Shown: piece by piece, positions 1-64,000 of the stretch
Numbering within the stretch: position 1 is the stretch's first letter
Layout of the letters: each line of letters opens with the position of its first letter
Origin: Minisyncoccota bacterium
Lineage (GTDB): Bacteria > Patescibacteriota > Minisyncoccia > UBA6257 > 2-01-FULL-56-20
Direction: 5' to 3'
NCBI GenBank assembly: GCA_035509435.1
Contig: DATJLR010000003.1
Span: 11,853 to 75,852 of the forward strand
DNA length: 64,000 bases
Position numbers and translations under genes: made by a program
Notes under the pieces: generated by a model
The model's input: only the letters and a program-made list of their open reading frames with translations
The model's database searches: none
What the model was told of the DNA's origin: nothing

Positions 1-95
1 CCGCGACGGTAAAGTTCAAGAACGGCATCCTCACGGTCACGCTGCCCAAAGCGAACAAGAAGAAGACCCGCAAGCTCAAGGTTCGCCTGGAATAA
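1..95 (+). CDS. Hsp20/alpha-crystallin family small heat-shock protein, 3' end (partial; start upstream of window)
   Basis: In-frame translation ...TVKFKNGILTVTLPKANKKKTRKLKVRLE* matches the conserved Hsp20 C-terminal 'NGVLTVTLPK' motif; stop TAA at 93-95. Confidence 0.55.
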   Translation, partial: ATVKFKNGILTVTLPKANKKKTRKLKVRLE

Positions 96-171
96 ACGCC
101 AAGCGCCGGTTCGCTTGCATAAATCGCCCCTTTCGCCTATAATAGGGTGAACAAAGCCAATCACTACTCCC

Positions 172-402
172 ATGAGGAAATGCGCACGATGCGGAAAAAC
201 TTCACAGATGCAGGGCGCGCGCAAACTTTTGCGCGGCCACTATAACCCCGTCAACTGGTCCCGCAAGTACCCCAACTTGCAGTACGCCACGGTGGACGGC
301 AAGCGCATGCTTGTGTGCACCACCTGCCTGCGCACGATCCACAAAGCCCCGCGCAAGGCGCTGAAGGCAAAAGCGCCCGTAGCGATGGCCGAGGCAAAAT
401 AA
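172..402 (+). CDS. rpmB: 50S ribosomal protein bL28
   Basis: 76 aa; 'C-x2-C ... NPNLQ ... VCTTCLRT' zinc-ribbon pattern typical of bL28; basic composition. Confidence 0.85.
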   Translation: MRKCARCGKTSQMQGARKLLRGHYNPVNWSRKYPNLQYATVDGKRMLVCTTCLRTIHKAPRKALKAKAPVAMAEAK

Positions 403-414
403 TATAATCCTCCC

Positions 415-777
415 ATGGCATCACCGGAAACATTTCGCCCCCAAGAGAACCTTCCTCCGGAATTGCCAAAATCTGGTCATTTAAAAAGCCAGCTGGGAAA
501 GTATGTCTCGTCATCCGAGACGAAGGTTCCTCAGGATAAAATGGCTTGGGCACGCATCCTTATTCAAAAACTTCCCGACAACTATAAAGGGATGGTCACT
601 GAGTTCATCGTCGGACTCCCCTTTGAAGATCGTCAAAAGGCAGCCGAACACCTTTCGGGATTGATCGAAGGAATGGGAGATCAAATCTGGCGATCCAAGT
701 ATCCCAAAGTAGAGATCCAGCGATGCCTTGAGGAAACTGACCGCTGGTTGCGGGTGGACGACAAGGAGGCAGCGTAA
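415..777 (+). CDS. hypothetical protein (inside low-GC insertion)
   Basis: 120-aa ORF with ~50% GC, lower than flanking core genes; no recognisable motif. Confidence 0.35.
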   Translation: MASPETFRPQENLPPELPKSGHLKSQLGKYVSSSETKVPQDKMAWARILIQKLPDNYKGMVTEFIVGLPFEDRQKAAEHLSGLIEGMGDQIWRSKYPKVEIQRCLEETDRWLRVDDKEAA

Positions 778-782
778 AAAAA

Positions 783-1556
783 TCAGCGAAAATTTTTCCG
801 ATCAAGCGTACTTGTCGGATAGATATCTTTTGGATAAATTTCGATAAGCCGAAGGTTTCTTTCCGCGCAAAATCTTCGCTTTTTCTCAAGCCTGCCGTCG
901 TATTTATTTTGTACGCCCGCCAACCCAAAAAATTCTACGACGATATTTGGCTGGATAAAGAAATCTGCGGTCATCTTAGTATCGCCATAGCGCCAGTGCC
1001 GCTCGTGCATAATATGCTTTTTCAGAAGCCAATCATCGATAACCTTCTCTGTAAATGAATCACATGGATGGCCATCGTCCGCAATGAACTTCCTTGCAAA
1101 TTGAACAGGATTTGCGTCGAATCCCGCGGCAATGATCGCCTGATTCCAGCCGCCAAACTCCCTTTTGAAAACCTTAAAGGAATTAAATTCGCGCTTGAGA
1201 GGTATGCGCCCATTCTTGCGATGAAATTCCTTAATTTTTTCAAGGAGGTCTTGGCGTGTATATCTTATAGGAGACCAAAACTCCTTTAGTTTGCGCCTCG
1301 CTCGCTCTTTTTCTTCGTCAGTCCACTCGTGCTGATGCCGCCTTTTTTGAATTTCGATATGTTGCTGTAATGACAACACTATTCCTTGGACCCAAATATT
1401 TACCGTACTCACGCTAACGTTTAATTCTCTGGCTATTTCGCGGTGAGTGCTTCCTCCCGATCGTAATTCTCGTGCTTTTTCCCGGATTGAAGAAGGGTAC
1501 CGCATTCCATTTCTTTTTTTTGCTATTTTCATGGATCCATTATAGAATTCATACAT
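783..1556 (-). CDS. stand-alone homing-endonuclease-like protein (N-terminal HTH + homing-endonuclease-associated repeat + C-terminal PD-(D/E)XK/Vsr-like nuclease)
   Basis: 257 aa, low GC. N-terminal 'GGSTHREIARELNVSVSTVNIW' HTH. 'LLEKIKEFHRKNGRIPLKREF...FKREFGGWNQAIIAAGF' fits the HE-associated repeat. C-terminal 'ADFFIQPNIVVEFFG...KKRRFCAERNLRLIEIY' is endonuclease-like. Confidence 0.55.
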   Translation of the reverse strand: MYEFYNGSMKIAKKRNGMRYPSSIREKARELRSGGSTHREIARELNVSVSTVNIWVQGIVLSLQQHIEIQKRRHQHEWTDEEKERARRKLKEFWSPIRYTRQDLLEKIKEFHRKNGRIPLKREFNSFKVFKREFGGWNQAIIAAGFDANPVQFARKFIADDGHPCDSFTEKVIDDWLLKKHIMHERHWRYGDTKMTADFFIQPNIVVEFFGLAGVQNKYDGRLEKKRRFCAERNLRLIEIYPKDIYPTSTLDRKNFR

Positions 1557-1571
1557 TAAAAATATATTAAG

Positions 1572-1642
1572 CGGGCTGTGGCGTAGTGGTAGCGCACGTC
1601 CATGGGGTGGATGAGGCCCGGATCCGATTTCCGGCAGCCCGA
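1572..1642 (+). tRNA. tRNA-Pro (anticodon GGG)
   Basis: Manual cloverleaf: acceptor CGGGCTG/CAGCCCG; D-arm GCGT-AGTGGTA-GCGC; anticodon arm CGTCC-AUGGGGU-GGATG (GGG at 1604-1606); variable AGGC; T-arm CCGGA-TCCGATT-TCCGG; discriminator A; no encoded CCA. The T-loop has C at position 55 instead of the near-universal U. Confidence 0.75.
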
Positions 1643-1646
1643 CAAG

Positions 1647-1709
1647 AAAACAAAAGCAGCCCTTCGCCTCCAGGCAAATGACCGTTCGGCGAAGGGCTGC
1701 TTTTGTTTT
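1647..1709. terminator. perfect 22-bp inverted repeat (A-run/hairpin/T-run), bidirectional terminator downstream of tRNA-Pro
   Basis: AAAACAAAAGCAGCCCTTCGCC-(19 nt loop)-GGCGAAGGGCTGCTTTTGTTTT. Confidence 0.6.
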
Positions 1710-1720
1710 AATGCGGTATA

Positions 1721-2617
1721 ATGGAGGATATGGAACAGGAATTCATTCTGAACGCGCAGAACGAGCTCACGGAGAACATCATCTATCACCGGCTCGCGCT
1801 CATGGAGCGGAACCCGGCCAACCGTGCGGCGCTTGAACGGCTTTCGGCACAGGAAAAAACGCATTACGAGTTCTGGAAATCGCTCCTGCCGGAAGCCGAG
1901 GGGGCGCGCATCCGCGCCCGGTGGCGCACCGTCTCGTGGATATGGATCATGCGCACCCTGTTCGGCGTGACGTTCATCACCAAGCTTCTTGAGACGCACG
2001 AGAACGATGCGGTGCAAAAATATGAGAGCATCATGGGATCGATCCCTGCGGACCGCAAGCAGCGGTTTGCCGAGATCATCGAGGATGAACGCTCGCACGA
2101 GCGGGCGCTGATCGCCCAGCTCAAAGAGAAGCGCGTGAGCTATATGGGATTCATCGTGCTCGGCCTCGCGGACGCGATCGTGGAGATCACGGGGGTCCAT
2201 GCCGGATTCCTGGGCGTCACCGGCTCCACGCTCATCGCGGGCGTCGCGGGCGTGATCGTCGGATTCGCCGCCGCGATCTCGATGGGCTCGGCAGGATACC
2301 TGCAGGCCAAGCAGGACCCGGAAAAATCCGCACTCCTCTCCGGCTTCATCACGTGGGCTTCGTACTTCTGTTCCGTCATCCTCCTTGCGCTCCCCTACTT
2401 CTTGATCCGCGTGATGGTCCCCGCCTTCATCATTTCCACGTCGGTGGGCATCGTGCTCGTGGCGGGGTTCACGTTCTACGGCGCCATCGTCTTCGACCGC
2501 AAATTCTGGCGCGAGTTCGGCGAAACGGTCGGCCTGATGCTCGCGACCGCGCTTGCCACATTCCTTCTCGGCACCGTCGTCGGCAATATCTTTCACGTCC
2601 ACCCGTCGAGCTTTTAA
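1721..2617 (+). CDS. membrane-bound ferritin-like protein (erythrin/ferritin-like N-domain fused to VIT1/CCC1 iron-transporter domain; MbfA-like)
   Basis: 298 aa; N-terminal rubrerythrin-like 'ER...EKTHYEFW...EDERSHE' pairs; C-terminal multi-TM VIT1-like region. TATAAT at 1714-1719 and GGAGGA directly upstream. Confidence 0.75.
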   Translation: MEDMEQEFILNAQNELTENIIYHRLALMERNPANRAALERLSAQEKTHYEFWKSLLPEAEGARIRARWRTVSWIWIMRTLFGVTFITKLLETHENDAVQKYESIMGSIPADRKQRFAEIIEDERSHERALIAQLKEKRVSYMGFIVLGLADAIVEITGVHAGFLGVTGSTLIAGVAGVIVGFAAAISMGSAGYLQAKQDPEKSALLSGFITWASYFCSVILLALPYFLIRVMVPAFIISTSVGIVLVAGFTFYGAIVFDRKFWREFGETVGLMLATALATFLLGTVVGNIFHVHPSSF

Positions 2618-2637
2618 AATAATTTAACACGCCCACT

Positions 2638-2979
2638 ATGATCATCGATAATCTCTCCAAAGGCCATTGCGTCCCCTGCGAAGGCGGCATGCCGCCGCTC
2701 GACCACGAGTATGTGCAAAAATATTCCGCACAAGTGCCTGAGTGGAACGTGTCCGGCGACGAAAAGAAGCTCTCGCGCGAATTCACGTTCAAGGATTTCG
2801 TGCAAGCGATGAAATTCGTGAATGCCGTGGCGGACGTCGCGCAAGCCGAAGGCCACCATCCCGACATTTATATCTTTTACAACAAGGTCCGTTTCGACCT
2901 GACCACCCACGCAATGGGCGGCCTCTCCGAAAACGACTTCATCCTTGCGGCGAAGATCGATCAGATAAAACCTTTGTAA
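2638..2979 (+). CDS. pterin-4a-carbinolamine dehydratase (PCD/DCoH)
   Basis: 113 aa; 'EGHHPDIYIFYNKVRFDLTTH...GLSENDF' matches the PCD signature. Confidence 0.85.
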   Translation: MIIDNLSKGHCVPCEGGMPPLDHEYVQKYSAQVPEWNVSGDEKKLSREFTFKDFVQAMKFVNAVADVAQAEGHHPDIYIFYNKVRFDLTTHAMGGLSENDFILAAKIDQIKPL

Positions 2980-3002
2980 AATAGGACCTACTAGAACATA
3001 AC

Positions 3003-3031
3003 TTGACAAATATATATAGTCATCATATAAT
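3003..3031 (+). promoter_or_regulatory. sigma70-type promoter with perfect consensus elements
   Basis: TTGACA (3003-3008), 17-nt spacer, TATAAT (3026-3031); followed by RBS AAGGAGG (3092-3098) and ATG at 3107. Confidence 0.5.
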
Positions 3032-3106
3032 ATACCCAGCCATTTATCACGTAAGGGCTTTATCAATCTGCAGTTCAGTTTAGTTCAGCCCAAGGAGGGC
3101 AAAACC

Positions 3107-3853
3107 ATGATGCAGGCTCGCGTGCAGTCGCTTTTTGTCGTGCGGGGAAATGAAAATATCCCCTCCCCAAAGAATTCCACCCTCAAGCACAGCTCCATGA
3201 CGCCGGGGCGTACGCGGTACCTGAGGCCCTGCCGGACCACGATGGACCTTGCCAGAACTTTCGGCGGAACCTTCGTTACCGGGGGCGAGCGCGGGCGCAA
3301 AGCCTGCCTCATTCCGGAGAACGAGGACACCGTATTCGATCAGGAATTCCTCACCGCCAATGACCCCTTCAGCCGGCCTGCCGTTTCTCTTGACGAACTG
3401 GCAGGACTGCAGGCTTCGATGGAACTTGGCTACGACGATGAGGACGAAGACACCCTCGCGCGGCGCCTCTCGGATCCCGATGTCCAGCTGAACCAGGCCC
3501 AGATCGACCGGGTGGTGGACGTCGTCCGGGAAGATCCGGCGGTCCTGATCGCTCTGTACCACATGGGAATCCACGCCGACGGCGTGGACGACCGGAAGGC
3601 CAAACAGCTGGCCCGCCTCAAGACCTTCGGTCTTTTCATGCGGGTCTGCGCGACCATGATGGCGGCCGACGGGAAAGAGAGCGTGAACCGGATGCTCTCA
3701 ATGCACCGGGACCCGATCAGCGGCAAAACACTGCTCTCGTGCCTCGCGGCCCTCGCTCGCAAAGAGAAGAAGGAAGACCATCGCCATTTCACGGCGGCGA
3801 ACATCATGACGGCCCTGGGGCACACCAACCCCTTTGCGTCGTACCTCCGGTAA
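3107..3853 (+). CDS. hypothetical protein
   Basis: 248-aa ORF with strong SD AAGGAGG 8 nt upstream; acidic central region; no recognisable domain. Confidence 0.55.
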   Translation: MMQARVQSLFVVRGNENIPSPKNSTLKHSSMTPGRTRYLRPCRTTMDLARTFGGTFVTGGERGRKACLIPENEDTVFDQEFLTANDPFSRPAVSLDELAGLQASMELGYDDEDEDTLARRLSDPDVQLNQAQIDRVVDVVREDPAVLIALYHMGIHADGVDDRKAKQLARLKTFGLFMRVCATMMAADGKESVNRMLSMHRDPISGKTLLSCLAALARKEKKEDHRHFTAANIMTALGHTNPFASYLR

Positions 3854-3874
3854 AGCCAGCCAGATACACAACTT

Positions 3875-3920
3875 AAAACGGCCTCGCGCAAACCAGCGCC
3901 CGGCCGTTTTTTCTTTTTAC
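3875..3920 (+). terminator. intrinsic terminator after 3107..3853
   Basis: AAAACGGCC-tcGCGCaaaccaGCGCc-GGCCGTTTTTTCTTTTT; hairpin plus T-tract. Confidence 0.5.
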
Positions 3921-4331
3921 AAAACCCGAGTGTTTAAAAATGTCGGCGAGGCGAAGAGTGCCGACGAAAGCGTACCTCGCGTACGCTGAGGAGGCACGAT
4001 GAAGCCGCAGCCACATTTTAAAGCAGGAGCTATCCAGCAATACGCTCGTGCCAAACAAAAACACCCTGCGCTGGCTTCCCGTTTGAGAAAAAGCCAATGC
4101 AGGGTGTTTTTGTTGAATCCCGTCAGATTTCTGGCGTAACAGCCAGGTGGGTGAGCTCAACTGCGGCCCACGGGCGGCAGAGATAATCGCTCTCCCTCTT
4201 AATATTGTTTGATCCGAAATCTGTGCGGGATCTATTTCCATTATACCACCCCTCCGCTGAAAGATATCAAGTGCATAATCCGCGTCAGAAAACTGGAAAA
4301 GAAGGCCAAATTGGACTAGAATCCAAGGGCT

Positions 4332-5693
4332 ATGAAACTCCAAACGCGGAGGCGCATATTCTATGTGTTCATCCTTTTGTTCGTGGTGATCGGCGCGGCC
4401 GTCGTGCTCTACGCGGAGGGCTGGCGCCTTGACCTTTCTACGCTGCAGGCCGAAAAGGCCGGCGGGGTTTACGTGCGCTCGTATCCCTCAAGCGCGACGA
4501 TCACGCTGGGCGGCAAGCCGATCCAGAACCAGTCGGCGTTCCTGAGCAGCGGGACGTTCATCTCCGGACTCCTCCCGAAGACCTATACGCTCAAACTCTC
4601 GGCGCCAGGCTATGACGCATGGATCGAGGCCGTGCCCGTCACGCCCACACTTGTCACGGAAATGAAGTATGCCGTGCTTGTTCCCGCATCATCCACCGCG
4701 ATCACAACGAGCAGTCCGGTAAGCGATTACTTCCAGGCGGACGGCGGCGTAGTGACGGAAAGCGGCGGTGCGATCACGTGGCTCGGCAAAACGATCGGGC
4801 ATGGCACGATCATAAGCCACAGCACCGACCTCAAGACCGCCGTCATCCGATCCGTGAACGCCAAGACCGGCGCAGCATCATACTCGCTCTATAACTTTAC
4901 GAACAACACCAGCACTCCCCTTTCCGCGGCGCTCGCCGGCGCGGGCATCCGGCTGACGGCGACGACCAACCTATTCATCGATCCATATGACGACACGGCA
5001 GTCTTCGCGCAGACCGCGGCGAGGATCGTGCGGATCGATGCCGGAACCCTCCGCGCAACGACGGTCACGACGGCGCCGGCCGGCGAGACGATCGAAACCC
5101 CCATCGCCGTCTCGCCGTCCGTTATGGCGTGGGCGCTTTTCTCGGCGCCTTCTCCCTCCACGGGTACAACGGGGTCTTCGCGCATCGTGGTCTATGATAA
5201 ATTCTCCGGCAACACCGTGGACAGCTCGCTCACGGTGCCCGGCGCCGTCAAGCAGCTCGCCTGGGTCCGGAACAACGCGCTCGGCGTGCTCGAGAACACC
5301 AACGCGCTGTACCTTTATAACGTGTCGGCCGAACATCTCTCGGTGCTCGCGGATGACGTAAAGCAGTTCTACCCCGCGGCGGACGGCAATGCGGTGGCGG
5401 CGCTCGAATACGATAGCTTGGAAATATTCTCGTTCGTGAGCGGGCAGCCCAGCTATTATCGCTTTACCCTTCCGGAGACCGCGAATGTGCAGGGTCTCGC
5501 GTGGTACAAAGATGACGCGCACCTTTTTGTGGAATATCAGAACCACGTTTCGTTCCTTGACCTTGCCGACACGGCGCTCAAGAACCTTACGACCATTTCG
5601 GACGGCACCGACGCGTCGTATGACGCGCAGGAAAACTCTCTTTATATCATCGATCCGGCGCAGGAACTGATCCGATTCGACTTCCCTCAATAG
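4332..5693 (+). CDS. membrane-anchored PEGA-domain protein with beta-rich extracellular region
   Basis: 453 aa; N-terminal TM helix; 'VYVRSYPSSATITLGGKPI...YTLKLSAPGYDAW' is a PEGA motif. Confidence 0.65.
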   Translation: MKLQTRRRIFYVFILLFVVIGAAVVLYAEGWRLDLSTLQAEKAGGVYVRSYPSSATITLGGKPIQNQSAFLSSGTFISGLLPKTYTLKLSAPGYDAWIEAVPVTPTLVTEMKYAVLVPASSTAITTSSPVSDYFQADGGVVTESGGAITWLGKTIGHGTIISHSTDLKTAVIRSVNAKTGAASYSLYNFTNNTSTPLSAALAGAGIRLTATTNLFIDPYDDTAVFAQTAARIVRIDAGTLRATTVTTAPAGETIETPIAVSPSVMAWALFSAPSPSTGTTGSSRIVVYDKFSGNTVDSSLTVPGAVKQLAWVRNNALGVLENTNALYLYNVSAEHLSVLADDVKQFYPAADGNAVAALEYDSLEIFSFVSGQPSYYRFTLPETANVQGLAWYKDDAHLFVEYQNHVSFLDLADTALKNLTTISDGTDASYDAQENSLYIIDPAQELIRFDFPQ

Positions 5694-6250
5694 TTGCCAC
5701 GACGGCCCTCCTCCCGCACTGCTTCCGGATAATTATCGCCCATCACATGACGGCGCGCGCGCATAAGGAGTTCCTTCTGCACGAGCCGCGCCTTCGTCTT
5801 CCCTACCGCCGGCAGAATGATCTTATTATGCGCCGCATCGCGCTCCGACCCGTTCATAAAGATGACCACCTGGCTCACGCCGGCGATTCGATCAAGCGGT
5901 CCGCGCTGGATGCTCACGTTCTGGATCTGGTGATAAAGCGCCGCGAGCTCGGTGCGCATGACATATCCGTAGGTCATCACAAAGGCCTCGTCGGTAAAGG
6001 TATACGTATAAAAACGATACTCCATCCAGGTCCACAAAAGCACCACCAAAAGATAGAGCACGCTAAAGAGCGCGAGGAGATCCACTGCATACTGAACGAA
6101 CGGTAGGTAATCGGGTGGCACCCACCGCTCGCTGTACCAGGCGGCGATGGTCAGGACAAAGAAAAAAATCGCGAGCTTTATCCGCTTCGACAGAAACAGG
6201 AGGAATGCGCGCTTGCCAAGCGAATGTTTTTGGTGGTTCTCAATCCCCAT
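5687..6250 (-). CDS. bacterial PH-domain (YdbS/YdbT-like, DUF304) membrane protein
   Basis: 187 aa; two TM helices followed by 'YTFTDEAFVMTYGYVMRTELAALYHQIQNVSIQRGPLDRIAGVSQVVIF', typical of membrane-flanked bPH_2 domains. Confidence 0.6.
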   Translation of the reverse strand: MGIENHQKHSLGKRAFLLFLSKRIKLAIFFFVLTIAAWYSERWVPPDYLPFVQYAVDLLALFSVLYLLVVLLWTWMEYRFYTYTFTDEAFVMTYGYVMRTELAALYHQIQNVSIQRGPLDRIAGVSQVVIFMNGSERDAAHNKIILPAVGKTKARLVQKELLMRARRHVMGDNYPEAVREEGRRGNY

Positions 6251-6300
6251 AACAATATCCCATAGATATATTATAATACATCTATAGCTACCCCGCTCTT

Positions 6301-6753
6301 ATGAAACTTTCCCACTCCCTGCGCGTCATCATATTTCTGCTCCGCCTCGCGCTCGGGATCGACCTTTTTTACCTCGGATTTGGCACTCTTTTCAGCCCTA
6401 CGCTCGGAATGGCCATCCGTGCGCAATCATTCGGCAACATCTATTCCTGGCTTGCGGCGCCCGCGGCGCAGGGCGGCTGGATACAGCCGGTGGCGCAGTG
6501 GGCATTCCTGATCATCGGCATCTGCCTGATCGTCGGCCTTCTCACGCGCATCGCATCCGTTGCGGGCATCGTGCTTGTGCTTCTAAGCTACCTTCCCACC
6601 GTCAGCTTTTCCGCGTTCAGCGCCGCGCAATTCATCAATGATGAGGTGATCGTCGTCATCTGCCTGCTCATCCTCATCTTCGCGAACGCCGGCAAGTATC
6701 TTGGCCTCGACTCGTTCATCCACATCGGCTCTTCAAAACACTCCGGAAAATAA
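6301..6753 (+). CDS. DoxX-family membrane protein
   Basis: 150 aa, four TM segments, 'RLALGIDLFYLGFGTLF' DoxX-like N-terminus. Confidence 0.65.
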   Translation: MKLSHSLRVIIFLLRLALGIDLFYLGFGTLFSPTLGMAIRAQSFGNIYSWLAAPAAQGGWIQPVAQWAFLIIGICLIVGLLTRIASVAGIVLVLLSYLPTVSFSAFSAAQFINDEVIVVICLLILIFANAGKYLGLDSFIHIGSSKHSGK

Positions 6754-6815
6754 AAGTGTCGCCCTGTTGAGCGAGTGGGCATTCCGACGCCGGAGCGAAA
6801 CAGGGCGACACTTTT
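6752..6815. terminator. bidirectional hairpin between convergent DoxX gene and eno
   Basis: AAAAGTGTCGCCCTGTT-(30 nt)-AACAGGGCGACACTTTT, 17-bp stem flanked by A/T runs. Confidence 0.5.
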
Positions 6816-8019
6816 ATTTTCCGGCCTCCACTTCGATCGCCAACAGCCGGTTATATTTTGCGATGCGCTCGCCCCGCGCGGGAGCGCCGAGCTTGAAGCC
6901 GTCTGCGGCAACGCCATAAGCGAAGTCCGCTATGAAGTCGTCGTTCGTCTCCCCGCTGCGGTGCGATACGACGACCGCCCAGCGGTATGCGCGCGCCAGG
7001 CGCACCGCGTTCAGCGCTTCGGTGACCGTCCCTATCTGGTTCGGCTTTATGATGACGGCGTTCACGCTACCCTTCGCTCGCGCCATTTCCATCCGGTCGG
7101 TGTTCGTCGTCGTCAGATCGTCGCCCGCGATCCAGAGCTTGCCATCGCCGCGTGCGCCATTGTTCGCCGCGGTGATCGCTGCAAAATTCTTGAAATCGTT
7201 CTCCGGGAACGGATCTTCAATATAGAGCGGCGAAAATTCTTTGATCAATTTTTTGTACGCATTGCCGAGCTGCTGGCGCGACAGCCCTTTGATGTCAGTC
7301 GCCGCGGCATCCATGCCAAGGTCGATCTTTTTATCAAGTTTTATTTTTCGCGCGGCGGCGCGGATCAGCTGGAACGGCTCGAGGTCGCTCTTGAAGTTCG
7401 GCGCAAAGCCGCCTTCGTCGCCCAGATTTGCCGCATCGCTCCCCTTCGCGCGCACAAGCGCCGCGCCGAGCGCGTGGTAGACGCGCGTGCCGATACCGAT
7501 TGAGTCGCTGATCGTCCGCGCCCGCGGAATTATTAAATATTCCTGAAAATGCAGGTTGTTGCCGGCATGCAGGCCGCCGTTCACGACGTTCATAAAGAGG
7601 CGCGGGCGCAGCGTCTTTGCTATCGGATCCACCCAGATGCCGTACACGTCGCGGATGTGGCGCCACAGCCACACTTTGCGTGAAAGCGCGTTCGCGCGCA
7701 GGAACGCGATCGATACCGCAAGCATCGCGTTCGCGCCAAGATGCGACTTCGTCTTCGTGCCGTCCAGGCGCACCAGGAACTCGTCCACCGCGGCCTGGTC
7801 CAAAAAATCTTTGTGGATGATGCGCGTCGCGATCGTGGTGTTCACGTTCCGCACTGCCGCGGCGATGGGCAATGCGCGCGCTTCCGTCGCGCCCGTGCTC
7901 TTTCCCTGCGGCACCGACGCCACGGCGCGCGCGCCGTTCTGCAGCGTGAGCGCCGCCTGCACGGTCCACTGCCCGCGGGAATCGAGGATGGGATATGCTT
8001 TGACGGAGCTTATTTTCAT
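6814..8019 (-). CDS. eno: enolase (phosphopyruvate hydratase)
   Basis: 401 aa; 'SHRSGETNDDFIADFAYG' enolase signature and an N-terminal region typical of enolase. Confidence 0.95.
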   Translation of the reverse strand: MKISSVKAYPILDSRGQWTVQAALTLQNGARAVASVPQGKSTGATEARALPIAAAVRNVNTTIATRIIHKDFLDQAAVDEFLVRLDGTKTKSHLGANAMLAVSIAFLRANALSRKVWLWRHIRDVYGIWVDPIAKTLRPRLFMNVVNGGLHAGNNLHFQEYLIIPRARTISDSIGIGTRVYHALGAALVRAKGSDAANLGDEGGFAPNFKSDLEPFQLIRAAARKIKLDKKIDLGMDAAATDIKGLSRQQLGNAYKKLIKEFSPLYIEDPFPENDFKNFAAITAANNGARGDGKLWIAGDDLTTTNTDRMEMARAKGSVNAVIIKPNQIGTVTEALNAVRLARAYRWAVVVSHRSGETNDDFIADFAYGVAADGFKLGAPARGERIAKYNRLLAIEVEAGK

Positions 8020-9014
8020 GCCGGTTTCACCAGATTGATCGGCGCGCCGTTCACGAACGCCACAATATTATCGATCGTCGTATCAAGGATGCGCAGGAAC
8101 GCCTCGCGCGTGTTGAACGCGTTGTGCGGCGTCACGATGACGTTCGGCAGCTGGATAAGGTCCGCGTCGAGCGACATATCCCCCGCCTTCATCGCTGCCT
8201 CTTCTTCCAGCACGTCGAGCCCGGCGCCCGCGAGCGTGCCATCCTTCAACGCCTCCACCACCGCCTTCGTCTCCACGATCGCGCCGCGCGCGGTGTTCAC
8301 GAGGATCGCGCCGCGCTTGATGAGCCGCGCATTGTCCATGTTGATGAGGTGATGCGTTGACGGAAGATACGGCGCGTGGATCGTAATGACGTCGCTCTTC
8401 TTGAGCAGATCCTCGAGCGAGAGGTATGGGAAGCCCATCTCCTTCGCGAACGCATCATCGTGATACACATCGTACGCGACGATGTTCATCCCGAACCCTT
8501 TCGCCATGCGGATCGCGTGCTTGCCGATGCGGCCGGTGCCGACGACGCCGATCGTTTTCCCCGCAAGGTCAAATCCGGTCAGGCCGTCCGTCGTGAACTT
8601 TCCTTCCACGCGCACGCGCGCGTTGGCCTTGATGATCTTGCGCGAGAGCGCGAGGATCAGCGCGAACGCGAATTCGGCGACGGTGTTCTCGCCGTACGCG
8701 GGTACGGACGACACCGGGATCCCGCGCGCGGCGGCCGCGGCGAGGTCGATATGATCAAAGCCCGTGGAAAGCGTCGCGATGAACTTGAGCTCGGGCAGCG
8801 CCGCGATCGTCGCCGCGTCCACCGGCGAGTCCATGAACACGCCCGCGATGTCAAAGCCGCCCGCATCGCCCTGGGGGATCCTGTCCTTGCTCAACGCCGC
8901 ATCCACAAAATCCACCGCCACATCCGCCGCCTTCAGTTTCGCGCTTCCCTCCAGGTACGACTTCGCCTCGTCGCCCCACCGCCCGCAGTTAAAGAAGGTC
9001 GCTTTGTGTGCCAT
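8016..9014 (-). CDS. D-isomer-specific 2-hydroxyacid dehydrogenase (D-lactate/glycerate/phosphoglycerate dehydrogenase family)
   Basis: 332 aa; 'GKTIGVVGTGRIGKHAIRMAKGFGMNIVAYD' Rossmann motif and catalytic 'R...E...H' arrangement; 4-nt overlap (ATGA) with eno. Confidence 0.85.
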   Translation of the reverse strand: MAHKATFFNCGRWGDEAKSYLEGSAKLKAADVAVDFVDAALSKDRIPQGDAGGFDIAGVFMDSPVDAATIAALPELKFIATLSTGFDHIDLAAAAARGIPVSSVPAYGENTVAEFAFALILALSRKIIKANARVRVEGKFTTDGLTGFDLAGKTIGVVGTGRIGKHAIRMAKGFGMNIVAYDVYHDDAFAKEMGFPYLSLEDLLKKSDVITIHAPYLPSTHHLINMDNARLIKRGAILVNTARGAIVETKAVVEALKDGTLAGAGLDVLEEEAAMKAGDMSLDADLIQLPNVIVTPHNAFNTREAFLRILDTTIDNIVAFVNGAPINLVKPA

Positions 9015-9096
9015 AGGGGTATTATAGCACTACCAGATGCTATTTTCTCGTGGAAAGCCGCGGCCTCATCCAAAGGTTTTTATTAAGATGCTGAGC

Positions 9097-9618
9097 TTAG
9101 ATGGGTCCGTAAGATATACCCGCAAACTGCTTATCAATATTACCCTGCGAACGTCTCCCCGGCATTACATCTGGCTTAAAGATTGCTTTCATCCAATATT
9201 TTTTGCCCCAAATATCTTGATAGGTTATATAAAGTTCTCCATTATTAAAAAGAGGGTTATTCCCTTCTGAGAAAGGGATCGTCGCCGAGCTTTCTAAAAA
9301 TTGAAAGCTGTCTGAGTATTTTTTAGGCAATATATCAAAGCTAAGATTCAAAATTCTGCCTATTGGTTTGATTTCCACTCTAATATTCTTAGCTAGCCCA
9401 TTTCCAGCATTTTCAAGACCAAAGTTTAATACTTGGGGATTTGAAACATCAGTGATAATAGGAACTAATATAGGGATCTGGCCTTCTCTATTTTGTCTTA
9501 GCGCCTTGAATGCATAATAGGCCGATAGACCGGCGACAATGACGGATAAAAGTGGCAGTAAGATTCCAATCCAGTTTAGAAATATAGGGCTCTGATGAAT
9601 TAAAAGATGATGGTGCAT
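9097..9618 (-). CDS. hypothetical membrane-anchored protein (low-GC islet)
   Basis: 173-aa ORF, AT-rich, N-terminal TM helix. Confidence 0.45.
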   Translation of the reverse strand: MHHHLLIHQSPIFLNWIGILLPLLSVIVAGLSAYYAFKALRQNREGQIPILVPIITDVSNPQVLNFGLENAGNGLAKNIRVEIKPIGRILNLSFDILPKKYSDSFQFLESSATIPFSEGNNPLFNNGELYITYQDIWGKKYWMKAIFKPDVMPGRRSQGNIDKQFAGISYGPI

Positions 9619-9634
9619 TGATGCGTTACTTTTA

Positions 9635-10093
9635 CTAATTACTCCACTCCGAACAAGATTGAGCCGCCTGTTGTGCTATAACCCTGTATTGAGGAGAAGC
9701 AGCACCATTAACATTGATGTAGGCGTTAGCGTCTATAAGCCATACCACGCCATAATTTTCTATGAGGTAATCGAAATCACAATTACATTTGCCCCATGTT
9801 CCCCCAGAAGATGTACAACCATTAACAAAAGAATTTCGTTGACTCTCGGCGGCAGGTGAAAAAGTCATAGGCGTGTAATTGTGGGGATAATCATAAGATG
9901 GTTGAACGGTTGCGTTTTGAACCTGGGGCTGAATTTGAACTGCCGATGACGTCTGGGTGAGTTGTTGAATTGAGTTGTTCGCGGAAGTATTTGTTAATTG
10001 CTCTTGATTGTTTAAATTTTGCCCCAATAAATAGGCTCCTATGGTTAGGGCTACAACCAAGACACCTACAACAAACCATTTCCCTCCACTCAT
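9635..10093 (-). CDS. hypothetical secreted/membrane-anchored protein (low-GC islet)
   Basis: 152 aa; N-terminal TM/signal; Q/N/T-rich linker; Cys-containing C-domain 'GCTSSGGTWGKCNCDFDYL'. Confidence 0.45.
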   Translation of the reverse strand: MSGGKWFVVGVLVVALTIGAYLLGQNLNNQEQLTNTSANNSIQQLTQTSSAVQIQPQVQNATVQPSYDYPHNYTPMTFSPAAESQRNSFVNGCTSSGGTWGKCNCDFDYLIENYGVVWLIDANAYINVNGAASPQYRVIAQQAAQSCSEWSN

Positions 10094-10185
10094 ATTTTTG
10101 TACTAAAATTATCAAACAAAAGTATCGTTTTAGCAATAGACGACCGACTCACGCTAGAACGAACTAGAAACAATCATGACTATTC

Positions 10186-10225
10186 CAAACGCAAACACCC
10201 GCCAAATGGCGGATGTTTGCGTTTG
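10186..10225. other. strong 17-18 bp stem-loop in ppsA 3' region / islet boundary
   Basis: CAAACGCAAACAcCCGCC-aaat-GGCGGaTGTTTGCGTTTG; no adjacent T-run on either strand. Confidence 0.4.
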
Positions 10226-10314
10226 CCAAGCAGGGGCATTCTTATCGTAACTGCTGCATATCCACAGTCAAATAAGATTTAATGATTTTTTAATCTTCTT
10301 TTTGAGGGGCAATA

Positions 10315-12795
10315 TTATTTCCCACGCCGCTTCCCTTTCATCTTTGCCTCTTCCTTTGCGATCGCGATCGTCGTCGCGACGACGGTGTCGGGGTTCAGCG
10401 AGATGCTCTCAATGCCGCGCGTCACGAGGAACTGCGCGAAGTCCGGATAGTCGGACGGCGCCTGGCCGCAGATGCCGATATATTTTTTGCGCGCGCGGCA
10501 TTTTGCGATGACATCCGCGATCAGGATCTTTACCGCCTCGTTGTTCTCGTTCGCGATCTTTGTGACGATGCCCGAGTCGCGGTCCAGGCCGAGCGTGAGC
10601 TGAGTGAGGTCGTTCGAGCCGATCGAAAAGCCGTCAAAGATGTCCAGGAACTTGTCTGCGAGCAGCACGTTTGACGGAATCTCGCACATCACGTAGATCG
10701 GCGTCACGGTCTTGAATTTCTTTGCTGCCACAGCCACCCGGCCGCCGCGCTTTGCCATGTAATTCGTAACGAGCCCAGCTTCTGCCATCGTCTCCTGCAC
10801 CTTCACGCCTTCGTCCACCGTGCGGCAGAATGGCACCATCGGGATCACGTTCGTGAGGCCCATCTCCTCGCGCACCATTTTGATCGCGGCCGCCTCCAGC
10901 ATGAACGCCGGCTTGAACTTGGGGTCGTAATAGCGCGACGCGCCACGCCAACCGATCATCGGGTTCTCCTCACGAGGCTCATACGCCTCGCCGCCAAGCA
11001 AGGTGCGATACTCGTTCGTCTTGAAGTCGCTGAAGCGCACGATCACGTGGTTCGGCCAGAACGCCGCGCCGATCTTCGCGATGCCGAACGCCAGGTTGTC
11101 TATATAATACTGCTTCGGGTCCTTCCAGCCGCGCATCTTCTCCTCGATCGCCGCGCGCACTGCGGGCTTCTGGTCCTTAAGGTTGAGCAGCGCCATCGGG
11201 TGCAATCCCATCTTTGACGCGATGATGAACTCCTCACGCGCGAGTCCCACGCCCTGGTTCGGCAGGAACGACACCTCGAACGCGCTGTCCGAGACCGCCA
11301 CGTTCACCATCACTTTCGTCTTCGGCTTCGGCACTTTTTTGAGGTCGTGCTCCACCACTTTGAACTTCATGGCACCGTGCGAGATGTTCCCGCCGCTGCC
11401 CGTCGTGTCCACCGTGATGACGTCGCCCGTCTTGATGAGCTTCGTCGCGCGCTCCGTTCCCACGACCGCGGGAATGCCAAGCTCGCGGCTCACGATCGCC
11501 GCGTGCGACGTGCGGCCGCCCTTATCCGTGACGATCGCCGCTGCCATCTTCATGATCGGCTCCCAATCGGGATCGGTCATCGTCGTCACGAGGATCTCTC
11601 CACGCTTGAAGTCGTTGATGTGCTTGGCCTCGAGGATGACGTGCGCCTTGCCCGTCGCGATCTTGGAACCGACGGACGCGCCCGTGAGGAACGGCGTCTT
11701 CTTTTCCTGCGGAATGTATTCCTTGAGCTTGGAAAAGTCGCGGCCGGCCTGGATGGTCTCGGGGCGCGCCTGTACGATGTAGATCTCGCCCGTCTCGCCA
11801 TCCTTGGCCCACTCCATATCCATCGGCGTCCACTTCTTGTAGTGGTCGGTGTAATGCTTCTCTATGATAGTCCCCCACGTGGCGAGCTGTGCCACCTCTT
11901 TATCGGTCAGCACGAACCCGTCGCGCTCGGCTGGAGATGTCGCCACGATCTTTGTCTGCTGGATGCTCGCCACGCCGCTTCCGGTGCGCGGGTGGTAAAT
12001 CATCTTGCGCAGCTTCACGCCCAGCTTCTTTTCGATGATCGGCTTCTTTGTTTTCGCCTTTAAGCCGTTCTTCCACACGATGAACTCGTCCGGCGTCACC
12101 TCTCCCTTCACGATCATCTCGCCGAGACCCCACGAGCCGTTGATGATCACGATGTCCTTGAAGCCGGATTCGGTGTCCACCGAGAACATGACGCCCGAGC
12201 ACGCCTTGTCGGAACGCACCATCTTCTGCACGCCGGCGGAGAGCGCGATCTTCAGGTGATCGAAGCCGCGGTCCGCGCGGTACGAGATCGCGCGGTCGGT
12301 AAAGAGCGATGCCATGGTCGCGCGGACCGCGACGGCAACCTCGTGCGCGCCGCGAATGCCAAGGTAGCTCTCCTGCTCGCCGGCAAAGCTCGCACCCGGC
12401 AGATCCTCCGCGGTCGCGGACGACCGCACCGCCACGTCCGCATTCCTGCCGTAGCGCTTCTCTATATAATTGCGGTAGGCCGCCACGATGTCATCGTTCA
12501 GGTCCTTCGGGAACTCGGTCGCAACGATCTTTTCGCGGATCAGTTTGCCGCGGCGCTCAAGCTCCTTTAAATTCTTGGTGTTGAGGCCTTTTAATGTTTC
12601 TTTAATGAACCTGTCGAGGCCGGTGCTTTGTAAGAAATAATAGTAGGCGTCAGCCGTGACGGTGAATCCTGACGGCACGGGCACACCTTTCGCGCCGAGC
12701 GTGCGGATCATCTCGCCGAGCGACGCATTCTTTCCTCCCACCATCCCGACGTCTTTGATCCCGACCTGCTCGAACTTCAATATATATTTTTTCAT
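10315..12795 (-). CDS. ppsA: phosphoenolpyruvate synthase (pyruvate, water dikinase)
   Basis: 826 aa; ATP-grasp N-domain, phospho-His swivel domain 'GGRTSHAAIVSRELGIPAVVG', PEP-utilising C-domain with 'ICGQAPSDYPDF'. Confidence 0.9.
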   Translation of the reverse strand: MKKYILKFEQVGIKDVGMVGGKNASLGEMIRTLGAKGVPVPSGFTVTADAYYYFLQSTGLDRFIKETLKGLNTKNLKELERRGKLIREKIVATEFPKDLNDDIVAAYRNYIEKRYGRNADVAVRSSATAEDLPGASFAGEQESYLGIRGAHEVAVAVRATMASLFTDRAISYRADRGFDHLKIALSAGVQKMVRSDKACSGVMFSVDTESGFKDIVIINGSWGLGEMIVKGEVTPDEFIVWKNGLKAKTKKPIIEKKLGVKLRKMIYHPRTGSGVASIQQTKIVATSPAERDGFVLTDKEVAQLATWGTIIEKHYTDHYKKWTPMDMEWAKDGETGEIYIVQARPETIQAGRDFSKLKEYIPQEKKTPFLTGASVGSKIATGKAHVILEAKHINDFKRGEILVTTMTDPDWEPIMKMAAAIVTDKGGRTSHAAIVSRELGIPAVVGTERATKLIKTGDVITVDTTGSGGNISHGAMKFKVVEHDLKKVPKPKTKVMVNVAVSDSAFEVSFLPNQGVGLAREEFIIASKMGLHPMALLNLKDQKPAVRAAIEEKMRGWKDPKQYYIDNLAFGIAKIGAAFWPNHVIVRFSDFKTNEYRTLLGGEAYEPREENPMIGWRGASRYYDPKFKPAFMLEAAAIKMVREEMGLTNVIPMVPFCRTVDEGVKVQETMAEAGLVTNYMAKRGGRVAVAAKKFKTVTPIYVMCEIPSNVLLADKFLDIFDGFSIGSNDLTQLTLGLDRDSGIVTKIANENNEAVKILIADVIAKCRARKKYIGICGQAPSDYPDFAQFLVTRGIESISLNPDTVVATTIAIAKEEAKMKGKRRGK

Positions 12796-12814
12796 TATTT
12801 TTTAATTTTAAAAT

Positions 12815-14110
12815 TCACATTTTTAATCCTATCATGAGATCCGACACGTTCGACCCGGTGTCGCCGGTCATCACATAGTTTCCTATCTTTTCAAACAGCG
12901 CATACGTGTTGTCGGCAACGCGGAACGTCTCCGGATCTATGCCCGCTGCGAGTGCGGCATTTTTTGTCATTATATCGCAAATGGCGCCGGCGAACGGCCC
13001 ATGATCGCGGCCATCCGAGGCAAATGACAGGATCTCCTCGTTATCCTCTATAAATCGGAGCGCAGAAGCGCACAGCTGCAGATTTCTCCCTCCCCGGGCA
13101 GCGGTGCTATGGACCTTTACGGTCGTCTCCCCCGCCCAAAGAAGCACCGAACGCGGGCGGGCGGCATGGACCGCATCCGCGATCATCTTGCCCACATCGT
13201 CGGCCTCTCCGGTAAGCTCGCTCGTACGGATCTCTGCCTTGAAGCCAAGCCCCGCCGCCGAGACCGCCATCGCGTCAAGAGCATGCCGGCTCGAGACCAC
13301 AAGGACGTTCGAAACACGTTCGAAGTAGATATCTTCCTTCGGCGTCTCCATCAGGCCGCACTGCTCGATATTGCACGTCTCAAGCACGCGATACTTCTCA
13401 AGGACGCGCGCGGCGTCATCCATCGTGGTAGTGTCCTTCACGGTCGGCCCGGAAGCGATCGACGAAAGATCGTCGCCCACCACATCCGAAAAAATAAGCG
13501 ACACCACGCGCGCGGGATATGCGGCCTTCGCCAGGTTGCCGCCGCGCGCGTGGGAAAGGTGCTTTCGGATCACATTGATCTCCTGAATGGTCGCGCCGGC
13601 GCCAATGAGCGTTTCCATGATGGGGATCTCCTCGTTGCTTGCGGGATCCTCGGGAAGGAACAGCAGCGTGGATCCCCCGCCGGAAACGACGAATATGACG
13701 AGGTCGGCCTTGGTAAGGCCGGCGAGCACGGCGACGATCGCCTGGGCGGCCTGCTTATTGTCGTCCGATGGGAGCGGATGCGTCCCGCAGAATGTCCGCA
13801 AGTGCGGAAGTTCGGGGCAGACCTTTACGTCAACCACGACGCCGTCCGCAATCCGGGCGCCAAGAACGCGCTCCGCAAATGCGCCGGCCTCCGCGGCGCA
13901 TTTTCCGATCGCAATAAAGATCACCTTCCCCACAGCGCGAAGATCTATTGCCTCTCCTCCGACAAGAAGCGTATCCCCTTCAAGAGACAACTTATTGCTG
14001 AGCACCCCTTCCGTGTCGATCGTTTCATACCCCGCTTCGGCGATCGCAAGGAGCGTGCGGCGCGCATCCGTCACTGCAAGTTCGTCGAAGTTCTTGATCT
14101 TCATCGTCAT
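12815..14110 (-). CDS. glycerate kinase (MOFRL family, glycerate 2-kinase/TtuD-like)
   Basis: 431 aa; 'VVSGGGSTLL', 'LWAGETTVKV...ARGGRNLQL', 'FASDGRDHGPFAGA' are MOFRL-family motifs. Confidence 0.8.
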   Translation of the reverse strand: MTMKIKNFDELAVTDARRTLLAIAEAGYETIDTEGVLSNKLSLEGDTLLVGGEAIDLRAVGKVIFIAIGKCAAEAGAFAERVLGARIADGVVVDVKVCPELPHLRTFCGTHPLPSDDNKQAAQAIVAVLAGLTKADLVIFVVSGGGSTLLFLPEDPASNEEIPIMETLIGAGATIQEINVIRKHLSHARGGNLAKAAYPARVVSLIFSDVVGDDLSSIASGPTVKDTTTMDDAARVLEKYRVLETCNIEQCGLMETPKEDIYFERVSNVLVVSSRHALDAMAVSAAGLGFKAEIRTSELTGEADDVGKMIADAVHAARPRSVLLWAGETTVKVHSTAARGGRNLQLCASALRFIEDNEEILSFASDGRDHGPFAGAICDIMTKNAALAAGIDPETFRVADNTYALFEKIGNYVMTGDTGSNVSDLMIGLKM

Positions 14111-14129
14111 GGTATTTGTTATAAGTGTA

Positions 14130-15224
14130 TCATGCCATTTCCACGCCCTTTCCCACCGCGGCGGCGATCGTCGCGTAGCCGTCGCGCGCCAATAATTTCA
14201 CGAGTCCGCGGTTGATGCGCCTGACCGCCGTTGGTCCGCCGTAGACGAGGCCGGTCACCATCTGAACGAGCGATGCGCCCGCCCTGATCTTCTCGTACGC
14301 GTCCTCCGCGGTGAACACGCCGCCAAGCCCGATCAAGATGTATTTGCCCTCCGTCACGCGGTAGATATGGCGGATCATATCGGTGGACAGCCGCCGCATC
14401 GGCGCGCCGGATATGCCGCCTGCCGGTATGACATCCAGTGCCTCCGGCGATGAGCGCAATCGCAGCATGCTGCGATCCTTCGCCAGGTTCGCCACCACGA
14501 AGCCGTCGATAAAATGATATTTGCCCGCGACCGCGAGGATCGCGTCCACCTCGTCGCGCAGAAGATGGGCGGAGATCTTGAGGAACACCGGGCGCGGCTT
14601 CTCTTCTTTTGCGAGCGCGTGGAGCAGCGCGTTGAGCATCACAGGGTCCTGGAACGTGCATCCGTCCTGCGCGTTCGGGCACGAGATGTTGATCGTCACG
14701 TACGCAAATCGCCGCACGAGCATCCGGTAGGTCGCCACATAATCCGCGATGGACGCCTCCCCTTTTATGTCCGCGCGGTTCGTCTTTGCGATGTTCAATC
14801 CGACCGGAAAATGGAATGTGAGCGTCTTCAGCTTTTGCGCCGCCACCTCCGCGCCGTTGTTCTTCAGCCCGTAATAGACGATGAGCGCCTTGTCGTCGGG
14901 CAGCCGCGCGAGGCGCAGGCCGTCGTTGCCCGCGTACGGAAAGCGCGTGATCGCGCCCACCTCCATAAAGCCGAATCCCACCGCGGGCATGATCTTTGTC
15001 AGGCGCATGTCCTTGTCGAATCCGGCGCCGAGCCCGATCGGGTTTTTGAAGCGGATCCCCGCCACGGTGGTCTCGAGCGACGGATGCCGGTAATCGCACG
15101 CGAGCGCCACGATCCGCCGCGTGAAGAAATTGCTCCCCAAACATTCGCCGAACGGCGTAAAAAAGTCGTGCACGCGCTCGGGGTCAAAGTGAAAGAGGAT
15201 CGGCTTTAGGATCTTTTCATACAT
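14130..15224 (-). CDS. pyrD: dihydroorotate dehydrogenase (quinone), class 2
   Basis: 364 aa; 'NPIGLGAGFDKD', 'NISCPNAQDG', 'IIGLGGVFTAEDAYEKIRAGASLVQ' DHOD class-2 motifs. Confidence 0.85.
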   Translation of the reverse strand: MYEKILKPILFHFDPERVHDFFTPFGECLGSNFFTRRIVALACDYRHPSLETTVAGIRFKNPIGLGAGFDKDMRLTKIMPAVGFGFMEVGAITRFPYAGNDGLRLARLPDDKALIVYYGLKNNGAEVAAQKLKTLTFHFPVGLNIAKTNRADIKGEASIADYVATYRMLVRRFAYVTINISCPNAQDGCTFQDPVMLNALLHALAKEEKPRPVFLKISAHLLRDEVDAILAVAGKYHFIDGFVVANLAKDRSMLRLRSSPEALDVIPAGGISGAPMRRLSTDMIRHIYRVTEGKYILIGLGGVFTAEDAYEKIRAGASLVQMVTGLVYGGPTAVRRINRGLVKLLARDGYATIAAAVGKGVEMA

Positions 15225-15229
15225 CGGGA

Positions 15230-17530
15230 TCAGTGCGTTACCGCCGCCGGATCCACCGCCGACCCTTCCGCGACGGCGTCATCGATCTCGCACACGCCGC
15301 TCGCGCACGCGAGCTCCTTTTTGACGTCGGTGGAATCCTCCTTCTCGTAAAGCAAGATCTGCGAGAAATCGATCGGCGGGAGCGCGGCCACCATCTCCTC
15401 ATACCGCTCCTTCGTGATCTCCTCGTAGGGCGCGAGCATATATGCATGGTTCTCGCGCGGCAGGAACGAAAGGCCGCCCAGCATGTCCCAGTGCTCGTAG
15501 AGCCAGTTCGCCACCGCGATCCATTCGTTGTCGCCGATCGACACCGTCACCGATGGGTTGTGCTCCGTAAAGATCACCTTTACCTTGCGCCAATACTCAA
15601 GCTGGTCGATCGCCGAGAGATCATCCTTGAGCACCGCGCCTTCCGGCGCCTTCACGGGAAACTCGAACACGTACGTGGACGCCGACGAAACCGACTGCCC
15701 CACTTCCGGAAAGTACGGCACCTTCTGGTCCTTCATCATATGGAAGAGCGCGTCCGTCGCCGAGATGCGCACGCGGCGAATATAATATTGCGCGTGCCGT
15801 GCGTGGAGGCCCGACGCCGCATCCACCGTCTGCGACACGGTGCCCGACGGCTTCACGCAGGTCACCGATGTGGACGGCGCGACGCCGAACCGCTTTGCAT
15901 ATTCTTTGTTCACTTCGAGCGCGCGCTCGCGGAGCGCCGAGAGCACCGCTTCGTTGCGCACCGCGGGACAATCCCACTGCCCCGTGATCGAAACACCGAG
16001 CAGCCGCTCCTTCTCGCAATTGCGCTTCCATTCTTTTGAAAGATACGGGAAGTTCGTCAGCATTGACTGGTACGTGCCGAGGATCGCCGCAATGCGGATC
16101 TTTTTCATCAGCGTCTCTTCGGTGTCATCCGCGCGAGCGACCACTTCCGAAAGATTGCAGAACTGTTTCGGCTGGAGCAGGATCTCCCCGCACGGATTGG
16201 TGCCCACCTTCATTATCTTCTGGCCAAGCACGCGCTTGCGCCGCGTGGGGATCTGGTAGACCAGGCTGCCGCGATTGAATATCCCCCGCTCGCCGGTGTG
16301 GCTTTTGGCGAGCGCGAGCCATTCGTCCATGAACTGTTCCGCATCGGGCTTGCGCGCATAGACGGCCGAGTTGTTCGCCATCGAACGCTGCGGGTCGGCA
16401 AAATAGAACTGGCCGGTCTTTGCGGCGCGCATCTCCGTATCGTCCAGGTCGGAGAGCGAGATCATCGCGCTGCGGCGCACGCCGCCCGCCACCACCACCT
16501 CCCCGATCTTGCAGCAGATGTCATGCACATCGATGTTCGCCAACCGCCGCCCCTGCTTGTTCAGGATCTTCGCGCGGGCGAACGCAAGGAGCGAGCGCAG
16601 CGGCTCGGGGCCGGAGCTCTTGCCGCCCATTGTCGCCAGGCGCGCGCCGGCCGGGCGCAGCTGCGAGAGGTCGAACTCTATGTCCTTGCCGTCGTACCAC
16701 GTGCGAAGGCCGAGGGTGAGCGCGTCCGCCCATCCCTCCTTGCTGTCGCCCACCACATGCGTCTTCAGTTTCTTTCCCGTCTGGCGCTTGATCTGCGGCA
16801 GCTTCTGCACGTTCTGGCTCTCAACGGAAAATCCCACGCCCGTGCCGCACATGGACACATACATGATCTCCGCAAAATCCTCCAGTTTCTGCGGCGCGAT
16901 GAACGAGCAGTTGTACGCGCAAACGTTCGTGGCGCGTGCCGCCTTCCCCGCAAACTGCAGAAGCCGCATGGACGGCATCGCCTCCTGATGCAGGATCGCG
17001 TCCTGGACCTCCGCATACTCCGCCTCCGTCAATTTGTCGCCAAGATTCTCCTTCATGAACGAAACGTACCGCTCCACCGTCTCGATCCACGTCTCGCGCC
17101 GCCCTTCCTCCGGGATCCAATTGGCATAAGTGCGATAATAGACGAATTCCGCAAGCTGATTCCGGAAATAATGCTTGCTCGCCGCCGCCAGCTTGCGGAC
17201 GTAGTCGGGGATCTCCTTTTTGTTCTCGCGCAGCTGGGCGCGTTCGTTGCGGTATAAAATATATGCCTTCGCCGTCTTTTGGAAATCCATCAAAATGAGC
17301 TGGGTCTCCACCACGTCCTGGATCTCTTCGATCGTCGGCACATGCCCAGCCGGATATTTCTTCATGAGAGACACCACTACCTGCTCCGACACCTTTTGCG
17401 CGCTCTCGCCCGACCCCTCCTTTGTTGCCGCCATCGCCCGCGCGATCGCGCTCGTGATCCGGTCCTGGTCCCACGGCACGATCCGCCCATCCCGCTTCCG
17501 CACTTCCGCAAAGCTGTTATTTTTTGTCAT
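15230..17530 (-). CDS. nrdJ: adenosylcobalamin-dependent ribonucleotide reductase (class II, NrdJ) with N-terminal ATP-cone
   Basis: About 766 aa from the ATG at 17528-17530 (GGAAG SD upstream). The ORF track's earlier start (17572) lacks an RBS. ATP-cone 'VRKRDGRIVPWDQDRITSAIARAM'; RNR active site 'NPCGEI'; C-terminal Cys pair. Confidence 0.85.
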   Translation of the reverse strand: MTKNNSFAEVRKRDGRIVPWDQDRITSAIARAMAATKEGSGESAQKVSEQVVVSLMKKYPAGHVPTIEEIQDVVETQLILMDFQKTAKAYILYRNERAQLRENKKEIPDYVRKLAAASKHYFRNQLAEFVYYRTYANWIPEEGRRETWIETVERYVSFMKENLGDKLTEAEYAEVQDAILHQEAMPSMRLLQFAGKAARATNVCAYNCSFIAPQKLEDFAEIMYVSMCGTGVGFSVESQNVQKLPQIKRQTGKKLKTHVVGDSKEGWADALTLGLRTWYDGKDIEFDLSQLRPAGARLATMGGKSSGPEPLRSLLAFARAKILNKQGRRLANIDVHDICCKIGEVVVAGGVRRSAMISLSDLDDTEMRAAKTGQFYFADPQRSMANNSAVYARKPDAEQFMDEWLALAKSHTGERGIFNRGSLVYQIPTRRKRVLGQKIMKVGTNPCGEILLQPKQFCNLSEVVARADDTEETLMKKIRIAAILGTYQSMLTNFPYLSKEWKRNCEKERLLGVSITGQWDCPAVRNEAVLSALRERALEVNKEYAKRFGVAPSTSVTCVKPSGTVSQTVDAASGLHARHAQYYIRRVRISATDALFHMMKDQKVPYFPEVGQSVSSASTYVFEFPVKAPEGAVLKDDLSAIDQLEYWRKVKVIFTEHNPSVTVSIGDNEWIAVANWLYEHWDMLGGLSFLPRENHAYMLAPYEEITKERYEEMVAALPPIDFSQILLYEKEDSTDVKKELACASGVCEIDDAVAEGSAVDPAAVTH

Positions 17531-17663
17531 AATACTTCCATTCTTCTGCCGAAGGGCGGAACCGCATAGCACACCGCCCTGTGCATAACCGCACGGGCGT
17601 TGTCAGAAGACGCAGGCATATCGGAAAATCCTTTATTTTTACTTAATGAACGAGGGTAAAAAT

Positions 17664-17682
17664 ATGACAACATTTTTGTCAT
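17664..17682. promoter_or_regulatory. 19-bp palindrome ATGACAA-N5-TTGTCAT in the nrdJ / trmB-like divergent region (candidate operator)
   Basis: Perfect 7-bp half-sites; the right half overlaps the -35-like TTGTCA of the TrmB-like gene promoter (extended -10 TGcTATACT at 17698-17706). Confidence 0.3.
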
Positions 17683-17723
17683 CTATTTCGCAAAATGTGC
17701 TATACTCGGAATGAACAAACGCC

Positions 17724-18476
17724 ATGCATATAAAAGCGGTCATCGAACAGCTCGGATACAGCCCACAGGAGGCGGCGGTCTATCTTGCCGCGCTCGAGCT
17801 CGGCGGCAGCACCGCCACGGACATCGCCGCAAAGGCGAGGCTCCCGCGCACCACCGTCAACCTGCTCATCAGATCGCTCAACAAGAAGGGATTGATGAAC
17901 GCGTACATCCACCGCAAGCGCAAGATCTGGGCGGCGGAGAACCCCGAGCGCATGATGATCACCATCAAAGAGCGCGAGGCCGCGCTCAAGCTCGTGCTCC
18001 CCGAGCTGCAATCGCTCCGCCACGACACTGGCGTGAAGCCGACCGTGCGCACCTACGGCGGCGCCGACGAGATCAAGCAGATCATGAACGACATTCTGGA
18101 ATCCAAGCATCACATCTCCGCGATCCTTTCGTGGGACGAATGGATCAACCTGCTCGGCCGCGCATATATGGAGGATTTCATAGAGACGCGCTACCGGCAG
18201 TATCTGCGCATCCGCCTGCTCACGCCAAAATCTAAGACCGCGATGGCGCTCAAAGCGCGCGACGGCGAAGAGCTGCGCGTCACGCAATTTCTCCCTTCTT
18301 CCATCGCCATCAACAATTGCAATTTCATCTACGCCAACAAGGTGGCGATCATCTCGCTCAACAAAAAACGCCCGGTGGGCATTTTAATAGAAGATGAGGA
18401 CATCCATCACACCATGGAAGTCATGTTCGAGTCGCTCTGGAGCCAGAGCGGGCCGGGCGGCAGCGCTGCCAAGTAA
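17724..18476 (+). CDS. TrmB-family transcriptional regulator
   Basis: 250 aa; N-terminal wHTH 'LGYSPQEAAVYLAALELGGSTATDIAAKARLPRTTVNLLIRSLNKKGLM', typical of TrmB. Confidence 0.7.
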   Translation: MHIKAVIEQLGYSPQEAAVYLAALELGGSTATDIAAKARLPRTTVNLLIRSLNKKGLMNAYIHRKRKIWAAENPERMMITIKEREAALKLVLPELQSLRHDTGVKPTVRTYGGADEIKQIMNDILESKHHISAILSWDEWINLLGRAYMEDFIETRYRQYLRIRLLTPKSKTAMALKARDGEELRVTQFLPSSIAINNCNFIYANKVAIISLNKKRPVGILIEDEDIHHTMEVMFESLWSQSGPGGSAAK

Positions 18477-18494
18477 CGGACAGAAATGCTCCGC

Positions 18495-18535
18495 AAAAGG
18501 CGGCACAGGAAACCACATCCTGTGCCGCCTTTTTA
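18495..18535. terminator. bidirectional intrinsic terminator
   Basis: AAAAGGCGGCACAGG-aaaccacat-CCTGTGCCGCCTTTTT; 11-bp GC stem. Confidence 0.7.
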
Positions 18536-18557
18536 TCCACAGGTCGCCTTGTGCCTA

Positions 18558-18680
18558 TTCCTGCGCGTCGCCGTTGTCGTCCGTCGGCGAATCATCGGTG
18601 TTCTTTTCGATGTCCTCCGCGTCGATATCGCTCTCCAGGCTGTCATCCTTCGCCTCTATGTCTTCGTCGTCTTGTGCCAT
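18558..18680 (-). CDS. 40-aa hyper-acidic small protein (putative; last gene of helicase operon)
   Basis: MAQDDEDIEAKDDSLESDIDAEDIEKNTDDSPTDDNGDAQE*; 23 of 40 residues are D/E; GC-rich third positions; stop 20 nt before the terminator. Not in the ORF track (under 60 aa). Confidence 0.35.
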
Positions 18681-18752
18681 ATCATTGGTTTATATTTCGG
18701 CGACCTTTTCGGACTGCTTACATAATACCCTATCTGGGATTAAATCTTTCAG

Positions 18753-20303
18753 TTAAAAATCCGCCACGGGCATCTCGTCGATGTCGGTATAGTCAATGCG
18801 TAGGTCGTCGAATACTGTGCCTGCGGTGTTATGGCCGCCGAGAGCGCCGGGTGCGACGCCGCCCGCGCCGCCCGATTCCTCACCTGCGCGACGGATGAAG
18901 TCGCCCTGCGCGGCGCGGAGCTCGTCTTCGCCAAAGCTCGCCAGATACTGCTCGGTGCGCGCGGAATCGGCGCGGAAGCCGGCGTCGAGCGCCCGAACGC
19001 GCGGCGACACTTGCAGGGCAAGCGCGTTGAAACCGATGAGCGAAATGTTGCGCAGCTCGCGCACGCGGGAGAGCGCCACGTAACCCATCCCGCGGTCGAA
19101 CGCGCGGCCAAGATCGATCACGGCGGCATCGAGCGTCATCCCCTGGCTTTTGTGGATCGTGATCGCCCACGCGAGCTTGAGCGGCAGCTGCGAGACGCTC
19201 GCCATGCGGTCGCGGCTCTTGCCGTCCTTGCCGCGGCCGCCGTCGCTGTCTCCCACGCGCCACTGGAAGCGGCCAAGCGTGATGCGCTTCTTGTCGAAAG
19301 TCATAATGACGGGATTCGCCTCGATGGCGCTCGCTGCCGCACCGCTCGCGCTGGCAGAATCGCCGTCGCCGCCCATCTCAAAGTCCACGACTTCGCCGAG
19401 CGTGCCGTTCACATATCCAACGCCCATGTTGTTTTTGGTGAACATCACGCGCGCGCCGATCTTGAGCGTCAGCTTGTCCGGCACGTCGTTGTCCTTCTTG
19501 AGCTTGTCCACCAGCACCGCGGGGCCGTTCGTGTACGCTTCGTAGATCACGTCCGGCGTTGCAAGCTTACGCAGTTCCGCGGCGTTGATCTCGTCCACGT
19601 TCTCGCGATGCGTGTAGAGCCGCGCGATGCCGATCGGCGCGGCGACCGTGGCGCCAATGCGGGCGTTCAGCTTTGCCGTGATGTCCGGCGTCACTTCGCC
19701 CGCGCGGATGGCGTCCAGGATCTCGAGCAGGTCATCGCCACTGCTGCTGCCCCTACCCGCAGCGCTTCCGCCCACCTGGCGATGCTGCTCCGTCAAATAG
19801 CACACGCGCATCTGCGCATTCTTCCACGCGGCGGAATCGATCACAAACTTCTCGGACTCGCCGTTCACTGGTGGAATCTGGAAGAAGTCACCGCAGCACA
19901 CGATCTGCAATCCGCCGAATGGCTCGCTGGAATTCCGCGCGGTGCGGCAGATCAGGTCCACGCGATCGAACTGCTCGGGATGCAGCATGGAGATCTCGTC
20001 TATAATAAGCACCCGTGCGCGGCGGATGCGGTCGGTCAGGTACTCGTTCGCGCGCACGCGGTCGCGCTCCTGCTTCTCGTCGGGGATCGGCCCGCGCGTC
20101 AGCCCCGCCCACGAATGGAGCGTGCGCCCGGAAAGGTGCGATGCGGCGATGCCGGTGTAGGCCGTCACGGCCACCTCCACCTCGTGGTCCTCAAGGAACC
20201 GGATGTACTCGTTCAGCAGGTACGTCTTCCCCGCCCCGGGCGCGCCGGTCAGGAACACGTTCTCGCCCGTCTTAAGGATGGCCAAAGCGGTGGATTGGAG
20301 CAT
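18753..20303 (-). CDS. Pif1/RecD-family (AAA_30/UvrD_C_2) ATP-dependent DNA helicase
   Basis: 516 aa; Walker A 'GAPGAGKTYLL', Walker B 'IIDEISML', motif V/VI 'WAITIHKSQGMTLD'. Confidence 0.8.
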   Translation of the reverse strand: MLQSTALAILKTGENVFLTGAPGAGKTYLLNEYIRFLEDHEVEVAVTAYTGIAASHLSGRTLHSWAGLTRGPIPDEKQERDRVRANEYLTDRIRRARVLIIDEISMLHPEQFDRVDLICRTARNSSEPFGGLQIVCCGDFFQIPPVNGESEKFVIDSAAWKNAQMRVCYLTEQHRQVGGSAAGRGSSSGDDLLEILDAIRAGEVTPDITAKLNARIGATVAAPIGIARLYTHRENVDEINAAELRKLATPDVIYEAYTNGPAVLVDKLKKDNDVPDKLTLKIGARVMFTKNNMGVGYVNGTLGEVVDFEMGGDGDSASASGAAASAIEANPVIMTFDKKRITLGRFQWRVGDSDGGRGKDGKSRDRMASVSQLPLKLAWAITIHKSQGMTLDAAVIDLGRAFDRGMGYVALSRVRELRNISLIGFNALALQVSPRVRALDAGFRADSARTEQYLASFGEDELRAAQGDFIRRAGEESGGAGGVAPGALGGHNTAGTVFDDLRIDYTDIDEMPVADF

Positions 20304-20306
20304 GTT

Positions 20307-20672
20307 CTAAAATTTTTCAATGTCCTTTGCTAGTTCTCGAAAGATGAAGACCCCTAATACAAGAACCGCTACGACATACAAGATTCCAACCGCCCAATGC
20401 GAAGAGAATTCAACTTCAAACAAAAATTGATATATACCAATGATTACTTGCACCAGCGCGAAGGCGATTAAAACCAACGAATATTTTCTGGTCGATTTAT
20501 CGAGTTCGTGAGCCGTTTTTCGATTCCTCAAAGCGGCCTTAATTTGAAGGATCGTTAATTTATGCATTTTCTGTTCCTCGACCATACCACTACTTGGAGG
20601 CCCTATGGTCTCAATTTCCCCTAGAAGATCTTGATCTTCAGATAGATATAGCTCCATGTTCTTATTATCCAT
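20307..20672 (-). CDS. small membrane protein, hypothetical (AT-rich, 3 nt upstream of helicase start)
   Basis: 121 aa, about 40% GC, two C-terminal TM helices. Confidence 0.45.
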   Translation of the reverse strand: MDNKNMELYLSEDQDLLGEIETIGPPSSGMVEEQKMHKLTILQIKAALRNRKTAHELDKSTRKYSLVLIAFALVQVIIGIYQFLFEVEFSSHWAVGILYVVAVLVLGVFIFRELAKDIEKF

Positions 20673-20752
20673 GCAAAAAGTTTACGCCACATCATAAAAT
20701 ACACAAGATTGACGAATTCGAAAGAATATATAAGATTGAGGGACGTACTAAA

Positions 20753-21709
20753 ATGGAACTCTTCTCGAAAAGATACTCGGCAAAAGGGCCTCGCAATGAC
20801 GTTATTCTTTCCGATACACTTAGAAAGCGTCTGGAACAGGAGTTAAAGTTCATAACTTCAAGTAAAGATTATATTGAAGCCTTTCTTTTGGTTGATAATG
20901 AAAAAGAGAATAAGATTTATTTGCATTCTCTTACCCTACGAGATTTAAGTTCTCGGGAGTTGGGTTATGATTTAACGTCCTTGGTTTACTGTAAAACTAT
21001 GGATTTCAATGCGAACCCCGATGATAATCAACTTCTAGACCTTATAGAACTATTAATCATTTTTTGTAAAGAAATAAACCGTAAAGAATTAATTGAGAGG
21101 TTACAAAACATCTTCAAGGAAGAGGGAGATCAATTTATAATTCACAATTTCATAATTTTTAAGAAGGATGAAACTGGGCTGAAATCTCTCGTGCCCTTAA
21201 TTAAAGATAAGAACCTCCAAGTCAAATTAGAGGAATACTTTACTGAAGCATCGAGAGGTAGTAAACCAAATTATGAGATGCTAGCCCGTATTGCTGCGGA
21301 TATTGTACAGATACTCTTTAGTGCTCCAAAGCAAAAAGAAACAAAAAAATATTCTGAACAATTATGTAGCGATATTGCATATAAATGGACGGATAAAAAG
21401 AATGCCCAAGCGTTGGCAATTCTCCTTAGTGAAACCGTTAAAAATGCTAAGGAACTAAGTAATCAGATTAGTAATATTCGACATACAGACAGAAGCACTA
21501 TACCAGTTAGAACGCCTAGCCTATATAGATTAATTGCCTTAAAAAATTCTTCAATTGCTGAAGTGGTTATACTTTCCTTGCCAGAAAATTATATTTTAGA
21601 CCAAAATCCGGAAGAGATTAAAAATCACTATCTCGGTAAATACAACCTCAAAGCTGATAATGGCTGGTTGGTTGAAGATGAAATAAAGCCGGAAGATATA
21701 CCTTTCTAA
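20753..21709 (+). CDS. hypothetical protein (AT-rich island)
   Basis: About 318 aa from the ATG at 20753, preceded by GAGGGA 9 nt upstream. The ORF track's 20594 start overlaps the opposite-strand gene. No recognisable motif. Confidence 0.45.
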   Translation: MELFSKRYSAKGPRNDVILSDTLRKRLEQELKFITSSKDYIEAFLLVDNEKENKIYLHSLTLRDLSSRELGYDLTSLVYCKTMDFNANPDDNQLLDLIELLIIFCKEINRKELIERLQNIFKEEGDQFIIHNFIIFKKDETGLKSLVPLIKDKNLQVKLEEYFTEASRGSKPNYEMLARIAADIVQILFSAPKQKETKKYSEQLCSDIAYKWTDKKNAQALAILLSETVKNAKELSNQISNIRHTDRSTIPVRTPSLYRLIALKNSSIAEVVILSLPENYILDQNPEEIKNHYLGKYNLKADNGWLVEDEIKPEDIPF

Positions 21710-21739
21710 AGCAAGACCAGATAGGCAACGACTCAATCT

Positions 21740-22927
21740 CTAAAAATTCTTAACAATAAGATGCTGCACGGCCCTATCATTCCTACCTTTCATATTGTAA
21801 GTGTATTTCTTATCGAACGAAGAGATGTTTATATTCTGCTTGCCTTTGTATAAGCCGTAGATGAACGACGTCCTTTTTATCACCAAAATAAATTTGGCCT
21901 TAGTGGTATATAAATAACGCGCAAGCCGAAATTGGTCATCACGATCAAAGCTTTTCTTTTCGTAATCACTGAAATCGGTATCGTATGGAGGGTCGAGGAA
22001 AATAAAATCTTTTGAAGAAAGCTTCAGTTTATTGAGAAATGTTTCAAAATCCTCGTTGTAAATTACCGCTCCTGCCAAGAGATTATGGGCCTCCAAAGAA
22101 AAGAGCCGGTCGACTTTCTTTCTAAAATTTTTAGTGTTGTACCCTATCCCTCCATATGGGATATTAAATTCTCCGTTGGCGTTAAATCGGAACATGGATC
22201 CATAGCAAAACTCTCGGATGAAATAATAGTTTGCGATGGCTTTTGCGCGGCTGATATGGTTCATTCCCCTTTTTTCATTCATAACATCCCTAAAATGCAT
22301 ATAAAATCCACTGCGAAATGCAGTCTCAATGTTCTTATGAAGATCCTCAATTGAGATCCTGCCGCTACTGAACTCAAGCTTTTTGACACGTGTGATCTTA
22401 TCAATGAGATTGTCAATGATGCGCTTTTCAAGATTATTCCTGTCTATACAAAAGTCCGCCCTGAACAGCCCATTGAATGCCTGAATTTGTCCGTGTATGT
22501 AATCTTCCGTAAGGCGACGCAGATCGTTTTTGCTAATAGAATCGGCAGCATAACGGGCGTACAAAGAGATGAACTGCCTCTGGAAAAGAAGGATGTAATT
22601 CGGAATTTTCTCCCAATTGAAGACATACTCATAGATTTCCTTAGAAAATTCTTTTGTATTATATTTCCCACCTACGAAGCGGTAAAAATCCATCAGCTCT
22701 ACGGCAATATCGTTGATGGCGGCTCTTTCTGGTTGTAACTCAAAAAATATCGCACCACCACCAAAGAACGGCTCAATATAGCGATCAAACGCAGGAATGT
22801 GATGCTTAATAAAAGAGAATTCCCGTTTTTTTCCGCCAGGCCACTTGATCAATGCCTGTGTATTAGGTGTGGATATCTCCCGATTGGAAGGTCGCAAGAG
22901 GTTCAAATCAATGTGCTGTTTTTGCAT
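21740..22927 (-). CDS. Dam-like (D12 class) N6-adenine DNA methyltransferase
   Basis: 395 aa; 'IKWPGGKK', 'EPFFGGGAIFFEL' (SAM binding), catalytic 'FLDPPYD'. Confidence 0.85.
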   Translation of the reverse strand: MQKQHIDLNLLRPSNREISTPNTQALIKWPGGKKREFSFIKHHIPAFDRYIEPFFGGGAIFFELQPERAAINDIAVELMDFYRFVGGKYNTKEFSKEIYEYVFNWEKIPNYILLFQRQFISLYARYAADSISKNDLRRLTEDYIHGQIQAFNGLFRADFCIDRNNLEKRIIDNLIDKITRVKKLEFSSGRISIEDLHKNIETAFRSGFYMHFRDVMNEKRGMNHISRAKAIANYYFIREFCYGSMFRFNANGEFNIPYGGIGYNTKNFRKKVDRLFSLEAHNLLAGAVIYNEDFETFLNKLKLSSKDFIFLDPPYDTDFSDYEKKSFDRDDQFRLARYLYTTKAKFILVIKRTSFIYGLYKGKQNINISSFDKKYTYNMKGRNDRAVQHLIVKNF

Positions 22928-23630
22928 TTTCTATAATTTTCTTTAGTTGTGAAATTTTTAAAATGTTATTGCGCTGTCGATGAACCATCCGATGGCAGTT
23001 TGAACACAGAGGAACGACTTTCTTCAACGCTTCATCCGCCGCCATCTTTTCTCCGGACGCTTCATGCTGATGAATAGGATGCGTGTGATGAATCTCGATA
23101 TAATCGCGGCCGCGTTCGCCGTAGAATTTCAAGAAATCGAACTCGCACGCTATGCAAGGAATTTTTCCGCCCTTCTTAAAGTGCGCCCTGGCAAGCTGGA
23201 TCAGTTTTCGCGACCGCTCTCTGAACGCAACATTTTTTGTCGAGAGAAATCCTTCTTCAACGATGATGTCTTTGTAGTCATCTTTGAATTCTTGCTCTCT
23301 TATCTCTTCACTGAAGCCCTGCTCCTGAAGCGCTTCAACAACTTCTTCATAACCAGCATTCAAATATCTTCTACCCTCGTCCGTAATGAAGAAAAGTTTG
23401 TCCTTATATATCGCAAGATTCTTCTTCTCTAAGGTATCGTGCGATTTTAGGTTGCGCACTTTTTGGCTGAACTTTGTATCGGTGCGGCCGCTGAGTATTT
23501 CAGCATCTTCCCCTTCGGGCTTCAGTGTGTCAGTTAATTCCTTGATAAGATACTCGGTCGGAACGCCTTCCGGATGGCGCTCGATGATCTTAAGGGCGGG
23601 AATTACGAGGTCCGATTCGGCGTAAATCAT
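22908..23630 (-). CDS. HNH-family endonuclease (probable restriction endonuclease partner of the Dam-like MTase)
   Basis: 240 aa; 'CIACEFDF...IEIHHTHPIH...PLCSNCHRMVH' HNH/zinc motif; 20-nt overlap with the MTase gene; AT-rich. Confidence 0.75.
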   Translation of the reverse strand: MIYAESDLVIPALKIIERHPEGVPTEYLIKELTDTLKPEGEDAEILSGRTDTKFSQKVRNLKSHDTLEKKNLAIYKDKLFFITDEGRRYLNAGYEEVVEALQEQGFSEEIREQEFKDDYKDIIVEEGFLSTKNVAFRERSRKLIQLARAHFKKGGKIPCIACEFDFLKFYGERGRDYIEIHHTHPIHQHEASGEKMAADEALKKVVPLCSNCHRMVHRQRNNILKISQLKKIIENAKTAH

Positions 23631-23735
23631 ACTCTAAGTTTAGCATATAGCCCCGAGAGGTGAATCTACTTGATATCCCCATGTCGATGAGGATATCCAC
23701 ATAGTATCTTATGCACTAGAACTGTCAAAAAATTT

Positions 23736-24190
23736 TTAATCCTTTTTTAACGAATCCCCCCATCCCCACTCGCTGTACCCCACGCCTTCGCGGTAGCAAC
23801 GGATCGCCTCGCGGATATAGGGAATGGTGTTTGCGGGCAAGGCGTCGAGCGGGAACCAGCGCAGGTCGTCGCACTTGCCGGGCTCCATGTTGGCCGCTCG
23901 CCGCTCCACGCCGCGGGCTCAAAGAAGAAGTCCAGCCGCTCGTCGTCGGCGCGGCGGTGCATCACAACCTTGAGCCGCAGGTCCGCAGCCCCGATCGTGA
24001 CGCCCGACTCCTCCATCGCCTCCCGCGCGGTGGCCGCCGTGAGCGCCTCGCCGCCATCGGCGTGACCGGCCACCAGGCTGTAATTGCCATCCTCGTAGCC
24101 GGTGTTTGCGCGGCGGAGCATCAGGATCTTTCCGTCCTTCACGAAAAGCACGTAGACGGAGGCGATAAGCTTGAAGCGATCGGCGGTCAT
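23736..24190 (-). pseudogene. Nudix hydrolase with apparent 1-nt frameshift near 23895-23905
   Basis: From ATG 24188-24190 the frame reads a Nudix fold ('MTADRF...LVAGHADGGEALTAATAREAMEESGV') up to '...[11 protein letters not shown]'. The conserved C-terminus '[42 protein letters not shown]' continues in the adjacent frame (stop at 23736-23738). Confidence 0.6.
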
Positions 24191-24210
24191 GAAAACATTG
24201 TAGCACCTTA

Positions 24211-24246
24211 TAAAAAAGAAAAGGCGCATCCCCGGAGGAATGCGCC
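24211..24246 (-). terminator. intrinsic terminator of gene 24269..25192 (copy 1 of GGCGCA...TGCGCC hairpin repeat)
   Basis: Minus-strand GGCGCATTCC-TCCGG-GGATGCGCC followed by TTTTCTTTTTTAT. Confidence 0.6.
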
Positions 24247-24268
24247 ATGTTTTTCACTTTGTGCCAAG

Positions 24269-25192
24269 CTAGATGACCATGTCGGCTTCGATCCGTGCGC
24301 GCACCGCCTGCACGGCGAGAGGAGCAACGTTCGCTCCTTTGAATATCGCCTTCTGGTCTTTTTCCTTCTTCGGCCAGTAGCGGATGACGTCTTCGATCAT
24401 GGCGAGGCCCGTGGAAAGGCTTGCATGGGTGGATTCGATCCCGGCTCCGAGCGCAAGACAATCATTGTCCGAGGTCATGAACCTGACATTCACCTCGTCA
24501 CCCCGCTTCTTGGGACGGGCAAAGGTGAATATCGTGCTTCCCGCAAAGATCCCCACCCGAAGCACCGTCGCCCCGAATTTCCCTTCCATTTCCCGATCGG
24601 GCTCTGCCCGGATGAGAGTGAAAAGTCCCCGCTGATAGACGAGACGAAGGAATTTGTCGAACTGCAGGTGCAGCGCGTGACGCTGGGCATTGAAGTAGAC
24701 GTCCATCTTTGCGTCCAGATGATCGTCTTGGACAATGGCCCTGATCACATTCTTGAGCAGATGAACTCCGACAATCTGATAGACGATATCTCCCGCTCCA
24801 AGCTCCACGAGATTGATCATTTGTTCGTCCCGCTCTTTCTCGTAAAGTTTCCGGAACCATACAACTGCGGGGTCTTCGCTTGTCCGCACCACTTCGTACG
24901 CGTCCAGGATAAGCTGCGGCAGGTGGAGGGTGAGGTCGTAAAATTCGTTCTTTTCGTCGGCGAGTATGGTAAGACCCTGGAGCCATCTGCTAAAGAACAG
25001 GGCAAATAATGCCTCACCTTTCTCGCTTGCGTTGGTGGAAGCGGCATGCATCCCTAACCGGAATATTACATCTGCTTTTTTCACTTTTGCTCCTTTATCC
25101 TTCATAAGAGGATTTACTGCTGACGAAATTGTACATTTAAATTCCAATTTCGTCAAAAGACAACGAGCCCATTCCTGGCGCTGGTCCTTCAT
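24269..25192 (-). CDS. hypothetical protein
   Basis: 307-aa ORF; GAGG 4 nt upstream of ATG; no recognisable domain; bracketed by near-identical 36-nt repeat copies. Confidence 0.5.
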   Translation of the reverse strand: MKDQRQEWARCLLTKLEFKCTISSAVNPLMKDKGAKVKKADVIFRLGMHAASTNASEKGEALFALFFSRWLQGLTILADEKNEFYDLTLHLPQLILDAYEVVRTSEDPAVVWFRKLYEKERDEQMINLVELGAGDIVYQIVGVHLLKNVIRAIVQDDHLDAKMDVYFNAQRHALHLQFDKFLRLVYQRGLFTLIRAEPDREMEGKFGATVLRVGIFAGSTIFTFARPKKRGDEVNVRFMTSDNDCLALGAGIESTHASLSTGLAMIEDVIRYWPKKEKDQKAIFKGANVAPLAVQAVRARIEADMVI

Positions 25193-25198
25193 CGCCTC

Positions 25199-25234
25199 AT
25201 AAAAAGAAAAGGCGCACTCCCGGAGGAATGCGCC
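25199..25234 (-). repeat. copy 2 of the 36-nt hairpin+T-run repeat, immediately 5' of gene 24269..25192
   Basis: ATAAAAAGAAAAGGCGCACTCCCGGAGGAATGCGCC, 2 mismatches versus copy 1 at 24211-24246; terminator-like hairpin ends 16 nt before the start codon. Confidence 0.6.
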
Positions 25235-25353
25235 CTTTGGTCAGGCCACTTCCGTCTCGATGTAGTGTGCCCACGAAAGCCAGATCTCCATCAGGACGGA
25301 TTGGTCCACGGCGTGGGCCGACGTTGATGGTATTTCTGTCATGCCCATTTCCC

Positions 25354-25382
25354 TTGACCACACCCTTCCGATGGCCTATCCT
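25354..25382 (+). promoter_or_regulatory. candidate sigma70 promoter for 25411..25950
   Basis: TTGACC (25354-25359), 17-nt spacer, TATCCT (25377-25382); RBS AAAGGAGAGGG; ATG 25411. Confidence 0.4.
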
Positions 25383-25410
25383 ATCCGGTGGAAAGGAGAG
25401 GGCACTCTCT

Positions 25411-25950
25411 ATGACATTCACAATTCAAAACCCTGAGGCTGATCCGGTGATCGCTAAACAGGCCACCGACGCGTTCGATCTGCTGACCCCGCATTGGAGG
25501 GAACTGCTTCCTCCGATCACCGCCATCATCGTAAATGAACGGTTCGACCGCATCGCGGATCTCCGGCCCATGATCGACGCCCGGTTCTCCAACTGGGGAG
25601 ACCATGAGTGGGAGCAGGTCTACGCTTTTTCACCCAAATACAGTTTGAATGAGGCCGAAGTGTGGCTCCGTCCGTACTATTCGTTCGATTCTTTTGCGCG
25701 AGAGGTGTATTGCCTCTTGGCACAGATCGTATGGACCACAACCCCGGACATTCGCGCCGAGGTCGCAGCGGCCACCCACAAATCATTTCACACGGCCAAT
25801 GCGGCTCTGTTGTATTTCAGCGTTTCCTTTGGACGCTTTTTTCTCAACCGAAAGCTTCTTCGTGAACGGAACCTGGCGGCATGGTTCCTCATGGAGCGCC
25901 TCGATGACCTGGTGGAAACCAAGCAGCTTCAGCGACTTCAGGTGACGTGA
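25411..25950 (+). CDS. hypothetical protein
   Basis: 179 aa from the ATG at 25411 with strong SD. The ORF track's 25228 start lacks an RBS. No recognisable domain. Confidence 0.5.
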   Translation: MTFTIQNPEADPVIAKQATDAFDLLTPHWRELLPPITAIIVNERFDRIADLRPMIDARFSNWGDHEWEQVYAFSPKYSLNEAEVWLRPYYSFDSFAREVYCLLAQIVWTTTPDIRAEVAAATHKSFHTANAALLYFSVSFGRFFLNRKLLRERNLAAWFLMERLDDLVETKQLQRLQVT

Positions 25951-26030
25951 TGGCGAACGATCGCCGTCTTCCGCAAAACTCGCGAGGCCCCGGCGCAATG
26001 TCGGGGCCTCTTTCTTTATTACGATGAATT

Positions 26031-26237
26031 TTATGCTGAAAGCTTCTTTACGATCTCGTCCCATGAATGCACGCGCTCGATCCCCGGCGGAAGCTCGCCC
26101 TGGTTCCATGGCTGATCAAAAAGGAACACCTTGATGCCGGCCTCGGCGCAGACCGTCGCGTTGGTCATGTGGTCCTCGATCATGATCGTGGCCCCAGAGT
26201 CCGCCACCACCTCGTCAAAATCAATGCCGATGCGCAT
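26031..26237 (-). pseudogene. HAD-superfamily 5'(3')-deoxyribonucleotidase-like remnant (internal deletion of core/cap)
   Basis: 68 aa: HAD motif I 'MRIGIDFDEVVADSG' joined directly to the C-terminal motif III/IV region 'IMIEDHMTNATVCAEAGIKVFLFDQPWNQ...RVHSWDEIVKKL'. Intact family members are about 180-200 aa. Confidence 0.5.
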
Positions 26238-26314
26238 GGGTTAATGATACCGTAAATAAGAAAGGGCGCCACCGTTTTAGTGACGCCCCTTGATCCACTG
26301 TAACCCTTCCCGGC

Positions 26315-26581
26315 CTATTTCATCGGCCATATTGCGGCCACGAAGATCCCCTGGCTTTCCTCGCGGCTGACGACGCGAGCGAAGGTCATTTCGTGGCCGC
26401 CCTCCAGACAGACCAAAAGCTTGCAATGCTTGCCCATGGCGAGCAACTGAAGAAAGCAGTCCATGCCCTCGACAAGCGCTCGCGGCCCTGTGAAGTCGCC
26501 GAATTTTTGGACCACTTTTTCGGCGCTCACACCATTCGCGTCACACCCTTCAACGCTCGTCCTGATTACCTTTTCGATCAT
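26315..26581 (-). CDS. hypothetical small protein
   Basis: 88-aa ORF between the HAD remnant and HIT gene; no recognisable motif. Confidence 0.35.
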   Translation of the reverse strand: MIEKVIRTSVEGCDANGVSAEKVVQKFGDFTGPRALVEGMDCFLQLLAMGKHCKLLVCLEGGHEMTFARVVSREESQGIFVAAIWPMK

Positions 26582-26666
26582 GTAAAGCCTCCTCTTCTTT
26601 TCGCAGCTGCAAATCTGCCAACAATATACATCCGGGCAGGAATGGAGTCAATCGCAATCCGCGCGT

Positions 26667-27110
26667 TTACATCGCTGCGGCGATCTCCTTTGCCACCGCA
26701 TCGAGCTCCGCTTCCGGCGTCGTCTCGCGCGAGCCGGGCCGGTACAGGAACTTGCGCGGCTCGTATTCGGTGATGCCCTCGTCCCCTGCCGTGCGCGGCA
26801 CGATGTGCAGATGGAAGTGCGGGATGGATTGCCCGGCCACGGCGCCTTCGTTCCAGGCATGATTGAAGCCCGTGGCGCCGAACGCTTTCCAGAGCGCGGC
26901 CTTCACCTCCGCCGCGAGCGCAAAGATCGCGCGGCGCTCGTCGTCCTTCAGTTCATCGAACGTCGCCACGTGCCGCGCCGGGATCACAAGCGTGTGCCCG
27001 GGCGTGATCGGGATGTTCGTCAGGAACGCGATCGCAAGCTCGTTGCGCTTGACCGTGCGCGCCGGAATGTCCGGCAATGTGCAATAGATGCAAGAGGAAG
27101 ATGCGGCCAT
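26667..27110 (-). CDS. HIT-family (histidine triad) nucleotide hydrolase
   Basis: 147 aa; 'HFHLHIVPR' histidine triad; N-terminal 'CIYC' zinc-like motif. Confidence 0.85.
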   Translation of the reverse strand: MAASSSCIYCTLPDIPARTVKRNELAIAFLTNIPITPGHTLVIPARHVATFDELKDDERRAIFALAAEVKAALWKAFGATGFNHAWNEGAVAGQSIPHFHLHIVPRTAGDEGITEYEPRKFLYRPGSRETTPEAELDAVAKEIAAAM

Positions 27111-27111
27111 A

Positions 27112-27675
27112 TTATTTGTGGCCGAAGATCTTCTCTTTCAGCTCCTTTTTGAATTCAGGGTCGAATTGCGTGCGCAATAAATATAATGCCAGCTCTTTAT
27201 CGCGAAAATCCGGCCGTTGGGAAAGTTCCAGAAATTCATCGAACGAAACGGGCTTTATAGTGATCCTCTCACCCGCATCAAGATGCGGGTCCTGGATATG
27301 CTTACAGTCACGTGCGATGAAAGTATAAACGGTCCATTCAAGAGAATTGAATGGCTTCCGCTCCCTGAACATGGTCCAATCATCCGAAACGTATCCGGTC
27401 TCTTCCAAAAGCTCACGTTTGGCTCCCGTCGACGCTTCCTCTCCTTCATTACATCGGCCGCCCGGAATAGAAACAAACGGCGCCCGATGTGGTTGCTCCT
27501 GTTCCTCGATCAAAATTTTATCTCCCACGACCGCGATCACATCCGCGCTGTCCGGCCGGCTGATCTTCTCGTATATCTCGGTCGTCCCATCGAACACTTT
27601 CTGTTCCCATTGCCACACCTCGAACACCTGCCCTTTGAACATCCGTTTTGCGTTCGGTGGAATTCCTTTTTTCAT
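27112..27675 (-). CDS. Nudix hydrolase (ADP-ribose pyrophosphatase-like)
   Basis: 187 aa; Nudix box 'GGRCNEGEEASTGAKRELLEETGY'; separated from the HIT gene by 1 nt. Confidence 0.85.
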   Translation of the reverse strand: MKKGIPPNAKRMFKGQVFEVWQWEQKVFDGTTEIYEKISRPDSADVIAVVGDKILIEEQEQPHRAPFVSIPGGRCNEGEEASTGAKRELLEETGYVSDDWTMFRERKPFNSLEWTVYTFIARDCKHIQDPHLDAGERITIKPVSFDEFLELSQRPDFRDKELALYLLRTQFDPEFKKELKEKIFGHK

Positions 27676-27930
27676 ATCATTTATTTTTGAGTGCTAAATA
27701 TTCCTGAACGCCCTTCAGCCATCCTCCTTTAAAATAATTTTCTTGTTTGAAATCTTTCGGGGCCACCCACAAGAGTTCCGATGGCGCTCGTTCATACCAC
27801 CTATTAAAGCATCCTTGGCAGTCTTTCGTCTATTATGTGCCAATAACGGCCGTTTTTCCACTTTTAAAATAGTTTTAATCGCTTATTTGTTATAGTCCCG
27901 TCAGTTGTTTAAAAACTGAAAGGGGTTTTT

Positions 27931-28674
27931 GTGAAGCTATCAAAAATGCAATTCGCAACCGTGGGTCTCGAGCTCCTGACCCTCACCATCTTCGCGTCCA
28001 CAGCAATCGGACAGGCACGGCAAAATGTTGTGCATCAGGCATTCTATGCCTTAAGCACATCCGCCAATGGAACCTCCACCCAAACCATCAACGGTAATTA
28101 TGTCGGCAACTGGAACTGGCTCAACAGCAATTACAGCTCCTACAATGTCGTCAAAAATTGGTACAACTATTACCAAAACGGCAGCTGGACATGCTATCCG
28201 TCAGATTTTGCCGCAGCTGGCGACGTGTGCCCAAATCTCACCGGCCATCCCGTCGCGAGTTTCTATTCCAATCCTGGCGGCTATGGCTATAGCCCGATTA
28301 TCCCTGAGGTTGCCTATGGCCGCGGCGGTCAATGCACTTATTTTGCGAACCTTGTCGTCTATCGCTCGGGAGTCTACACCGGAAGTTTCCCGAGCCTATC
28401 CAATATGTGGGCTGCTGGAAACTCCAATATGCAACAGGTCCAGATCGGGGACGTGATCCTGAGGTACAACGTCGCTGGCTATGTCAATCATATCGCCATT
28501 GTGGTACAGGTCTATACGAATGGCGGTTCCGTGACAAGCGTTGACGTCGTCGATTCGGATTACTTCCCTGATTATCTTTCGGGCGTAAGTTACCCGGAAG
28601 TGATCACACGGCACAATTTCCCCATCGCCAACCTGCAGGGATATTTCAGGATATGGAAGGTGCCCGGCTACTAA
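27931..28674 (+). CDS. secreted CHAP-domain peptidoglycan amidase/peptidase
   Basis: 247 aa; GTG start 5 nt after GAAAGGGG; signal/TM; catalytic Cys in 'GGQCTYFANLVVY' and His in 'VNHIAIVV', typical CHAP spacing. Confidence 0.65.
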   Translation: MKLSKMQFATVGLELLTLTIFASTAIGQARQNVVHQAFYALSTSANGTSTQTINGNYVGNWNWLNSNYSSYNVVKNWYNYYQNGSWTCYPSDFAAAGDVCPNLTGHPVASFYSNPGGYGYSPIIPEVAYGRGGQCTYFANLVVYRSGVYTGSFPSLSNMWAAGNSNMQQVQIGDVILRYNVAGYVNHIAIVVQVYTNGGSVTSVDVVDSDYFPDYLSGVSYPEVITRHNFPIANLQGYFRIWKVPGY

Positions 28675-28751
28675 AAACCAAGTTCTGGAGGGGTAAAACA
28701 ACCCCTCCATTTTTTAATCTTTTTTTAATGTTAATATGCTATGCTCATCTT

Positions 28752-29348
28752 ATGAAAAAATTATTAAACAGAAAATATATCGCTTTTGCTTGCATGGTCA
28801 CGGTCACAATCGTTGCCATCGGATGCATTTTCCTGTGGCGATATCACTTTAGCCCCGTTCAATCCCGCACCTCAACGATGGCTCTCCCCGAAATTCAAAC
28901 ACCTTCAGGCTGGTATTTGTGGGGAAAAGATCATCTTCCTGCGGGCACTAACGGCCCCGTCAATAACATTACCTTCGGAAATAAGCCAATGGCATCAGCG
29001 GACGATGCGGCGACCATGATAGTTGTTAACGCGCAAGATCCCTTTGGAAGAACCGATGAGCAATGGATTGCTGATGTCCTCTCCTCTTCCCTGGAAGAGC
29101 TGGGAAGTCCTACATCCACGCGGCTGTGGAGTGCGATCAATGGGAGGCTCGTACTAAGGGCGGTAACGCAAACACCTGCGGGTGGCTATGATCTTAATTA
29201 CTATATCCTTAATGATGGGGTGGAATATATATTCCAACTTGATCCGACACATGCCGATGATAATATATCATCCAGCTCCGACGCACAGACGCTGCACACC
29301 ATGGTTCAGAATTTTGCCGAGAGCCTGCCGCCCATCGTTTCTCAATAA
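28752..29348 (+). CDS. membrane-anchored hypothetical protein downstream of CHAP gene
   Basis: About 198 aa from the ATG at 28752 (MKKLLNRK...), N-terminal TM helix. Confidence 0.45.
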   Translation: MKKLLNRKYIAFACMVTVTIVAIGCIFLWRYHFSPVQSRTSTMALPEIQTPSGWYLWGKDHLPAGTNGPVNNITFGNKPMASADDAATMIVVNAQDPFGRTDEQWIADVLSSSLEELGSPTSTRLWSAINGRLVLRAVTQTPAGGYDLNYYILNDGVEYIFQLDPTHADDNISSSSDAQTLHTMVQNFAESLPPIVSQ

Positions 29349-29359
29349 ATAATAGGGTT

Positions 29360-29397
29360 AAAAAAAGCCCTAACAGTTCCGTTGGGGCTTTTTTTCT
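29360..29397. terminator. bidirectional intrinsic terminator
   Basis: AAAAAAAGCCCTAAC-agttcc-GTTGGGGCTTTTTTTC. Confidence 0.7.
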
Positions 29398-29403
29398 TTC
29401 ATT

Positions 29404-29637
29404 CTACGCCGCAGGCAACTCCTTTTCGTCCGGCAACGCCGCGAACTTGGCCTTAAAATCTTCGAACCACTTCGTGGTCTCTTCCGGCTTCATCGCCTTC
29501 ACCTGCGCCGCAAGGTCGGGATGCGCCGCTTCGACGTGCTTCATCGCCTCCGCCACCACTTCCTCCGGCGCAGTGCCGGTGAACACCGTCGTGCACGTTG
29601 CCGGGCCGCCCATCGAAGGGCATGTCACCTGTTTCAT
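29404..29637 (-). CDS. DUF1059-family small protein
   Basis: 77 aa; 'MKQVTCPSMGGPATC...' resembles DUF1059 small Cys-containing proteins. Confidence 0.55.
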   Translation of the reverse strand: MKQVTCPSMGGPATCTTVFTGTAPEEVVAEAMKHVEAAHPDLAAQVKAMKPEETTKWFEDFKAKFAALPDEKELPAA

Positions 29638-29689
29638 GTTGCTTATATATAGATTAGATTTATTTTTTATCGACCGATCTGAATGATCA

Positions 29690-32600
29690 TTATAGCATGG
29701 ACCCTATCCCTTTCCGTAGCTCGCAGTACCGGCAATCCGGATCATGGCAGCCCTTGTTCCAGAACGAGAGGTCCAGTATCTCGCGCGCGACGTCCATCAC
29801 AAGTTTTTCAAGCACTTTCACCTCGCCGGGCGCGATCGCGAACTCCTCGCGATGCATCTTGCCGCGGTCGTCCGGTTCCACGAACTGGATGATGCCGTCG
29901 CGCATGTCGCGCTTCCCCTCCTTGTCGAGCAGCAGTTTATAGAACACGAGCTGGCGCTTGTAATTGCCGTCGCTCGATTTGGTGAGCCCCTCGATCTCGT
30001 TGCGCGTCTTGGGCTTGCCGGTCTTGTAGTCCACGACCCGCACCCGCTCGCCGTCCAAAAATTCCACGCGGTCCAGCTTGCCGTTGATCGGCGTGCCGTC
30101 CTCGAGCGTGATGCCGTCAATGCGCGCCTCGGCAAGCGCCCGCGGCGACCACGTCGCGTGATACTCGTCATAGAAAAGCGGCAGTGCACGCCGGCCCTTT
30201 TCGAGCGCCTCCTCGTACTCGCTCTCTTTTATCGGCTCGTGCGCGAGGGCTTCCTCAAAACGGCGGACAAGATATTCCTTTCCGCGATCCACGCCCGGCG
30301 CGCCGTCAGCGCCGCCGCTCAACGCGTCAAAATAACTTTTGAGCGCGGCGTGCACCGCGTTGCCGAACGACAGATTTTTGTTCGGTGCTTCCGGGATGCG
30401 CACAAGGTTGCGGTAGAAATATATCCATGGGCATTCAAGGTAATTGTTGAGCGCCGTCACGGAAATGCCTTGCGCGCGGAAAAGTTCGTTCAAAAATTCT
30501 TTGTCTTTGAGCTCGGGCACCCGCGCGGGCGCTGGCGCGAACTCGATCTCCTCGCGCCGCGCGGCAAAATCCTTCTCGTACGGCGCGACATCGAGCGGCG
30601 CCAGGATATTTTCCTTGAGCTCCGCGATGAACTGCGTCGGCAGCTGCTCCTTGCCGTCACGATCCGCCTTTGCAAGCGTCACGAACAGTTCCTTTCGCGC
30701 GCGCGTGAGGGCGACATAGAAGACGTTGCGTTCGTCCGCGTCATCGATCGCGCTCGCATCGTCATCATTCGCACCATCAGCATCCGCGGCAGCGCCCGTC
30801 GCCGCGCCTTCCGCCATCGCTCTATATATTCGTGTCGGCAGCTTGATCGCTTCGCGGCGGCGGCGCGATCCCCACTTGCCGTCCACGGCGTTCATGATGA
30901 AGACCACGTCGAACTCCAGTCCCTTCGCGCGGTGCGCGGTCATGAGCCGCACACGGCCGGGCAAGCGCACGGTGTCGGCGCTGCGGATCGCAAGGCCATG
31001 CTCTTCCATCAGGTCCAGATAGCGGAAAAAATCGTCCAGCGTGTAATTTTTCTGGCGTTCAACGAACGATTTCAAGATGTCAAAAAGCGCGTGGAGCTTT
31101 GCCAGTTTTTCCGTCGCGGACGGATGGTTCAGCGCCGTTGTCAGGAATCCCGACTCGTAGACGATCTTTTCAAAAGCCTCCGCCGCGCCGCGGTTTTTTG
31201 CCGCCCGAGACCAGGCCGAAAGCCCCTCAAAAAGCCGCCCATAGGCCATTTTTGAGCCATTATCCATGCCTGCCGCCTCAAGCAGGGCCGGCGACCGCAC
31301 CACCTCATAGAGCCGCCTGTGCTCACGGGCGGCATAGGCCGTCAGCTTATAGACATCGATCGGCGCGATGCCCAGAAAATCCACGTGCAGCGCCTCCGCG
31401 AGCGCCACGTCATTGCCGAACCGCTGGACCGCCCGCAGGATCCGCACCAGTTTTTTTATTTCTTCATCCCCCAACACGTCCTGATCCGACTCGATGCTGA
31501 ACGGCACCTTTTCCTTTTCAAGCATTCGCGCGAGCGGCACGACGTCGCGATTGTCGCGATAGAGCACCGCGACCTCCTCCGCCGGGGTCCGGTCATCCAC
31601 GTCCGACGCGGTTGCGATCAGCTCTTTTATTTTTTGTGCGATGAAATAATATTCCACGTCGGGTGACGCGAGCGCGGCGAGATGCGCGGGACTTTCCTTG
31701 CGCCCCGCGCGCGCCGCATGCCGTGCGTGCGCCACGAGCGCGGCATCGCGCGGCGACACGCCTTGCGCCGCGTCGAGGATCGCTTGCGTGGATCGGTAAT
31801 TGTTGCGTAATGTGATAAGCACAACATCTTTGTAGCGATCGCGGAAGTAGTGGAAGTTCTCGAGCGACGCGCCCTGAAAACGGAATATCGCCTGCTTCTC
31901 GTCGCCGACGACGAAAAGGTTCGGGCGCGGCGCGGCGCCTGCCACAAGTTCCACGATCCGGTTCTGCGCGTCATTCGTATCCTGATGTTCGTCCACCAAA
32001 AAATATTCGTATGAGCCCTGCAAAACACGGAGCAGTTCATCGCTCGCTTCGAGCGCGAGCGCGACGTACATGATCATATCGCTGTAGTCGTACTGTTTGG
32101 CCGCAACGAGCGCTTTCTGATACGCCGCGTACACTTCCGCGAGCTCGAGGTTGCGCTCGGCGTGCTTCGCCGCGCTCACATATTTTGTTTTTATCTTCCC
32201 TTCATATTTGCCGGACCGGTTCACAAGGTCCGGATCGGCATACAGGTCGCGCTTCGCGTCCGCGGCGATCGCGGCGAACGTCCCGGGCGACACGCCCTGG
32301 CGCTTCAGCTCATTGATCGCGCCGAGGATCGCGCGCAGATAATAGTAGCGGTCACCGAACGGACGCATGTCCCGCAAGCCGGGCAGCGTGTCGATCAGCC
32401 GCCGCAGGATGTCCACCTGCTCTATCTCGGTGATGCTCGTCGCGCCCACGATCGTCGGAAAATAGTCCGGATAGTCGCGGATGATGCGGTTCGCAAAGCC
32501 GTGGAACGTGGAGATCTCCACGCGATAGGCCTCCGCGCCCGCAAGCTCCACCAGGCGTCGGCGCATGGAGACGGCACCGGACTCGGTGAAGGTGAGCGCG

Positions 32601-32785
32601 AGGATCTTCTCCGGTGCCGCGGCGGAGCGCCGCAAAATATTCGCAATGCGCATCGCAAGCACCTCCGTCTTTCCCGTCCCCGGTCCCGCGATCACCATTA
32701 CCGGGCCATCAAGTGTGTCCACCGCGCGGCGCTGTTCGTCGTTCAGCGCCCCATATCGTTCCTCAAAAGCATCCGTGATCGGCAT
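29690..32785 (-). CDS. UvrD/Rep-family helicase fused to C-terminal PD-(D/E)XK (RecB/Cas4-like) nuclease domain with 4-Cys cluster
   Basis: 1031 aa; Walker A 'IAGPGTGKTEVL', 'DEHQDTN', 'FRFQGAS', 'VYVALTRARKELFV'; C-terminal 'C...VDYKTGK...CHDPDCRYC' nuclease/Fe-S signature. Confidence 0.8.
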   Translation of the reverse strand: MPITDAFEERYGALNDEQRRAVDTLDGPVMVIAGPGTGKTEVLAMRIANILRRSAAAPEKILALTFTESGAVSMRRRLVELAGAEAYRVEISTFHGFANRIIRDYPDYFPTIVGATSITEIEQVDILRRLIDTLPGLRDMRPFGDRYYYLRAILGAINELKRQGVSPGTFAAIAADAKRDLYADPDLVNRSGKYEGKIKTKYVSAAKHAERNLELAEVYAAYQKALVAAKQYDYSDMIMYVALALEASDELLRVLQGSYEYFLVDEHQDTNDAQNRIVELVAGAAPRPNLFVVGDEKQAIFRFQGASLENFHYFRDRYKDVVLITLRNNYRSTQAILDAAQGVSPRDAALVAHARHAARAGRKESPAHLAALASPDVEYYFIAQKIKELIATASDVDDRTPAEEVAVLYRDNRDVVPLARMLEKEKVPFSIESDQDVLGDEEIKKLVRILRAVQRFGNDVALAEALHVDFLGIAPIDVYKLTAYAAREHRRLYEVVRSPALLEAAGMDNGSKMAYGRLFEGLSAWSRAAKNRGAAEAFEKIVYESGFLTTALNHPSATEKLAKLHALFDILKSFVERQKNYTLDDFFRYLDLMEEHGLAIRSADTVRLPGRVRLMTAHRAKGLEFDVVFIMNAVDGKWGSRRRREAIKLPTRIYRAMAEGAATGAAADADGANDDDASAIDDADERNVFYVALTRARKELFVTLAKADRDGKEQLPTQFIAELKENILAPLDVAPYEKDFAARREEIEFAPAPARVPELKDKEFLNELFRAQGISVTALNNYLECPWIYFYRNLVRIPEAPNKNLSFGNAVHAALKSYFDALSGGADGAPGVDRGKEYLVRRFEEALAHEPIKESEYEEALEKGRRALPLFYDEYHATWSPRALAEARIDGITLEDGTPINGKLDRVEFLDGERVRVVDYKTGKPKTRNEIEGLTKSSDGNYKRQLVFYKLLLDKEGKRDMRDGIIQFVEPDDRGKMHREEFAIAPGEVKVLEKLVMDVAREILDLSFWNKGCHDPDCRYCELRKGIGSML

Positions 32786-32871
32786 GACAAAAGCTTACTC
32801 TCAAAATCTCCGTAACTCAATAAAAGAAAACAACCCCTCCTATATCAGGAAGGGTTGTTTTCTTTTGCGCC

Positions 32872-33741
32872 TTAGAAGCCGAAGAGGTGGGCAAAGAATC
32901 CTCCGATCATTCCGAAGAATCCGCCGAAGCCGCCTCCGAAGCCGCCTTTTACGGTCGAGCTGCCTGTCGAGGAACCGTTCGACGGCTTTGCGCCCTGGTC
33001 AAGGATGGACGATGCCGTTATGGACGTGCCGTTGACCGTGCCCTGCACCACAACATTGTCGCCGATGGCAAGATCGGTGGCCGCCGTTGTCGTGCCGTTC
33101 TTTACGATCGTGGCATTCGTGACATCGATCGTGTACGTGACATTGCTCGCGTTCGTCACGGTCAGCGTGTCGCCGTTGATCTGGGCAATGCTACCGCCGA
33201 CGACCGGCTCACCGTTGCCCTGGATGGGCGAAACCGGGGGCGTGGAGGTCGGATGTCCGGGGCCGCCTTTGCCGCCCCACATGCCCGGGCCGCCGGCCGC
33301 GGGACCCATCACTCCGTCGCGGATCACGGTTGCCGCCACGTCGGTGCCGCTCACCGTGCCCTGCACCATCACTTTATCTCCTATCGCGATGCTCGAGACC
33401 GGAACGGTCGTTGTCGCGCTGCCTTTATAGACCGTCGCGTTGGTCGCATCGACCGTAAAGACGGTGGAGGTCGCGCCCGACGGCGCGCCCGGGGCGCTCT
33501 TGAACGGACGCAGCATAGCGGTCACGCTCAGCGTATCGCCATTCACCGCCGTCACATCGCCGAAGACCCCTGGCGGCATCCCGCCCCGCATTCCGCCGCG
33601 GAACTGGCCCTGCGCCGCTCCCCCGCCCGTCTGGGCAAACACCGGAAGCGCGATCAGCATGCTGGCCGCGAGCGCCACCGCGGTCGCTATGGGAACATAT
33701 TTTTCTTTCGTCATTTTTTTATTTTTCTTTAATTTCCGCAT
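32872..33741 (-). CDS. secreted protein with two tandem beta-rich repeats (DUF5666-like) and Gly/Phe-rich C-terminal tail
   Basis: 289 aa; AAGGA SD; signal peptide; repeated 'INGDTL(S/T)VT...Y(T)VD(A/V)TNAT...IAIGD.V.VQGTV.GT'; C-terminal 'GGFGGGFGGFFGMIGGFFAHLFGF'. Confidence 0.6.
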   Translation of the reverse strand: MRKLKKNKKMTKEKYVPIATAVALAASMLIALPVFAQTGGGAAQGQFRGGMRGGMPPGVFGDVTAVNGDTLSVTAMLRPFKSAPGAPSGATSTVFTVDATNATVYKGSATTTVPVSSIAIGDKVMVQGTVSGTDVAATVIRDGVMGPAAGGPGMWGGKGGPGHPTSTPPVSPIQGNGEPVVGGSIAQINGDTLTVTNASNVTYTIDVTNATIVKNGTTTAATDLAIGDNVVVQGTVNGTSITASSILDQGAKPSNGSSTGSSTVKGGFGGGFGGFFGMIGGFFAHLFGF

Positions 33742-33923
33742 TTATCCTTCTGCATATGCCGGGCCGATTCGACCATCACCCCATGCCTATGGTGCCACAG
33801 AACAATACGCTTTTCCTTTATAAAAGGTTGCAGAAGGGGTGGAATAAAACAGTCCCCTTGGCCGTATTATCCTTTGTTACGCTTAAAAAAGGTCGGCAAC
33901 GTAAATTAATATCGTTACATTCC

Positions 33924-34070
33924 ATGTGGCAAGACTGGGTAAACTTCATTCTCGGTATCGTGCTGATCGTCATAGCATACTCTGCGGCAAGCACGACGTG
34001 GATAGCGATCGTAGGCGTCCTCATCATCATCTTCTCGCTATGGGGCGCTTTAGGGGGTAGGAAGGCGTAA
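33924..34070 (+). CDS. small two-TM membrane protein (SPW-repeat-like), putative
   Basis: MWQDWVNFILGIVLIVIAYSAASTTWIAIVGVLIIIFSLWGALGGRKA; the longer track ORF (33756) starts in the upstream gene's terminator region; no SD. Confidence 0.3.
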   Translation: MWQDWVNFILGIVLIVIAYSAASTTWIAIVGVLIIIFSLWGALGGRKA

Positions 34071-34086
34071 AGAAACAGACAGCATC

Positions 34087-34114
34087 AAAAAGCCCCGCGC
34101 GCGCGGGGCTTTTT
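34087..34114. terminator. bidirectional intrinsic terminator
   Basis: AAAAAGCCCCGCGC/GCGCGGGGCTTTTT. Confidence 0.65.
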
Positions 34115-34136
34115 GATGCATCGCAATGCGCATCCG

Positions 34137-34406
34137 TCACGCGATCCGGAACCCCGTGAACGTTCCGCGCGATGCGGACCACACGGCTTCCACGCGATTC
34201 ACCTTTGCCGTGACGGGTCCCTTTTGGCACCACACCAGGAATTTTTTGAGGTCATCCTCCTCGCCCTCCGCCTCTATATACACCGTCCCCTCGGGCTCGT
34301 TCATCACGAATCCCGCAATATGCATCGCGCGTGCCGTCCAATACGCGGCGTCGCGGAACCCGACGCCCTGCACATCGCCATAGATCTTCATTGTAAGATT
34401 TTTCAT
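34137..34406 (-). CDS. acyP: acylphosphatase
   Basis: 89 aa; 'IYGDVQGVGFRDAAYWTARAMHIAGFVMNEPEGTVYIEAEG' acylphosphatase signature. Confidence 0.85.
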   Translation of the reverse strand: MKNLTMKIYGDVQGVGFRDAAYWTARAMHIAGFVMNEPEGTVYIEAEGEEDDLKKFLVWCQKGPVTAKVNRVEAVWSASRGTFTGFRIA

Positions 34407-34420
34407 ATCATCATGATATC

Positions 34421-34454
34421 AAAAACAGCCCCCGAAGCGAGGGCTGTTTTTATT
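34421..34454. terminator. intrinsic terminator
   Basis: AAAAACAGCCC-ccgaagcga-GGGCTGTTTTTATT. Confidence 0.6.
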
Positions 34455-34463
34455 GCCGACAGC

Positions 34464-35174
34464 CTATTGCACCGACACGCTGGTCGTTGCGGATGCCTGG
34501 GCCTCCGTCTGGATCGCGGCAGTGATCGCGTTCACGAGCATTGCCTTATCCTGAAGCTGTGCCTGAGTGCTTGCCGTCACGCTCGCGTCGGCCTGTGTGC
34601 CGAGCGCCGCGCCTGACTGCTGGATCGCCGCTGCCACCGCTGCCTGTACCGGCGTCGTATCCTTCGCGTACAGGAAGCCATACCACGGCGTGCTTACCTT
34701 TACGTTCCCCTGCGCGTCAACGTTCACGTTTCCCGCAATGGATGTCTGGAAGAGGCCGAGGAACTTCGCGGGCTGGGCATACGTGACGTCCATGCTGCCG
34801 TCACTCTGTACATTGATGTTCTTTACCGCCGGGCGCGCCTGGATGACCAGGGAGTTGTACGCCGACAGGTCATCGTTCGTCTGGATGAGTCCGAGCGTAT
34901 TGCCCTGCAACTGCACGACCGCATCATCCGAAGATGTCGCGATGGTGCCGGATTGCACTTCTGCCTGCAACCCCGCGTTCACCTGCAATCCAGCGCTGCC
35001 TGCCGTCGCCGTGCCGCTTGCCTGCACGTCCGTCTGGGCGGTCGCCGTCGCCGTGCCGCCAAGCGCGGCATTCACATCACCGGTGACATTGCCCGTCACA
35101 CCCAACGCATAGGCATTCGCACCCAAAAGGAGCGTCGTGCCGACCACAAAAACGCCGAAAACTTTTTTGTCCAT
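34464..35174 (-). CDS. secreted hypothetical protein (signal peptide; Gly/Thr/Ala/Gln-rich)
   Basis: 236-aa ORF; N-terminal 'KKVFGVFVVGTTLLLGANAYA' signal peptide. Confidence 0.5.
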   Translation of the reverse strand: MDKKVFGVFVVGTTLLLGANAYALGVTGNVTGDVNAALGGTATATAQTDVQASGTATAGSAGLQVNAGLQAEVQSGTIATSSDDAVVQLQGNTLGLIQTNDDLSAYNSLVIQARPAVKNINVQSDGSMDVTYAQPAKFLGLFQTSIAGNVNVDAQGNVKVSTPWYGFLYAKDTTPVQAAVAAAIQQSGAALGTQADASVTASTQAQLQDKAMLVNAITAAIQTEAQASATTSVSVQ

Positions 35175-35291
35175 GCTAAATAGTTTTATGTTAATTTAAT
35201 GACCGACCGATGAACAGATTCGACCTTTCATCGAGTATCGCAATATCATACGCTCGCGGCGCTGATGCCGTTACAGCAGTCTATATATCTA

Positions 35292-35564
35292 TTAATAACT
35301 TCCTTGCACCTGCACCGCCACGCAGACCCCTCCCACGTCCCCGAACGGGGCGGTGGAACTCGGATTCGGTTCACACTGATAGCCGGTAGCGCAGACAGGG
35401 GCGTTCACTATGTTGCCCCCGCACCGCTGTCCTGCTCCCGCGACGGGAGCTGACGGCGAAGCATTGCCGGCCGGACCGGCGCCCGTCATTGCGTAGTAAT
35501 ACCAGATCGCCGCGCCGAGCAGCACTATCACGATCGCCAATATGATCCACGATGTTTTGCTCAT
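35292..35564 (-). CDS. small membrane-anchored Cys-containing protein, hypothetical
   Basis: Likely start MSKTSWIILAIVIVLL; C-terminal 'CGGNIVNAPVCATGYQCEP...GGVC' four-Cys module. Confidence 0.4.
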   Translation of the reverse strand: MSKTSWIILAIVIVLLGAAIWYYYAMTGAGPAGNASPSAPVAGAGQRCGGNIVNAPVCATGYQCEPNPSSTAPFGDVGGVCVAVQVQGSY

Positions 35565-35673
35565 ATTACTATAATACACCCGCCAGCCGTTTTTTAAAGC
35601 AAAAAAAACGGGCAGGGGCGGATGACGAGGCCGTCTTCGTCGCCCACCCCTGCCCGCGCGGATATTACAGGAT

Positions 35674-38600
35674 CTAATGCGATCCGTGTCCCTGCAGTGT
35701 CCCTAAGTACTGCTCGAGCAGGAGAAGCAATTGCTGCTGCAACGCGGCGATCTCCTGTTCAAGGGCATCTTGCCCCGTCGTGCTTGCGCCCAGCACCTCC
35801 CCTCCATGGCCGCCGAAGGGACCGCTCCCCACTATCACGATGAACGGCGAGGAGAAGAAGCTGTTGCCATCGGCATGGTACGTTTCCGTGACCACGCAGT
35901 TCCCTATATCTCCCGCCATCACGCCGTCCACGCTGTCGCACTGCCCATTGGTCGTTTCGTTATAATGCGACGGCCCGGAGACGTTCACGTAGTACGGCGT
36001 GTTCGGATCGATCGTGAGCGTCGTGCCGGACGCGCTGCCCGGGAATGTCGACGTCGGGCTCGGATGCGTCGCGAGCACGTTCACGGTAAAGTCGGACGAG
36101 GTTGCGGTGCCGCTTGCGGAGTTATCCACGTTGACCACCACGTTGAGGAAGCTCGTGGTCGCCGGAGCAAGCGAGAATGTCACCGTGTAATCCTGGGTCG
36201 TTGAGCTGTCCTGCGCCGTTACCGCCACCGTCGCGGTTCCCGTCGTGCTCGTGGCCTGCGTGATCACCTCGGTCGCGTTCGGATCCGTCGTTGTCGCCGT
36301 TACCGTGGGAACCGTGTTCGTGTTGAACGGAAGAATGACGTCGTACGCGGTCGTACCCGGATCGAATGACGGGTCAAGCGCTCCCGCGGAGACGCCGAGC
36401 GCGCTCAACGTGTCGTCGGTGTTGAGGCACAGCGTGGTGAACGATTCAACCGCGCCCGGATACCACTCACCGCCGATCTCGGACCATGCCACGAAGTAGT
36501 ATGTGGTATCCGGAGCGAGATTGCTCAGCGATTCGCTGAACGCGCCGCCGGCCCCTGCGGCGCCGAGGCCGCTGTCATGCGACCAGCCGGTCGCCGGGAA
36601 TTCGGTGGCGTTCTGGCCGGCATCGAACGGACCCGCCGGGGTCGTCCCCCACCAGAACGAAGTGTTCTCTGCAGTGGTCGAACCGTTCGTACCGTTCACC
36701 GTCGCGCCGAACTGGCCGACGTTCGTGGCTGGATCGGTCGTCACGTACGTAGGCAAAGCGGTGGTGAATGACTGCATCGCACCCGGATACCACGTCCCAT
36801 CAACATCAGACCATGCCACGTAGTAATAGGTGACGCCGGGTTGGATCGCGGGCATCGTGCCGGCGACCTGGCCGTGCACGACCGCGTCGGTCGTGAGCGA
36901 CGAGAGCGATGCGGAGAACGGCGTGCCGGAAGCGATCGCGCCGAGGTCAGGCGTGGAATATACGCCGACGGGGATCACCGGCGTCGAGGTGCTGAACGTG
37001 GACGTCGACACCCAGAACGAATGGCCGGCCGCGTCATAATCATCGTTCGTGCCGTTCAGCATCGCGTCGGACATCGTGATGCCGGTCGGCGCATCGGTCG
37101 TCACGTACACGGGCGCGCCGCACGCGTACACGTCAACCGACAGCGTTCCGGTATTGTCGCCGTAGAACGACGCGTCCGGCGCGGGCGATGCCGCGGTGGC
37201 GTCGCCGTCGAACACCAGGAGGTTGATCGGATTTCCGGTTCCAGTGTAGAGATAGGAATATGCATGCGACGGCTGATATGATCCCCAATTGACGAACTGG
37301 CCGTCCAGCTGGAGCTTGAACTCGTTCGATCCCAAAAGATATGGAGCGATGTTGTATCCCTGCATGTATGTCGTCCAGCTATCCACGCTCGCGTACGCCG
37401 GATCCACAAAGTTGAAACCGCCGTTGTCCCATGTGCCGGACGCGACAAGGAGGTATTGCTGTCCGTTCGCCAGGCTGTTCGTGCCGACGGTCGGAACGTC
37501 CGATGCCGAATCAACCGTATCTGTTTCCACGAGCGAGGGGAAGGTTCCGGCCGGGCACGTCGTGAGCGCCGGCGTCGGTGCCGTATCGATCGTCATGGCC
37601 CAGACCGGGCTCCACGCGCTCATGGTGCCGCTCGCGTCTATGGCACGGACCTGCCAGTACCATGTACCATCCGGCGCGCCGGTGGAATGGATGGAAGACG
37701 TGGTAAGCGTTCCCGAATCCCAAAGGCCGGTCGTAAGAACACCGTCCGTCTCCGCCGGATTCATAGACGAATGGAACTCATACGTGATCGTGCTCGTCGG
37801 GGTTTCCGTGGACGGGTTCCACGTGAAATAGAAATCGTTCGTCGGCTCAATATCGCCGTTCACCGGACTGATCAATGTCGGCACCGAAGGCGACGGAGGG
37901 ACATTCTCTATATCATAGTTCTTGAAGTAATTATCGCCCGACCCGGAAGGATTGCCGGCCGCGTCAAAGACCTTGCCGACATCAAGGGTGGAACTGCCAT
38001 TATCGAGCAGGGTCGTATCGACGGTGAATGTTCCCGTACCGTTCGAAAGATCTACGTTTGCGCCCTTGCTCTTCTGCGCTCCCCCGTTGTTATAGAGGTA
38101 TACCCATACATTTTTGTTCTTGGTTGGATCGAGCGGATTGTTATCGGTCACGTTGATCGTGAACGTCGTTGTCCCGCTCAACGTGCTGCCGGGAGCCGGC
38201 GTAACGGTCACCACCGGAGCTATCGTGTCAGGGATCACCTCCGACGAAGTAAGGCTGATGTTATCAAAGAGGAATCCGTATCCCGCGTCCGCCGGATGCG
38301 CCGCACCGCGCGCCTGGATGATCATCGTCTTCACGATGCGCGGACTCTGCTCCGCCGACGCCTCACTGTCGTACCAATAATAATTCTCCCAGCTCGTGCC
38401 GGTGTGAACGAGGGTTCCGTCGATGTAAACTTTCACGATGTCGTTGGACACCCCATCCACGGCGTCGAACGTCAGCTTGATGGTGTGCGGGACCGTGCGA
38501 TCCAGATTGGTCGCGATCTGCGTCTCCACAAAAGTCGCGGGATTGGTCGTCCCCTCCACATCATCGAAGAACACATTAATGCCGCTCGCGCTATCCTCAA

Positions 38601-39069
38601 AGCGGAGATAGCTCATGCGCGAACCGTCGCCGCGATCCGGCGCCACCGAGACCTCAAGGCCGGGCTGCGGCGTGCTGCTTGCCACCGCGATATCGAACTG
38701 CATCTCAAAATGATTCTGTTTGGTGCCCGGCGAGAACGCTCCGTTCGTGGAGCTCGTTTCGCCGACAGAATCGGTCAGTGGCGACGCAAATATCCAATCA
38801 CCGAAAGAACCGCTCGTGACCGCGTCCGATACCCTGAGCGCCTGCTGGCCAAATCCCGCAGGCGATCCGAAATCGCTCGTGTTGACGATTGCCTCGTCGT
38901 ACGGGCCGGTCGCGCTCCATCCATTCTGGCCATTGACGCTCCCCAGTGAATACGTCGACGTGCTGAACGTGATGGGACCGACCGTGTCCGCATGCGCAAC
39001 GTTTATAACTGCCACCGACACAAAAAGCAAAACCGAACCGACCATCCCAACGGATAGGAATTTTTTCAT
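35674..39069 (-). CDS. giant secreted cell-surface protein with multiple Ig/FN3/cadherin-like beta-sandwich repeats
   Basis: 1131 aa; signal peptide; repeated 'W..G..YY(F)VAWS.(V/I)(D/G)G.WYPGA..SFTT' modules; 'TAYDVILPFNTNTVPTVTA' cadherin-like repeat; C-terminal coiled-coil 'EQEIAALQQQLLLLLEQ'. Confidence 0.7.
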   Translation of the reverse strand: MKKFLSVGMVGSVLLFVSVAVINVAHADTVGPITFSTSTYSLGSVNGQNGWSATGPYDEAIVNTSDFGSPAGFGQQALRVSDAVTSGSFGDWIFASPLTDSVGETSSTNGAFSPGTKQNHFEMQFDIAVASSTPQPGLEVSVAPDRGDGSRMSYLRFEDSASGINVFFDDVEGTTNPATFVETQIATNLDRTVPHTIKLTFDAVDGVSNDIVKVYIDGTLVHTGTSWENYYWYDSEASAEQSPRIVKTMIIQARGAAHPADAGYGFLFDNISLTSSEVIPDTIAPVVTVTPAPGSTLSGTTTFTINVTDNNPLDPTKNKNVWVYLYNNGGAQKSKGANVDLSNGTGTFTVDTTLLDNGSSTLDVGKVFDAAGNPSGSGDNYFKNYDIENVPPSPSVPTLISPVNGDIEPTNDFYFTWNPSTETPTSTITYEFHSSMNPAETDGVLTTGLWDSGTLTTSSIHSTGAPDGTWYWQVRAIDASGTMSAWSPVWAMTIDTAPTPALTTCPAGTFPSLVETDTVDSASDVPTVGTNSLANGQQYLLVASGTWDNGGFNFVDPAYASVDSWTTYMQGYNIAPYLLGSNEFKLQLDGQFVNWGSYQPSHAYSYLYTGTGNPINLLVFDGDATAASPAPDASFYGDNTGTLSVDVYACGAPVYVTTDAPTGITMSDAMLNGTNDDYDAAGHSFWVSTSTFSTSTPVIPVGVYSTPDLGAIASGTPFSASLSSLTTDAVVHGQVAGTMPAIQPGVTYYYVAWSDVDGTWYPGAMQSFTTALPTYVTTDPATNVGQFGATVNGTNGSTTAENTSFWWGTTPAGPFDAGQNATEFPATGWSHDSGLGAAGAGGAFSESLSNLAPDTTYYFVAWSEIGGEWYPGAVESFTTLCLNTDDTLSALGVSAGALDPSFDPGTTAYDVILPFNTNTVPTVTATTTDPNATEVITQATSTTGTATVAVTAQDSSTTQDYTVTFSLAPATTSFLNVVVNVDNSASGTATSSDFTVNVLATHPSPTSTFPGSASGTTLTIDPNTPYYVNVSGPSHYNETTNGQCDSVDGVMAGDIGNCVVTETYHADGNSFFSSPFIVIVGSGPFGGHGGEVLGASTTGQDALEQEIAALQQQLLLLLEQYLGTLQGHGSH

Positions 39070-39347
39070 ATTATTTTAATTTTTTCTATTGACAAGCCCT
39101 GACCTTTGGCCGTTTTATCAATAGCGACTAGTTGCGCCGACTTCCGGCACTCGCTGTGATACGTTCATAGTACGAAAACGGCGTCGGCTCTGTCAATAGC
39201 GCAATAGGCCGGATTTCCCGCCTGATTATGCACAGTTTTTTTAATAAAAAGAACACAGATGTTCTAAATTGGCAATGAAATATATCCTATTCCCTATCCG
39301 TACTATATGGGCGAAAGGTCGAGGCAGGTAATAATGCACTCCTTTCC

Positions 39348-39452
39348 ATGGCAGAAAAAACCTGTATGGCGTGCGGCCATCCGCACGAGAACGCCGACGG
39401 TTCGTGCAACTGCGGTTGCGCGGAATTCAAAGACGGTAAGGATAAGAAATAG
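39348..39452 (+). CDS. 34-aa Cys-rich peptide (putative metal-binding), not in ORF track
   Basis: MAEKTCMACGHPHENADGSCNCGCAEFKDGKDKK*; stop 10 nt before a strong terminator; GC-rich third positions; no obvious SD. Confidence 0.3.
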   Translation: MAEKTCMACGHPHENADGSCNCGCAEFKDGKDKK

Positions 39453-39461
39453 ATCTGAAAT

Positions 39462-39490
39462 AAAAATCCCCGCGCGCGCGGGGATTTTTA
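39462..39490. terminator. bidirectional intrinsic terminator shared by two convergent small ORFs
   Basis: AAAAATCCCCGCGCGCGCGGGGATTTTTA. Confidence 0.65.
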
Positions 39491-39511
39491 TTTCAGTGGC
39501 AGCACGGTCCT

Positions 39512-39715
39512 CTAGTGGATGAGGTTCGCGAGATGCAGCAACCACAAAAATATGCCGAGCGGAACAATGAGGAGCGTCCATGCAAGTCCCAACCCGACAG
39601 GCGAATCCCACGTGTACCAGTTGGGCCGTGACCGCAACGCCTTCTGGGTCCACATATCCTCCCAGTATTTTTGGGTATGCTCGCCGATCCTGTCTTCTTT
39701 CTTTTCTTCTTCCAT
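39512..39715 (-). CDS. small membrane protein, hypothetical
   Basis: 67 aa: MEEEKKEDRIGEHTQKYWEDMWTQKALRSRPNWYTWDSPVGLGLAWTLLIVPLGIFLWLLHLANLIH; C-terminal TM helix; ends at the shared terminator. Confidence 0.35.
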   Translation of the reverse strand: MEEEKKEDRIGEHTQKYWEDMWTQKALRSRPNWYTWDSPVGLGLAWTLLIVPLGIFLWLLHLANLIH

Positions 39716-39872
39716 AGCTTTTATAACTTGGTTTTTTGTTCGACCTTTGGATACCCCAAAGGTTGTGTGTGCCGGGCGTGGTCTTGCGGATCGGGGTCAC
39801 TGATCCAAGATTTGAAAAACGCCGCTTACGCCACGGTCTTATTCTATCATAAAAGCCGCGATTTATTCTTCT

Positions 39873-40070
39873 CTACTTCGGCTGCCAGTCGGTGGCCTGG
39901 AGCAGGCCGAACGTGTTGCCTTCGGTGTCGGTCGCTCGGGAGAACCAATCCATACCGACCCCGGGCATCGTCGCTCGTTCTATATCCCAGCCAAGCACGC
40001 TCTCATAGAACTTCTTCGCCCGCTCCGCGTCGTCCGCCTGCACCTCAAAATGTATTGGTCGGTTGTTCAT
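39873..40070 (-). CDS. glyoxalase/VOC-family single-module protein
   Basis: Probable start MNNRP (65 aa): 'IHFEVQADDAERAKKFYESVLGWDI...DTEGNTFGLLQ' is one beta-alpha-beta-beta-beta VOC module. Confidence 0.5.
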   Translation of the reverse strand: MNNRPIHFEVQADDAERAKKFYESVLGWDIERATMPGVGMDWFSRATDTEGNTFGLLQATDWQPK

Positions 40071-40130
40071 ATTACTATTATATAAAAAAGGGGCGCTCCA
40101 CAAAGGAACGTCCCTTAACGACCATCCCGC

Positions 40131-40829
40131 CTACCTTCTCTTTGCCTTTTTGGAATATCCCCAATAATGAACGAGTCCCGTGACGATCTCGATCTTGTCG
40201 GTAGGGCTCGAGCGATAGGTAATATCACTGAAGCGGGTCTGTTCAAGCCCCGCGACCGTCACATCGACCCGGATCCCCACTGCGTTCGACCACTTCCAGT
40301 CAAAGCCGGTGCCGGCAAGGATATCTTCCTGGCCGTTCAGCCCCGATCCTCTCTTGCGCGGATCCTGCTTGGATGTCGTGCCGCCGTTCAGCCAGATCGC
40401 TCCCTCGCCAAGCGCCAGATAGGGAAGAAGTCCTATCCGCGATCCGAGGTACCTCGTTCGCAAAGGGACTTTCAGCTTCAGGTTGAAGTCGGTGTCGGTC
40501 ACGGACCACTTGGTCACTCCGGTGGGTTCGATAAGCTTCGACTCCGTCGGCGTGCGAATGTACATCAGGCATCCGGCCGCGCCCCAGATCTCATGGCAAT
40601 ATTCCGCCGCGCGACTGGGACCCGTGCTGTCAAGCCGCTGTATGATGTGCAGGTTTTGATCCGGAAAGAATCCCGGAGCCGGTTTGACATACTGGCCTCC
40701 GCTAAAAAAACCGATGCTGTTGGTCTGCCCGTACGCGGCAGGAGAGGCCCCAATACCGACGATGATCAGGGCCGCGCTGATGCAGTGAAAGATATTTCTG
40801 GAAATCACAGATCCTCCCCTGGAGATCAA
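40131..40829 (-). CDS. secreted beta-rich hypothetical protein
   Basis: 232 aa; signal peptide 'ISAALIIVGIGASPAAYGQ'; alternating-hydrophobic beta-strand pattern. Confidence 0.45.
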   Translation of the reverse strand: MISRGGSVISRNIFHCISAALIIVGIGASPAAYGQTNSIGFFSGGQYVKPAPGFFPDQNLHIIQRLDSTGPSRAAEYCHEIWGAAGCLMYIRTPTESKLIEPTGVTKWSVTDTDFNLKLKVPLRTRYLGSRIGLLPYLALGEGAIWLNGGTTSKQDPRKRGSGLNGQEDILAGTGFDWKWSNAVGIRVDVTVAGLEQTRFSDITYRSSPTDKIEIVTGLVHYWGYSKKAKRR

Positions 40830-40963
40830 AAAGGGTGTGTACTGCTGCTGTTCTTTTATATCTTTTTTGCCAATTTGTCAAGCCTTCGCGGGAAGCGCGG
40901 TAAGCTTTTCGAACTGACGGGCGAAGCCGTCTGACTGATGGCTTCTATTGCTTTCCCCCGGCG

Positions 40964-41461
40964 CTACCAGCTCGCGTCGTCCCCCGACGGGCCGTAGATC
41001 TTGGGGATCGGAATGTTCTTTTCCCGCATGTACACGGTCATCTGGCCGCGATGGTGGACAAGGTGGCGTATGGTGGAGTCGATGGTATTTTTCTTGGTGT
41101 CGGTGATAAGTACCTTGCCGTTCATCCGCAGGGAAAACTCTTTCATCAGCTTTTCGTCCGATATCTTTTCCAGAGCTTTGCGCGCGGCGGCGAGGCATTC
41201 ATCGAAGTGCTTGGGCAGGTCGGCGGCGGAATTCATCTTGTAGCGTTCATAGGTCGCAAAATCGATGTGATCCCCTGTGGCGACGGACGATATCCATTTA
41301 GGGATCTCCGAGACCGTGATCGCCAAACTTTTGAACGACATGGATTTTCCCGTGGGCTTGTAATCCAGCACGTCGTCCGTGATCCGCTCCAGGCACTTGC
41401 GCGTGGGCTCTGCTTCGGCGTCGAGCTGTTCGAGGTAAATTTGTCCGAGTGGTTGGTCCAT
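40964..41461 (-). CDS. DinB/YfiT-like (DinB_2) family protein
   Basis: 165 aa; four-helix-bundle pattern with 'HLVHHRGQ' motif. Confidence 0.65.
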   Translation of the reverse strand: MDQPLGQIYLEQLDAEAEPTRKCLERITDDVLDYKPTGKSMSFKSLAITVSEIPKWISSVATGDHIDFATYERYKMNSAADLPKHFDECLAAARKALEKISDEKLMKEFSLRMNGKVLITDTKKNTIDSTIRHLVHHRGQMTVYMREKNIPIPKIYGPSGDDASW

Positions 41462-41533
41462 GATGTATATAACGTTAGTTTATTTGTGAATTACTACCAA
41501 ACCAGCCCCTCCATTATAACAAGCGCACGGCCA

Positions 41534-42865
41534 TCAATAAAGCCGGCCTGCCCGATGCCGCATGAGCGCAAACGAATCGGCGACCATCGCCGCCGCGCTC
41601 CAGGCCTGTTCCCTGCATGCCGGGTCACGGTAGGGAGGGTGAAATTCCCTGTACCCGTTGTCGTACACGAAAAGCTCTATCGGCGTTTTAAAGTGCTCGA
41701 ACGCCTTAAAGAGCGCCCTGCGCACTTCGGTTGCTTCTGTATGATATCCAAAATGATCGAATCCCTCCGCGACGATGCTCGTGTCGTGCGGCCAGATGCA
41801 GCCATTATGATAGGCATACGAAGAAAAATGCGTTGAGGCGGTGGAAAGAGTGCGGATGCCGGCATTTTTTTCAAAAAGGTCGGGACGCATCAGGCGCTTC
41901 ACTACCGGCGAAACGGAACGGCCGTCCAGAATGCAGTCCCGCACGCCATCTTTGTTTTTTTGCGCCGCCCATAACACATGCCCCATGGATGAACGCACTG
42001 CCACGATCGGCCTGCCCGATCCGTCTATGGCGCTCGCGAGAAAAAATTCTCCGTTCGCCGCTTTTGCGGGAAAACGCTCATTAAAGAGCGCCTTCAACGC
42101 GCTGGCGCGCTGGGCAAGCACGCGGGAAAACTCGGGGTCGCGGCCTTCCAATATCTCCGCCCATGCGCTGAGCGCGGCATATCCGTACGCCTGTACCTCA
42201 AGCGGCGCGACCGGAAGCGGCACCGGGGAACCATCCTCATGGAACAGCGTTTCGGGATGGTCCATCCAGTTCTGCACCGGCAGGCCGCCGTGCTTCCGCT
42301 CCGGGGAGATCTGATAATCAAAGAAGCCATCGCGATTCTTGTCCCCGTAATCCAGCAGCCAGCGAAGGGCGCTTCGAACGGAACCTTCAAACGCCGCGAA
42401 ACCCTCGTTGTCCCTGCTCGCGCGGAAGTAGCGCGCGGCGAGCATCAGATAAAGCGGGGTGCTGTCCAATGAATCGAAGTTCCTCATGGTGCCGTCAGGA
42501 TAGACATACCAGGGCGGCTGGAGCTCCACCGTCAGCAGCTCGTGCCCGTGCTCCCGATAATCGTGAATTATCTTTCCCGGCTCTTCGCCGCTCTCGATGT
42601 TCACCGCCTTTCCCTGCAGGCGCGAGAGGCCCAGAAGGATCTTCCGCGCGAGCGGAAAGAACTGCTGCGTGCCGGCCTCTTCGTCTGCGTCAAGAAGTAT
42701 GAGCGCGGTGATGCACGAATCTCTCCCAAATATGAATCCGAAAAGTTCCTTTCTTGAGGACGCCAAAATGCCATCCGCGGTTTCAAGATCCCGGATGGTA
42801 GCAACGCCACGCGTATGAAAATTGTTAAGTTCTTCTGTATTCATGGCCAAATATGATGCTCCCAC
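41534..42865 (-). CDS. glycoside hydrolase, amylo-alpha-1,6-glucosidase (GDE_C six-hairpin) family
   Basis: 443 aa; 'FGRDSCITALILLD', 'HVLWAAQ', 'NGCIWPHDT' are typical GDE_C/(alpha/alpha)6 motifs. Confidence 0.65.
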   Translation of the reverse strand: MGASYLAMNTEELNNFHTRGVATIRDLETADGILASSRKELFGFIFGRDSCITALILLDADEEAGTQQFFPLARKILLGLSRLQGKAVNIESGEEPGKIIHDYREHGHELLTVELQPPWYVYPDGTMRNFDSLDSTPLYLMLAARYFRASRDNEGFAAFEGSVRSALRWLLDYGDKNRDGFFDYQISPERKHGGLPVQNWMDHPETLFHEDGSPVPLPVAPLEVQAYGYAALSAWAEILEGRDPEFSRVLAQRASALKALFNERFPAKAANGEFFLASAIDGSGRPIVAVRSSMGHVLWAAQKNKDGVRDCILDGRSVSPVVKRLMRPDLFEKNAGIRTLSTASTHFSSYAYHNGCIWPHDTSIVAEGFDHFGYHTEATEVRRALFKAFEHFKTPIELFVYDNGYREFHPPYRDPACREQAWSAAAMVADSFALMRHRAGRLY

Positions 42866-42925
42866 AAAAAATAGGGCCCCACAAGTCTTGCCTGCGGGGC
42901 CGGGTATACAAAGAGCGATCCGGGG

Positions 42926-44128
42926 TTACCGGGCCGAAAGCTGTTCCATAACAGGCATTCGTTCAAATGTCCTTTCAAGGATCTGTTCATAGACGGATTC
43001 GTACTCGCTCACCATTCGTTCGACGGTAAAGCGCCTCTCCGCATCGCTTCGGGCCATTATTCTCATTTCCGGAGACCGCAAAACGTCTTCTGCGGCATCC
43101 GCAAACCGGGACACGAGCATTGCCTCGTTTCCGGACGGGTCCACCACCCGTCCAGTAACCCCGTTCCGCACGATCTCCGGTCCCGAGGCCTTATTGCCCA
43201 CGATGACCGGCGTTCCGCACGAAAGGGATTCCACGAGGACGTTCCCGAATGGCTCGAACCACTCGGTGCCGCCCGCTTCCACTCCTAAGGGACATATCGT
43301 AAAACGGGCGCCTCCGTAAAGACGGTTCTTTTGGGCATGCCCGACCTCTCCCACGTATTCGATAAGGTCGGGATATTCCTCGAGAAACGGCTTTACCATT
43401 GTGTCAAAATATTCCTGGGAGCCGAGCGATACGCCACCGGCGATCTTCAGCTTCAGGATGTATCCTCGCTGTGCCAACGCGAGCACCGTTTTGATGGCAA
43501 CCGAGACCCCTTTGGTCGGGGTCATTCGCCCGATACAAAATGCGTATGCGTCGGGATCCGGCTTCCGACGGAACGTGAATTGCCGGACGCCGATGCCGTT
43601 GTGCACATAGCCGAACCATCGTCGCCACGGAAGCGCCCGTTGCTGGGATCTGCTTACCGTAACGATGGGTGCATCCGGATATTTCAGGCATATGGCCCGA
43701 TCCGGCGTGGACACTGTCAGTGGATAGAGGCACGTGTGGAGCGTCGTCACGAGGTTATCGAGACGCCACCCCCCTTCGCGTATGATCCATGCATCATGCG
43801 CATGGATGATGTCGAAGTGTCCTGCTGCGCATCTCTGGACCGTGCACCGGGCGATGCATGCCCGGGTTTTGTCGGTGACGAACGGCCAGTTCGGATAGGG
43901 CCGAAAAGGTCGTTCACGAAGGGCCACGGGGACAGTGGAGTGCAACGTCGTGCCATGGCTCACCTTTGAGTCCCCTGACGCAAAAAGGTGCACGTCATGC
44001 CCTTTTCTTGCGAGAGTGCTCATTATTGATGACACAACAGTGCCGATACCGTCCGCATGCTCTCCGCCGGTTATGGCAAGAGGGACATCCGGCGGCACAA
44101 CAAAAGCGATTCGCATTCCCATCTCCAT
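42926..44128 (-). CDS. GT4-family (group 1) glycosyltransferase
   Basis: 400 aa; 'MRIAFVV...GGEHADGI' N-domain; C-domain 'EPFGNVLVESLSCGTPVIVGN' (E-x7-E motif). Confidence 0.75.
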   Translation of the reverse strand: MEMGMRIAFVVPPDVPLAITGGEHADGIGTVVSSIMSTLARKGHDVHLFASGDSKVSHGTTLHSTVPVALRERPFRPYPNWPFVTDKTRACIARCTVQRCAAGHFDIIHAHDAWIIREGGWRLDNLVTTLHTCLYPLTVSTPDRAICLKYPDAPIVTVSRSQQRALPWRRWFGYVHNGIGVRQFTFRRKPDPDAYAFCIGRMTPTKGVSVAIKTVLALAQRGYILKLKIAGGVSLGSQEYFDTMVKPFLEEYPDLIEYVGEVGHAQKNRLYGGARFTICPLGVEAGGTEWFEPFGNVLVESLSCGTPVIVGNKASGPEIVRNGVTGRVVDPSGNEAMLVSRFADAAEDVLRSPEMRIMARSDAERRFTVERMVSEYESVYEQILERTFERMPVMEQLSAR

Positions 44129-44296
44129 TCCTTTCCCTTCTCCCGTACTTCCCGGAAATCAGGGACCTACCTGTCTGCAGAGCGATCCGTTCAGTTGCAA
44201 GACGGGTGCCTAGAGGACCGGAAAGACCGGCGTGATCCGCTAAGCACTCGTCTCACGGCATGAACACTCGCATATACGTATCACGATGCGATTTCG

Positions 44297-45661
44297 TTAA
44301 AGCTGTTTCTCCAGAGCCGCAACTTGCGCTTCCAAGGCCTGGATTTCGGCGGCTAAATCTGGCGTAGAAGCTCCCGCGGAGACGGTTGAAGTAGTATTTC
44401 CCTCCAAGCTATTAAGGACGTTCCTCGTTTTCGGCCCTACAAGGCCCCACCCAGCCCCGCCGGTGCAGACGATATCCTCTGTGCATTGAAATTGCTGGAC
44501 AGCGGCAAGCGTAAGGCTCCCGAAGAATCCCGTCTCATATTGTGGCGAAAGGTATCCCTGCGCCGCAAGCACCGATTGCAGTGCCTGCACCTGATCGCTT
44601 CGCAATCCGTCGTACAGCGATTGCGTGAAAAGAGTGCTCAAGGCGGTAAGCGGAACAGATGTGGCGTTCGGCGCGGTCGCCAATGTCGGCGTCGGCACCG
44701 GCACCGGCACCGAAACGCTCGGGGCATAATCATCCTGCAGCGTTATCGCAGGCGATCCCGATGACAAGGCGGAAATATTTCCCGCGTTGTCATACGCGTC
44801 CATCTGGTAAACATACGGCGTGCCGGTCGCGAGTCCGGATTCCACGTACGGCGAACTGCTTACCGTCGCGATCTGCGTTCCATCTTGATAGATATCGTAT
44901 CCCGCCACACCGACGCCATCCGTCGAGCGTGCCCACGAAAGCGTTATTCCATCCGGCGCCGTTTGGGCCACCGATATGCCCGCGGGCACGGAAGGAGGGG
45001 TCATATACAGGCCGACCGTGATATCAAGCGTAGCCGATATCGGTGACGCGTCGAATGCTTCATCGTAGGCCGTCACGGTATAGCTATAATTCCCCGGCAA
45101 TAAGCTGTCGGTCATTGCATTGGCGGTGTATAACGACGAGGTCGAATTGACCGGTGTCCCGTTCCGCTGGACGACATATCCGGCCACGCCGAAAACGCCG
45201 GCCGAAGGGTTCCAGGAAATCGTGACCGATGCCGGCACGCTATAGCTATTCGTGTACAAGGTCCCTGTTGCCGCGAGGCCGGTCGGGGCTGACGGCGGAG
45301 GAACGGTGGAATATATGAGGACCGCCTGAGAAGCGGTTTCGCCCGGCGACAAAATCCCGTTTATGTCATACGCACCGACGCTATAGGTATAAAGGCCCGG
45401 AGCAAGGCCGGAGTCGACGTATGAATTTCCCGTCGTGGTCGCAACTTCCCGGCTGTTACGGTAGACCGTGTATCCCGCGATCTCCCCCGAGCTTTCCACG
45501 GAAGCGTCCCAGGTGAGAGTGACCTCCGAGATCCCGGTGGTCGTCGCGACAAAGTTTTGCGGAACGGAAGGGATCGTCACCCCCGCTGTCTGCGCATGGA
45601 CAGAAATGGAAAAAAACATGATGCCCGCACCCGCGAAGACAAGAAGGAGAAGCTTCTTCAT
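44297..45661 (-). CDS. secreted protein with four FN3-like domains and C-terminal peptidoglycan-binding (PG_binding_1) domain
   Basis: 454 aa; signal peptide; four repeats of '(P)SAPTGL..T....S(V/I)TLSW..S....GVAGY.V.RNG'; 'LYDGLRSDQVQALQSVLAAQGYL...GFFGSLTLAAVQQFQ'; C-terminal coiled coil. Confidence 0.7.
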   Translation of the reverse strand: MKKLLLLVFAGAGIMFFSISVHAQTAGVTIPSVPQNFVATTTGISEVTLTWDASVESSGEIAGYTVYRNSREVATTTGNSYVDSGLAPGLYTYSVGAYDINGILSPGETASQAVLIYSTVPPPSAPTGLAATGTLYTNSYSVPASVTISWNPSAGVFGVAGYVVQRNGTPVNSTSSLYTANAMTDSLLPGNYSYTVTAYDEAFDASPISATLDITVGLYMTPPSVPAGISVAQTAPDGITLSWARSTDGVGVAGYDIYQDGTQIATVSSSPYVESGLATGTPYVYQMDAYDNAGNISALSSGSPAITLQDDYAPSVSVPVPVPTPTLATAPNATSVPLTALSTLFTQSLYDGLRSDQVQALQSVLAAQGYLSPQYETGFFGSLTLAAVQQFQCTEDIVCTGGAGWGLVGPKTRNVLNSLEGNTTSTVSAGASTPDLAAEIQALEAQVAALEKQL

Positions 45662-45677
45662 TGTTTTGTTATTATAA

Positions 45678-46811
45678 TCATATCATATCGCTCCCCTTCG
45701 CATCCTTCGCCCTCATTTTTTTGCCGATCTTCTTATCGGGCGCCATCTCCACCCGCGTCCGCGGCAGGCTCTCCGGATAGTGCGCCTGCAGGAACGTGAT
45801 CAGGCCCTCGCGCACCGCGCACCGCAGGTCCCATGCCGCCGAGGATGACGCGGCGCTTACGAGCGCGCGCAGTTCCACCGTCCGGTCGGTCGCGTCGGTC
45901 ACCTGGATAAGCTGGACACGATGATCCCAGAGCGGCGACCCGTTCACGATCCGCTTCAGTTCCTCACGCAGCGGATCGACCGGGACGGTGTAGTCCGTGT
46001 AGATGAATACCGTGCCAAGCAGCTGCGCGCTCGTGCGCGTCCAGTTCTCGAACGGCGTATTGATGAAATAGCTTATTGGAAGCACCAGCCGCCGCTCGTC
46101 CCAGATCTTGACCACTACATACGTGAGCATGATCTCCTCGATCCTCCCCCAGTCCCCTTCGACGACCACCACATCGTCAAGCCGGATGGGTTGGGCGAAG
46201 GCCACCTGCAATCCCGCGAAAATATTGCCAAGCGACGTTTGCGCGGCAAATCCGAGCACGACGCCCACGATGCCCGCCGACGCAAGCAGTGAAAAGCCGA
46301 ACTGCCGCACCGCCTCGAACGTCATGAGCGCTGCCGCGACGGCGAAAAAAAGGATAGCGACCGACACCACCCGCTGGATCATGCGGACCTGCGTCAGCAC
46401 GTGCCGCGCGCGGAGATTATCGGCGATCGAGATGTCGTAGCGATGCAGCGCGACATCCTTCATTGCCGCCGTCGCCGCGAGCGCGAGCCACGCAATGCCT
46501 ACGATGAACCAGATGTCGAGCGCCTGGCTTATGCCGGACGCAACACCTGCGCTTACGCCCGGAAACGGGCGCGCAAGCTGGAATAGGATGCCTAATATAA
46601 GGAACCGGACCGGCCAGATATGCTTCTTCCACCAGAACATGGCTCCTTCGCGCTCTTTCCTTGGGAATGCCCAGCGCAAAATAAGAGAAACGATCCACGG
46701 AATGATGACCACCCCAAGCAGAATGTCCGCCACGCCAAGAATGATCCCGGTGACCGCCACTCCCTGCGGCACACCGTAGGATATTAAAAATGTATTAAGT
46801 TGTTGGAACAT
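45678..46811 (-). CDS. MscS-family small-conductance mechanosensitive channel
   Basis: 377 aa; TM region plus the conserved pore-helix/beta-domain region 'GNIFAGLQVAFAQPIRLDDVVVVEGDWGRIEEIMLTYVVVK'. Confidence 0.85.
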   Translation of the reverse strand: MFQQLNTFLISYGVPQGVAVTGIILGVADILLGVVIIPWIVSLILRWAFPRKEREGAMFWWKKHIWPVRFLILGILFQLARPFPGVSAGVASGISQALDIWFIVGIAWLALAATAAMKDVALHRYDISIADNLRARHVLTQVRMIQRVVSVAILFFAVAAALMTFEAVRQFGFSLLASAGIVGVVLGFAAQTSLGNIFAGLQVAFAQPIRLDDVVVVEGDWGRIEEIMLTYVVVKIWDERRLVLPISYFINTPFENWTRTSAQLLGTVFIYTDYTVPVDPLREELKRIVNGSPLWDHRVQLIQVTDATDRTVELRALVSAASSSAAWDLRCAVREGLITFLQAHYPESLPRTRVEMAPDKKIGKKMRAKDAKGSDMI

Positions 46812-46874
46812 GTGATCTTATTGTAACGCCGCCCACGGCATGCGTGAAGGGCGCCCGACGACAGTATGCGATCG

Positions 46875-47255
46875 CTAAAACACTCCCGGCACCAGGTGCC
46901 ACCGCACCTTCGCGCAATATTCTTTGTAGCCGGCCAAATTTTGCGCAAGAAATTTTTCCTCGTCATATAACCGCCACACGAGGCCGAGGCTCGCAAAGAT
47001 GTCAGGGATGGATCGATAGCACCGAGAAAGAAAAAGGCGCACCACGTGGATGCGCCTTGCACTCAAACGGCCGCCGGCTTATTTCCCGATCTTCCGAAAT
47101 TGCCGGATACCCAACACAAGGAGAACAGCAAGATACAATCCGCAAAAAACAAGGATCCACCGCACCGCCACCAGCTGGGCCGAAGTCAGGGAATAATCCG
47201 GCTCCGCGTGAAGGACGGCGTGGGGCATCAAAGTCATGAGAAACGCCATTGCCAT
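46875..47255 (-). pseudogene. ICMT/PEMT-family methyltransferase remnant interrupted by in-frame TAA (47079-47081) and carrying an embedded terminator-like hairpin
   Basis: Track ORFs 47079..47495 and 46875..47066 are in the same frame, separated by one stop. The C-terminal part 'VWRLYDEEKFLAQNLAGYKEYCAKVRWHLVPGVF' matches the ICMT/PEMT C-terminal motif. The central 'RHPxY' region is missing. Confidence 0.4.
47026..47056 (-). repeat. copy 3 (diverged) of GGCGCA...TGCGCC hairpin+T-run element, inside ICMT remnant
   Basis: Minus strand GGCGCATCCACGTGGTGCGCC + TTTTTCTTTC; shares the AAAGAAAAAGGCGCA...TGCGCC architecture with copies at 24211 and 25199. Confidence 0.5.
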
Positions 47256-47533
47256 AACGCCTCCGCTGGAATCTTTATAGTACAGGCCGGGGTAAAAGGA
47301 AAGGGCGCGGTCCGGGAAGGAACGCGCCCCATGTCGTTTTCGCCTGTCACCCCAAATGTGGAAATGGACGCTGCGGCCTCGACGAGCTTCTTGTGGACCG
47401 AGTTCAGTTGCGGCTCGTTGAGCTTGGGCAAACACCACGCTTTGACCACCAGCATATCCTATCCTCCTAAAATGGAACTGGGCATACGATAGCACTTTTT
47501 TATAATCCGGGCAAATATGGGGAGCACTGCTTC

Positions 47534-48061
47534 TTAATATAAACCCTCGTTTTTAAATGGGATCAGGGAAAATATCACCGCCTCTATATAATATTTTGTC
47601 CTATCGATCACATCATCCGTCAAAATGCCGATCGCGCCATTGCCGTGTCCGGATTTGCTCCTCTTGAACACGATGTCGTCCGCCTCCGCGAGCTCTTTGC
47701 CCTGCTTGACAAGCTCCGCGATCTGTTTCGGCAAAAAGAACGTGCCGGTCCTCCCCTTCCCGTACCTGCCATCCTTCGATCTGACCACCACCCACGCGAA
47801 GACCTCCATTTCCGAACCCTTTTCCTCCACGCCGCCCTCGATCCCCACCCAAAAATCCGCGGGCGTTCCCTTTGAAACATTTTCCACGCGATTCCAGGCG
47901 CCCTGATACGCCTCGGCATCGCTCATGGGCTGGTCGCCCACTCCCGACGCCGCGGCGACGCCTTCCACCTCAAATTGTTCGGAGGGAAATATCTTGCGAA
48001 ATCCCTCAAGGGCAGCGTTCAGCTTGACGGGATTTTTTGAGGCGACGATGATCTTTTTCAT
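47534..48061 (-). CDS. inosine/xanthosine triphosphatase (YjjX/DUF84 non-canonical NTP phosphatase)
   Basis: 175 aa; 'IIVASKNPVKLNAA' N-terminus and 'FWVGIEGGV' are typical of YjjX-family ITPases. Confidence 0.75.
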   Translation of the reverse strand: MKKIIVASKNPVKLNAALEGFRKIFPSEQFEVEGVAAASGVGDQPMSDAEAYQGAWNRVENVSKGTPADFWVGIEGGVEEKGSEMEVFAWVVVRSKDGRYGKGRTGTFFLPKQIAELVKQGKELAEADDIVFKRSKSGHGNGAIGILTDDVIDRTKYYIEAVIFSLIPFKNEGLY

Positions 48062-48351
48062 TCTTCCTTCTTTTTATCGGCAGAATTCGGATTATTCCTT
48101 TGATAAATGAATATTCCTGCGATGGTCGCTAACGGGCCTAAAGTGAAAATGCCAGCCGCTACTGGCTGCCCATTCAGTGCAAGATAAACAGCGCACCCGA
48201 ATCCGGCCAAAACGATCAAGGATGCGGGATGGGGCAACGGACCCTCAAAGCTCTCTTCGATTATGCGCTCCCGAGGGCGTCGGATCGCCGGAGCGCCAGC
48301 TGGATGGGCATCCGGAGGCGTGCTAGGCGCGGGCGTGAGCGGCGGGGGCAT
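48058..48351 (-). CDS. small Pro-rich membrane protein, hypothetical
   Basis: 97 aa; 4-nt overlap with the downstream ITPase gene; two TM helices. Confidence 0.4.
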   Translation of the reverse strand: MPPPLTPAPSTPPDAHPAGAPAIRRPRERIIEESFEGPLPHPASLIVLAGFGCAVYLALNGQPVAAGIFTLGPLATIAGIFIYQRNNPNSADKKKEE

Positions 48352-48574
48352 TTTCTGTGATAGCTGATCTTAGATCATCGCCAACCGCTTTCCAATCAGA
48401 TTTTAAAGAATTGAGATCGGCCTCTTTCGTGGTCTTGTCAGTATGATACAGATCAATGATTTCCCTAAAATCAAAGAGGCTGGTAAATCCTTTTAAAAAA
48501 GTGGGTTCGTCAAATAACCGGAAGGTATATTTCCCGGCGGCGTTTTCTTTGAAATTTTCGATATAAGATCCCAT
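48323..48574 (-). CDS. hypothetical small protein (AT-rich islet)
   Basis: 83-aa ORF overlapping the 48058..48351 ORF by 29 nt; no motif. Confidence 0.3.
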   Translation of the reverse strand: MGSYIENFKENAAGKYTFRLFDEPTFLKGFTSLFDFREIIDLYHTDKTTKEADLNSLKSDWKAVGDDLRSAITENAPAAHARA

Positions 48575-48718
48575 AGCAATATTAGTATACTATCCCAATT
48601 CACAAATTGTTTCAAATTGCTTTTAATGGTTTTTTAATCTATTTCCTTAGTTCTACTCCATCCATTCTGATGACGGAAAACTGGTCGTCTGTCCGTGGCG
48701 GATAAGGTAGATGTTCAT

Positions 48719-49009
48719 CTATTGGAACTTCTTAAACCACCTTACCGTCGCCGCATAGAGCTCTTCTTGCCTCCCCTCTTCCCAGAAGGTGTGCGTAGCG
48801 CCCTTGATCACGACGAGCTCCTTTTTGACCTTCGCCGCCTTGTGCATCTTTTTGTTGTTGTTCCAGTTGCGACTCTGGTCAAAATGGCACTGGATACCGC
48901 TAAATGCCGTGTTCATGTTTGGAACAATCACAACATACGGGTCATTGAGGATGCCTTCGTTCACCGACTGGACCAAGCCTGATACCTCAAGCGTCTGATT
49001 CGGCTCCAT
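48719..49009 (-). pseudogene. alpha/beta-hydrolase C-terminal fragment (remnant)
   Basis: 96 aa; 'PYVVIVPNMNTAF...KKELVVIKGATHTFWEEGRQEELYAATVRWFKKF' resembles only the last ~90 residues (catalytic His region) of dienelactone-hydrolase/peptidase S9-type alpha/beta hydrolases. Confidence 0.4.
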
Positions 49010-49259
49010 CTATAAGGTGTGGCTTGATGAGGTCAAGGCTTCCAATAATAAAATCCTTGTGGGCAACTACTCTTTCAAGCTTCGCGAGTTCATGCGCCTT
49101 CCTCCTTGCTTCAAGGTCGTTTTCTTTGAGCGCGAATGAGCCATCTTTTTTTACAGTATAGCCCTGCTGCCTTAACGCAGTAATCACTTGTCTTTTTAGA
49201 TTTATAGCTGAGAATGTAGTGGCCATTTGTTCACTCTCATTATATAACTTTCCAATCAA
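48987..49259 (-). CDS. hypothetical small protein
   Basis: 90-aa ORF in the AT-rich islet; overlaps the upstream fragment by 23 nt. Confidence 0.3.
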   Translation of the reverse strand: MIGKLYNESEQMATTFSAINLKRQVITALRQQGYTVKKDGSFALKENDLEARRKAHELAKLERVVAHKDFIIGSLDLIKPHLIDGAESDA

Positions 49260-49287
49260 AAAGCCCCGACTCCTCGGGGCTCATTGT

Positions 49288-49476
49288 TTATTCTCTACAT
49301 TTTGCCTCTAGATTCCTCACTTTCTGCTCGAGAACATCAACCTTCCCTACTAGCCTATCACGCTCTTCAACTAAGAACTCAATTTCCTTTAAGCGCTTCT
49401 CGAGATTCTTCCATACATCGCTTTCAAACTGAGGTAACGTCCTTTTAAGGAATTGGATATAATCAACGTCAGTCAT
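49288..49476 (-). CDS. small coiled-coil protein, hypothetical
   Basis: 62 aa; heptad-like 'LVEERDRLVGKVDVLEQKVRNLEAKCRE'. Confidence 0.3.
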   Translation of the reverse strand: MTDVDYIQFLKRTLPQFESDVWKNLEKRLKEIEFLVEERDRLVGKVDVLEQKVRNLEAKCRE

Positions 49477-49511
49477 TGTTTTAAAATAAATTACTTCGAC
49501 CTTTATTGAAT

Positions 49512-49540
49512 AAAAACAGCCCCTTTCAGAGCTGTTTTGT
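49512..49540 (-). terminator. intrinsic terminator downstream of rpsI
   Basis: Minus strand AAAACAGC-tctgaaaggg-GCTGTTTTTATT. Confidence 0.6.
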
Positions 49541-49551
49541 GCGGTGTCAGC

Positions 49552-49983
49552 CTAGCGCTTCGCCCACTGCGGGGCCCGCCTGGCCTTGTTCAAGCCATAC
49601 TTCTTGCGCTCCACCATGCGGGAGTCGCGGGTGAGGTAGCCCATGGTGCGGAGGCGGGGCTTCCAGTCCGGTTCCTTGGCGATGATCGCACGGGAGATGC
49701 CGAGGCGCACGGCGCCAGCCTGCGCGTGGATGCCGCCGCCCGTCACGTTCACGGACACGTCGTACGTGTCGAGCTTGAGCTGATCGAGCGGAGAGCGCGC
49801 GTCCGCAACGAGGCGCGGGAGCGTAAAGTAATCCTTGGGCGTCTTGCCGTTCACCGTCATCTTGCCGGTGCCGCCCGGCGTGATGCGCACGCGCGCGATC
49901 GCCGTCTTGCGGCGGCCGACCGCCTCCGTGTAGCGGTGCGAGGACGAAGAATGCTTTGTGGTATGAGGAGTGGTTGTTGCCAT
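49552..49983 (-). CDS. rpsI: 30S ribosomal protein uS9
   Basis: 143 aa; '...GRRKTAIARVRI...GGG..AQAGA...GISRA...', C-terminal 'KKYGLNKARRAPQWAKR'. Confidence 0.9.
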   Translation of the reverse strand: MATTTPHTTKHSSSSHRYTEAVGRRKTAIARVRITPGGTGKMTVNGKTPKDYFTLPRLVADARSPLDQLKLDTYDVSVNVTGGGIHAQAGAVRLGISRAIIAKEPDWKPRLRTMGYLTRDSRMVERKKYGLNKARRAPQWAKR

Positions 49984-50003
49984 GATGCTATTTCGCTTTG
50001 GTG

Positions 50004-50408
50004 TTACTTTGCTTTAACGGCTTTTACCGGACGGACGCGCTTGCCCGCGTTCTTCGGCAGGCCTTCCGGCTCTACGAATATCAAATTCTTGATGCGCTTC
50101 TGCGTGAGGAAGTTGCGCGGAAGCATCTTGCGCACCGCGTGGCGGAGCACGAAGCGCGGATCCTTCTCCATGTGCTGCTCGAACGACTTCTCTTTAAGAT
50201 GGCCGACGTAGCCGGTGTGCTTGTAGTAGACCTTGTCCGTGGCCTTCTTGCCCGTAACGATGATGGAGTCGTAGTTCGACACGTACACTTTGTCGTCGCT
50301 CACGCGATTGGTCTCGAAGGTCGCCGACTTCTTGCCCTGCAGGATGAGGGAAATTTCGGAGGCCAGACGACCTAGTACTTTGTTTTTGGCATCTATATGA
50401 TAGTCCAT
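50004..50408 (-). CDS. rplM: 50S ribosomal protein uL13
   Basis: 134 aa; 'LGRLASEI...LQGK' uL13 N-terminal signature; directly upstream of rpsI. Confidence 0.9.
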   Translation of the reverse strand: MDYHIDAKNKVLGRLASEISLILQGKKSATFETNRVSDDKVYVSNYDSIIVTGKKATDKVYYKHTGYVGHLKEKSFEQHMEKDPRFVLRHAVRKMLPRNFLTQKRIKNLIFVEPEGLPKNAGKRVRPVKAVKAK

Positions 50409-50452
50409 GGCTTGTTGCTGATTACCGGTAAGCAGGGAGTATAAACGATATG

Positions 50453-50806
50453 TTAAACAAATTCAATGCGGGCCATGCTCGTGCCGTCGCGCTTGCGTGC
50501 GCGGCTGAGCTTTGTGATGCGCAGATAGCCCCCGCTCCGCTCCGCGTACTTGGGGCCGTACTCGCTGAAAAGCTTCTTGACGATCTTCTCGTTGCCGACG
50601 CGGCTCGCCACAAGCCGGCGGTTGGCCACGGTCGGCTTCTTGGCGAAGCTCACCAGGCGCTCCACCTTGGGGCGGATCTCCTTCGCGCGCGCTTCCGTCG
50701 TCTCTATCTTTCCCGCGCGGATCAGGTCGTTGCCCAAATTACGCACGAACGAGATGCGTTCGCCTTTGAGCCGTCCAAATTTTCTTCCCCGATGCGCGTG
50801 GTTCAT
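50453..50806 (-). CDS. rplQ: 50S ribosomal protein bL17
   Basis: 117 aa; 'HRGRKFGR...SLVRNL...LIRAGKIETTEARAKE' bL17 signature. Confidence 0.9.
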   Translation of the reverse strand: MNHAHRGRKFGRLKGERISFVRNLGNDLIRAGKIETTEARAKEIRPKVERLVSFAKKPTVANRRLVASRVGNEKIVKKLFSEYGPKYAERSGGYLRITKLSRARKRDGTSMARIEFV

Positions 50807-50827
50807 GGTTCGTTAAATGCTGCCGGA

Positions 50828-51604
50828 TTATTTCTCCTTCTTTTTTGCGGCCGCTTTCTTCTTCGTGCCGCCCTCCGTCTTTGAGTTTTGGGGCGCATCG
50901 AATTCCTTTACCTCCACGCCGCCCACCTTCTCGAAGTGATCCTGAAGGATCTTTGCCGCCTTGTGCAGCGCCGACGACGGGCTGACCGTGCCGTTCGTCG
51001 TGATCTCCAGGCGAAGCCGGTTGTAGTCAGTGCGGTCGCCCACGCGCATGTCCTCGATCGTATAGTTTACCTTTATGACCGGCGTAAAGATCGAGTCGAT
51101 CGCGATCGTGCCGATCGGAAGGCGTCCCTCCGACTTGCGCGCGTCGACCGGTACGTAGCCGAGCCCACGCTCCACTTTGACCTCGATGTCGATCTCGGCG
51201 TCCTTCGCCGTCAGATGGCCGAGCACGACCTCCGGATTGATGATCTCCACGTCCGAATTGAGCTCGATGTCGCCGGCCGTAATCTCACGCTCCCCTTTCA
51301 GTTTGAGCGCAAGCACCTGCGGCTCGTCAACGTGCGAGCGGAAGTAGATCTTCTTGAAATTGAGCGCGAGCTCAACGATATCCTCTTTGAGTCCCGGCAA
51401 TGTGGAAAATTCGTGCGGGACGTTCTTTATCTTGATCTCGGTGACGGCCGCGCCCGGCAGGGACGAGAGCAGCGCGCGGCGAAGCGCGGTGCCGACGGTG
51501 AGCCCGTAACCCGCGTAAAGCCCTTCTATCTCGAACACGCCTTCCCGCGCGTCTTCGGAGATGGTCTTGATGGAAACACTGGAGCTTACATATGCGAATT
51601 CCAT
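50828..51604 (-). CDS. rpoA: DNA-directed RNA polymerase alpha subunit, N-terminal domain only (no alpha-CTD)
   Basis: 258 aa; 'GTALRRALLSSLPGAAVTEIKI' matches the alphaNTD. The protein ends in a Lys-rich tail 'EFDAPQNSKTEGGTKKKAAAKKKEK' where the ~80-aa HhH alpha-CTD would normally follow. Confidence 0.85.
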   Translation of the reverse strand: MEFAYVSSSVSIKTISEDAREGVFEIEGLYAGYGLTVGTALRRALLSSLPGAAVTEIKIKNVPHEFSTLPGLKEDIVELALNFKKIYFRSHVDEPQVLALKLKGEREITAGDIELNSDVEIINPEVVLGHLTAKDAEIDIEVKVERGLGYVPVDARKSEGRLPIGTIAIDSIFTPVIKVNYTIEDMRVGDRTDYNRLRLEITTNGTVSPSSALHKAAKILQDHFEKVGGVEVKEFDAPQNSKTEGGTKKKAAAKKKEK

Positions 51605-51631
51605 TGGTAAATTGTTAAAAATGATTAAGGT

Positions 51632-52252
51632 TTATTTGGAGAACGAATCGACCAGGAGGTTTATTTCGAAAGGGGGGTTGAGGTCCGTCGGCGCGGAGAG
51701 CAGCTCGCCTTCCAGCTTTTCCGGATCCATGCGGAGCCACGACGGCGCCTCGTATTTTTTGATCAGTTCGGCGCGCTCGGTGAAGGTCTTCTTTGCCTTT
51801 GATTCGGTGCGCACGCCGACCACATCGCCTTTGCGCAAACTGTAGCCCGGAGATGTCACCTTTTTCTTGTTGACCGTGATGTGGCCCTGCACGACGAGCT
51901 GCCGTGCGCCGGCGCGGGAAACGGCCCAGCCAAGCAGGAACACGACGGAGTCAAGGCGCGACTCGAGCAACTCCACGAGCTTTGCGCCCGTCGCGCCCTT
52001 GGTGGCCGTCGCGATCGTAAAGAGACGCTTCATGTTGTTCTCGTTCACGCCGTACGCGATCTTGAACTTCGCCTTCTCGCGAAGCTGGAGGCCGAACTCG
52101 GAAAGCGCGCGGGGGCGCGAAACCGGCCCGTGCGCCCCGGGCTTGTACGGCTTGCGCGTGAGCGCGGACTTCGGCGAGGTCGCGCGATCGCCCTTCAGGC
52201 CGAGGCGCACTCCCAATGCCCGCTCTTTTTTCTCTTTAGCTCCTCTTATCAT
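51632..52252 (-). CDS. rpsD: 30S ribosomal protein uS4
   Basis: 206 aa; S4 RNA-binding domain 'RLDSVVFLLGWAVSRAGARQLVVQGHITVN'. Confidence 0.9.
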   Translation of the reverse strand: MIRGAKEKKERALGVRLGLKGDRATSPKSALTRKPYKPGAHGPVSRPRALSEFGLQLREKAKFKIAYGVNENNMKRLFTIATATKGATGAKLVELLESRLDSVVFLLGWAVSRAGARQLVVQGHITVNKKKVTSPGYSLRKGDVVGVRTESKAKKTFTERAELIKKYEAPSWLRMDPEKLEGELLSAPTDLNPPFEINLLVDSFSK

Positions 52253-52284
52253 GGTGATTTAACAGTAGTTGATATGATAACACA

Positions 52285-52749
52285 TTATACGCGGCGTGTC
52301 TTTGCGGGGCGCGGGCCGTTGTGCGGGACGGGCGTGGCGTCTTTGATGGAAAGGATATTGAAGCCGTTATTGATGAGCGAACGGATGGCCGAGTCGCGGC
52401 CGGAGCCGATCCCTTTTACGATCACCGAGATGTCCTTGGGGCCGCTCGCCTGGATCTTTTCCGTGATCGCCGCGATCACCTTGGACGACGCGAACGGCGT
52501 CGCCTTCTTGGGGCCGGCAAAACCAAGCGAACCGGCGCTCGCCCACGCGAGCACATTGCCGGAATTGTCCGTGACGGTGACGACGGTGTTGTTATACGTG
52601 GCATTCACGTACACCTTGCCTTCCTGCACGTGCTTTGCCTTGCGCTTCGCCGCGGTCGCGGACTTGGTGACGGCATTTTCCCCCGCCGCGGCTTTGGTGT
52701 CCTTCGCCGCTGCGTCACCCTCCTGAGTTTTTACGGTTTTCTTTCCCAT
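52285..52749 (-). CDS. rpsK: 30S ribosomal protein uS11
   Basis: 154 aa; 'NATYNNTVVTVTDNSGNVLAWASAG', 'ISVIVKGIGSGRDSAIRSL' uS11 signature. Confidence 0.9.
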   Translation of the reverse strand: MGKKTVKTQEGDAAAKDTKAAAGENAVTKSATAAKRKAKHVQEGKVYVNATYNNTVVTVTDNSGNVLAWASAGSLGFAGPKKATPFASSKVIAAITEKIQASGPKDISVIVKGIGSGRDSAIRSLINNGFNILSIKDATPVPHNGPRPAKTRRV

Positions 52750-52771
52750 AGTGTTAGGTCTTTTGTCGTGA

Positions 52772-53155
52772 TTACTTCAGGTCAACTTTTCTCTTGCCGG
52801 AACCCGCGGTCTTGCGGACATTGCCACGCACGGTGCGGGAGTTGGTCCGGGTGCGCTGTCCGCGCGCCGGAAGGCGCCGGGCGTGGCGCGAACCGCGATA
52901 CGTGCCCAGGTCTTTCAGCCGGCCGATGTTACGCTTGATAAGCTGGCGCAATTCGCCTTCCACCGGATAGCTCTTTTCCAAAAAGTTCTGGATGCGGAGC
53001 ACTTCGTCGGCGGTAAGATCCTTTGCCTTCTTATCCACGCCCACTTTTGCCGCCGCAAGCGCGCGCTTGCTGACCGCAGGGCCGACGCCATACAGATAGG
53101 TGAGCGAGGTCTCGATCCTCTTATTGTCCGGAATGTTCACACCGAAAATACGCAT
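52772..53155 (-). CDS. rpsM: 30S ribosomal protein uS13
   Basis: 127 aa; 'MRIFGVNIPDNKRIETSLTYLYGVG' uS13 N-terminus. Confidence 0.9.
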   Translation of the reverse strand: MRIFGVNIPDNKRIETSLTYLYGVGPAVSKRALAAAKVGVDKKAKDLTADEVLRIQNFLEKSYPVEGELRQLIKRNIGRLKDLGTYRGSRHARRLPARGQRTRTNSRTVRGNVRKTAGSGKRKVDLK

Positions 53156-53173
53156 GGTAGTGGTCGTTGATGA

Positions 53174-53287
53174 TTAGCCCTGGCGCTGTTTATGTTTGGG
53201 ATTCTTGCAGCGAACAAAAAGTTTGCCATTTCGCTTTACGATCTGGCAGCTTGAACATATCTTCTTTATCGAACTTCGTACTTTCAT
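53174..53287 (-). CDS. rpmJ: 50S ribosomal protein bL36
   Basis: Manual translation of the minus strand gives [37 protein letters not shown] (37 aa; C-x2-C...C...H zinc ribbon). Not in the ORF track (under 60 aa). Confidence 0.85.
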
Positions 53288-53328
53288 ATCTTTATATATA
53301 GTGGCCGCGTTCCCGCGGCGCCGAAATA

Positions 53329-53541
53329 CTACAACCTTCGCACGATCCTGCCTTTTTCGCCGTCAGGGCTCAGTTCAACAAGCACCCGGTCGCCGGGCAG
53401 GACCCGGATGTTGTGCATCTTCATTTTTCCCGCAAGATGCGCGAGGATCTCGGTCTCCAAGCCGTTGATCTTGACCCGAAACAGCAAACCCGGCAGGGCC
53501 TCGTACACCTTGCCCTCCTTCGCGGCGTCAGTTTCCATCAC
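53329..53541 (-). CDS. infA: translation initiation factor IF-1
   Basis: 70 aa; S1-like OB fold '[58 protein letters not shown]'. Confidence 0.85.
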
Positions 53542-53614
53542 GTAAAATCAAGCTCTGGCTCATAAACCAATGAGAGGATTATATACGAGGAGCGGCCGAC
53601 TTGTCAAACATCCC

Positions 53615-55354
53615 CTAATTTACGGTCACGTGGATCTTGTTCGGGTTCGAAGGGATGGTGAATATCCAGGAGGGCCACATGGAGATCTCGCCGTCCTGAA
53701 GCTGAGGCAATGCCGCGATCGTGCTGCGCGCGCTCCCGATGCTCTGGCCTTCGATGCTCGTCGTAAACTCCGCCACGGAGAATGCCGGCTCGAGCGAACC
53801 CTGCGCGGAAAGCGCGAATGTCACCTGGCCCGTCTTGAAGTTCGGCACCACATTGGTATAGGTGGGATCGATCGTCTTGAATGTGGAGCTCACCTCCGTT
53901 GCCTGCGCGAGCGAGAGCAGATAGTTCTCGAGCGCGGACTGGTCGAACCCGATCGCCTCGAGCGTCGCGGCGCCGAAGACGGTAAAGTTGCCGTTCGCGT
54001 CGGTGGAGGTATTTACGGTAAGCGTGGTGATCGTGGTGGTCGCGGCGCCGTCCGGGATCTCGAAGTTGTTCGGATACGTTCCGGCAAAGCCGCTCGTGAG
54101 TTCGGCATCGAGGAGCGCCGTGGTCGACGCTTTCGCCGCAGCGATGTCCGCCGCGGTAGGCGTCGCGCGCTGGCCGATGAAACCGCCCGTCGTGGATGCG
54201 GTGATCGTGCCGTAGAATCCCGCTTCGCGGCCCGGATCGCTGTCGAATCCCGGGATGGTCAGCTTCGCGACCGGTCCGATGTTGTAATCCGGCCCTGCCT
54301 GATCCGCCACGATGGGCGCGTTGATCGACGACGGCGTAAGCGTACCGTCGGCGGCCTTCGCCTCGCCGGGCACCGTGACGTTCGTCGTGATACGGAAGAT
54401 CTGGCCGGCAGGCGTGAGGAAGCGTGTCGTCGCAACCAATTCCTGTGGCGCGGCGCTGTAATCGTTATAGATAGTGATCGTCCCCTGCGCTTTCTGCGAG
54501 ACCTGCTGGACGGACGAGCCGGGGAATGATTCCGTCAGGTTCTTCGTGGTAGTGAACACCTGGGCGGGAATGATATTCGTCGTCGGATCGATGCCCACCG
54601 CGTTCTTGCTCGCGGTGAAATTATTGGAATAGCTCCACGGCGTCTGCTTGAAGTTGATCGTGATGTTCGCGTGATCGAAGAACGCGCTCGCGACCCACGC
54701 GCCGAGCGCTATGAGCACGATGACGCCGACAGTGATCCAGACAGCCTTCTTTGGAAAACGGCGGGGTCCGCGGTCATCATCATCAAGGTCCGGCTGGCCG
54801 TCAAAGAACCGGCTGCGCAGCGAGCGCGTTTTTTCCTTATCGGCATCGTCATCGTCATCATTGAACGATGATCCGCCTCCGAAGGTTTCCGCCGGCTCCT
54901 CATCGTCAATTCCGCCGTCATCCGTGACATCGATATCCTCATCCGCCGCCTGCGACGCTTTCTTTCCTTTTTTTCCAACCGCGAGATGCACCACTTTTTT
55001 GGTGCGCCCTTCCGCCTCGCCGCGCTCACGATCGCTCTCGGGCACCCCGTCACTGTCGCGGCGCGAAACAATGTCGGAAAATCCTCCGGCGCCCCGGACT
55101 CCCTTCCACAATGGATGGCTCGCCTCGATCCCGCTCTCTTTCGCAAATGCGAGAATGCCTTCGTCCACGGATTCCACAACCACAGTGCGGCCTGCCGAAT
55201 CGGTTTCGCGCTTTAAAAGATGGAAATTGCTGACGGATCGCCCAAGCGCCGACCCCTTCGGGACGACGATCGATACCTCGTCATCCGGCTCGTTCAAGAT
55301 GCGGTCAATGACCTCCGCAATGCCTTCGTTCTTGTCTACGATGATCTTTTTCAT
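53615..55354 (-). CDS. hypothetical bitopic membrane protein (N-terminal cytoplasmic domain, acidic linker, TM, large Thr/Ala-rich extracellular domain)
   Basis: 579-aa ORF; strongly acidic low-complexity region 'NDDDDDADKEK...DLDDDDRG'; single TM 'AVWITVGVIVLIALGAWVASAFF'. Confidence 0.5.
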   Translation of the reverse strand: MKKIIVDKNEGIAEVIDRILNEPDDEVSIVVPKGSALGRSVSNFHLLKRETDSAGRTVVVESVDEGILAFAKESGIEASHPLWKGVRGAGGFSDIVSRRDSDGVPESDRERGEAEGRTKKVVHLAVGKKGKKASQAADEDIDVTDDGGIDDEEPAETFGGGSSFNDDDDDADKEKTRSLRSRFFDGQPDLDDDDRGPRRFPKKAVWITVGVIVLIALGAWVASAFFDHANITINFKQTPWSYSNNFTASKNAVGIDPTTNIIPAQVFTTTKNLTESFPGSSVQQVSQKAQGTITIYNDYSAAPQELVATTRFLTPAGQIFRITTNVTVPGEAKAADGTLTPSSINAPIVADQAGPDYNIGPVAKLTIPGFDSDPGREAGFYGTITASTTGGFIGQRATPTAADIAAAKASTTALLDAELTSGFAGTYPNNFEIPDGAATTTITTLTVNTSTDANGNFTVFGAATLEAIGFDQSALENYLLSLAQATEVSSTFKTIDPTYTNVVPNFKTGQVTFALSAQGSLEPAFSVAEFTTSIEGQSIGSARSTIAALPQLQDGEISMWPSWIFTIPSNPNKIHVTVN

Positions 55355-55407
55355 ATAAAGTTGCCTTTATAAAGTAGTATATCACATTCGTTTTCTTTCG
55401 CACGGCG

Positions 55408-56586
55408 TCAATCCGCCAGCCAATGCAGGCGCCGCCGCAACTTGCGGTTGATCTCCGAATTGCTCTTGTCGAAATATGCCTCCAGGAAGGGCAGAAGGTG
55501 CCGTGAGAGCGCCGCATCGGAGCCATAGCTCCCCTGTCGCTCCGCAAAACCCAGCTGCGTTAAAATTTCTTCCATCGGAAAACGGTCGAATGACGCCCCG
55601 CCGTGTTTATACGGCAACGCGAACGGCAGCTCGTGCTCCGCGTCCATATATACATGCCCTTTCAGCTTTCCTTTGCCTACTTCCTTCAAAAACTGTTCCG
55701 TCACCGGATCAATGATCCGCTTGAACGCGCGGGCAACGCTTTCGGACATCGCGCCCGCGAGATACGAGCGGTACATCTCCTTCGCCGCCCCCTCGGATAC
55801 GCCGAGCTCGGCGGCGATCCGCAAAAAGAGCAGGCCGAAGTTCCATTGCAGGCGCTCGCGATAGAGCACCGGATGGCCATCCTTTGTTTTCTGGAGCACA
55901 AAGAGCGCCGCGCCGCGCGGGCCTTCATCCACGATAAGGTTCAGCGGCAGTTTCCGGGCGCGCGCGAGGGAGGCCAGGCGCGCCTGTGCCGACTCGGCAA
56001 AAAAGAAATCGTCCGGCGCGTTGAAAAATTGCCGGAGGTCGCGGAAAAGGTCTCGCCCGGTAAATGTGAGCTCGAGCAGGAGCGATATTTTTTTTCCGGT
56101 GAACCCGACGGGGTTCACCACCAGATTACCGTCCACTGTGAAGTTGCGCGCTTTCGCGCCGACCATGATCGTGTCGAGCTCGTGGATGCGCAGCCGGGCC
56201 GCCGCCTCCGCGCGACACTGGTTGAAGATCTTTCCCATCGCCTGCGCGATCATGTTCTCGAGTTCCGGCAGGACGATCTCGCTTTTTTCGGTGCCGTGCT
56301 CGCGCGCGAGGTCGAGCGGGATCGGGATCGTCGTCGCGAGCGACGAGTCAGCGACGGCGATCACCTTGCGGTGCGATTTGAAAAGATACGCGCCCTCCCA
56401 TGATTTCTGCGCCACGCTCCGCATGGGCGATGCGAAGAACTTCTTGAGGTCCAGATTGCGCGCCAGTTTTTCGAAGATGATGTTCCGGTCCTCGTCCACG
56501 GAGAGGAACAGTCCGTCGGTTCCCGCCGGCCCGATCGCCAGAACCAAAAATTTCTCGCGGGGTTTGAAGAGAGTGGGCTTCTTCAT
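55408..56586 (-). CDS. hypothetical protein, possibly actin-like ATPase fold (FtsA/PilM-like N-terminus)
   Basis: 392 aa; N-terminal 'FLVLAIGPAGTDGLFLSVDEDRNIIFEK' resembles the phosphate-1 loop of FtsA/PilM; remainder unassigned. Confidence 0.4.
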   Translation of the reverse strand: MKKPTLFKPREKFLVLAIGPAGTDGLFLSVDEDRNIIFEKLARNLDLKKFFASPMRSVAQKSWEGAYLFKSHRKVIAVADSSLATTIPIPLDLAREHGTEKSEIVLPELENMIAQAMGKIFNQCRAEAAARLRIHELDTIMVGAKARNFTVDGNLVVNPVGFTGKKISLLLELTFTGRDLFRDLRQFFNAPDDFFFAESAQARLASLARARKLPLNLIVDEGPRGAALFVLQKTKDGHPVLYRERLQWNFGLLFLRIAAELGVSEGAAKEMYRSYLAGAMSESVARAFKRIIDPVTEQFLKEVGKGKLKGHVYMDAEHELPFALPYKHGGASFDRFPMEEILTQLGFAERQGSYGSDAALSRHLLPFLEAYFDKSNSEINRKLRRRLHWLAD

Positions 56587-56618
56587 ACCCTCAGTTTAGC
56601 ACAGAAACAAAACGGCTT

Positions 56619-56945
56619 TTACCGGAGTCCCGCCTTCTTTTCCAGTTTGCTTACCCGAAAATCAAGGCTCGCGATATCGCCCTGTGTTTTGAGCTTAGCG
56701 ACATCAAGCTCCTTGCGGATCTCCTTCAGCTCCGCAAACACCGCATCGAAGCGTGCATTGACGCTTTTCTCAAATTTATCGAACCGCGCCTCGAGGCGGT
56801 CTACGCGCTTTGCCAACGCGAGGAGGTCGGTTTGTCTTGCCGTCGCCGCAAAACCTTTCTCTATCATGATCGCCAATCCGCCGATGGCACTGTCCAGCAT
56901 TCCTTTCGTTACCGGAAGGTCACTATCGTTTGTGTTATCTATCAT
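56619..56945 (-). CDS. hypothetical coiled-coil protein
   Basis: 108 aa; heptad-rich 'LAKRVDRLEARFDKFEKSVNARFDAVFAELKEIRKELDVAKLK'. Confidence 0.4.
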   Translation of the reverse strand: MIDNTNDSDLPVTKGMLDSAIGGLAIMIEKGFAATARQTDLLALAKRVDRLEARFDKFEKSVNARFDAVFAELKEIRKELDVAKLKTQGDIASLDFRVSKLEKKAGLR

Positions 56946-56997
56946 CCCACCATCATACGGCGCACAAAAACAAAGTCAAAAACTTTTTAATGGAAAT

Positions 56998-57669
56998 TTA
57001 ATGTTGTTGATCAACCAGATTTTTATCATACCCCATCACAACCAATCTTTCGTACGCATCCCAAACTTCGGACGGGATATCTTGCGGAATTGAATATCCT
57101 TTTTCTCCATAGATCTTTATGCGCTGGAAATCACCGACGAGACTATTGATGACCGCTTCCCTTGGCTTCAACGCATAGGGATATTCCTCATACGAAATAG
57201 GCGGGGAAGTGACGATGGCATCTTTCCCTGGCCATCTTTTTTGAAAAGTAGCATATGTACGCCGCTCCATATACGGCTTTTGAACAAGAATGAACTTCTG
57301 GATATTAAGCTTCTTTTCTTCCAAAAGCTTTCGGGTAAATAATATATTTTCGCCCGTATTCGTCGATCGATTTTCCACTAAGATTTTTTCTTTAGGCACG
57401 CCTGCTTTTATAGCCACATCGGCAAACGCTTCCGCCTCTGTTTTTCCACCCCAAAGCTCTGAAGTCAACTGCCCAGTATTGGATACAACACCCTCTTTAC
57501 CGGAGAAAATGATGAGTGGTGCATAACCGTCAAGAAAAAGCTTCGCTGCATATGACGCCACCCGGAGGTCATAACTACCGAGAACAAAAATCGCATCAGC
57601 CTTCTCAAGTTTCTGATGCATAAGCATATAATCCCAAATTTTCTTGGCGAGAATATCTGCTTCGTCCAT
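56998..57669 (-). CDS. DUF218 (YdcF/ElyC-like) domain protein
   Basis: 223 aa; 'ADAIFVLGSYDLRVASYAAKLFLDGYAPLIIFSGKEG' is the DUF218 core motif. Confidence 0.65.
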   Translation of the reverse strand: MDEADILAKKIWDYMLMHQKLEKADAIFVLGSYDLRVASYAAKLFLDGYAPLIIFSGKEGVVSNTGQLTSELWGGKTEAEAFADVAIKAGVPKEKILVENRSTNTGENILFTRKLLEEKKLNIQKFILVQKPYMERRTYATFQKRWPGKDAIVTSPPISYEEYPYALKPREAVINSLVGDFQRIKIYGEKGYSIPQDIPSEVWDAYERLVVMGYDKNLVDQQH

Positions 57670-57679
57670 TTAATGGGTT

Positions 57680-59590
57680 TTATTCGATCACGCCGCGGAT
57701 GCGCCGTATCCCTGCCGCCACCGCTTCCTCTTTTGCGATCCTGAAGCGTCCGATCTCGCCCGTGTGCGAGACGTGCGGGCCGCCGCAGAACTCTATGGAA
57801 AATGCCTTGTCGAACTGCGGATCCGCGAGCGTGGCGCCTTTCGGCCCGATGGAGTACACCGACACGCGTTCCGGATACTTCTGTCCGAACTCGTGTTCGG
57901 CACCGAGCTTTTCCGCGTCCTCGCGCGCCATCTCGTTCCGCAGCACCGGCAGGTCCTCCGCGATCTTCTCGTTCACGATGCGCTCCACTTCCGCTTTCTG
58001 TTCGTCGGTCAGCTTCGCGTCGTGCAGATAATCCAGGCGCAGGCGTTCGCTCGTGATATTGCTCCCCCTCTGCTTGACCGTCGGGCCGAGCACCTGCTGG
58101 AGTGCACGCAATAACAGATGGTGCGCGGTGTGCAACCGCACCGTCTTCTCCGACGTGTCGGCGAGGCCGCCCTTGAACGTGCCCGCGGACGCGGTGCGGG
58201 AAAGGTCGCGATGCTTCGTGAACTCGCGCTCGAACTCCTCTTCGTTGACCTTGATCCCTTTTTCCGTCGCCATCTCCTGCGTAAGCTCCCACGGGAATCC
58301 GTAGCTTTGATAGAGGTCGAACGCGTCTTTACCCGTGACCATCCCGGCCTCCGCGCGCTTTTTAAATTCTTTTAATCCTTCGTCCACTGCCGCCATGAAC
58401 TTTGCGAACTCTTCGGCGATGGTCTTTATGATGCTATCCGCATCCTCGGAAATATTCGGATAGCTGTCTTTATATAGAGCGGCCAGAACGCCGACCATCT
58501 TTGTTACCCAGCCATATTCCGGCCGTATCGACATCCCGAACAGCGCAGTGCGACGGAGCAAGCGGCGCAGCACATATCCTTGTCCTTTGTTGGACGGCAA
58601 CACGCCGTCACCGATCAAAAATACGGACGCGCGCATGTGGTCCAAAATGACCCGGACCTTGCGCACGTCTTCTTCGGTCCGCCCGAATGCGGGATCAACT
58701 TCCACCATCTTCCTGAACACGTCGATGTGAAACACATCCGGGTCTCCATTCGTCGCCGCGGTGATGCGCTCCAGGCCGCCGCCGAAGTCCACGTTTTGCT
58801 GGGATAGCTTTTCAAAACGGCCGTCCTCGCGCTTTTTGTATTCCATGAACACGCTGTTGCCGATCTCGAGGAACCGGCCGCAGTCGCAGTTCGGATGGCA
58901 CTGTGCGCCGAACTTCGGATCGTGCCGCGGGACGCCCTGCTCATTTGTAGCGCCAAAGTCATAGAATACCTCCGAGTCTGGGCCGCCCGGCTCGCCCGCG
59001 GGCATCTTGGCGGGCACGCCCGCGCGCGACCACCAGTTTTTCTTTACATCATACGAAAATATCCGGCCGCCCTGCATGCCTACGGCGCTCGCATTCTCTT
59101 CGGAACCGAGCGCGACGTACTTCGCCTCAATATCTTTGGAGTGGAACAGTTCCGTCCAGATCTTTACCGATTCATCGTCCGCGGGGATCTCCATTTCCGA
59201 GTCGCCGGCAAAGACCGTGACGTACAGGTTCATCGGATCCAGGCCGACGCCGACATTCTTGTCCGTCAAAAATTCAAAGATCCATTTGAGCTGGTCGGCT
59301 TTAAAATAGTCGCCGAGCGACCAGTTGCCGAGCATCTCGAAGAACGTCGTGTGGCGGTTGTCGCCCACCTCGTCAATGTCGTCCGCGCGGAAACTCTTTT
59401 GCGAGTCGACAAGACGGCGGCCTTCCGGATGCGGCTGGCCGAGCAGATACGGCACGAGCGGCTGCATGCCCGAACTCGTGAAGAGCGTCGTCGGATCGTT
59501 CTCCGGCACGAGCGCTGCGGACGGGATCACTGTGTGCCCGCGCGCGGCGAAGAAATCCAGATATTTTTTTCTGACCTCGGCCAATTCCAT
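57680..59590 (-). CDS. alaS: alanine--tRNA ligase, short form (catalytic + tRNA-recognition + editing domains; no C-Ala domain)
   Basis: 636 aa; class II motifs 'FFEMLGNWSLGDYFK', editing-domain 'HTAHHLLLRALQQVLG' and 'CGGPHVSHTGEIG'; about 230 aa shorter than E. coli AlaRS. Confidence 0.85.
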   Translation of the reverse strand: MELAEVRKKYLDFFAARGHTVIPSAALVPENDPTTLFTSSGMQPLVPYLLGQPHPEGRRLVDSQKSFRADDIDEVGDNRHTTFFEMLGNWSLGDYFKADQLKWIFEFLTDKNVGVGLDPMNLYVTVFAGDSEMEIPADDESVKIWTELFHSKDIEAKYVALGSEENASAVGMQGGRIFSYDVKKNWWSRAGVPAKMPAGEPGGPDSEVFYDFGATNEQGVPRHDPKFGAQCHPNCDCGRFLEIGNSVFMEYKKREDGRFEKLSQQNVDFGGGLERITAATNGDPDVFHIDVFRKMVEVDPAFGRTEEDVRKVRVILDHMRASVFLIGDGVLPSNKGQGYVLRRLLRRTALFGMSIRPEYGWVTKMVGVLAALYKDSYPNISEDADSIIKTIAEEFAKFMAAVDEGLKEFKKRAEAGMVTGKDAFDLYQSYGFPWELTQEMATEKGIKVNEEEFEREFTKHRDLSRTASAGTFKGGLADTSEKTVRLHTAHHLLLRALQQVLGPTVKQRGSNITSERLRLDYLHDAKLTDEQKAEVERIVNEKIAEDLPVLRNEMAREDAEKLGAEHEFGQKYPERVSVYSIGPKGATLADPQFDKAFSIEFCGGPHVSHTGEIGRFRIAKEEAVAAGIRRIRGVIE

Positions 59591-59635
59591 GTAAGGATAT
59601 ACTACCTTTGCGTCCGGCTTTTTTCCAGTGTCATT

Positions 59636-59676
59636 GATAAAAGAAGGGCCGGCAGCGCGTGCGCACTGTCGGCCCC
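59636..59676 (-). terminator. intrinsic terminator downstream of 59690..59983
   Basis: Minus strand GGGCCGACAG-tgcgcacgcg-CTGCCGGCCC followed by TTCTTTTAT. Confidence 0.5.
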
Positions 59677-59689
59677 ATGGAGGTCGGAA

Positions 59690-59983
59690 TCATCCGATAA
59701 AAAGAAATTCTTCGCTGGGAGCAGCCGGCGTCTTGGCCCGAAAATATCCGTATCGCCGGGCGAGCAGGCGCATCAGCCGCAATTCCCACATTGCCCCCTC
59801 GCTCTCCAGTTTGTAAAGCGCCAATCTAATATTCTCTTCCACCTCTTCCGGTGGATCGTTGATGGGATCTTTCCGAAAAGCCCTGCGAAATTCATCCCGC
59901 ACGAGCTTTCCCTGGACCAAATAGATCCCCGCGATGACAGGCACCGCGAGGATCCCGACGGTCGCTGCCTTTTTGCCGCTCAT
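59690..59983 (-). CDS. small membrane protein, hypothetical
   Basis: Likely start MSGKKAATVGILAVPVIAGIYLV (TM helix); the track ORF extends to 60031 without support. Confidence 0.4.
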   Translation of the reverse strand: MSGKKAATVGILAVPVIAGIYLVQGKLVRDEFRRAFRKDPINDPPEEVEENIRLALYKLESEGAMWELRLMRLLARRYGYFRAKTPAAPSEEFLFIG

Positions 59984-60049
59984 GGCCTTTTCCCTCCGAA
60001 AATTCCTGAAGTCTTGTGGTACTGATCGCAATATACCTTGTACGCGCGC

Positions 60050-61372
<1,323 letters not shown>

Positions 61373-61419
61373 GAGATATATACGATATTATCCTCTATTT
61401 CTTACGATTTTGCAAGGGA

Positions 61420-63234
61420 TCACTCTTCCCCTCCCGGCAGCTTCGCGAGTTCCGCGAGCGCCGCGGCAAGCTCTGCGTCGTTGCCGCGCGCTTCGGCGTT
61501 CTTTATGGCAAGCGAAAGGATGTGGCGGCGCTCTTTATAGTATTCGCGCGCGAGGCCTTCTTTTAATGCGGCGACATCTTCTTCCTTTAATTCGCTCATG
61601 GCCGTCGGATCGCGCAGGACGATGAGCCCCACGACGGCGTCGAGCGCGGCGTCGTCGCTCTTGCGGGCGCCGCCTTTTAATAGAGCGAATATTTCCTTTT
61701 GTGGCGGCGTAAGAAACGTCTCGCAATCTTCCATAAATGAAAAATCGTCGCGCGCGAGCGCGAGCGCGAGGAGGTCTTCCACGATGAGCTCCTGGCGCGA
61801 GACCTGGCGCTTCGGCGCCGAGCCATCCTCCGCCGCGGCGTTGCGATCCGCAACCGACGGCTGTGTCGGCCCGTACTGCGCGGTGGCGCTTTTCTCCGCC
61901 TCTTCCTCTAGTGTCTTCTCGGCGACGCCGGTGCGCTTGGCGAGCTCTTTCATCCAGTGATCGCGCTCCACCGGACTTGCGATGTGGCGCAGTTTGGCGA
62001 GTACCGTGCGCAGCTTGCCGAGCCCTTCGCGCGTGGTGAGTGCGGCGGGATCGGACGACGCAGCGCCGGGTGCGAGCGGCGGTAAATATTTCTCAAAGTA
62101 AAACACCGGCGCCGTGACCGCGGCGGCCACGGTCTTCCGCACATTTTCCGGATCCGCTTTTGCCGCCTCGGCGGCATCCTTGAACCCGCGGTATGTAGCC
62201 ACCTTCACCGCAAAGTCGTTCGCTTCGGCGAGGTCGATCGCGCGTTCGGCGGCGTCGGAGCCGGCGGCGTCGGAGTCGAAGCACAATATCACCTCATCGG
62301 CCAGGCGCCGCACCGAGCGCAAGTGGTCCGCGGTGAGGGCCGTGCCCGACGACGCGATCACGTTGCGCACGCCGCTCTGATAGCTCATCAAAAAATCCAT
62401 CTGGCCCTCCACGAGCACGGCGGACTTGGCCTCGCGGATCGCGTCCTTCGACTTCCAAAATCCGTAGAGCAGGCGCGACTTCTGGAAGATCGGCGTCTCC
62501 GGACTGTTCACGTACTTTGCCGTCACGTACGTTGCCTTCGGATCGTTCGACGTGTCGAACTGCGGAAGGATGCGTCCGGTGAAGCCGACCACTTTGCCGA
62601 GATGATTGTGGATCGGGAACATCACGCGGCCGCGGAACCGGTCGAACATCATCCCCTTCTCCGATTTGATAGAGAGCCCCGCCTGCAGAAGGTCCTGCGG
62701 CGCGGCGCCGCCGTTCAGCAGATGCATGGAAAGATTCTCCGGCTCGTTCGCGGCCCAGCCGAGCTCGAACTCCTCTATAATAGACGGCGCGAGCCCGCGC
62801 TCCGCGAGATACTGCTTGACGATCGGCGCGGCGGCGAGCGCGCGCTTATAAAAATTCTTCGCCTGGTCGTTCAGGTCGTAGAGCAAGCCGGTGTAGCGAT
62901 ACTCGGCGGGATTCTCGTGCCGCAGTTCCACGCCGGCTTTTTCCGCAAGCATGCGCAGCGCCTCGCCGAACTCCATGTTCTCGTACTTCATCACGAAGCC
63001 GAAGATGTCGCCGTCCGCGCCGCAGCCAAAACAGTGCCACCGCTGCCGCTCCGGCGACACGCTGAACGACGGCGACTTCTCGTGATGGAACGGGCAGAGC
63101 GCCTTGAAGTTCTTTCCTGCGGGCGTGAGCGTGAGGTACCCGCGCAGAAAATCCACGATGTCCAGCTTGCTCTTTATTAACTCGGTGGTGGAGGATGGCA
63201 TGATGGTAATGGCGTGCGCCGTGCGGCAGCACAC
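61420..63234 (-). CDS. dnaG: DNA primase
   Basis: 604 aa. Zinc-ribbon 'CPFHHEKSPSFSVS...WHCFGCG', TOPRIM 'VLVEGQMDFL...CFDSDAAG'. True start is probably MPSSTTEL at 63201; neither start has a clear SD. Sits directly upstream of rpoD (classic dnaG-rpoD operon). Confidence 0.85.
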   Translation of the reverse strand: MCCRTAHAITIMPSSTTELIKSKLDIVDFLRGYLTLTPAGKNFKALCPFHHEKSPSFSVSPERQRWHCFGCGADGDIFGFVMKYENMEFGEALRMLAEKAGVELRHENPAEYRYTGLLYDLNDQAKNFYKRALAAAPIVKQYLAERGLAPSIIEEFELGWAANEPENLSMHLLNGGAAPQDLLQAGLSIKSEKGMMFDRFRGRVMFPIHNHLGKVVGFTGRILPQFDTSNDPKATYVTAKYVNSPETPIFQKSRLLYGFWKSKDAIREAKSAVLVEGQMDFLMSYQSGVRNVIASSGTALTADHLRSVRRLADEVILCFDSDAAGSDAAERAIDLAEANDFAVKVATYRGFKDAAEAAKADPENVRKTVAAAVTAPVFYFEKYLPPLAPGAASSDPAALTTREGLGKLRTVLAKLRHIASPVERDHWMKELAKRTGVAEKTLEEEAEKSATAQYGPTQPSVADRNAAAEDGSAPKRQVSRQELIVEDLLALALARDDFSFMEDCETFLTPPQKEIFALLKGGARKSDDAALDAVVGLIVLRDPTAMSELKEEDVAALKEGLAREYYKERRHILSLAIKNAEARGNDAELAAALAELAKLPGGEE

Positions 63235-63339
63235 GCGGCGATTATTGTCTGAATCTTACGGCAAAGGCCACCACCCCGCAACTATTTTCAAATTGAGCGC
63301 GATACAGTATAGTAAAATTTGAAAGTGAAAGGAGAAGCC

Positions 63340-63528
63340 ATGGTTCTGTACGTTGATAGCACCCTCGCCCAGCTCCGCAAAACAGAAGGCGTGGTCCAAC
63401 GCCACCACTGCTGCGGCGGCTTGAGCACCAAAACGGATGAAGTTCCGGAATCGCCCACGGCACCCGCCCCACAGACCCCCATTCGCGATTTCTGCACGGA
63501 CAATGAGATCGCGCCGCACACGGATTAG
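63340..63528 (+). CDS. small hypothetical protein
   Basis: 62 aa from the ATG at 63340, preceded by AAAGGAGAAG; contains a 'HHCCGG' motif; followed by a terminator. Confidence 0.45.
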   Translation: MVLYVDSTLAQLRKTEGVVQRHHCCGGLSTKTDEVPESPTAPAPQTPIRDFCTDNEIAPHTD

Positions 63529-63544
63529 CCGTCCCCTTTCCACC

Positions 63545-63578
63545 AAAAAGCCCTCGCACTTGCGAGGGCCTTCTTTAT
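63545..63578. terminator. bidirectional intrinsic terminator
   Basis: AAAAAGCCCTCGCA-ct-TGCGAGGGCCTTCTTTAT. Confidence 0.6.
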
Positions 63579-64000
63579 ATCACCGTCACATGGAGGAACC
63601 CGATGTTCTGGTTGAGCATGATGCAGAGCCCCGCCACCACGATGACGAGCAGGCCGCCGGCGATGAGCCGCGGATATTGCAGGCGGATGTTCACAAAGAT
63701 GTTCAGCACGAGCGCGACGAAGAAAAGGATCATCACGAAGAAGTAGAAGTCGTCCGCCATGGTCTTTGGATTGGAGAAAAGCCGCTGAATGAGACTGCTC
63801 TGCGGGACAGGAACGGCAGCGGTGTCCGCTACCGGCGCCGCGACTGGTTGCGCGCTGGACGTCACGACGATCGGGGTTGTCGCAGGGACCGGCGCGGCCG
63901 CTGATACCGTCTCCGTCGATGCTCCCTCAACCGCCACGAACGTCTGCTGCGCTGCCGGCGCGGAAGAGCTCTGTATAGCGACCACCGCGGGCACCGATGC
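63575..64000 (-). CDS. membrane protein with Ala/Pro/Val-rich N-terminal region, hypothetical (5' end may lie beyond window)
   Basis: The ORF reaches the window edge; C-terminal TM helices 'FYFFVMILFFVALVLNIFV...GGLLVIVVAGLCIML'. Confidence 0.4.
   Translation of the reverse strand, partial: ASVPAVVAIQSSSAPAAQQTFVAVEGASTETVSAAAPVPATTPIVVTSSAQPVAAPVADTAAVPVPQSSLIQRLFSNPKTMADDFYFFVMILFFVALVLNIFVNIRLQYPRLIAGGLLVIVVAGLCIMLNQNIGFLHVTVI

Follow-up and report, generated by a model that had tools for sequence, protein, structure and literature searches.

Free-standing homing endonucleases are known chiefly from phages and organelles. I-Ssp6803I, a PD-(D/E)XK-type homing endonuclease that forms a small single-domain tetramer, is encoded in the group I intron of the tRNA-fMet gene of Synechocystis, whilst the gene for I-Bth0305I resides in a group I intron within the recA gene of a phage. 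SegB of bacteriophage T4 is a free-standing homing endonuclease of the GIY-YIG type, encoded in the T4 tRNA gene cluster, whose activity has been shown experimentally; it recognises a site containing the conserved tRNA T-psi-C motif and is inherited together with the tRNA genes on its flanks (PMC2330249).

The locus described here lies in a 64,000-nucleotide stretch of a Minisyncoccota genome (hereafter the window), and probably carries a free-standing homing endonuclease gene from an unannotated family whose members target the tRNA-Pro(GGG) gene and bring a promoter for this tRNA with them. As with SegB, the genes of the family are free-standing, with neither intron nor intein, are situated beside or among tRNA genes and are absent from the same site in relatives; the phage relatives of the family are also found within tRNA arrays. 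The resemblance is functional only, in that SegB has a GIY-YIG domain whereas the family has a Vsr-like PD-(D/E)XK fold. Furthermore, SegB spreads via phage co-infections, whereas the family resides in the cellular chromosomes of Patescibacteria next to a single tRNA species, and whilst the activity of SegB is experimentally established, we infer that of the family, including cleavage, homing and the use of the tRNA gene as recognition site. I-Ssp6803I shares with the family both the PD-(D/E)XK superfamily and the tie to a bacterial tRNA gene, yet it sits within an intron that interrupts the tRNA, whereas the gene of the family lies outside the tRNA, is associated with no intron and encodes three domains. 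I-Bth0305I is likewise intron-encoded, in contrast to the free-standing, intergenic gene of the family.

The gene layout put forward in the original prediction was recovered in full, and consists of an L28-like ORF (76 aa, probable rpmB; positions 172-402, plus strand), a small lineage-specific ORF, orf120 (120 aa; 415-777, plus strand), an ORF of at most 257 aa on the minus strand and, divergent from the latter, a tRNA-Pro(GGG) gene (1572-1643, plus strand; ARAGORN, with an Rfam score of 53.4 bits), which anchors the cassette and is its inferred target. The 257-aa length holds for the maximal ORF (783-1556), but the likely start codon is the ATG at 1532, which is also the start in NCBI record HUC01896.1 and yields a putative free-standing homing endonuclease gene of 249 aa (783-1532, minus strand). 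From this start, the distance between gene and tRNA is 39 nt and not the 15 nt first given. A compact divergent promoter region (1520-1571, assigned to neither strand) extends from the -35 box of the proposed tRNA promoter, within the first codons of the gene, up to the base that precedes the tRNA. The label rpmB found some backing in whole-model but sub-threshold matches of the upstream ORF to L28 models (PF00830, E = 0.084; TIGR00009, E = 0.086), although the NCBI annotation of the protein is hypothetical. No paralogues of the nuclease gene were found elsewhere in the window. A group I intron or other RNA element around the tRNA was also considered and rejected, as Rfam searches of window positions 1-6000 returned the tRNA only.

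The nuclease protein (residues numbered according to the 257-aa ORF) comprises a helix-turn-helix (HTH) unit at approximately residues 22-57, a homing-endonuclease-associated repeat (HEAR) at 99-147 and a Vsr-like PD-(D/E)XK nuclease domain at approximately 155-245. The HEAR repeat recognised in the original prediction was verified by a solid match to PF18780 (E = 6e-13; 49.4 bits against a gathering cut-off of 26), and the same model matched the zinc-finger variants of the family and all protein-search homologues scanned. The predicted HTH was visible as a three-helix unit in an AlphaFold model, but remained below Pfam thresholds, with weak matches to HTH families of transposases and resolvases (IS21, E = 1.6e-5; HTH_7; HTH_23). 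Large multi-repeat HEAR proteins (500-1300 aa, with 8-22 repeats) share the HEAR unit and score against the family profile; they differ from the family, in which a single HEAR unit is fused to a nuclease domain and to either an HTH or a zinc-finger.

Sequence searches for the identity of the nuclease domain in Pfam, NCBIfam and the PDB, the latter with both single sequence and profile, were empty, and a PHROGs search of the protein returned only a weak HNH match. No nuclease family, Vsr (PF03852) and DUF559 (PF04480) included, was matched by seven isolated nuclease domains (Pfam, E <= 10) or by the whole protein, and no GIY-YIG catalytic domain was matched in Pfam, NCBIfam or PHROGs. The informative results for this domain were a match to the PADLOC profile PDC-S69, discussed below, and a fold comparison, in which the modelled domain resembled I-Bth0305I, Vsr and TnsA and contained the alpha-beta-beta-beta-alpha-beta core of the PD-(D/E)XK / Vsr-like superfamily. 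This comparison supports the predicted Vsr-like fold. There was no detectable sequence similarity to I-Bth0305I (from the EDxHD group of Vsr-like homing endonucleases; PDB 3r3p) in a profile search of PDB sequences, and at the sequence level the DGHxCDS, ADF and EFFGL motifs of the family differ from its E-D-x-H-D motif. Invariant within the nuclease domain are E170, D198, E208 and K226, along with the motif DGHxCDS, and the first three of these residues are positioned on the elements expected to carry PD-(D/E)XK catalytic residues, namely helix 1 for the E, strand 2 for the D and strand 3 for the (D/E)xK. The third position of the catalytic motif is occupied by F210 rather than lysine (E208-F-F), such that the canonical (D/E)xK lysine is absent; the invariant K226 on the following helix might stand in for it. 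Nuclease activity is presumed from these invariant residues. Strong purifying selection is evident across the protein, with 40 invariant columns among 32 aligned family members.

A protein-pattern search that made no use of tRNA information retrieved 53 loci of the family, covering Paceibacteria-type lineages and Microgenomates. In 52 of these, the immediate neighbour of the homologue is tRNA-Pro(GGG) or a similar gene. The nuclease gene of most Paceibacteria-type loci is divergent from the 5' end of the tRNA across a gap of 24-47 nt, zinc-finger variants are co-directional and located 1-71 nt downstream of the tRNA, and in one locus (L137) the gene is co-directional and upstream; the linkage thus occurs in two architectures and three orientations. 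One Sungbacteria locus has the zinc-finger architecture of the Microgenomates type. The order L28-like gene, nuclease gene and tRNA-Pro(GGG) was found in about 25 loci, whilst the nuclease gene was always beside the tRNA, including in tRNA clusters with no L28-like gene. At least 179 homologues of the protein were present in a collection clustered at 90% identity, and a 50%-identity library contained 212 family representatives at E <= 1e-30. Relatives in phages were found within tRNA arrays, one of them (L178) 42 nt downstream of a tRNA-Pro(UGG) gene. A literature search found no report tying the family, PF18780 or PDC-S69 to tRNA-Pro.

An independent sample of 120 metagenomic tRNA-Pro(GGG) loci was assembled by tRNA pattern alone; Patescibacteria origin is unproven for part of it, an L28-like neighbour being present in only 42 of the 120. 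The nuclease gene occurred in 4 of these loci, or in 3 of the 54 with at least 900 nt on each side of the tRNA. In approximately 20 loci the L28-like gene and the tRNA are no more than about 130 nt apart and the nuclease gene is absent. Occupied and empty loci were intermixed by L28 similarity, to the extent that an occupied (L001) and an empty locus (L143) had 97% L28 identity, and no nuclease remnants were detected at empty sites when all 120 loci were translated in six frames and searched with a profile. A comparison of the rpmB/tRNA-Pro junction among relatives, as the original prediction had proposed, revealed empty sites, at which the tRNA directly follows either the L28-like gene or a small ORF. 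The refuting outcome named in the original prediction, with both ORFs conserved here at native GC in every relative, was not seen: only a minority of the relatives carried the nuclease gene, and none of its copies had native GC. The presence of relatives at the same tRNA-Pro(GGG) position in roughly one in 20 related genomes indicates a mobile family of nucleases with a specific site and not an insertion at random, and this family is previously undescribed. Together with the linkage in 52 of 53 loci, a low GC content throughout the family and the Vsr-like fold, the empty sites support the earlier reading of the gene as a selfish, free-standing insertion.

The low GC content is equally a feature of the window locus. 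The segment at 403-1571 has a GC content of 44.3% (nuclease gene, 42.9%; orf120, 49.6%), as compared to 57.0% and 57.7% in its two flanks and 56.0% for the window as a whole, and values this low were found in just 5.6% of equal-sized segments across the 64 kb. The segment had accordingly been correctly placed below its flanks, although the contrast first quoted (48-50% against more than 60%) was inexact at both ends. As an ordinary core gene passed on vertically, the nuclease gene could owe its low GC to a protein in which lysine, phenylalanine, isoleucine and asparagine abound, and the conserved synteny in about 25 loci, along with a correlation between nuclease and L28 identities, would be in keeping with this. 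However, the GC3 of the gene is also depressed, at 0.44 as compared to 0.66 +/- 0.14 for the ORFs of the window (n = 48), hence its low GC is not solely an effect of amino acid composition, and GC3 was below that of the neighbouring genes in 51 of the 53 family loci, with a mean deficit of 14 points. Low GC3 could stem from weak expression instead of mobility. A core gene is further contradicted by the empty sites, the gene being missing from approximately 95% of the sampled tRNA-Pro(GGG) loci, close relatives included, and by the existence of pseudogenised copies, and this explanation is scarcely tenable. Decaying copies would be expected of a gene that is repeatedly gained, degenerates and is lost, and four were identified: one with many stops (L033), one cut off at about residue 170 (L043) and two with one in-frame stop each (L023 and L067), the single stops of which may be sequencing errors.

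Identity of the nuclease core correlated with that of L28 (Mantel r = 0.52; host marker, 60 aa of L28), with a shallow slope (0.24), and some pairs had a higher identity for the nuclease (0.71) than for L28 (0.53). This partial co-divergence with the L28-like gene would suit a long vertical residence marked by repeated loss just as well as transfer. The nuclease gene is not a one-off acquisition but belongs to a site-specific family found throughout the phylum, the sequence of which in part follows that of the host.

The original prediction had treated positions 403-1571 as a single insertion, which applies to the nuclease cassette but not to orf120. The latter has no match in Pfam, NCBIfam, PHROG or PADLOC, and is started by gene callers at 541 (78 aa); just two homologues of it were found, P0270 (63% identity) and an inverted copy in L006 (35%). 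In the relative L174, a single nucleotide separates the end of the orf120 homologue from tRNA-Pro(GGG) and the nuclease gene is absent, which places orf120 outside the cassette, and the slot that it occupies is filled by unrelated ORFs in L001, L005, L143 and L073; the segment as one element was rejected on these grounds. Rather, orf120 is a separate lineage-specific gene in a hypervariable slot 3' of the L28-like gene. In cassette-free relatives the L28-like gene is co-directional with the tRNA and often 2-130 nt away from it, and the slot between the two also houses kinase-like ORFs (398-424 aa) and ORFs of 303-311 aa. The 573-nt spacer of an empty locus (L146) encodes a homologue of the small ORF of L005. 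Two empty sites thus have an occupied counterpart, the window in the case of L174 and L005 in that of L146, and they delimit the cassette to about 778-1571.

With the cassette so delimited, its edges were searched for signs of insertion. The target-site duplication proposed for the segment edges was not found, and neither this nor terminal inverted repeats were evident at 403/1571 or 778/1571 beyond weak repeats at chance level; there was also no duplicated tRNA fragment flanking the cassette. Searches of Pfam and NCBIfam revealed no DDE, serine or tyrosine recombinase domain in it. The lack of target-site duplications and terminal repeats fits homing by gene conversion and not transposition, and a transposon-type insertion was rejected for want of convincing edge repeats and a recombinase domain. 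We also considered a site-specific mobile element that does not home, whether TnsA-like or recombinase-like, and reaches its place beside tRNA-Pro(GGG) by transposition or site-specific insertion, given that tRNA genes are classic integration sites and that the HTH weakly matches transposase and resolvase families. Such an element is very unlikely, as the cassette is essentially one ORF with no partner gene or recombinase, and the repeats and tRNA fragment expected of it are missing.

The site-specific nuclease could alternatively be of benefit to its host. The 249-aa form matched the PDC-S69 profile over residues 144-237 (E = 1.6e-11; positions 176-270 of the 289 in the profile), and a zinc-finger variant matched it with E = 9.5e-13, indicating a homologous nuclease domain; PDC-S69 and the zinc-finger variants are also of similar length. 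The gene could encode a domesticated or defence nuclease, such as an anti-phage effector akin to PDC-S69, and be stably parked at tRNA-Pro(GGG) as a common landing zone for accessory genes; the strong purifying selection, the partial co-divergence with the host and the kinase-like and 303-311 aa ORFs that share the slot would all be compatible with this. The similarity is, however, confined to the nuclease domain (95 of 289 profile positions, the C-terminal third and not the full length), and PDC-S69, which has no known link to tRNA genes, is an unvalidated computational candidate for which a literature search found no published function. Moreover, defence genes are not usually bound, in three different orientations, to one tRNA species throughout a phylum and in phages, the cassette is a single gene of approximately 800 nt with no partner, and the other genes of the slot adjoin the L28-like gene whereas the nuclease gene always adjoins the tRNA. 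A defence role is therefore considered unlikely.

On the favoured reading as a homing endonuclease, positions 778-1571 would constitute a minimal selfish cassette, consisting of one nuclease gene and a promoter spacer of roughly 40 nt, directly upstream of tRNA-Pro(GGG). The protein would bind DNA through the N-terminal HTH and the HEAR helices, and its Vsr-like PD-(D/E)XK domain (E170, D198, E208, K226) would cut at or near cassette-free tRNA-Pro(GGG) genes. The cassette, at times along with a portion of the tRNA, would then be copied in as the break is repaired with an occupied allele as template, the donor being supplied by DNA uptake or by phages bearing relatives. Insertion would cut the tRNA off from its upstream genes, for which the 5' end of the cassette would compensate with a tRNA promoter, back to back with the nuclease gene's own promoter for a leaderless mRNA. 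The cassette may hence illustrate how a selfish insertion is tolerated, with a replacement promoter supplied to the tRNA that it severs from upstream genes.

The promoter region is arranged accordingly in the window. On the minus strand, a TATAAT box (1544-1539) lies only 6 nt 5' of the nuclease start codon at 1532, so that the mRNA is predicted to be leaderless, and this box (in frame 'YN') is kept 6-9 nt 5' of the start codon across loci. On the plus strand, TTGCTA (1520-1525), a 17-nt spacer and TAGAAT (1543-1548) form the sole sigma-70-like match between positions 100 and 1800, such that the -10 boxes of the nuclease gene and the tRNA overlap back to back. A tRNA-sense promoter match (at least 8 of 12 positions, ending 5-35 nt before the tRNA) was found in 33 of the 38 type-1 loci, as compared to 29% of shuffled sequences and 33% of gene-free loci. 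These results support the earlier proposal that the tRNA promoter lies within the 5' end of the gene, and we propose that TTGCTA-17 nt-TAGAAT would drive tRNA-Pro(GGG) from a -35 box within the first codons of the nuclease gene.

In another alternative, the protein acts on RNA, with a RAP-like PD-(D/E)XK domain that binds or processes the tRNA-Pro(GGG) transcript or an L28-like/tRNA co-transcript, and the linkage would reflect a cis-acting or co-regulated function. The ORF of zinc-finger variants can begin 1-14 nt after the tRNA, implying co-transcription, and some of the adjacent tRNAs are aberrant (C33, unusual T-loops). By contrast, the tRNA beside the window gene is canonical, the HTH, zinc-finger and HEAR are typical DNA-binding modules of homing endonucleases and transposases, and a gene present at approximately 5% of tRNA-Pro(GGG) loci is no general tRNA processing factor, making this alternative most improbable.

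The tRNA alleles of occupied and empty sites were also compared. In the clade of the window, all eight occupied alleles carry C or G at position 9 and a D-loop A(G/A)TGG, whereas six of the seven empty alleles carry A9 and ACCGG; the window allele has G9 and the D-loop AGTGG, like the other occupied loci of its clade. Across the whole sample, occupied and empty alleles differed at position 9 (p = 1.4e-5) and in the anticodon stem (p = 6e-7). Phylogeny is a confounder for all of these allele differences, which moreover set genome representatives against metagenome contigs that were sampled differently. In one clade, tRNA-Pro(CGG) was 97-100% identical between loci and the adjacent tRNA-Pro(GGG) 61-97%. 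This extra divergence was restricted to close relatives in a sample selected on the tRNA-Pro(GGG) pattern, and a greater divergence of tRNA-Pro(GGG) overall was not supported (0.82 vs 0.79 for tRNA-Pro(CGG)). From these alleles, tRNA-Pro(GGG) would seem to behave like a contested target, and the tRNA variants linked to the cassette may protect against cleavage.

Taken jointly, these observations allow a broader, tentative reading, which as a whole we regard as possible though less than probable: that of a phylum-wide, intron-less homing family in Patescibacteria chromosomes, with interchangeable HTH and zinc-finger heads, for which tRNA-Pro(GGG) itself is the target. An arms race would speed the turnover of tRNA-Pro(GGG) alleles whilst the neighbouring tRNA-Pro(CGG) stays identical, the promoter would be carried as payment, and the phage relatives would serve as reservoir or vector. 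If true, this would amount to evidence, at the sequence level, that these uncultured ultra-small bacteria frequently take up DNA and undergo homologous recombination. A chromosomal family tied to a tRNA would in itself extend intron-less homing to cellular genomes across a phylum, and would point to regular DNA exchange and recombination in Patescibacteria, which are not yet genetically tractable. A family of hypothetical proteins, with a nuclease domain outside Pfam and NCBIfam models, also gains a name and a testable function, for which the occupied and empty alleles with their linked tRNA variants are concrete substrates for biochemistry. An enzyme that recognises a highly conserved tRNA gene of roughly 70 bp could additionally be a scaffold for rare-cutting nucleases.

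On the other side of the tRNA, at 1656-1710 on the plus strand, lies a hairpin resembling an intrinsic terminator, in which an inverted repeat (1656-1668 / 1688-1700, 100% complementary) forms a perfect 13-bp stem that is followed by a T run.

On the sequence comparisons made here, the nuclease gene, a minus-strand ORF at 783-1556 encoding a 257-aa protein, is a member of an unannotated, phylum-wide family that a minority of genomes carry, specifically at the tRNA-Pro(GGG) locus; no papers describing this family were found in the literature searched. At least 179 homologues were present among 5.8 billion protein clusters, and among the matches listed nearly all were about 250 aa long and 45-72% identical, with almost all named entries belonging to Patescibacteria. 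When 1.84 billion cluster representatives were searched with a profile, 212 proteins scored E <= 1e-30. Species-representative genomes, scanned with two peptide motifs alone as query, yielded 53 loci from many candidate phyla, comprising Paceibacteria-type lineages (Jorgensen-, Harrison-, Kaiser-, Ryan-, Wolfe- and Sungbacteria), Microgenomates (Gottesman-, Roizman-, Davies- and Woesebacteria) and WWE3.

In 51 of these 53 loci ARAGORN placed a tRNA-Pro(GGG) gene immediately next to the homologue, and an atypical one was detected by Rfam in a 52nd (L046). Where the nuclease has the helix-turn-helix (HTH) architecture, the gene is in most cases divergent from the tRNA, with 24-47 nt typically separating its start codon from the tRNA 5' end. 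Zinc fingers replace the HTH at the N-terminus in most Microgenomates loci, the Sungbacteria locus and several unclassified bins; this variant is usually on the same strand as the tRNA, 1-71 nt downstream, and is divergent in three loci, including that of WWE3. One metagenome locus, L137, has the nuclease gene upstream of the tRNA on the same strand. The L28-like gene lay within a few hundred nucleotides of the far end of the nuclease gene, often abutting it, in about 25 loci; in others, which had no L28-like gene close by, the nuclease gene was situated within a tRNA cluster, between tRNA-Pro(CGG) and tRNA-Pro(GGG). The tRNA is therefore its constant partner. Packing can be tight, as the 3' end of the nuclease ORF overlaps an opposite-strand neighbour both in L010, where the gene ends at 4777 within tRNA-Pro(CGG) (4758-4829), and in L005, where a small ORF is overlapped at 4785-4798.

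Within positions 1-2400 of the window, the 3' end of an Hsp20-like gene is followed by the L28-like ORF (172-402, +), orf120 (415-777, +; 120 aa), the nuclease ORF, tRNA-Pro(GGG) (1572-1643, +; Rfam 53.4 bits), a perfect 13-bp hairpin with a T run (1656-1710), a VIT/rubrerythrin-like gene supported by Pfam (1721-2617) and a pterin dehydratase gene. In NCBI the product of the nuclease gene is HUC01896.1, a hypothetical protein of 249 aa from a metagenome-assembled genome of Candidatus Paceibacterota, and the gene's start is likely the ATG at 1532, since a minus-strand TATAAT box (1544-1539) lies 6 nt upstream. ORF 172-402, labelled rpmB in the original observation, has the PNLQ signature and four cysteines, but scores only E about 0.08 against L28 models and is a 'hypothetical protein' in NCBI; L28 of Patescibacteria seems to escape the standard models. 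A 348-aa minus-strand ORF (1556-2602), which begins at the edge of the nuclease segment and runs antisense to the VIT/rubrerythrin gene, is almost certainly a spurious product of high GC.

The rpmB/tRNA-Pro junction, proposed as the test of insertion, was compared in a metagenome sample of tRNA-Pro(GGG) loci collected with a pattern built from the tRNA alone, with no protein reference; this pattern also matches 31 occupied loci. The nuclease gene was present in four of 120 loci (L115 and L132, intact; L067, with an in-frame stop; L137, cut by the contig end), and in three of the 54 having at least 900 nt either side of the tRNA. An L28-like gene was found in 42 of the 120; in about 20 of these it was co-directional with the tRNA and ended 2-130 nt before it. 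Because nothing intervenes in those 20 or so loci, the L28-like gene followed by tRNA-Pro(GGG) is, as judged from this sample, the common arrangement, with the nuclease gene an antisense insertion into the spacer.

Two matched pairs of occupied and empty loci delimit the insert precisely. The only close homologue of orf120 (63% identity) led to the empty locus L174, ordered Hsp20, L28-like gene, 424-aa ORF, orf120 homologue, tRNA-Pro(GGG) after 1 nt, two ORFs, VIT and pterin dehydratase. In the window, by contrast, the stretch from the orf120 stop (777) to the tRNA (1572) holds the nuclease gene. Likewise, in occupied L005 the nuclease gene separates a small ORF from the tRNA, whilst the homologue of that ORF in empty L146 ends 7 nt before the tRNA. 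The cassette is about 800 nt, one ORF plus a spacer of roughly 40 nt. Of the insertion originally placed at 403-1571, this portion stands; orf120 is separate, given that its L174 homologue ends 1 nt before the tRNA with no nuclease gene. Terminal repeats and the anticipated target-site duplication were sought at the cassette edges and were absent. A mobile element that does not home is regarded as a less likely explanation than a homing endonuclease.

Independently of the cassette, the slot that immediately follows the L28-like gene is hypervariable among close relatives. It holds orf120 in the window (403-782), unrelated ORFs of 181 aa in L001 (4779-5324) and 172 aa in L005 (4785-5303), kinase-like ORFs of a 398-424 aa class in L143 (399-1595) and L174 (424 aa; 2709-3983), and ORFs of a 303-311 aa class in L073 (1933-2844) and L123 (2208-3143). 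The kinase-like ORFs have an HxDLxxxN-like motif and no Pfam match.

Segment 403-1571 is indeed low in GC, at 44.3% against flanks of 57.0% and 57.7% (whole window, 56.0%), and the percentages first claimed overstated these values by a few points. A GC content this low is reached in only 5.6% of windows of equal size. The GC3 of the nuclease gene is 0.44, compared with 0.66 +/- 0.14 for 48 long ORFs of the window. Across the family, the nuclease gene had a lower GC3 than its flanking genes in 51 of 53 loci (mean difference -14 points), and the two values were related with a regression slope of 0.51 (r = 0.81). Low GC is a family trait and not the mark of one recent transfer.

When loci were ordered by L28 similarity, occupied and empty sites were interleaved; occupied L001 and empty L143, 97% identical in L28 and 84% identical in flanking nucleotide sequence, have entirely different spacers. 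Four nuclease copies (L033, L043, L023 and L067) are degraded or interrupted. The family-wide low GC3, the interleaved sites and the damaged copies are taken as signs of a selfish element. Pure horizontal spread is opposed by a correlation of nuclease-core identity with L28 identity (Mantel r = 0.52, 0/2000 permutations). The slope of this correlation is shallow, and in some locus pairs the nucleases are more alike than L28. We tentatively read this history, from a host marker of 60 aa, as long residence with repeated loss and regain.

The sole significant Pfam domain of the nuclease protein, spanning residues 99-147 (E = 6e-13), was the homing-endonuclease-associated repeat (HEAR; PF18780). 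Pfam matches to HTH models, over residues 25-57, were all sub-threshold, and NCBIfam gave nothing beyond weak transposase-type HTH models. An AlphaFold2 model from 32 homologues (pLDDT 81.6) has a helical N-terminal half and an alpha/beta C-terminal domain ordered helix, three strands, helix, strand. E170, D198, E208, K226 and the motif DGHxCDS are invariant in the homologue alignment, and the (D/E)xK motif has phenylalanine in place of the usual lysine. This domain was unrecognised in Pfam, NCBIfam and PDB sequence searches, including with the isolated domain at E <= 10. The only sequence-level relative was the PADLOC phage-defence candidate PDC-S69 (E = 1.6e-11), matched by the nuclease domain alone, for which no literature was found. 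The best explanation, and one we consider reasonably probable, is a free-standing homing endonuclease with the tRNA gene as its landmark. A defence nuclease related to PDC-S69 and an RNA-directed, RAP-like protein are less likely accounts. The original prediction of such a gene inserted beside tRNA-Pro was essentially right, and its reach is wider than proposed, extending to a whole family across the phylum specific to the tRNA-Pro(GGG) locus.

Several observations, all indirect, make the tRNA gene itself the probable target. Viral-contig relatives sit within phage tRNA arrays: in L178 (2260-3393), on a 179-kb contig, a 334-aa relative with zinc fingers, HEAR and the nuclease domain starts 42 nt downstream of tRNA-Pro(UGG), and two paralogues (L180, L183) lie between tRNA genes of one 97-kb contig. 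Another relative, L179, is a 464-aa version with several HEAR repeats adjoining an integrase-like ORF. This resembles T4 SegB, a free-standing GIY-YIG homing endonuclease of the T4 tRNA cluster, the recognition site of which includes the tRNA T-psi-C motif and which drives co-inheritance of neighbouring tRNA genes (PMC2330249).

Between loci of one clade (L007, L010, L012, L017 and L098), tRNA-Pro(CGG) is 97-100% identical whereas the adjacent tRNA-Pro(GGG) is 61-97% identical and tracks nuclease identity; their protein-coding flanks show about 72-75% nucleotide identity despite the near-identical tRNA-Pro(CGG). L014 and L041 have identical L28 segments and tRNA-Pro(GGG) genes differing throughout the anticodon arm. 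In the window's clade, six of seven empty alleles carry A9 and D-loop ACCGG, and all eight occupied alleles carry A(G/A)TGG with C or G at position 9. The seventh empty allele, L146, resembles the occupied type, which is what loss of the nuclease gene would leave behind. Over the whole sample, occupied and empty alleles differed in the anticodon stem, at position 9 and at the 6:65 pair (Fisher p 1e-5 to 6e-7). Phylogeny confounds these contrasts, and so does the fact that the two samples were drawn from different sources. Because of this confounding, and because tRNA-Pro(GGG) was no more divergent than neighbouring tRNAs in an all-pairs comparison, we only hypothesise that resistant tRNA alleles travel with the cassette.

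Aberrant tRNA-Pro(GGG)-like genes adjoin the nuclease gene in four divergent loci, three zinc-finger and one HTH-type (L036, 3919-3993; L039, 3696-3771; L044, 3498-3572; L046, 3463-3535); decay or a decoy role may account for them. L036, L039 and L046 have a non-canonical T-loop (such as GGGGCGGGACC where GGTTCGAATCC is usual), L044 and L046 have C at position 33, and the L036 tRNA falls below the Rfam gathering score whilst that of L046 was missed by ARAGORN.

The tRNA promoter predicted within the 5' end of the nuclease gene, TTGCTA (1520-1525), a 17-nt spacer and TAGAAT (1543-1548), is the only sigma-70-like match in 100-1800. Its -35 box occupies nuclease codons 3-5, and the TATAAT of the nuclease gene overlaps its -10 box in a back-to-back arrangement. 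A tRNA-sense promoter match (at least 8/12 positions) ending 5-35 nt before the tRNA was present in 33 of 38 HTH-type loci, compared with 29% of shuffled sequences and 33% of empty loci. The TATAAT box lies 6-9 nt upstream of the start codon, often GTG, across HTH-type loci, and a leaderless mRNA is therefore predicted. Insertion would part the tRNA from the L28-like gene, its frequent immediate neighbour in empty loci; judged by sequence, the cassette therefore seems to supply a promoter in compensation.

Two other low-GC patches occur in the window. That at 9097-10093 (about 40% GC; GC3 0.35-0.37) contains two minus-strand ORFs (173 and 152 aa) with no Pfam match. The lowest-GC island, 20594-23630 (35-46% GC), encodes a D12-class N6-adenine DNA methyltransferase (21740-22927; PF02086, E = 1.9e-34). 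Two ORFs lacking any Pfam match (20594-21709 and 22908-23630) flank the methyltransferase gene, and the whole may be a restriction-modification or mobile island.

Follow-up and report, generated by a model that had tools for sequence, protein, structure and literature searches.

A conserved, clade-restricted acidic microprotein gene beside a core Pif1-family helicase and a variable defence island in a Minisyncoccota bacterium

The C-terminal tail of SSB and the acidic C-terminal region of the delta subunit of Firmicutes RNA polymerase are acidic and disordered, and they compete for a surface that nucleic acid also binds. The acidic microprotein described here resembles these tails, and disordered regulatory microproteins, in being polyanionic, in having no hydrophobic core, in its predicted disorder and in its layout, a variable acidic spacer followed by a short, strictly conserved terminal motif. 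Unlike the SSB and delta tails it is a free-standing product of 34-45 aa, with no fusions in an exhaustive search, and its motif matches no known tail tip (SSB ends in ...DDDIPF). With Pup and UBact it has in common a small, acidic, disordered chain and a conserved C-terminus that ends in Glu and in a minority of cases in Gln; it differs from them in that its last residue is not preceded by Gly-Gly or Arg-[ST]-Gly, in that the sequences show no similarity, and in that PafA, Dop, Mpa and proteasome genes are absent from the surroundings of its own gene. In the characterised DNA mimics a folded surface reproduces the way charge is arranged along DNA (PMC3902945). In Ocr two monomers of 116 aa form a dimer (PMC3439906), and chromosomal DNA mimics exist as well (DMP12, DMP19, and SAUGI; PMC3643605, PMC3384305, PMC3902945). 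A high density of Asp and Glu is common to Ocr/ArdA, DMP12, DMP19, SAUGI, Ugi and the microprotein, but compared with Ocr/ArdA and the other mimics the microprotein is smaller by a factor of two to three, has a chain predicted as disordered, shows no sequence or profile similarity and is not found on mobile elements.

The locus lies in a 64,000-nt stretch of the genome of a Minisyncoccota bacterium (GCA_035509435.1, DATJLR010000003.1:11853-75852; referred to as the window), of which positions 18,558-20,672 were under study. A preliminary description had read these positions as a minus-strand operon of a small membrane protein, a helicase and a hyper-acidic peptide, closed by a terminator, and the positions of the ORFs and the terminator were borne out on the minus strand. 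An ORF of 121 aa whose C-terminal part has two hydrophobic segments (20307-20672, minus strand; referred to as the membrane ORF) is followed by a gene encoding a full-length PIF1-family SF1B DNA helicase of 516 aa (18753-20303, minus strand; Pfam PF05970), an AT-rich spacer of 72 nt running from the helicase stop to the acidic gene (18681-18752, minus strand), the acidic microprotein gene itself (18555-18680 including the stop codon, minus strand) and a bidirectional intrinsic-terminator hairpin found by RNA folding (18495-18533); the membrane ORF and the acidic gene were read as ORFs in the window. On the plus strand, a gene for a TrmB-family transcriptional regulator (17724-18476; Pfam TrmB, 4.6e-10) converges on the hairpin. 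Genes elsewhere in the window encode RpoA, ribosomal proteins, RpoD and DnaG. The ORFs are co-oriented, but the operon reading holds only in part: they are not a conserved three-gene unit. The triplet of membrane ORF, helicase and acidic gene occurs in this genome only and in none of the orthologous loci, and what looked like an operon brings together three things of different origin: the cargo of a defence island, a core helicase and a separate small gene.

The acidic peptide, MAQDDEDIEAKDDSLESDIDAEDIEKNTDDSPTDDNGDAQE, is 41 aa long and contains 13 Asp, 6 Glu and 2 Lys, giving 19 acidic residues and a net charge of about -17. It is indeed hyper-acidic, but the size of 40 aa and the Asp/Glu share of 57% reported for it earlier become 41 aa and 46%. 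The ORF had also been called unannotated; it was called by the ENA gene caller and carries the NCBI name 'hypothetical protein VMA75_03330'. The GC-rich, genome-like codon usage attributed to it was confirmed, with a GC3 of 0.76 as compared to 0.75-0.84 in the neighbouring core genes. Peptides expected from it include DDSLESDIDAEDIEK and NTDDSPTDDNGDAQE. The family to which the peptide belongs consists of 46 database clusters with a length of 31-78 aa (typically 34-45, median 39) and an Asp plus Glu share of 35-50%. In its members the N-terminal part is acidic and differs in length and sequence from one protein to the next, and the chain closes with an invariant C-terminal motif of 15 residues, NTDD[ST]PTDDNG[DE]Ax[E/Q]. 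Of the motif columns, 7 show no variation among the aligned family members and a further 5 reach a conservation of 90% or more. Cys, Trp, Phe and Tyr are absent from all 43 aligned members, and the last residue is Glu in 37 of these, Gln in five and Gly in one.

Our comparison set consisted of 11 distinct loci with the acidic gene, this window among them; loci of relatives are designated by L numbers. The start (MA...) and the motif are conserved in all 11. Over the last 15 codons, 3 columns vary at the first codon position, 1 at the second and 14 at the third (pN/pS 0.12), and the other reading frames of the ORF are full of stops. The conservation check that the preliminary description had called for therefore came out in favour of the small ORF, with frame, start and C-terminal motif kept under strong purifying selection. 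A length of 41 codons is not significant in itself, and the ORF stands out from chance because of its conservation together with its codon-substitution pattern, which mark it at the sequence level as a real protein-coding gene, conserved but uncharacterised. Searches with the peptide gave no family match in Pfam (E<=0.01), no match in PADLOC, PHROGs or NCBIfam (E<=0.1), and none among PDB sequences compared with the family profile (E<=10). The motif pattern had zero matches in IMG/VR, and tblastn against phage and plasmid collections returned no meaningful hit. Larger proteins carrying the motif were not found: an exhaustive HMM search of 1.84 billion representatives gave nine hits, each a representative at 50% identity and all of them small family members. 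In its known distribution the microprotein is restricted to one clade within Candidatus Paceibacterota (Paceibacteria), which are tiny uncultured bacteria, and the literature held nothing relevant on acidic microproteins in Patescibacteria. AlphaFold2, run on the 43-sequence alignment, returned a pLDDT of 68, a pTM of 0.23 and a single helix of six residues, a prediction of intrinsic disorder.

The 72-nt spacer carries a conserved promoter-like block, AGATTTAAT at 18747-18739 and TATTAT at 18727-18722, and an invariant 5' box, AAAGGTCGCCGA, at 18708-18697, both from an alignment of nine loci. A proximal -10-like TATAAA follows at 18694-18689, 8 nt ahead of the ATG of the acidic gene, and no Shine-Dalgarno sequence adjoins this start codon. 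The promoter-like block, which was not flagged by a consensus promoter scan, may act as the promoter of the acidic gene; the transcript start is ambiguous between the distal TATTAT and the proximal TATAAA. In the window and the fetched loci the AAAGGTCGCCGA box is confined to this leader, apart from one stray match in L020, and it does not recur upstream of other genes. For the leader as an RNA, Rfam gave only a sub-threshold chance hit and RNAalifold one weak 6-bp pairing with no covariation. The hairpin at the other end of the gene has a 16-bp stem, including A/T-tract pairs, and a 7-nt loop, and is flanked by an A-tract and a T-tract. It folds with -37.5 kcal/mol (z -4.4; 0 of 200 shuffles as stable), was not listed by a simple terminator scan, and serves as a common terminator for the acidic ORF and the convergent TrmB gene that ends at 18476. 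A terminator hairpin directly 3' of the acidic gene is also present in L162, L170, L175 and L180, where a DUF167 gene is absent. With these flanking elements the acidic gene appears to be a transcription unit of its own.

The helicase has the features of an ordinary full-length core member of the Pif1 family. It matched PF05970 with 125.7 bits (cut-off 25.9, E 2.8e-36), Pif1_2B_dom (PF21530) with 25.4 bits (cut-off 23.9) and a PHROG of Dda-like helicases at 2.7e-64. GAPGAGKT (Walker A) and DEIS (Walker B) can be read in the translation, and the region DRVDLICRTARNSSEPFGGLQIVCCGDFFQIPPV that separates motifs II and III corresponds to the Pif1 signature. The PIF1 and 2B domains above threshold, the Walker motifs, the signature and the typical size are all shared with bacterial Pif1-family helicases, while low-complexity Gly/Ser/Asp loops, a conserved acidic C-terminal tip, DYTDIDEMPVADF, and the loss of the native promoter to the island in this genome set it apart from them. 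Its orthologues are 64-88% identical and align over the full length, and the protein is acidic overall (pI 5.5). In the relatives a -10 box lies 8 nt ahead of the helicase ATG, and the promoter there is probably of the leaderless type. Fusion of helicase and peptide by read-through or frameshifting was considered and rejected: in this genome the two ORFs share a reading frame but have two stops between them, and L165 and L175 do not keep this frame relation.

With a GC3 of 0.41 the membrane ORF is compositionally foreign, and its stop codon is 3 nt away from the helicase ATG; it was missed by the ENA gene caller and is annotated at NCBI as VMA75_03340. In none of the orthologous loci is it present upstream of the helicase. 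Only two homologues were found among 5.8 billion proteins, and the one whose contig was read (P0168 in L178) lies in an unrelated context. A SLATT-like signal is weak (PADLOC RTasSLATT, E 1.8e-3, 16 bits; NCBIfam SLATT_5, 13.3 bits against a cut-off of 60), and a likeness to the SLATT two-TM effector domain is a lead only. The ORF belongs to an AT-rich, laterally acquired island (20305-23700, the right-hand edge being approximate), between a NUDIX gene (23747-24229) and the helicase start. GC in the island is 0.35-0.46, as compared to about 0.58-0.64 in the flanks, and GC3 of its genes is 0.31-0.49. The other island genes encode an uncharacterised 318-aa protein (20753-21709, plus strand), a Dam-like N6-adenine methyltransferase (21740-22927, minus strand; MethyltransfD12 1.9e-34, PADLOC MTase_II 3.7e-53) and an HNH-type endonuclease with HNH matches in PHROGs (22908-23630, minus strand); PADLOC also reported mREase_IV at 1.5e-5 on the island. 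The 318-aa gene shows no similarity to the gene beside the membrane-ORF homologue in L178, so that no conserved two-gene module was shown, and no direct repeats were found flanking the island. In the relatives the same slot holds different cargo in each case, including EcoRII/OLD-like genes, type I HsdR/YgjP-like genes, Fic/RhuM and others. The slot between NUDIX and Pif1 is a hotspot for defence islands in this clade, and the comparison of composition and gene content identifies the membrane ORF as cargo of a restriction-modification (RM)/defence island. In this genome the island reaches the helicase ATG and, as judged from the comparison with the relatives, has replaced the native helicase promoter. 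Helicase transcripts would now probably arise by read-through out of the island, and translation of the helicase may be coupled to that of the membrane ORF.

The neighbourhood of the acidic gene was compared over the 11 loci. The Pif1 helicase is found upstream in 7, with a spacing of 72-115 nt and no intervening terminator, except that a PemK-like gene is inserted between the two in L163. In the remaining four (L167, L170, L172, and L179) no Pif1 gene is present within about 6 kb, and the motif is intact in all of them. This retention without the helicase makes the acidic gene a self-standing core gene rather than an obligate helicase partner. Downstream, a DUF167 gene follows at 6-30 nt in six loci and a terminator in the other five; the DUF167 protein is basic (pI 9.9), and the literature held nothing relevant on DUF167/YggU function. 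The most divergent members, L175 and L180, still have Pif1 upstream (helicase 64-67% identical) and a completely different downstream flank. The order of the genes for TrmB, class II ribonucleotide reductase (RNR) and dihydroorotate dehydrogenase (DHODH) is the same in L162-L165, L167, L172 and L179, and the acidic gene, which has a syntenic core position in the 11 loci, is a core chromosomal gene and not a mobile one. The close orthologous loci were obtained through exact-sequence look-up; homology searches of genome and metagenome collections yielded only distant Pif1 homologues (<=45% identity). At 149 such other Pif1 loci no acidic ORF was found downstream, and tblastn with the family gave chance-level hits only.

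From the composition and the two-part architecture we infer, with low confidence, that the microprotein is a disordered polyanion that docks by its C-terminal motif on a basic nucleic-acid-binding partner. In this mechanism it would act as a soluble polyanionic peptide that binds through its invariant C-terminal end, used as a short linear docking motif, and the variable acidic N-terminal part would contribute bulk negative charge; with both parts together the peptide would fill a cationic nucleic-acid-binding surface of the partner or compete for it. Candidate partners would be the most frequent neighbours, the Pif1 helicase (7/11 loci) and the basic DUF167 protein (6/11 loci). Nucleic-acid mimicry is meant loosely here, as an acidic disordered tail supplied in trans and not as a fold of the Ocr/ArdA type. 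The overall acidity of the helicase does not single it out as the partner, and since every known member belongs to a single clade of close relatives, the adjacency to Pif1 or DUF167 is possibly inherited synteny without function. Docking by charge is a generic inference from composition, and a role in metal binding or as a covalent tag is compatible with the same features. The explanation as a whole, which combines a genuine microprotein of the clade, a core Pif1, island cargo and the polyanion mechanism, has in our judgement about an even chance of being right.

The alternative that survives best, raised already in the preliminary description, is that the peptide is a dedicated regulator or antagonist of the adjacent Pif1, sitting in the DNA-binding groove or at another site and tuning or blocking unwinding, so that the two would form a functional pair. 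The direct adjacency in 7/11 loci, including the deepest-branching members with their rearranged downstream flank, points to such a pair, as does the fact that the known range of the acidic family coincides with this clade of Pif1 orthologues; six further Pif1 orthologue clusters match an acidic-protein cluster in the length of their longest contig, so that both are probably on the same contigs. Yet four lineages keep a constrained acidic gene with no Pif1 nearby, the pair is separated by the PemK-like gene in L163, each of the two genes has a promoter-like element of its own, and Pif1 homologues elsewhere, other Paceibacteria included, have no acidic neighbour. Adjacency would moreover be uninformative if the acidic gene were universal in the clade. 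We consider this pairing unlikely.

A less probable alternative is the binding or buffering of divalent cations, in which the carboxylates of TDD-x-P-TDD-NG-D, together with the acidic N-terminal part, would chelate Ca2+, Mg2+ or another metal. The two TDD repeats and the extreme carboxylate density fit this idea, and the D-x-N-x-D stretch formed by D34, N36 and D38 resembles the first five positions of calcium loops of the DxDxDG type. The resemblance is incomplete, since the motif is non-canonical, with Ala at the expected Gly, and the chain is too short to reach the distal ligands; none of the neighbouring genes seen was related to metals, and the strict conservation of Pro, Thr and Asn suggests protein recognition over simple chelation. 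A role in metal binding is on balance improbable.

Still further down we place a covalent tag or carrier resembling Pup/UBact or the amino-group carrier LysW, which would work through the carboxylate at its C-terminus: a ligase would couple the last residue, Glu or a Gln after deamidation, to a lysine of a protein or to a metabolite. Such a role would suit a small, disordered, acidic protein with an invariant C-terminus, and the terminal residues (Glu in 37/43, Gln in 5/43) show the same E/Q dimorphism as Pup. The end of the motif, G[DE]Ax[E/Q], differs from those of Pup (GG[E/Q]), UBact (R[ST]G[E/Q]) and LysW (EDWGE), one member ends in Gly, and the Cys residues of a LysW-type zinc ribbon are absent. 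The gene calls for about 6 kb around the acidic gene at the 11 loci included no PafA/Dop, ATP-grasp or proteasome gene, nor did any of the 49 window ORFs scanned against Pfam match such a ligase or proteasome. A tagging function is on the whole very improbable.

The preliminary description had favoured an Ocr/ArdA-like anti-restriction DNA mimic or a self-protection module of a mobile element, which we regard as more doubtful again. The very high negative charge of the peptide (19 of 41 residues acidic) is of the kind expected of a DNA mimic, and the gene adjoins a slot that has repeatedly received RM and other defence cargo. Resemblance to a known family was found in neither Pfam, NCBIfam, PHROGs, PADLOC nor the PDB sequences, by profile or by sequence, and the small protein (34-45 aa) is predicted to be disordered, with an essentially unstructured AlphaFold2 model, where a folded structure would be expected; a fold induced on binding is conceivable. 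Membership in the Ocr/ArdA-type proteins is thus largely refuted. A mobile-element module fares no better: the gene sits in syntenic core chromosome, at a constant position whichever island is present, has host-like codon usage and GC3, and is absent from IMG/VR and the phage and plasmid collections. The idea that no functional protein is made, the ORF being a chance one (refuted by the codon pattern) or else serving a DUF167 gene downstream as its leader peptide or cis-regulatory RNA, might draw on the very short ORF with its missing Shine-Dalgarno sequence, the invariant RNA-level box in the leader and a DUF167 gene tightly behind in 6/11 loci, but is next to untenable, since the amino acids are conserved through many synonymous changes, the acidic gene is kept and directly followed by a terminator in five loci that have no DUF167, and neither an Rfam family, a covarying structure nor attenuation structures were found.

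Returning to the disordered polyanion, a more specific form of it, which we put forward as a rather unlikely possibility, is that the microprotein is a new kind of trans-acting "acidic tail" that docks by its C-terminal motif on a DNA-processing enzyme and gates the access of this enzyme to DNA, with the ancestrally adjacent Pif1 as the prime candidate; a Pup-like C-terminal Glu/Gln tag with a putative ligase is the less likely alternative to it. If the acidic-tail reading is true, the microprotein would be the smallest chromosomally encoded nucleic-acid mimic, in genome-reduced bacteria of the Candidate Phyla Radiation (CPR). The apparent operon is a recent accident of island insertion, and it calls for caution with guilt-by-association in metagenome-assembled genomes. 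The analysis defines a small uncharacterised family whose motif is clear and for which membership can be clearly tested. If the microprotein regulates a DNA enzyme, it would represent a minimal and genetically simple case of regulation by a disordered polyanion in bacteria with very few classical regulators, and it would provide a starting point for working out what bacterial Pif1 helicases do.

The metagenome-assembled genome that yielded the window belongs to Candidatus Paceibacterota (CPR). The stretch is ordinary chromosome, with genes for RpoA, ribosomal proteins S4, S11 and S13, AlaRS, RpoD, DnaG, enolase, PPDK, an AddA-like helicase-nuclease and class II ribonucleotide reductase. The three minus-strand ORFs claimed in the preliminary description were all found: a 121-aa membrane ORF with two TM segments (20307-20672), a 516-aa helicase ORF (18753-20303) and a 41-aa acidic ORF (18555-18680; stop codons included). 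The strong bidirectional terminator placed downstream of the small ORF corresponds to a 16-bp hairpin (18495-18533) between the acidic ORF and a convergent TrmB-family regulator gene (17724-18476). The hairpin folds at -37.5 kcal/mol (0 of 200 shuffles as stable) and is bordered by an A-tract on one flank and a T-tract on the other, and is therefore able to terminate both genes; it was not listed by a simple consensus terminator scan. These observations were largely correct, whereas the numbers given for the peptide (40 aa, 57% Asp/Glu) were wrong: its 41 residues include 13 Asp, 6 Glu and 2 Lys, and 46% are acidic. Elsewhere in the window, three minus-strand ORFs of 1131, 579 and 392 aa (35674-39069, 53615-55354 and 55408-56586) match no Pfam family at E<=1e-4, and a minus-strand ORF (783-1556) in which an HTH motif accompanies a homing-endonuclease-associated HNH_repeat adjoins the sole tRNA gene, tRNA-Pro (GGG) (1572-1643).

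Sequence criteria mark the acidic ORF as a genuine gene. It was predicted by gene callers in the source assembly and is a hypothetical protein at NCBI. Its conservation in orthologous loci, which had been proposed as the test, was confirmed: an ORF with the same start (MA...), frame and ending sits 3' of the helicase in loci L162, L164 and L165/166, and the counterpart in L163 is located past an inserted PemK-like gene (6585-6971). Aligned family members differ in the length and sequence of their N-terminal part and share the C-terminal motif NTDD[ST]PTDDNG[DE]Ax[E/Q], in which seven columns are invariant and five more almost so. Across the last 15 codons in nine distinct loci, 3 first, 1 second and 14 third codon positions vary, pN/pS is 0.12, and the alternative frames contain stops throughout, a pattern that marks selection at the protein level. 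A profile search collected 46 clusters (31-78 aa), none named or with domains, and every family member belongs to one clade. When 1.84 billion representatives were searched exhaustively by HMM, only nine matches emerged; all were of this family, and none formed part of a larger protein. The protein has no match in Pfam, NCBIfam, PHROGs, PADLOC or PDB sequences. Cys, Trp, Phe and Tyr are absent from every member, and AlphaFold2, run on a 43-sequence family alignment, gave a pLDDT of 68, a pTM of 0.23 and a single six-residue helix.

The 72-nt spacer 3' of the helicase stop contains three elements: a conserved AT-rich block (AGATTTAAT ... GTAT.AT), the 12-nt box AAAGGTCGYCGA (18697-18708, minus strand), located 27-45 nt before the acidic-gene ATG across loci, and an A-rich stretch with -10-like hexamers near this ATG. 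No Shine-Dalgarno sequence precedes the gene. The box is invariant in nine loci and degenerate in two (GGTCGTC in L179, CGTCGAA in L180), and within the window and the fetched loci it is confined to the acidic-gene leader except for a single stray match in L020. Rfam contains no match to it, and no covarying structure involves it.

The context of the acidic gene was compared in 11 distinct loci (the window, L162, L163, L164, L165, L167, L170, L172, L175, L179 and L180). Pif1 lies directly 5' in seven (the window, L162, L163 with its insert, L164, L165, L175 and L180) and is missing within ~6 kb in four (L167, L170, L172 and L179). A DUF167 gene follows at 6-30 nt in six (L163, L164, L165, L167, L172 and L179), and a terminator hairpin lies directly 3' in the remaining five (the window, L162, L170, L175 and L180). 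Pif1 and DUF167 assort independently, and the acidic gene is constant. In L175 and L180 the entire downstream flank is different and Pif1 (64-67% identical) is still upstream; the adjacency therefore looks ancestral. Among 149 further Pif1 loci that were retrieved (<=45% identity, other Paceibacteria included), none has an acidic ORF downstream of Pif1, and if the gene is universal in the clade, its adjacency to Pif1 carries little functional information. The DUF167 gene of L179 (6121-6346) is frameshifted, and the AddA-like helicase-nuclease of L170 (2580-5648) is broken into five called fragments; both may be assembly errors or pseudogenes. The names of the two records (contig_25608 and contig_46037) may indicate long-read assemblies.

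The helicase itself is an intact, unremarkable Pif1-family helicase: it matches Pfam PIF1 with 125.7 bits, its Pif1 2B domain is also above threshold, and its translation shows the Pif1 signature region along with Walker A and Walker B. Its orthologues are 64-88% identical over the full length and share an acidic C-terminal tip, DY(T/A)D(I/V)DE(M/L)PV(A/T/L)DF (18756-18794, minus strand), which recalls the SSB acidic tip ending in Phe and is a candidate protein-docking tail. Of the elements at this locus, only the acidic gene is of interest.

Upstream of the helicase, GC drops from ~0.64 to 0.35-0.46 across ~20305-23700, an island encoding a Dam-like N6-adenine methyltransferase, an HNH-type endonuclease, a 318-aa protein (20753-21709) and the membrane ORF. 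GC3 is 0.41 in the membrane ORF, 0.31-0.49 in the remainder of the island and 0.75-0.84 in flanking core genes, the helicase and the acidic ORF among them. In orthologous loci this slot, bounded by the NUDIX gene and the start of Pif1, has different cargo: L162 (188-4613) has a Dcm-type methylase, EcoRII-C and an OLD-like ATPase, L164 (1-4967) has a YgjP-like protein and type I HsdR, L165 (3780-4754) has Fic/RhuM, and L163 has unrelated small genes. In this clade the slot is therefore a hotspot of variable cargo, defence genes included. Judged by its composition and by the cargo of relatives, the membrane ORF is foreign and no conserved partner of the helicase, and the proposed three-gene operon is unsupported. 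In L162-L165, L175 and L180, the conserved element CTATA(C/A)TAnCCCCAC directly precedes the helicase ATG (L162 4980-5000; L180 3500-3518) and puts a -10 hexamer 8 nt upstream of it, suggesting a leaderless mRNA in these relatives. The window (20304-20320) is without this element, which was lost to the inserted island: island sequence reaches the helicase ATG and the membrane ORF stop lies 3 nt upstream. Co-transcription of the two genes may therefore be physically true here; if real, it would be a recent accident and no designed operon.

The membrane ORF gave only a SLATT-like signal below threshold and has two homologues among 5.8 billion proteins; on the one contig read (L178) the context is unrelated. 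It forms a divergent pair with the 318-aa ORF, which has no match in any library searched. The two could be an uncharacterised defence pair; conserved pairing was looked for and could not be shown. A second AT-rich patch (9001-10100, GC 0.40), with two minus-strand ORFs (9097-9618 and 9635-10093) without Pfam matches, is probably another small acquired insert.

The acidic peptide had also been read as an Ocr/ArdA-like DNA mimic with an anti-restriction role. Characterised DNA mimics are folded and reproduce the charge pattern of DNA on their surface (PMC3902945), and Ocr consists of two 116-aa monomers forming a dimer (PMC3439906). Such mimics are either borne by mobile elements or, as with DMP12, DMP19 and SAUGI (PMC3643605, PMC3384305), folded proteins of the chromosome. 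The acidic peptide, 41 aa long and predicted disordered, shares only negative charge with Ocr/ArdA and failed every other testable criterion, so that this reading finds no support. Nor does a mobile-element module: GC3 is in the core-gene range, the motif has zero occurrences in IMG/VR, and tblastn found nothing meaningful in phage or plasmid collections. By functional analogy the peptide is closest to a regulatory microprotein or an acidic disordered tail acting in trans, a resemblance without membership.

We propose that the C-terminal motif would be a short linear docking site and that the variable acidic N-terminal part would supply charge, so that the peptide would occupy a cationic, nucleic-acid-binding surface of its partner, as acidic tails do inside larger proteins. 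The only candidate partners indicated by the data are Pif1 (pI 5.5) and DUF167 (pI 9.9), and neither is obligatory in cis. That the peptide regulates Pif1 or another DNA enzyme as a minimal trans-acting mimic of nucleic acid seems rather unlikely. The same features would fit a dedicated Pif1 regulator, or a metal-binding peptide. They would also fit a Pup/LysW-like tag acting through its C-terminal carboxylate, in line with the terminal residue (of 43 members, 37 end in Glu, 5 in Gln and 1 in Gly), but a GG motif is missing from the family, gene calls show no ligase within ~6 kb in any locus, and none of the 49 window ORFs scanned against Pfam matched a ligase. Whichever partner the peptide may have, the acidic gene is a conserved core gene, putatively independently transcribable, and its product is a predicted-disordered polyanion with a strictly conserved C-terminal motif that belongs to a narrow, uncharacterised microprotein family.

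Follow-up and report, generated by a model that had tools for sequence, protein, structure and literature searches.

Gene content and borders of the islet

The locus lies in a Candidatus Paceibacterota metagenome-assembled genome (MAG), within a stretch of 64,000 nucleotides of contig DATJLR010000003.1 that is called the window below. Between two host genes, encoding a Pif1-family helicase and a NUDIX protein, is an AT-rich, horizontally acquired islet (positions 20304..23746) made up of four genes and their spacers. A gene for a 318-aa AbiJ-like protein is on the forward strand, and the genes for a small transmembrane (TM) protein, a DNA methyltransferase and an HNH nuclease are all on the reverse strand. 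All four ORFs were confirmed and are intact.

The original prediction had placed a foreign low-GC islet at 20304-23640, and the composition of this segment bears it out: its GC content is 39.1%, compared with 56.9% in the remainder of the window; the GC profile contains no 3.3-kb stretch with a lower value. The four genes have GC3 values of 0.31-0.49, compared with 0.75-0.84 (GC 63-65%) for the adjoining host genes. Only the end of the islet had to be moved, since the spacer at 23631-23746 has a GC content of 36% and carries the AT-rich tract to 23746. The dinucleotide signature is only about 2 SD off that of host windows, so that it is base composition that carries the foreign signal.

The junctions of the islet coincide with gene boundaries. 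No notable direct or inverted repeats flank it and no integrase is found in the region. The sole tRNA gene of the window is located at 1572-1643, and no other Rfam family was matched in the window. The same arrangement is found in three assemblies of the source organism. Comparison with relatives lacking the islet, proposed earlier as a check, revealed neither an islet-free close relative nor an empty site: with the helicase as query, a scan across the species genomes of GTDB returned only relatives that are 38-45% identical, none of them showing synteny or carrying islet genes, and exact-sequence look-ups of the helicase and of the NUDIX protein retrieved the source organism only. The case for insertion thus rests on composition.

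The restriction-modification genes

The nuclease gene (22908..23630, reverse strand) encodes a predicted restriction endonuclease of 240 aa, composed of an N-terminal winged helix (wH) and a C-terminal HNH (beta-beta-alpha-Me) domain with a CxxC...CxxC zinc site. Across 31 sequences, no substitution affects the HNH motif (H181-H182...N211...H217) or the zinc cysteines (159/162/209/212). The winged helix is Mrr_N-like, with Mrr_N matches among the homologues, and presumably reads the DNA. Sequence searches matched no characterised enzyme; the top matches are a Type IV mREase model in PADLOC and EcoKMcrA in the PDB.

The methyltransferase gene (21740..22927, reverse strand) encodes a predicted Dam-family (D12 class) N6-adenine DNA methyltransferase of 395 aa with the motifs KWPGGK, FFGGGA, and DPPY. 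It matches Pfam MethyltransfD12 (PF02086, 1.9e-34), TIGR00571 (154 bits, above the cut-off of 115), and PADLOC MTase_II (3.7e-53), and in the PDB it is related to DpnM, E. coli Dam, and T4 Dam. An insert of about 100 aa in its target-recognition region argues against plain GATC as the target. Motif depletion, which had been put forward as a way to infer the target, yielded none: in the host part of the window, palindromic 4-mers and 6-mers are not strongly avoided apart from the generic case of CTAG (O/E 0.41), GATC is over-represented (O/E 1.18), and CATG is mildly low (O/E 0.88). Strong palindrome avoidance is what a long-resident R-M system might impose.

The two genes overlap by 20 nt (22908-22927), as originally described. 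The nearest cassettes, L090 and L092 (69-71% identical, with methyltransferases 71-73% identical), have the same order, endonuclease then methyltransferase, and the same 20-nt overlap; they lie next to a tRNA-Gln gene, and their flanks are unrelated. More widely, an adjacent homologue of the islet methyltransferase was found in 55 of 80 metagenomic loci carrying relatives of the HNH protein (48 upstream, 1 downstream, and 6 convergent), and most of the remaining loci have another amino-methyltransferase-like neighbour. When only the 34 loci with 1.3 kb or more on either side are counted, the methyltransferase homologue is present in 23, and in 10 of the remaining 11 an adjoining ORF carries a DPPY, NPPF, or NPPY motif. 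Given this conserved linkage, D12 matches above curated thresholds and invariant HNH residues, the genes form a predicted Type II R-M pair, as had been proposed.

An extended -10-like element, TGC TAAACT (23637..23645, reverse strand), is located 6 nt ahead of the HNH start codon and is a probable leaderless promoter of an R-M operon. L090 and L092 share the pattern TGnTAAAMT-N6-ATG, whereas their sequence farther upstream is unrelated. A promoter scan, which overall gave no enrichment over shuffles, also lists TTGACA-16-TACTAT at 23728-23701.

The AbiJ-like protein

The 318-aa protein is encoded by a single-gene module on the forward strand (20753..21709). The ORF list starts this frame at a TTG at 20594; every homologue begins with MELFSKR. 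It had been considered devoid of recognisable motifs, and the window's own protein indeed has no match in Pfam, NCBIfam, PHROG, or PADLOC. This description does not hold for its family. AbiJ_NTD4 (PF18863) is matched at E<=0.01 by 12 of 27 members and is the only recurrent family among their matches, with a best score of 29.3 bits, below the gathering score of 34. Weak matches to PDC-S32 occur in 4 of the 27, and none of them matches Abi_C of Pfam or AbiJ of PADLOC. The protein is predicted to consist of an alpha+beta N-terminal domain resembling AbiJ_NTD4 (about residues 1-165) and a four-helix C-terminal domain (about 170-280). The structural model suggests that this C-terminal bundle is HEPN-like; a Foldseek search of the model against the PDB returned generic helical bundles only. 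R243 and H244 are invariant; they lie within NIRHTD and belong to the invariant motif N-x5-R-H-T-D. The canonical HEPN motif Rx4-6H is absent from the family, in which no histidine is found 4-6 residues past the arginine. Both orphan proteins had been proposed as abortive-infection-type candidates, and it is this one of the two that fits the description.

With 88 representatives among 1.84 billion, the family is small, and it comes mostly from contigs of the candidate phyla radiation (CPR) type, all named members being CPR; no relatives were found among IMG/VR viral contigs. Its gene has a GC content of 28-39% in every host, including one of about 60% GC (L002). In 3 of 7 contexts it abuts an R-M system, each time an unrelated one, and in the other 4 it has no R-M neighbour. 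Two further associations were considered and rejected. A TM partner is not apparent, as no small TM ORF is located upstream of the gene in L005 or L216. In L004, the gene has neighbours recalling the NUDIX/HIT genes of the window, but the HIT proteins are only 26% identical, and the resemblance is considered coincidental.

The small membrane protein and the helicase

The remaining islet gene (20307..20672, reverse strand) encodes a small membrane protein of 121 aa, with an acidic/amphipathic, predicted cytoplasmic N-terminus and two predicted C-terminal TM helices (about 65-85 and 93-112). It was annotated by NCBI and missed by the ENA gene call. Only two homologues were found (in L089 and L215), 62% and 55% identical; the neighbours of the one in L089 match no Pfam family. 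With pN of 0.25-0.30 against pS of 0.84-0.93, it is a real coding gene under purifying selection. Database matches are weak, to SLATT (E 0.0018) and DUF2207_C. A promoter-like element, TTGTGT-16 nt-TAAACT (20679..20706, reverse strand), ends 6 nt ahead of the start codon in a leaderless geometry. The pattern TCTTGyG-N16-TARAMT-N6-ATG is kept in all three members, and the sequence diverges beyond it on both sides; we infer that this element serves as the promoter of the TM gene. The best guess for the protein is a membrane-acting accessory, for instance an exclusion or toxin-type protein.

The gene next to it, outside the islet, encodes a Pif1-family SF1B helicase (18753..20303, reverse strand; PF05970, 2.8e-36) with a GC content of 65% and a GC3 of 0.84. 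As had been noted, only 3 nt separate the stop codon of the TM gene (20307-20309) from the helicase ATG (20301-20303). The 596 relatives of the helicase come from CPR, Psychrobacter, Acinetobacter, and Bifidobacterium. Islet genes are absent from all 80 loci kept with Pif1 relatives. The helicase is therefore a host gene and not a defence partner. The idea that the islet supplies its transcription fares better: pif1 expression probably depends on read-through from the islet.

Interpretation of the islet

The region is probably a composite defence islet of three self-contained modules, acquired horizontally and located just upstream of pif1 in the GC-rich chromosome of the Paceibacterota host. 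Its four genes do not form one conserved unit, because each module is found elsewhere without the others; the modules thus move independently. With an ordinary R-M pair, an AbiJ-like gene, and a tiny TM gene, the islet belongs among the typical small anti-phage islets rather than representing a new kind of system. It would provide phage resistance in two layers. The R-M genes would be expressed as one transcript, probably leaderless, with the endonuclease first and the overlapping methyltransferase second; the methyltransferase would mark host sites and the nuclease would cut unmarked incoming DNA. By analogy with AbiJ-NTD/HEPN proteins, the N-terminal domain of the AbiJ-like protein may recognise some component of the phage, and the HEPN-like domain at its C-terminus may be a toxic effector, probably directed at RNA. 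It would then act as a second, abortive layer behind restriction, a role that fits the repeated siting of the family beside unrelated R-M systems. The transcript of the TM gene would most likely read through into pif1, whose native upstream region would have been displaced.

A bolder reading, which we regard as possible but doubtful, sees more novelty in the same genes. The 318-aa family would be an undescribed group of HEPN-like effectors associated with R-M systems, in which an invariant R-H dyad (N-x5-R-H-T-D) replaces the canonical Rx4-6H. Its AT-rich gene would move as a cassette by itself and settle next to R-M systems of unrelated types. The 121-aa two-TM protein would add another new mini-module, which carries its own conserved leaderless promoter and has here taken over control of the host pif1 gene.

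The islet could also be a decaying remnant of a mobile element, with the R-M and HEPN-like genes acting as selfish addiction or toxin modules of no real anti-phage benefit. A tRNA gene is a classic integration site, and the proximity of the nearest R-M cassettes to a tRNA-Gln gene is in keeping with such an origin, as is the foreign composition of a region lacking integrase and flanking repeats. R-M systems and HEPN toxins are, moreover, known selfish elements (PMC3710099). Decay is, however, at odds with four intact ORFs, invariant catalytic residues, and a TM gene under purifying selection. The IMG/VR viral contigs contain no relatives of the 318-aa protein, and full-length matches to the HNH protein account for just 2 of 40 viral hits. 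All this makes a remnant unlikely. Selfishness and defence are not mutually exclusive.

It is less probable still, and indeed quite improbable, that the nuclease is a Type IV endonuclease sensing m6A, like the haloarchaeal wH-HNH enzymes, and that the Dam-family methyltransferase is unrelated or an orphan. The wH + HNH architecture and the 224-283 aa size class are shared with SruGXI and HpaD253I (PMC11037411), and the Mrr_N, Type IV mREase, and EcoKMcrA matches all point the same way. Against this, the nuclease gene does not stand alone: the methyltransferase gene overlaps it here and adjoins it in nearly all related loci.

There is very little to be said for a two-gene anti-phage system in which Pif1 would be the sensor and the small TM protein the effector, a pairing that the original prediction had hinted at. 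The 3-nt gap makes co-transcription likely, the helicase has weak PADLOC matches to helicase-containing candidate systems, and the TM protein has its weak SLATT-like match. Yet the composition of the helicase is host-like and that of the TM gene is not, the sequence downstream of the two TM homologues (0 of 2 with a helicase) differs, and a TM homologue is missing from all 80 loci with Pif1 relatives. The helicase family is widespread as a single gene in CPR, Moraxellaceae, and Bifidobacterium. Finally, an assembly or binning chimera, suggested by the metagenomic source and the abrupt jump in composition, is scarcely credible, since the same gene order, including the flanking genes at either end, recurs in contigs that measure 459,847 bp, 100,164 bp, and 20-50 kb, and the junctions fall exactly at gene boundaries with all ORFs intact.

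CPR/Patescibacteria have tiny genomes with few recognised immune systems. As a composite defence islet, the region illustrates cleanly how a genome of this type can combine restriction and an Abi-type module in layers by taking up AT-rich cassettes. The results challenge no current concepts. They do indicate that the widespread family of 'predicted HNH restriction endonucleases' with wH and HNH domains, being linked to methyltransferases, should not automatically be filed with the methylation-dependent wH-HNH enzymes described of late. Likewise, a HEPN-like family with a non-canonical R-H motif that recurs beside unrelated R-M systems is a tractable candidate for studying HEPN/R-M coupling.

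Comparison with known systems

The nuclease-methyltransferase pair resembles Type II R-M systems made of an HNH endonuclease and a D12-class (Dam/DpnM, TIGR00571) methyltransferase in its adjacent and overlapping genes, its SAM-binding and DPPY motifs, its intact HNH and zinc residues, and a linkage that extends across dozens of loci. It differs from them in the insert of about 100 aa that sets the methyltransferase apart from Dam/DpnM, and in the Mrr_N-like winged helix of the nuclease. With the wH-HNH Type IV enzymes SruGXI and HpaD253I, which are m6A-dependent and toxic in Dam+ E. coli (Helbrecht et al. 2024, PMC11037411), the nuclease shares the two-domain wH + HNH organization and a size of about 224-283 aa, a likeness of architecture. 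The hallmark of that group is Dam+-dependent toxicity or cleavage near G6mATC (PMC11037411). Its members are mostly stand-alone, whereas the islet nuclease family is almost always found beside a methyltransferase.

The 121-aa protein recalls the SLATT proteins in its two-TM hairpin and its location in a conflict-system neighbourhood. Its weak match to the PADLOC RTasSLATT model (E 0.0018) spans the TM hairpin only (positions 22-78 of 176). Unlike SLATT proteins, it has C-terminal TM helices and no SLATT cytoplasmic domain, and the islet carries no associated nucleotide-signalling or RT gene.

The 318-aa protein is closest to AbiJ, which combines AbiJ-NTD4 and HEPN domains (Anantharaman et al. 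2013, PMC3710099; for lactococcal AbiJ, PMC13064643). They have in common a predicted alpha+beta N-terminal domain similar to AbiJ_NTD4, followed by a putatively HEPN-like C-terminal bundle, a single-gene organization, and a frequent location beside R-M systems. The family nevertheless departs from AbiJ in that its Pfam matches are sub-threshold, Abi_C and the PADLOC AbiJ model are not matched, and the motif N-x5-R-H-T-D is found instead of Rx4-6H.

Composition and boundaries of the islet

The AT-rich islet is a composite of three mobile modules: a putative restriction-modification (R-M) pair, an AbiJ-like gene and a gene for a protein with two transmembrane (TM) helices. The proteins of the region are, by exact-sequence match, HUC01913-HUC01917 of a Candidatus Paceibacterota metagenome-assembled genome, on a contig 459,847 bp long. 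The GC content of 20304-23640 is 39.1%, against 56.9% in the remainder of the window, and this is the window's minimum-GC stretch at that size. GC3 is 0.31-0.49 in the four islet genes versus 0.75-0.84 in the flanking RNR, TrmB, Pif1 and NUDIX genes, and the AT-richness continues through a 116-bp spacer to 23746. In dinucleotide signature the islet stands only about 2 SD from host windows. The low-GC segment of the original prediction is thus confirmed, as are its ORFs, its WPGGK, FFGGGA and DPPY motifs, the 20-nt gene overlap and the 3-nt gap before the helicase start. Since gene order is identical on three contigs from the source organism and the junctions coincide with gene boundaries, an assembly chimera is unlikely.

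A second low-GC patch (9037-10136; about 40% GC in 9001-10000) encodes proteins of 173 and 152 aa with hydrophobic N-termini and no Pfam family. Beyond the islet, 23747-29350 is patchy in composition (44-58% GC) and may be part of a wider variable region; it carries family-less ORFs of 307 aa (24269-25192), 240 aa (25228-25950) and 231 aa (28653-29348), and a gene for a secreted protein (27931-28674) with a CHAP-domain match below threshold.

The nuclease-methyltransferase pair

The 240-aa winged helix-HNH (wH-HNH) nuclease (22908-23630, minus strand) precedes the 395-aa D12-class methyltransferase (21740-22927, minus strand). The closest relatives of the pair, on contigs L090, L092 and L093, are 69-71% identical and retain this order and the 20-nt overlap. 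Their surroundings are unrelated to the window's: a tRNA-Gln(ttg) gene lies 65-95 bp from the cassette (L090 5835-5906; L092 5863-5936; L093 1420-1493) and a superoxide dismutase gene comes after it. L090 and L092 have common flanks and were scored as a single independent context. Such a position is a classic integration hotspot; unlike these cassettes, the islet has no tRNA gene nearby.

Linkage was surveyed in 80 metagenomic loci with nuclease relatives of 35-57% identity. A homologue of the window's methyltransferase adjoins the nuclease relative in 55 of them, lying upstream on the same strand (48 loci), downstream (one) or convergently (six). Where at least 1.3 kb is available on both sides it adjoins in 23 of 34 loci, and in 10 of the 11 remaining well-flanked loci a neighbouring ORF carries DPPY, NPPF or NPPY, indicating a different amino-methyltransferase class. 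Because the partnership withstands changes of gene order and a swap of methyltransferase class, the two proteins probably act as a restriction enzyme and the methylase that protects against it. Their reading as a Type II R-M pair is well supported, and the compact module originally proposed gains support from an adjacency conserved in three arrangements.

Alternatively, the nuclease could be a Type IV enzyme, since some wH-HNH proteins of matching architecture and size were shown to be m6A-dependent in a 2024 study (PMC11037411). However, the criterion of that study is the lack of a methyltransferase neighbour, true for 87% of its set, whereas the present family has adjoining methyltransferases; the Type IV reading is therefore a low-probability rival to the Type II pair. 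Motif depletion in the host part of the window, suggested as a route to the methyltransferase target, yielded none: no palindrome apart from CTAG (observed/expected 0.41) is strongly avoided there, so that no recognition sequence can be assigned to the pair. GATC is over-represented (539 observed vs 456 expected, z about 6), and neither this excess nor the CTAG depletion is attributable to the islet's R-M pair.

The AbiJ-like gene

The 318-aa protein (20753-21709, plus strand) gives no match to Pfam, NCBIfam, PHROGs or PADLOC. Among 27 members of its family, 12 match AbiJ_NTD4 (PF18863) at E<=0.01, the best (1.3e-6, 29.3 bits) being below the cut-off of 34, and no other family recurs. The earlier description of a protein with no recognisable motifs does not hold, then, but its candidacy for abortive infection is moderately supported, as an AbiJ-like HEPN-type Abi candidate with a non-canonical motif (R243-H244 in place of Rx4-6H). 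All 36 full-length homologues (41-54% identity) begin with MELFSKR, which sets the first codon at 20753. The family is small: searched exhaustively with a profile, 1.84 billion representatives yielded only 88 matches. Its two organism-named members are from Paceibacterota and Parcubacteria.

The gene forms a single-gene cassette of 28-39% GC, always lower than its host, even in L002, a contig of a host with about 60% GC. It directly adjoins an R-M system in three of the seven independent contexts, each time a different one: the D12/wH-HNH pair in the window, an NgoFVII-like REase and C5 methylase on contig L216 (3590-7407), and an EcoRI-like methylase and GmrSD_N-HNH protein on L217/L218 (L217 472-3809), with the AbiJ-like homologue immediately upstream in the latter two. 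The L216 C5 methylase is fused to a LexA/S24-like domain. A fourth context, L005, is an island with OLD-like ATPase-TOPRIM and Ntox28 toxin genes, and the other three lack defence neighbours. L005 729-12781 looks like a larger conflict island, in which an OLD-like AAA_15/AAA_21-TOPRIM protein, an Ntox28 polymorphic toxin and a HATPase_c protein surround the AbiJ-like gene. In two otherwise different contigs the AbiJ-like gene is closely followed by a gene with an ASCH domain (L002 7339-7710; L219 2920-3246); this adjacency may be coincidence or shared ancestry.

The two-TM gene and the Pif1 helicase

The 121-aa protein (20307-20672, minus strand) is a rare two-TM protein with only two homologues (62% and 55% identity) among 5.8 billion clusters. 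Its sequence combines an acidic N-terminus and two TM helices with a conserved segment, LQIKAxLRNRKTAHDLD. Non-synonymous differences are far fewer than synonymous ones (pN 0.25-0.30, pS 0.84-0.93), and the gene is therefore real. NCBI annotates it (VMA75_03340) and the ENA gene call missed it (L001 9552-10000, on the contig covering the region); small foreign genes of this kind are easily missed.

Upstream, TCTTGyG-N16-TARAMT-N6-ATG is common to all three copies (20679-20706; L089 6335-6380; L215 120-165), whose outer flanks differ; its geometry predicts a leaderless mRNA. The R-M operon has a similar element, TGnTAAAMT-N6-ATG (23637-23645; L090/L092 about 5980-6000). The -10-like hexamer ends exactly 6 nt ahead of the ATG in both and is conserved, which suggests that the two cassettes travel with their own promoters yielding leaderless mRNAs.

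The helicase (18753-20303, minus strand), a Pif1-family SF1B protein of host-like composition, is a host gene. It now starts 3 nt past the TM gene's stop codon, and its simplest route to expression would be from the promoter of the TM gene, by read-through or re-initiation, in agreement with the proposal that the islet supplies the helicase promoter. The suggested helicase/TM defence pairing is not borne out: no helicase follows the TM gene in either homologue, and no islet gene occurs in the 80 loci kept for Pif1 relatives, of which 596 were detected (across CPR, Moraxellaceae, Bifidobacterium and others). Neither TM homologue has an AbiJ-like or R-M gene beside it.

Relation to known systems

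The 121-aa protein resembles SLATT, as it does DUF2207_C, only weakly and in the hydrophobic hairpin alone. The contexts of the AbiJ-like family match the HEPN/R-M coupling and the model of a sensor NTD with a toxic HEPN domain proposed by Anantharaman et al. (PMC3710099); the mechanism of lactococcal AbiJ is not known either (PMC13064643). All three modules fit known themes of defence islands; what is new is confined to additional family members and a single variant motif.
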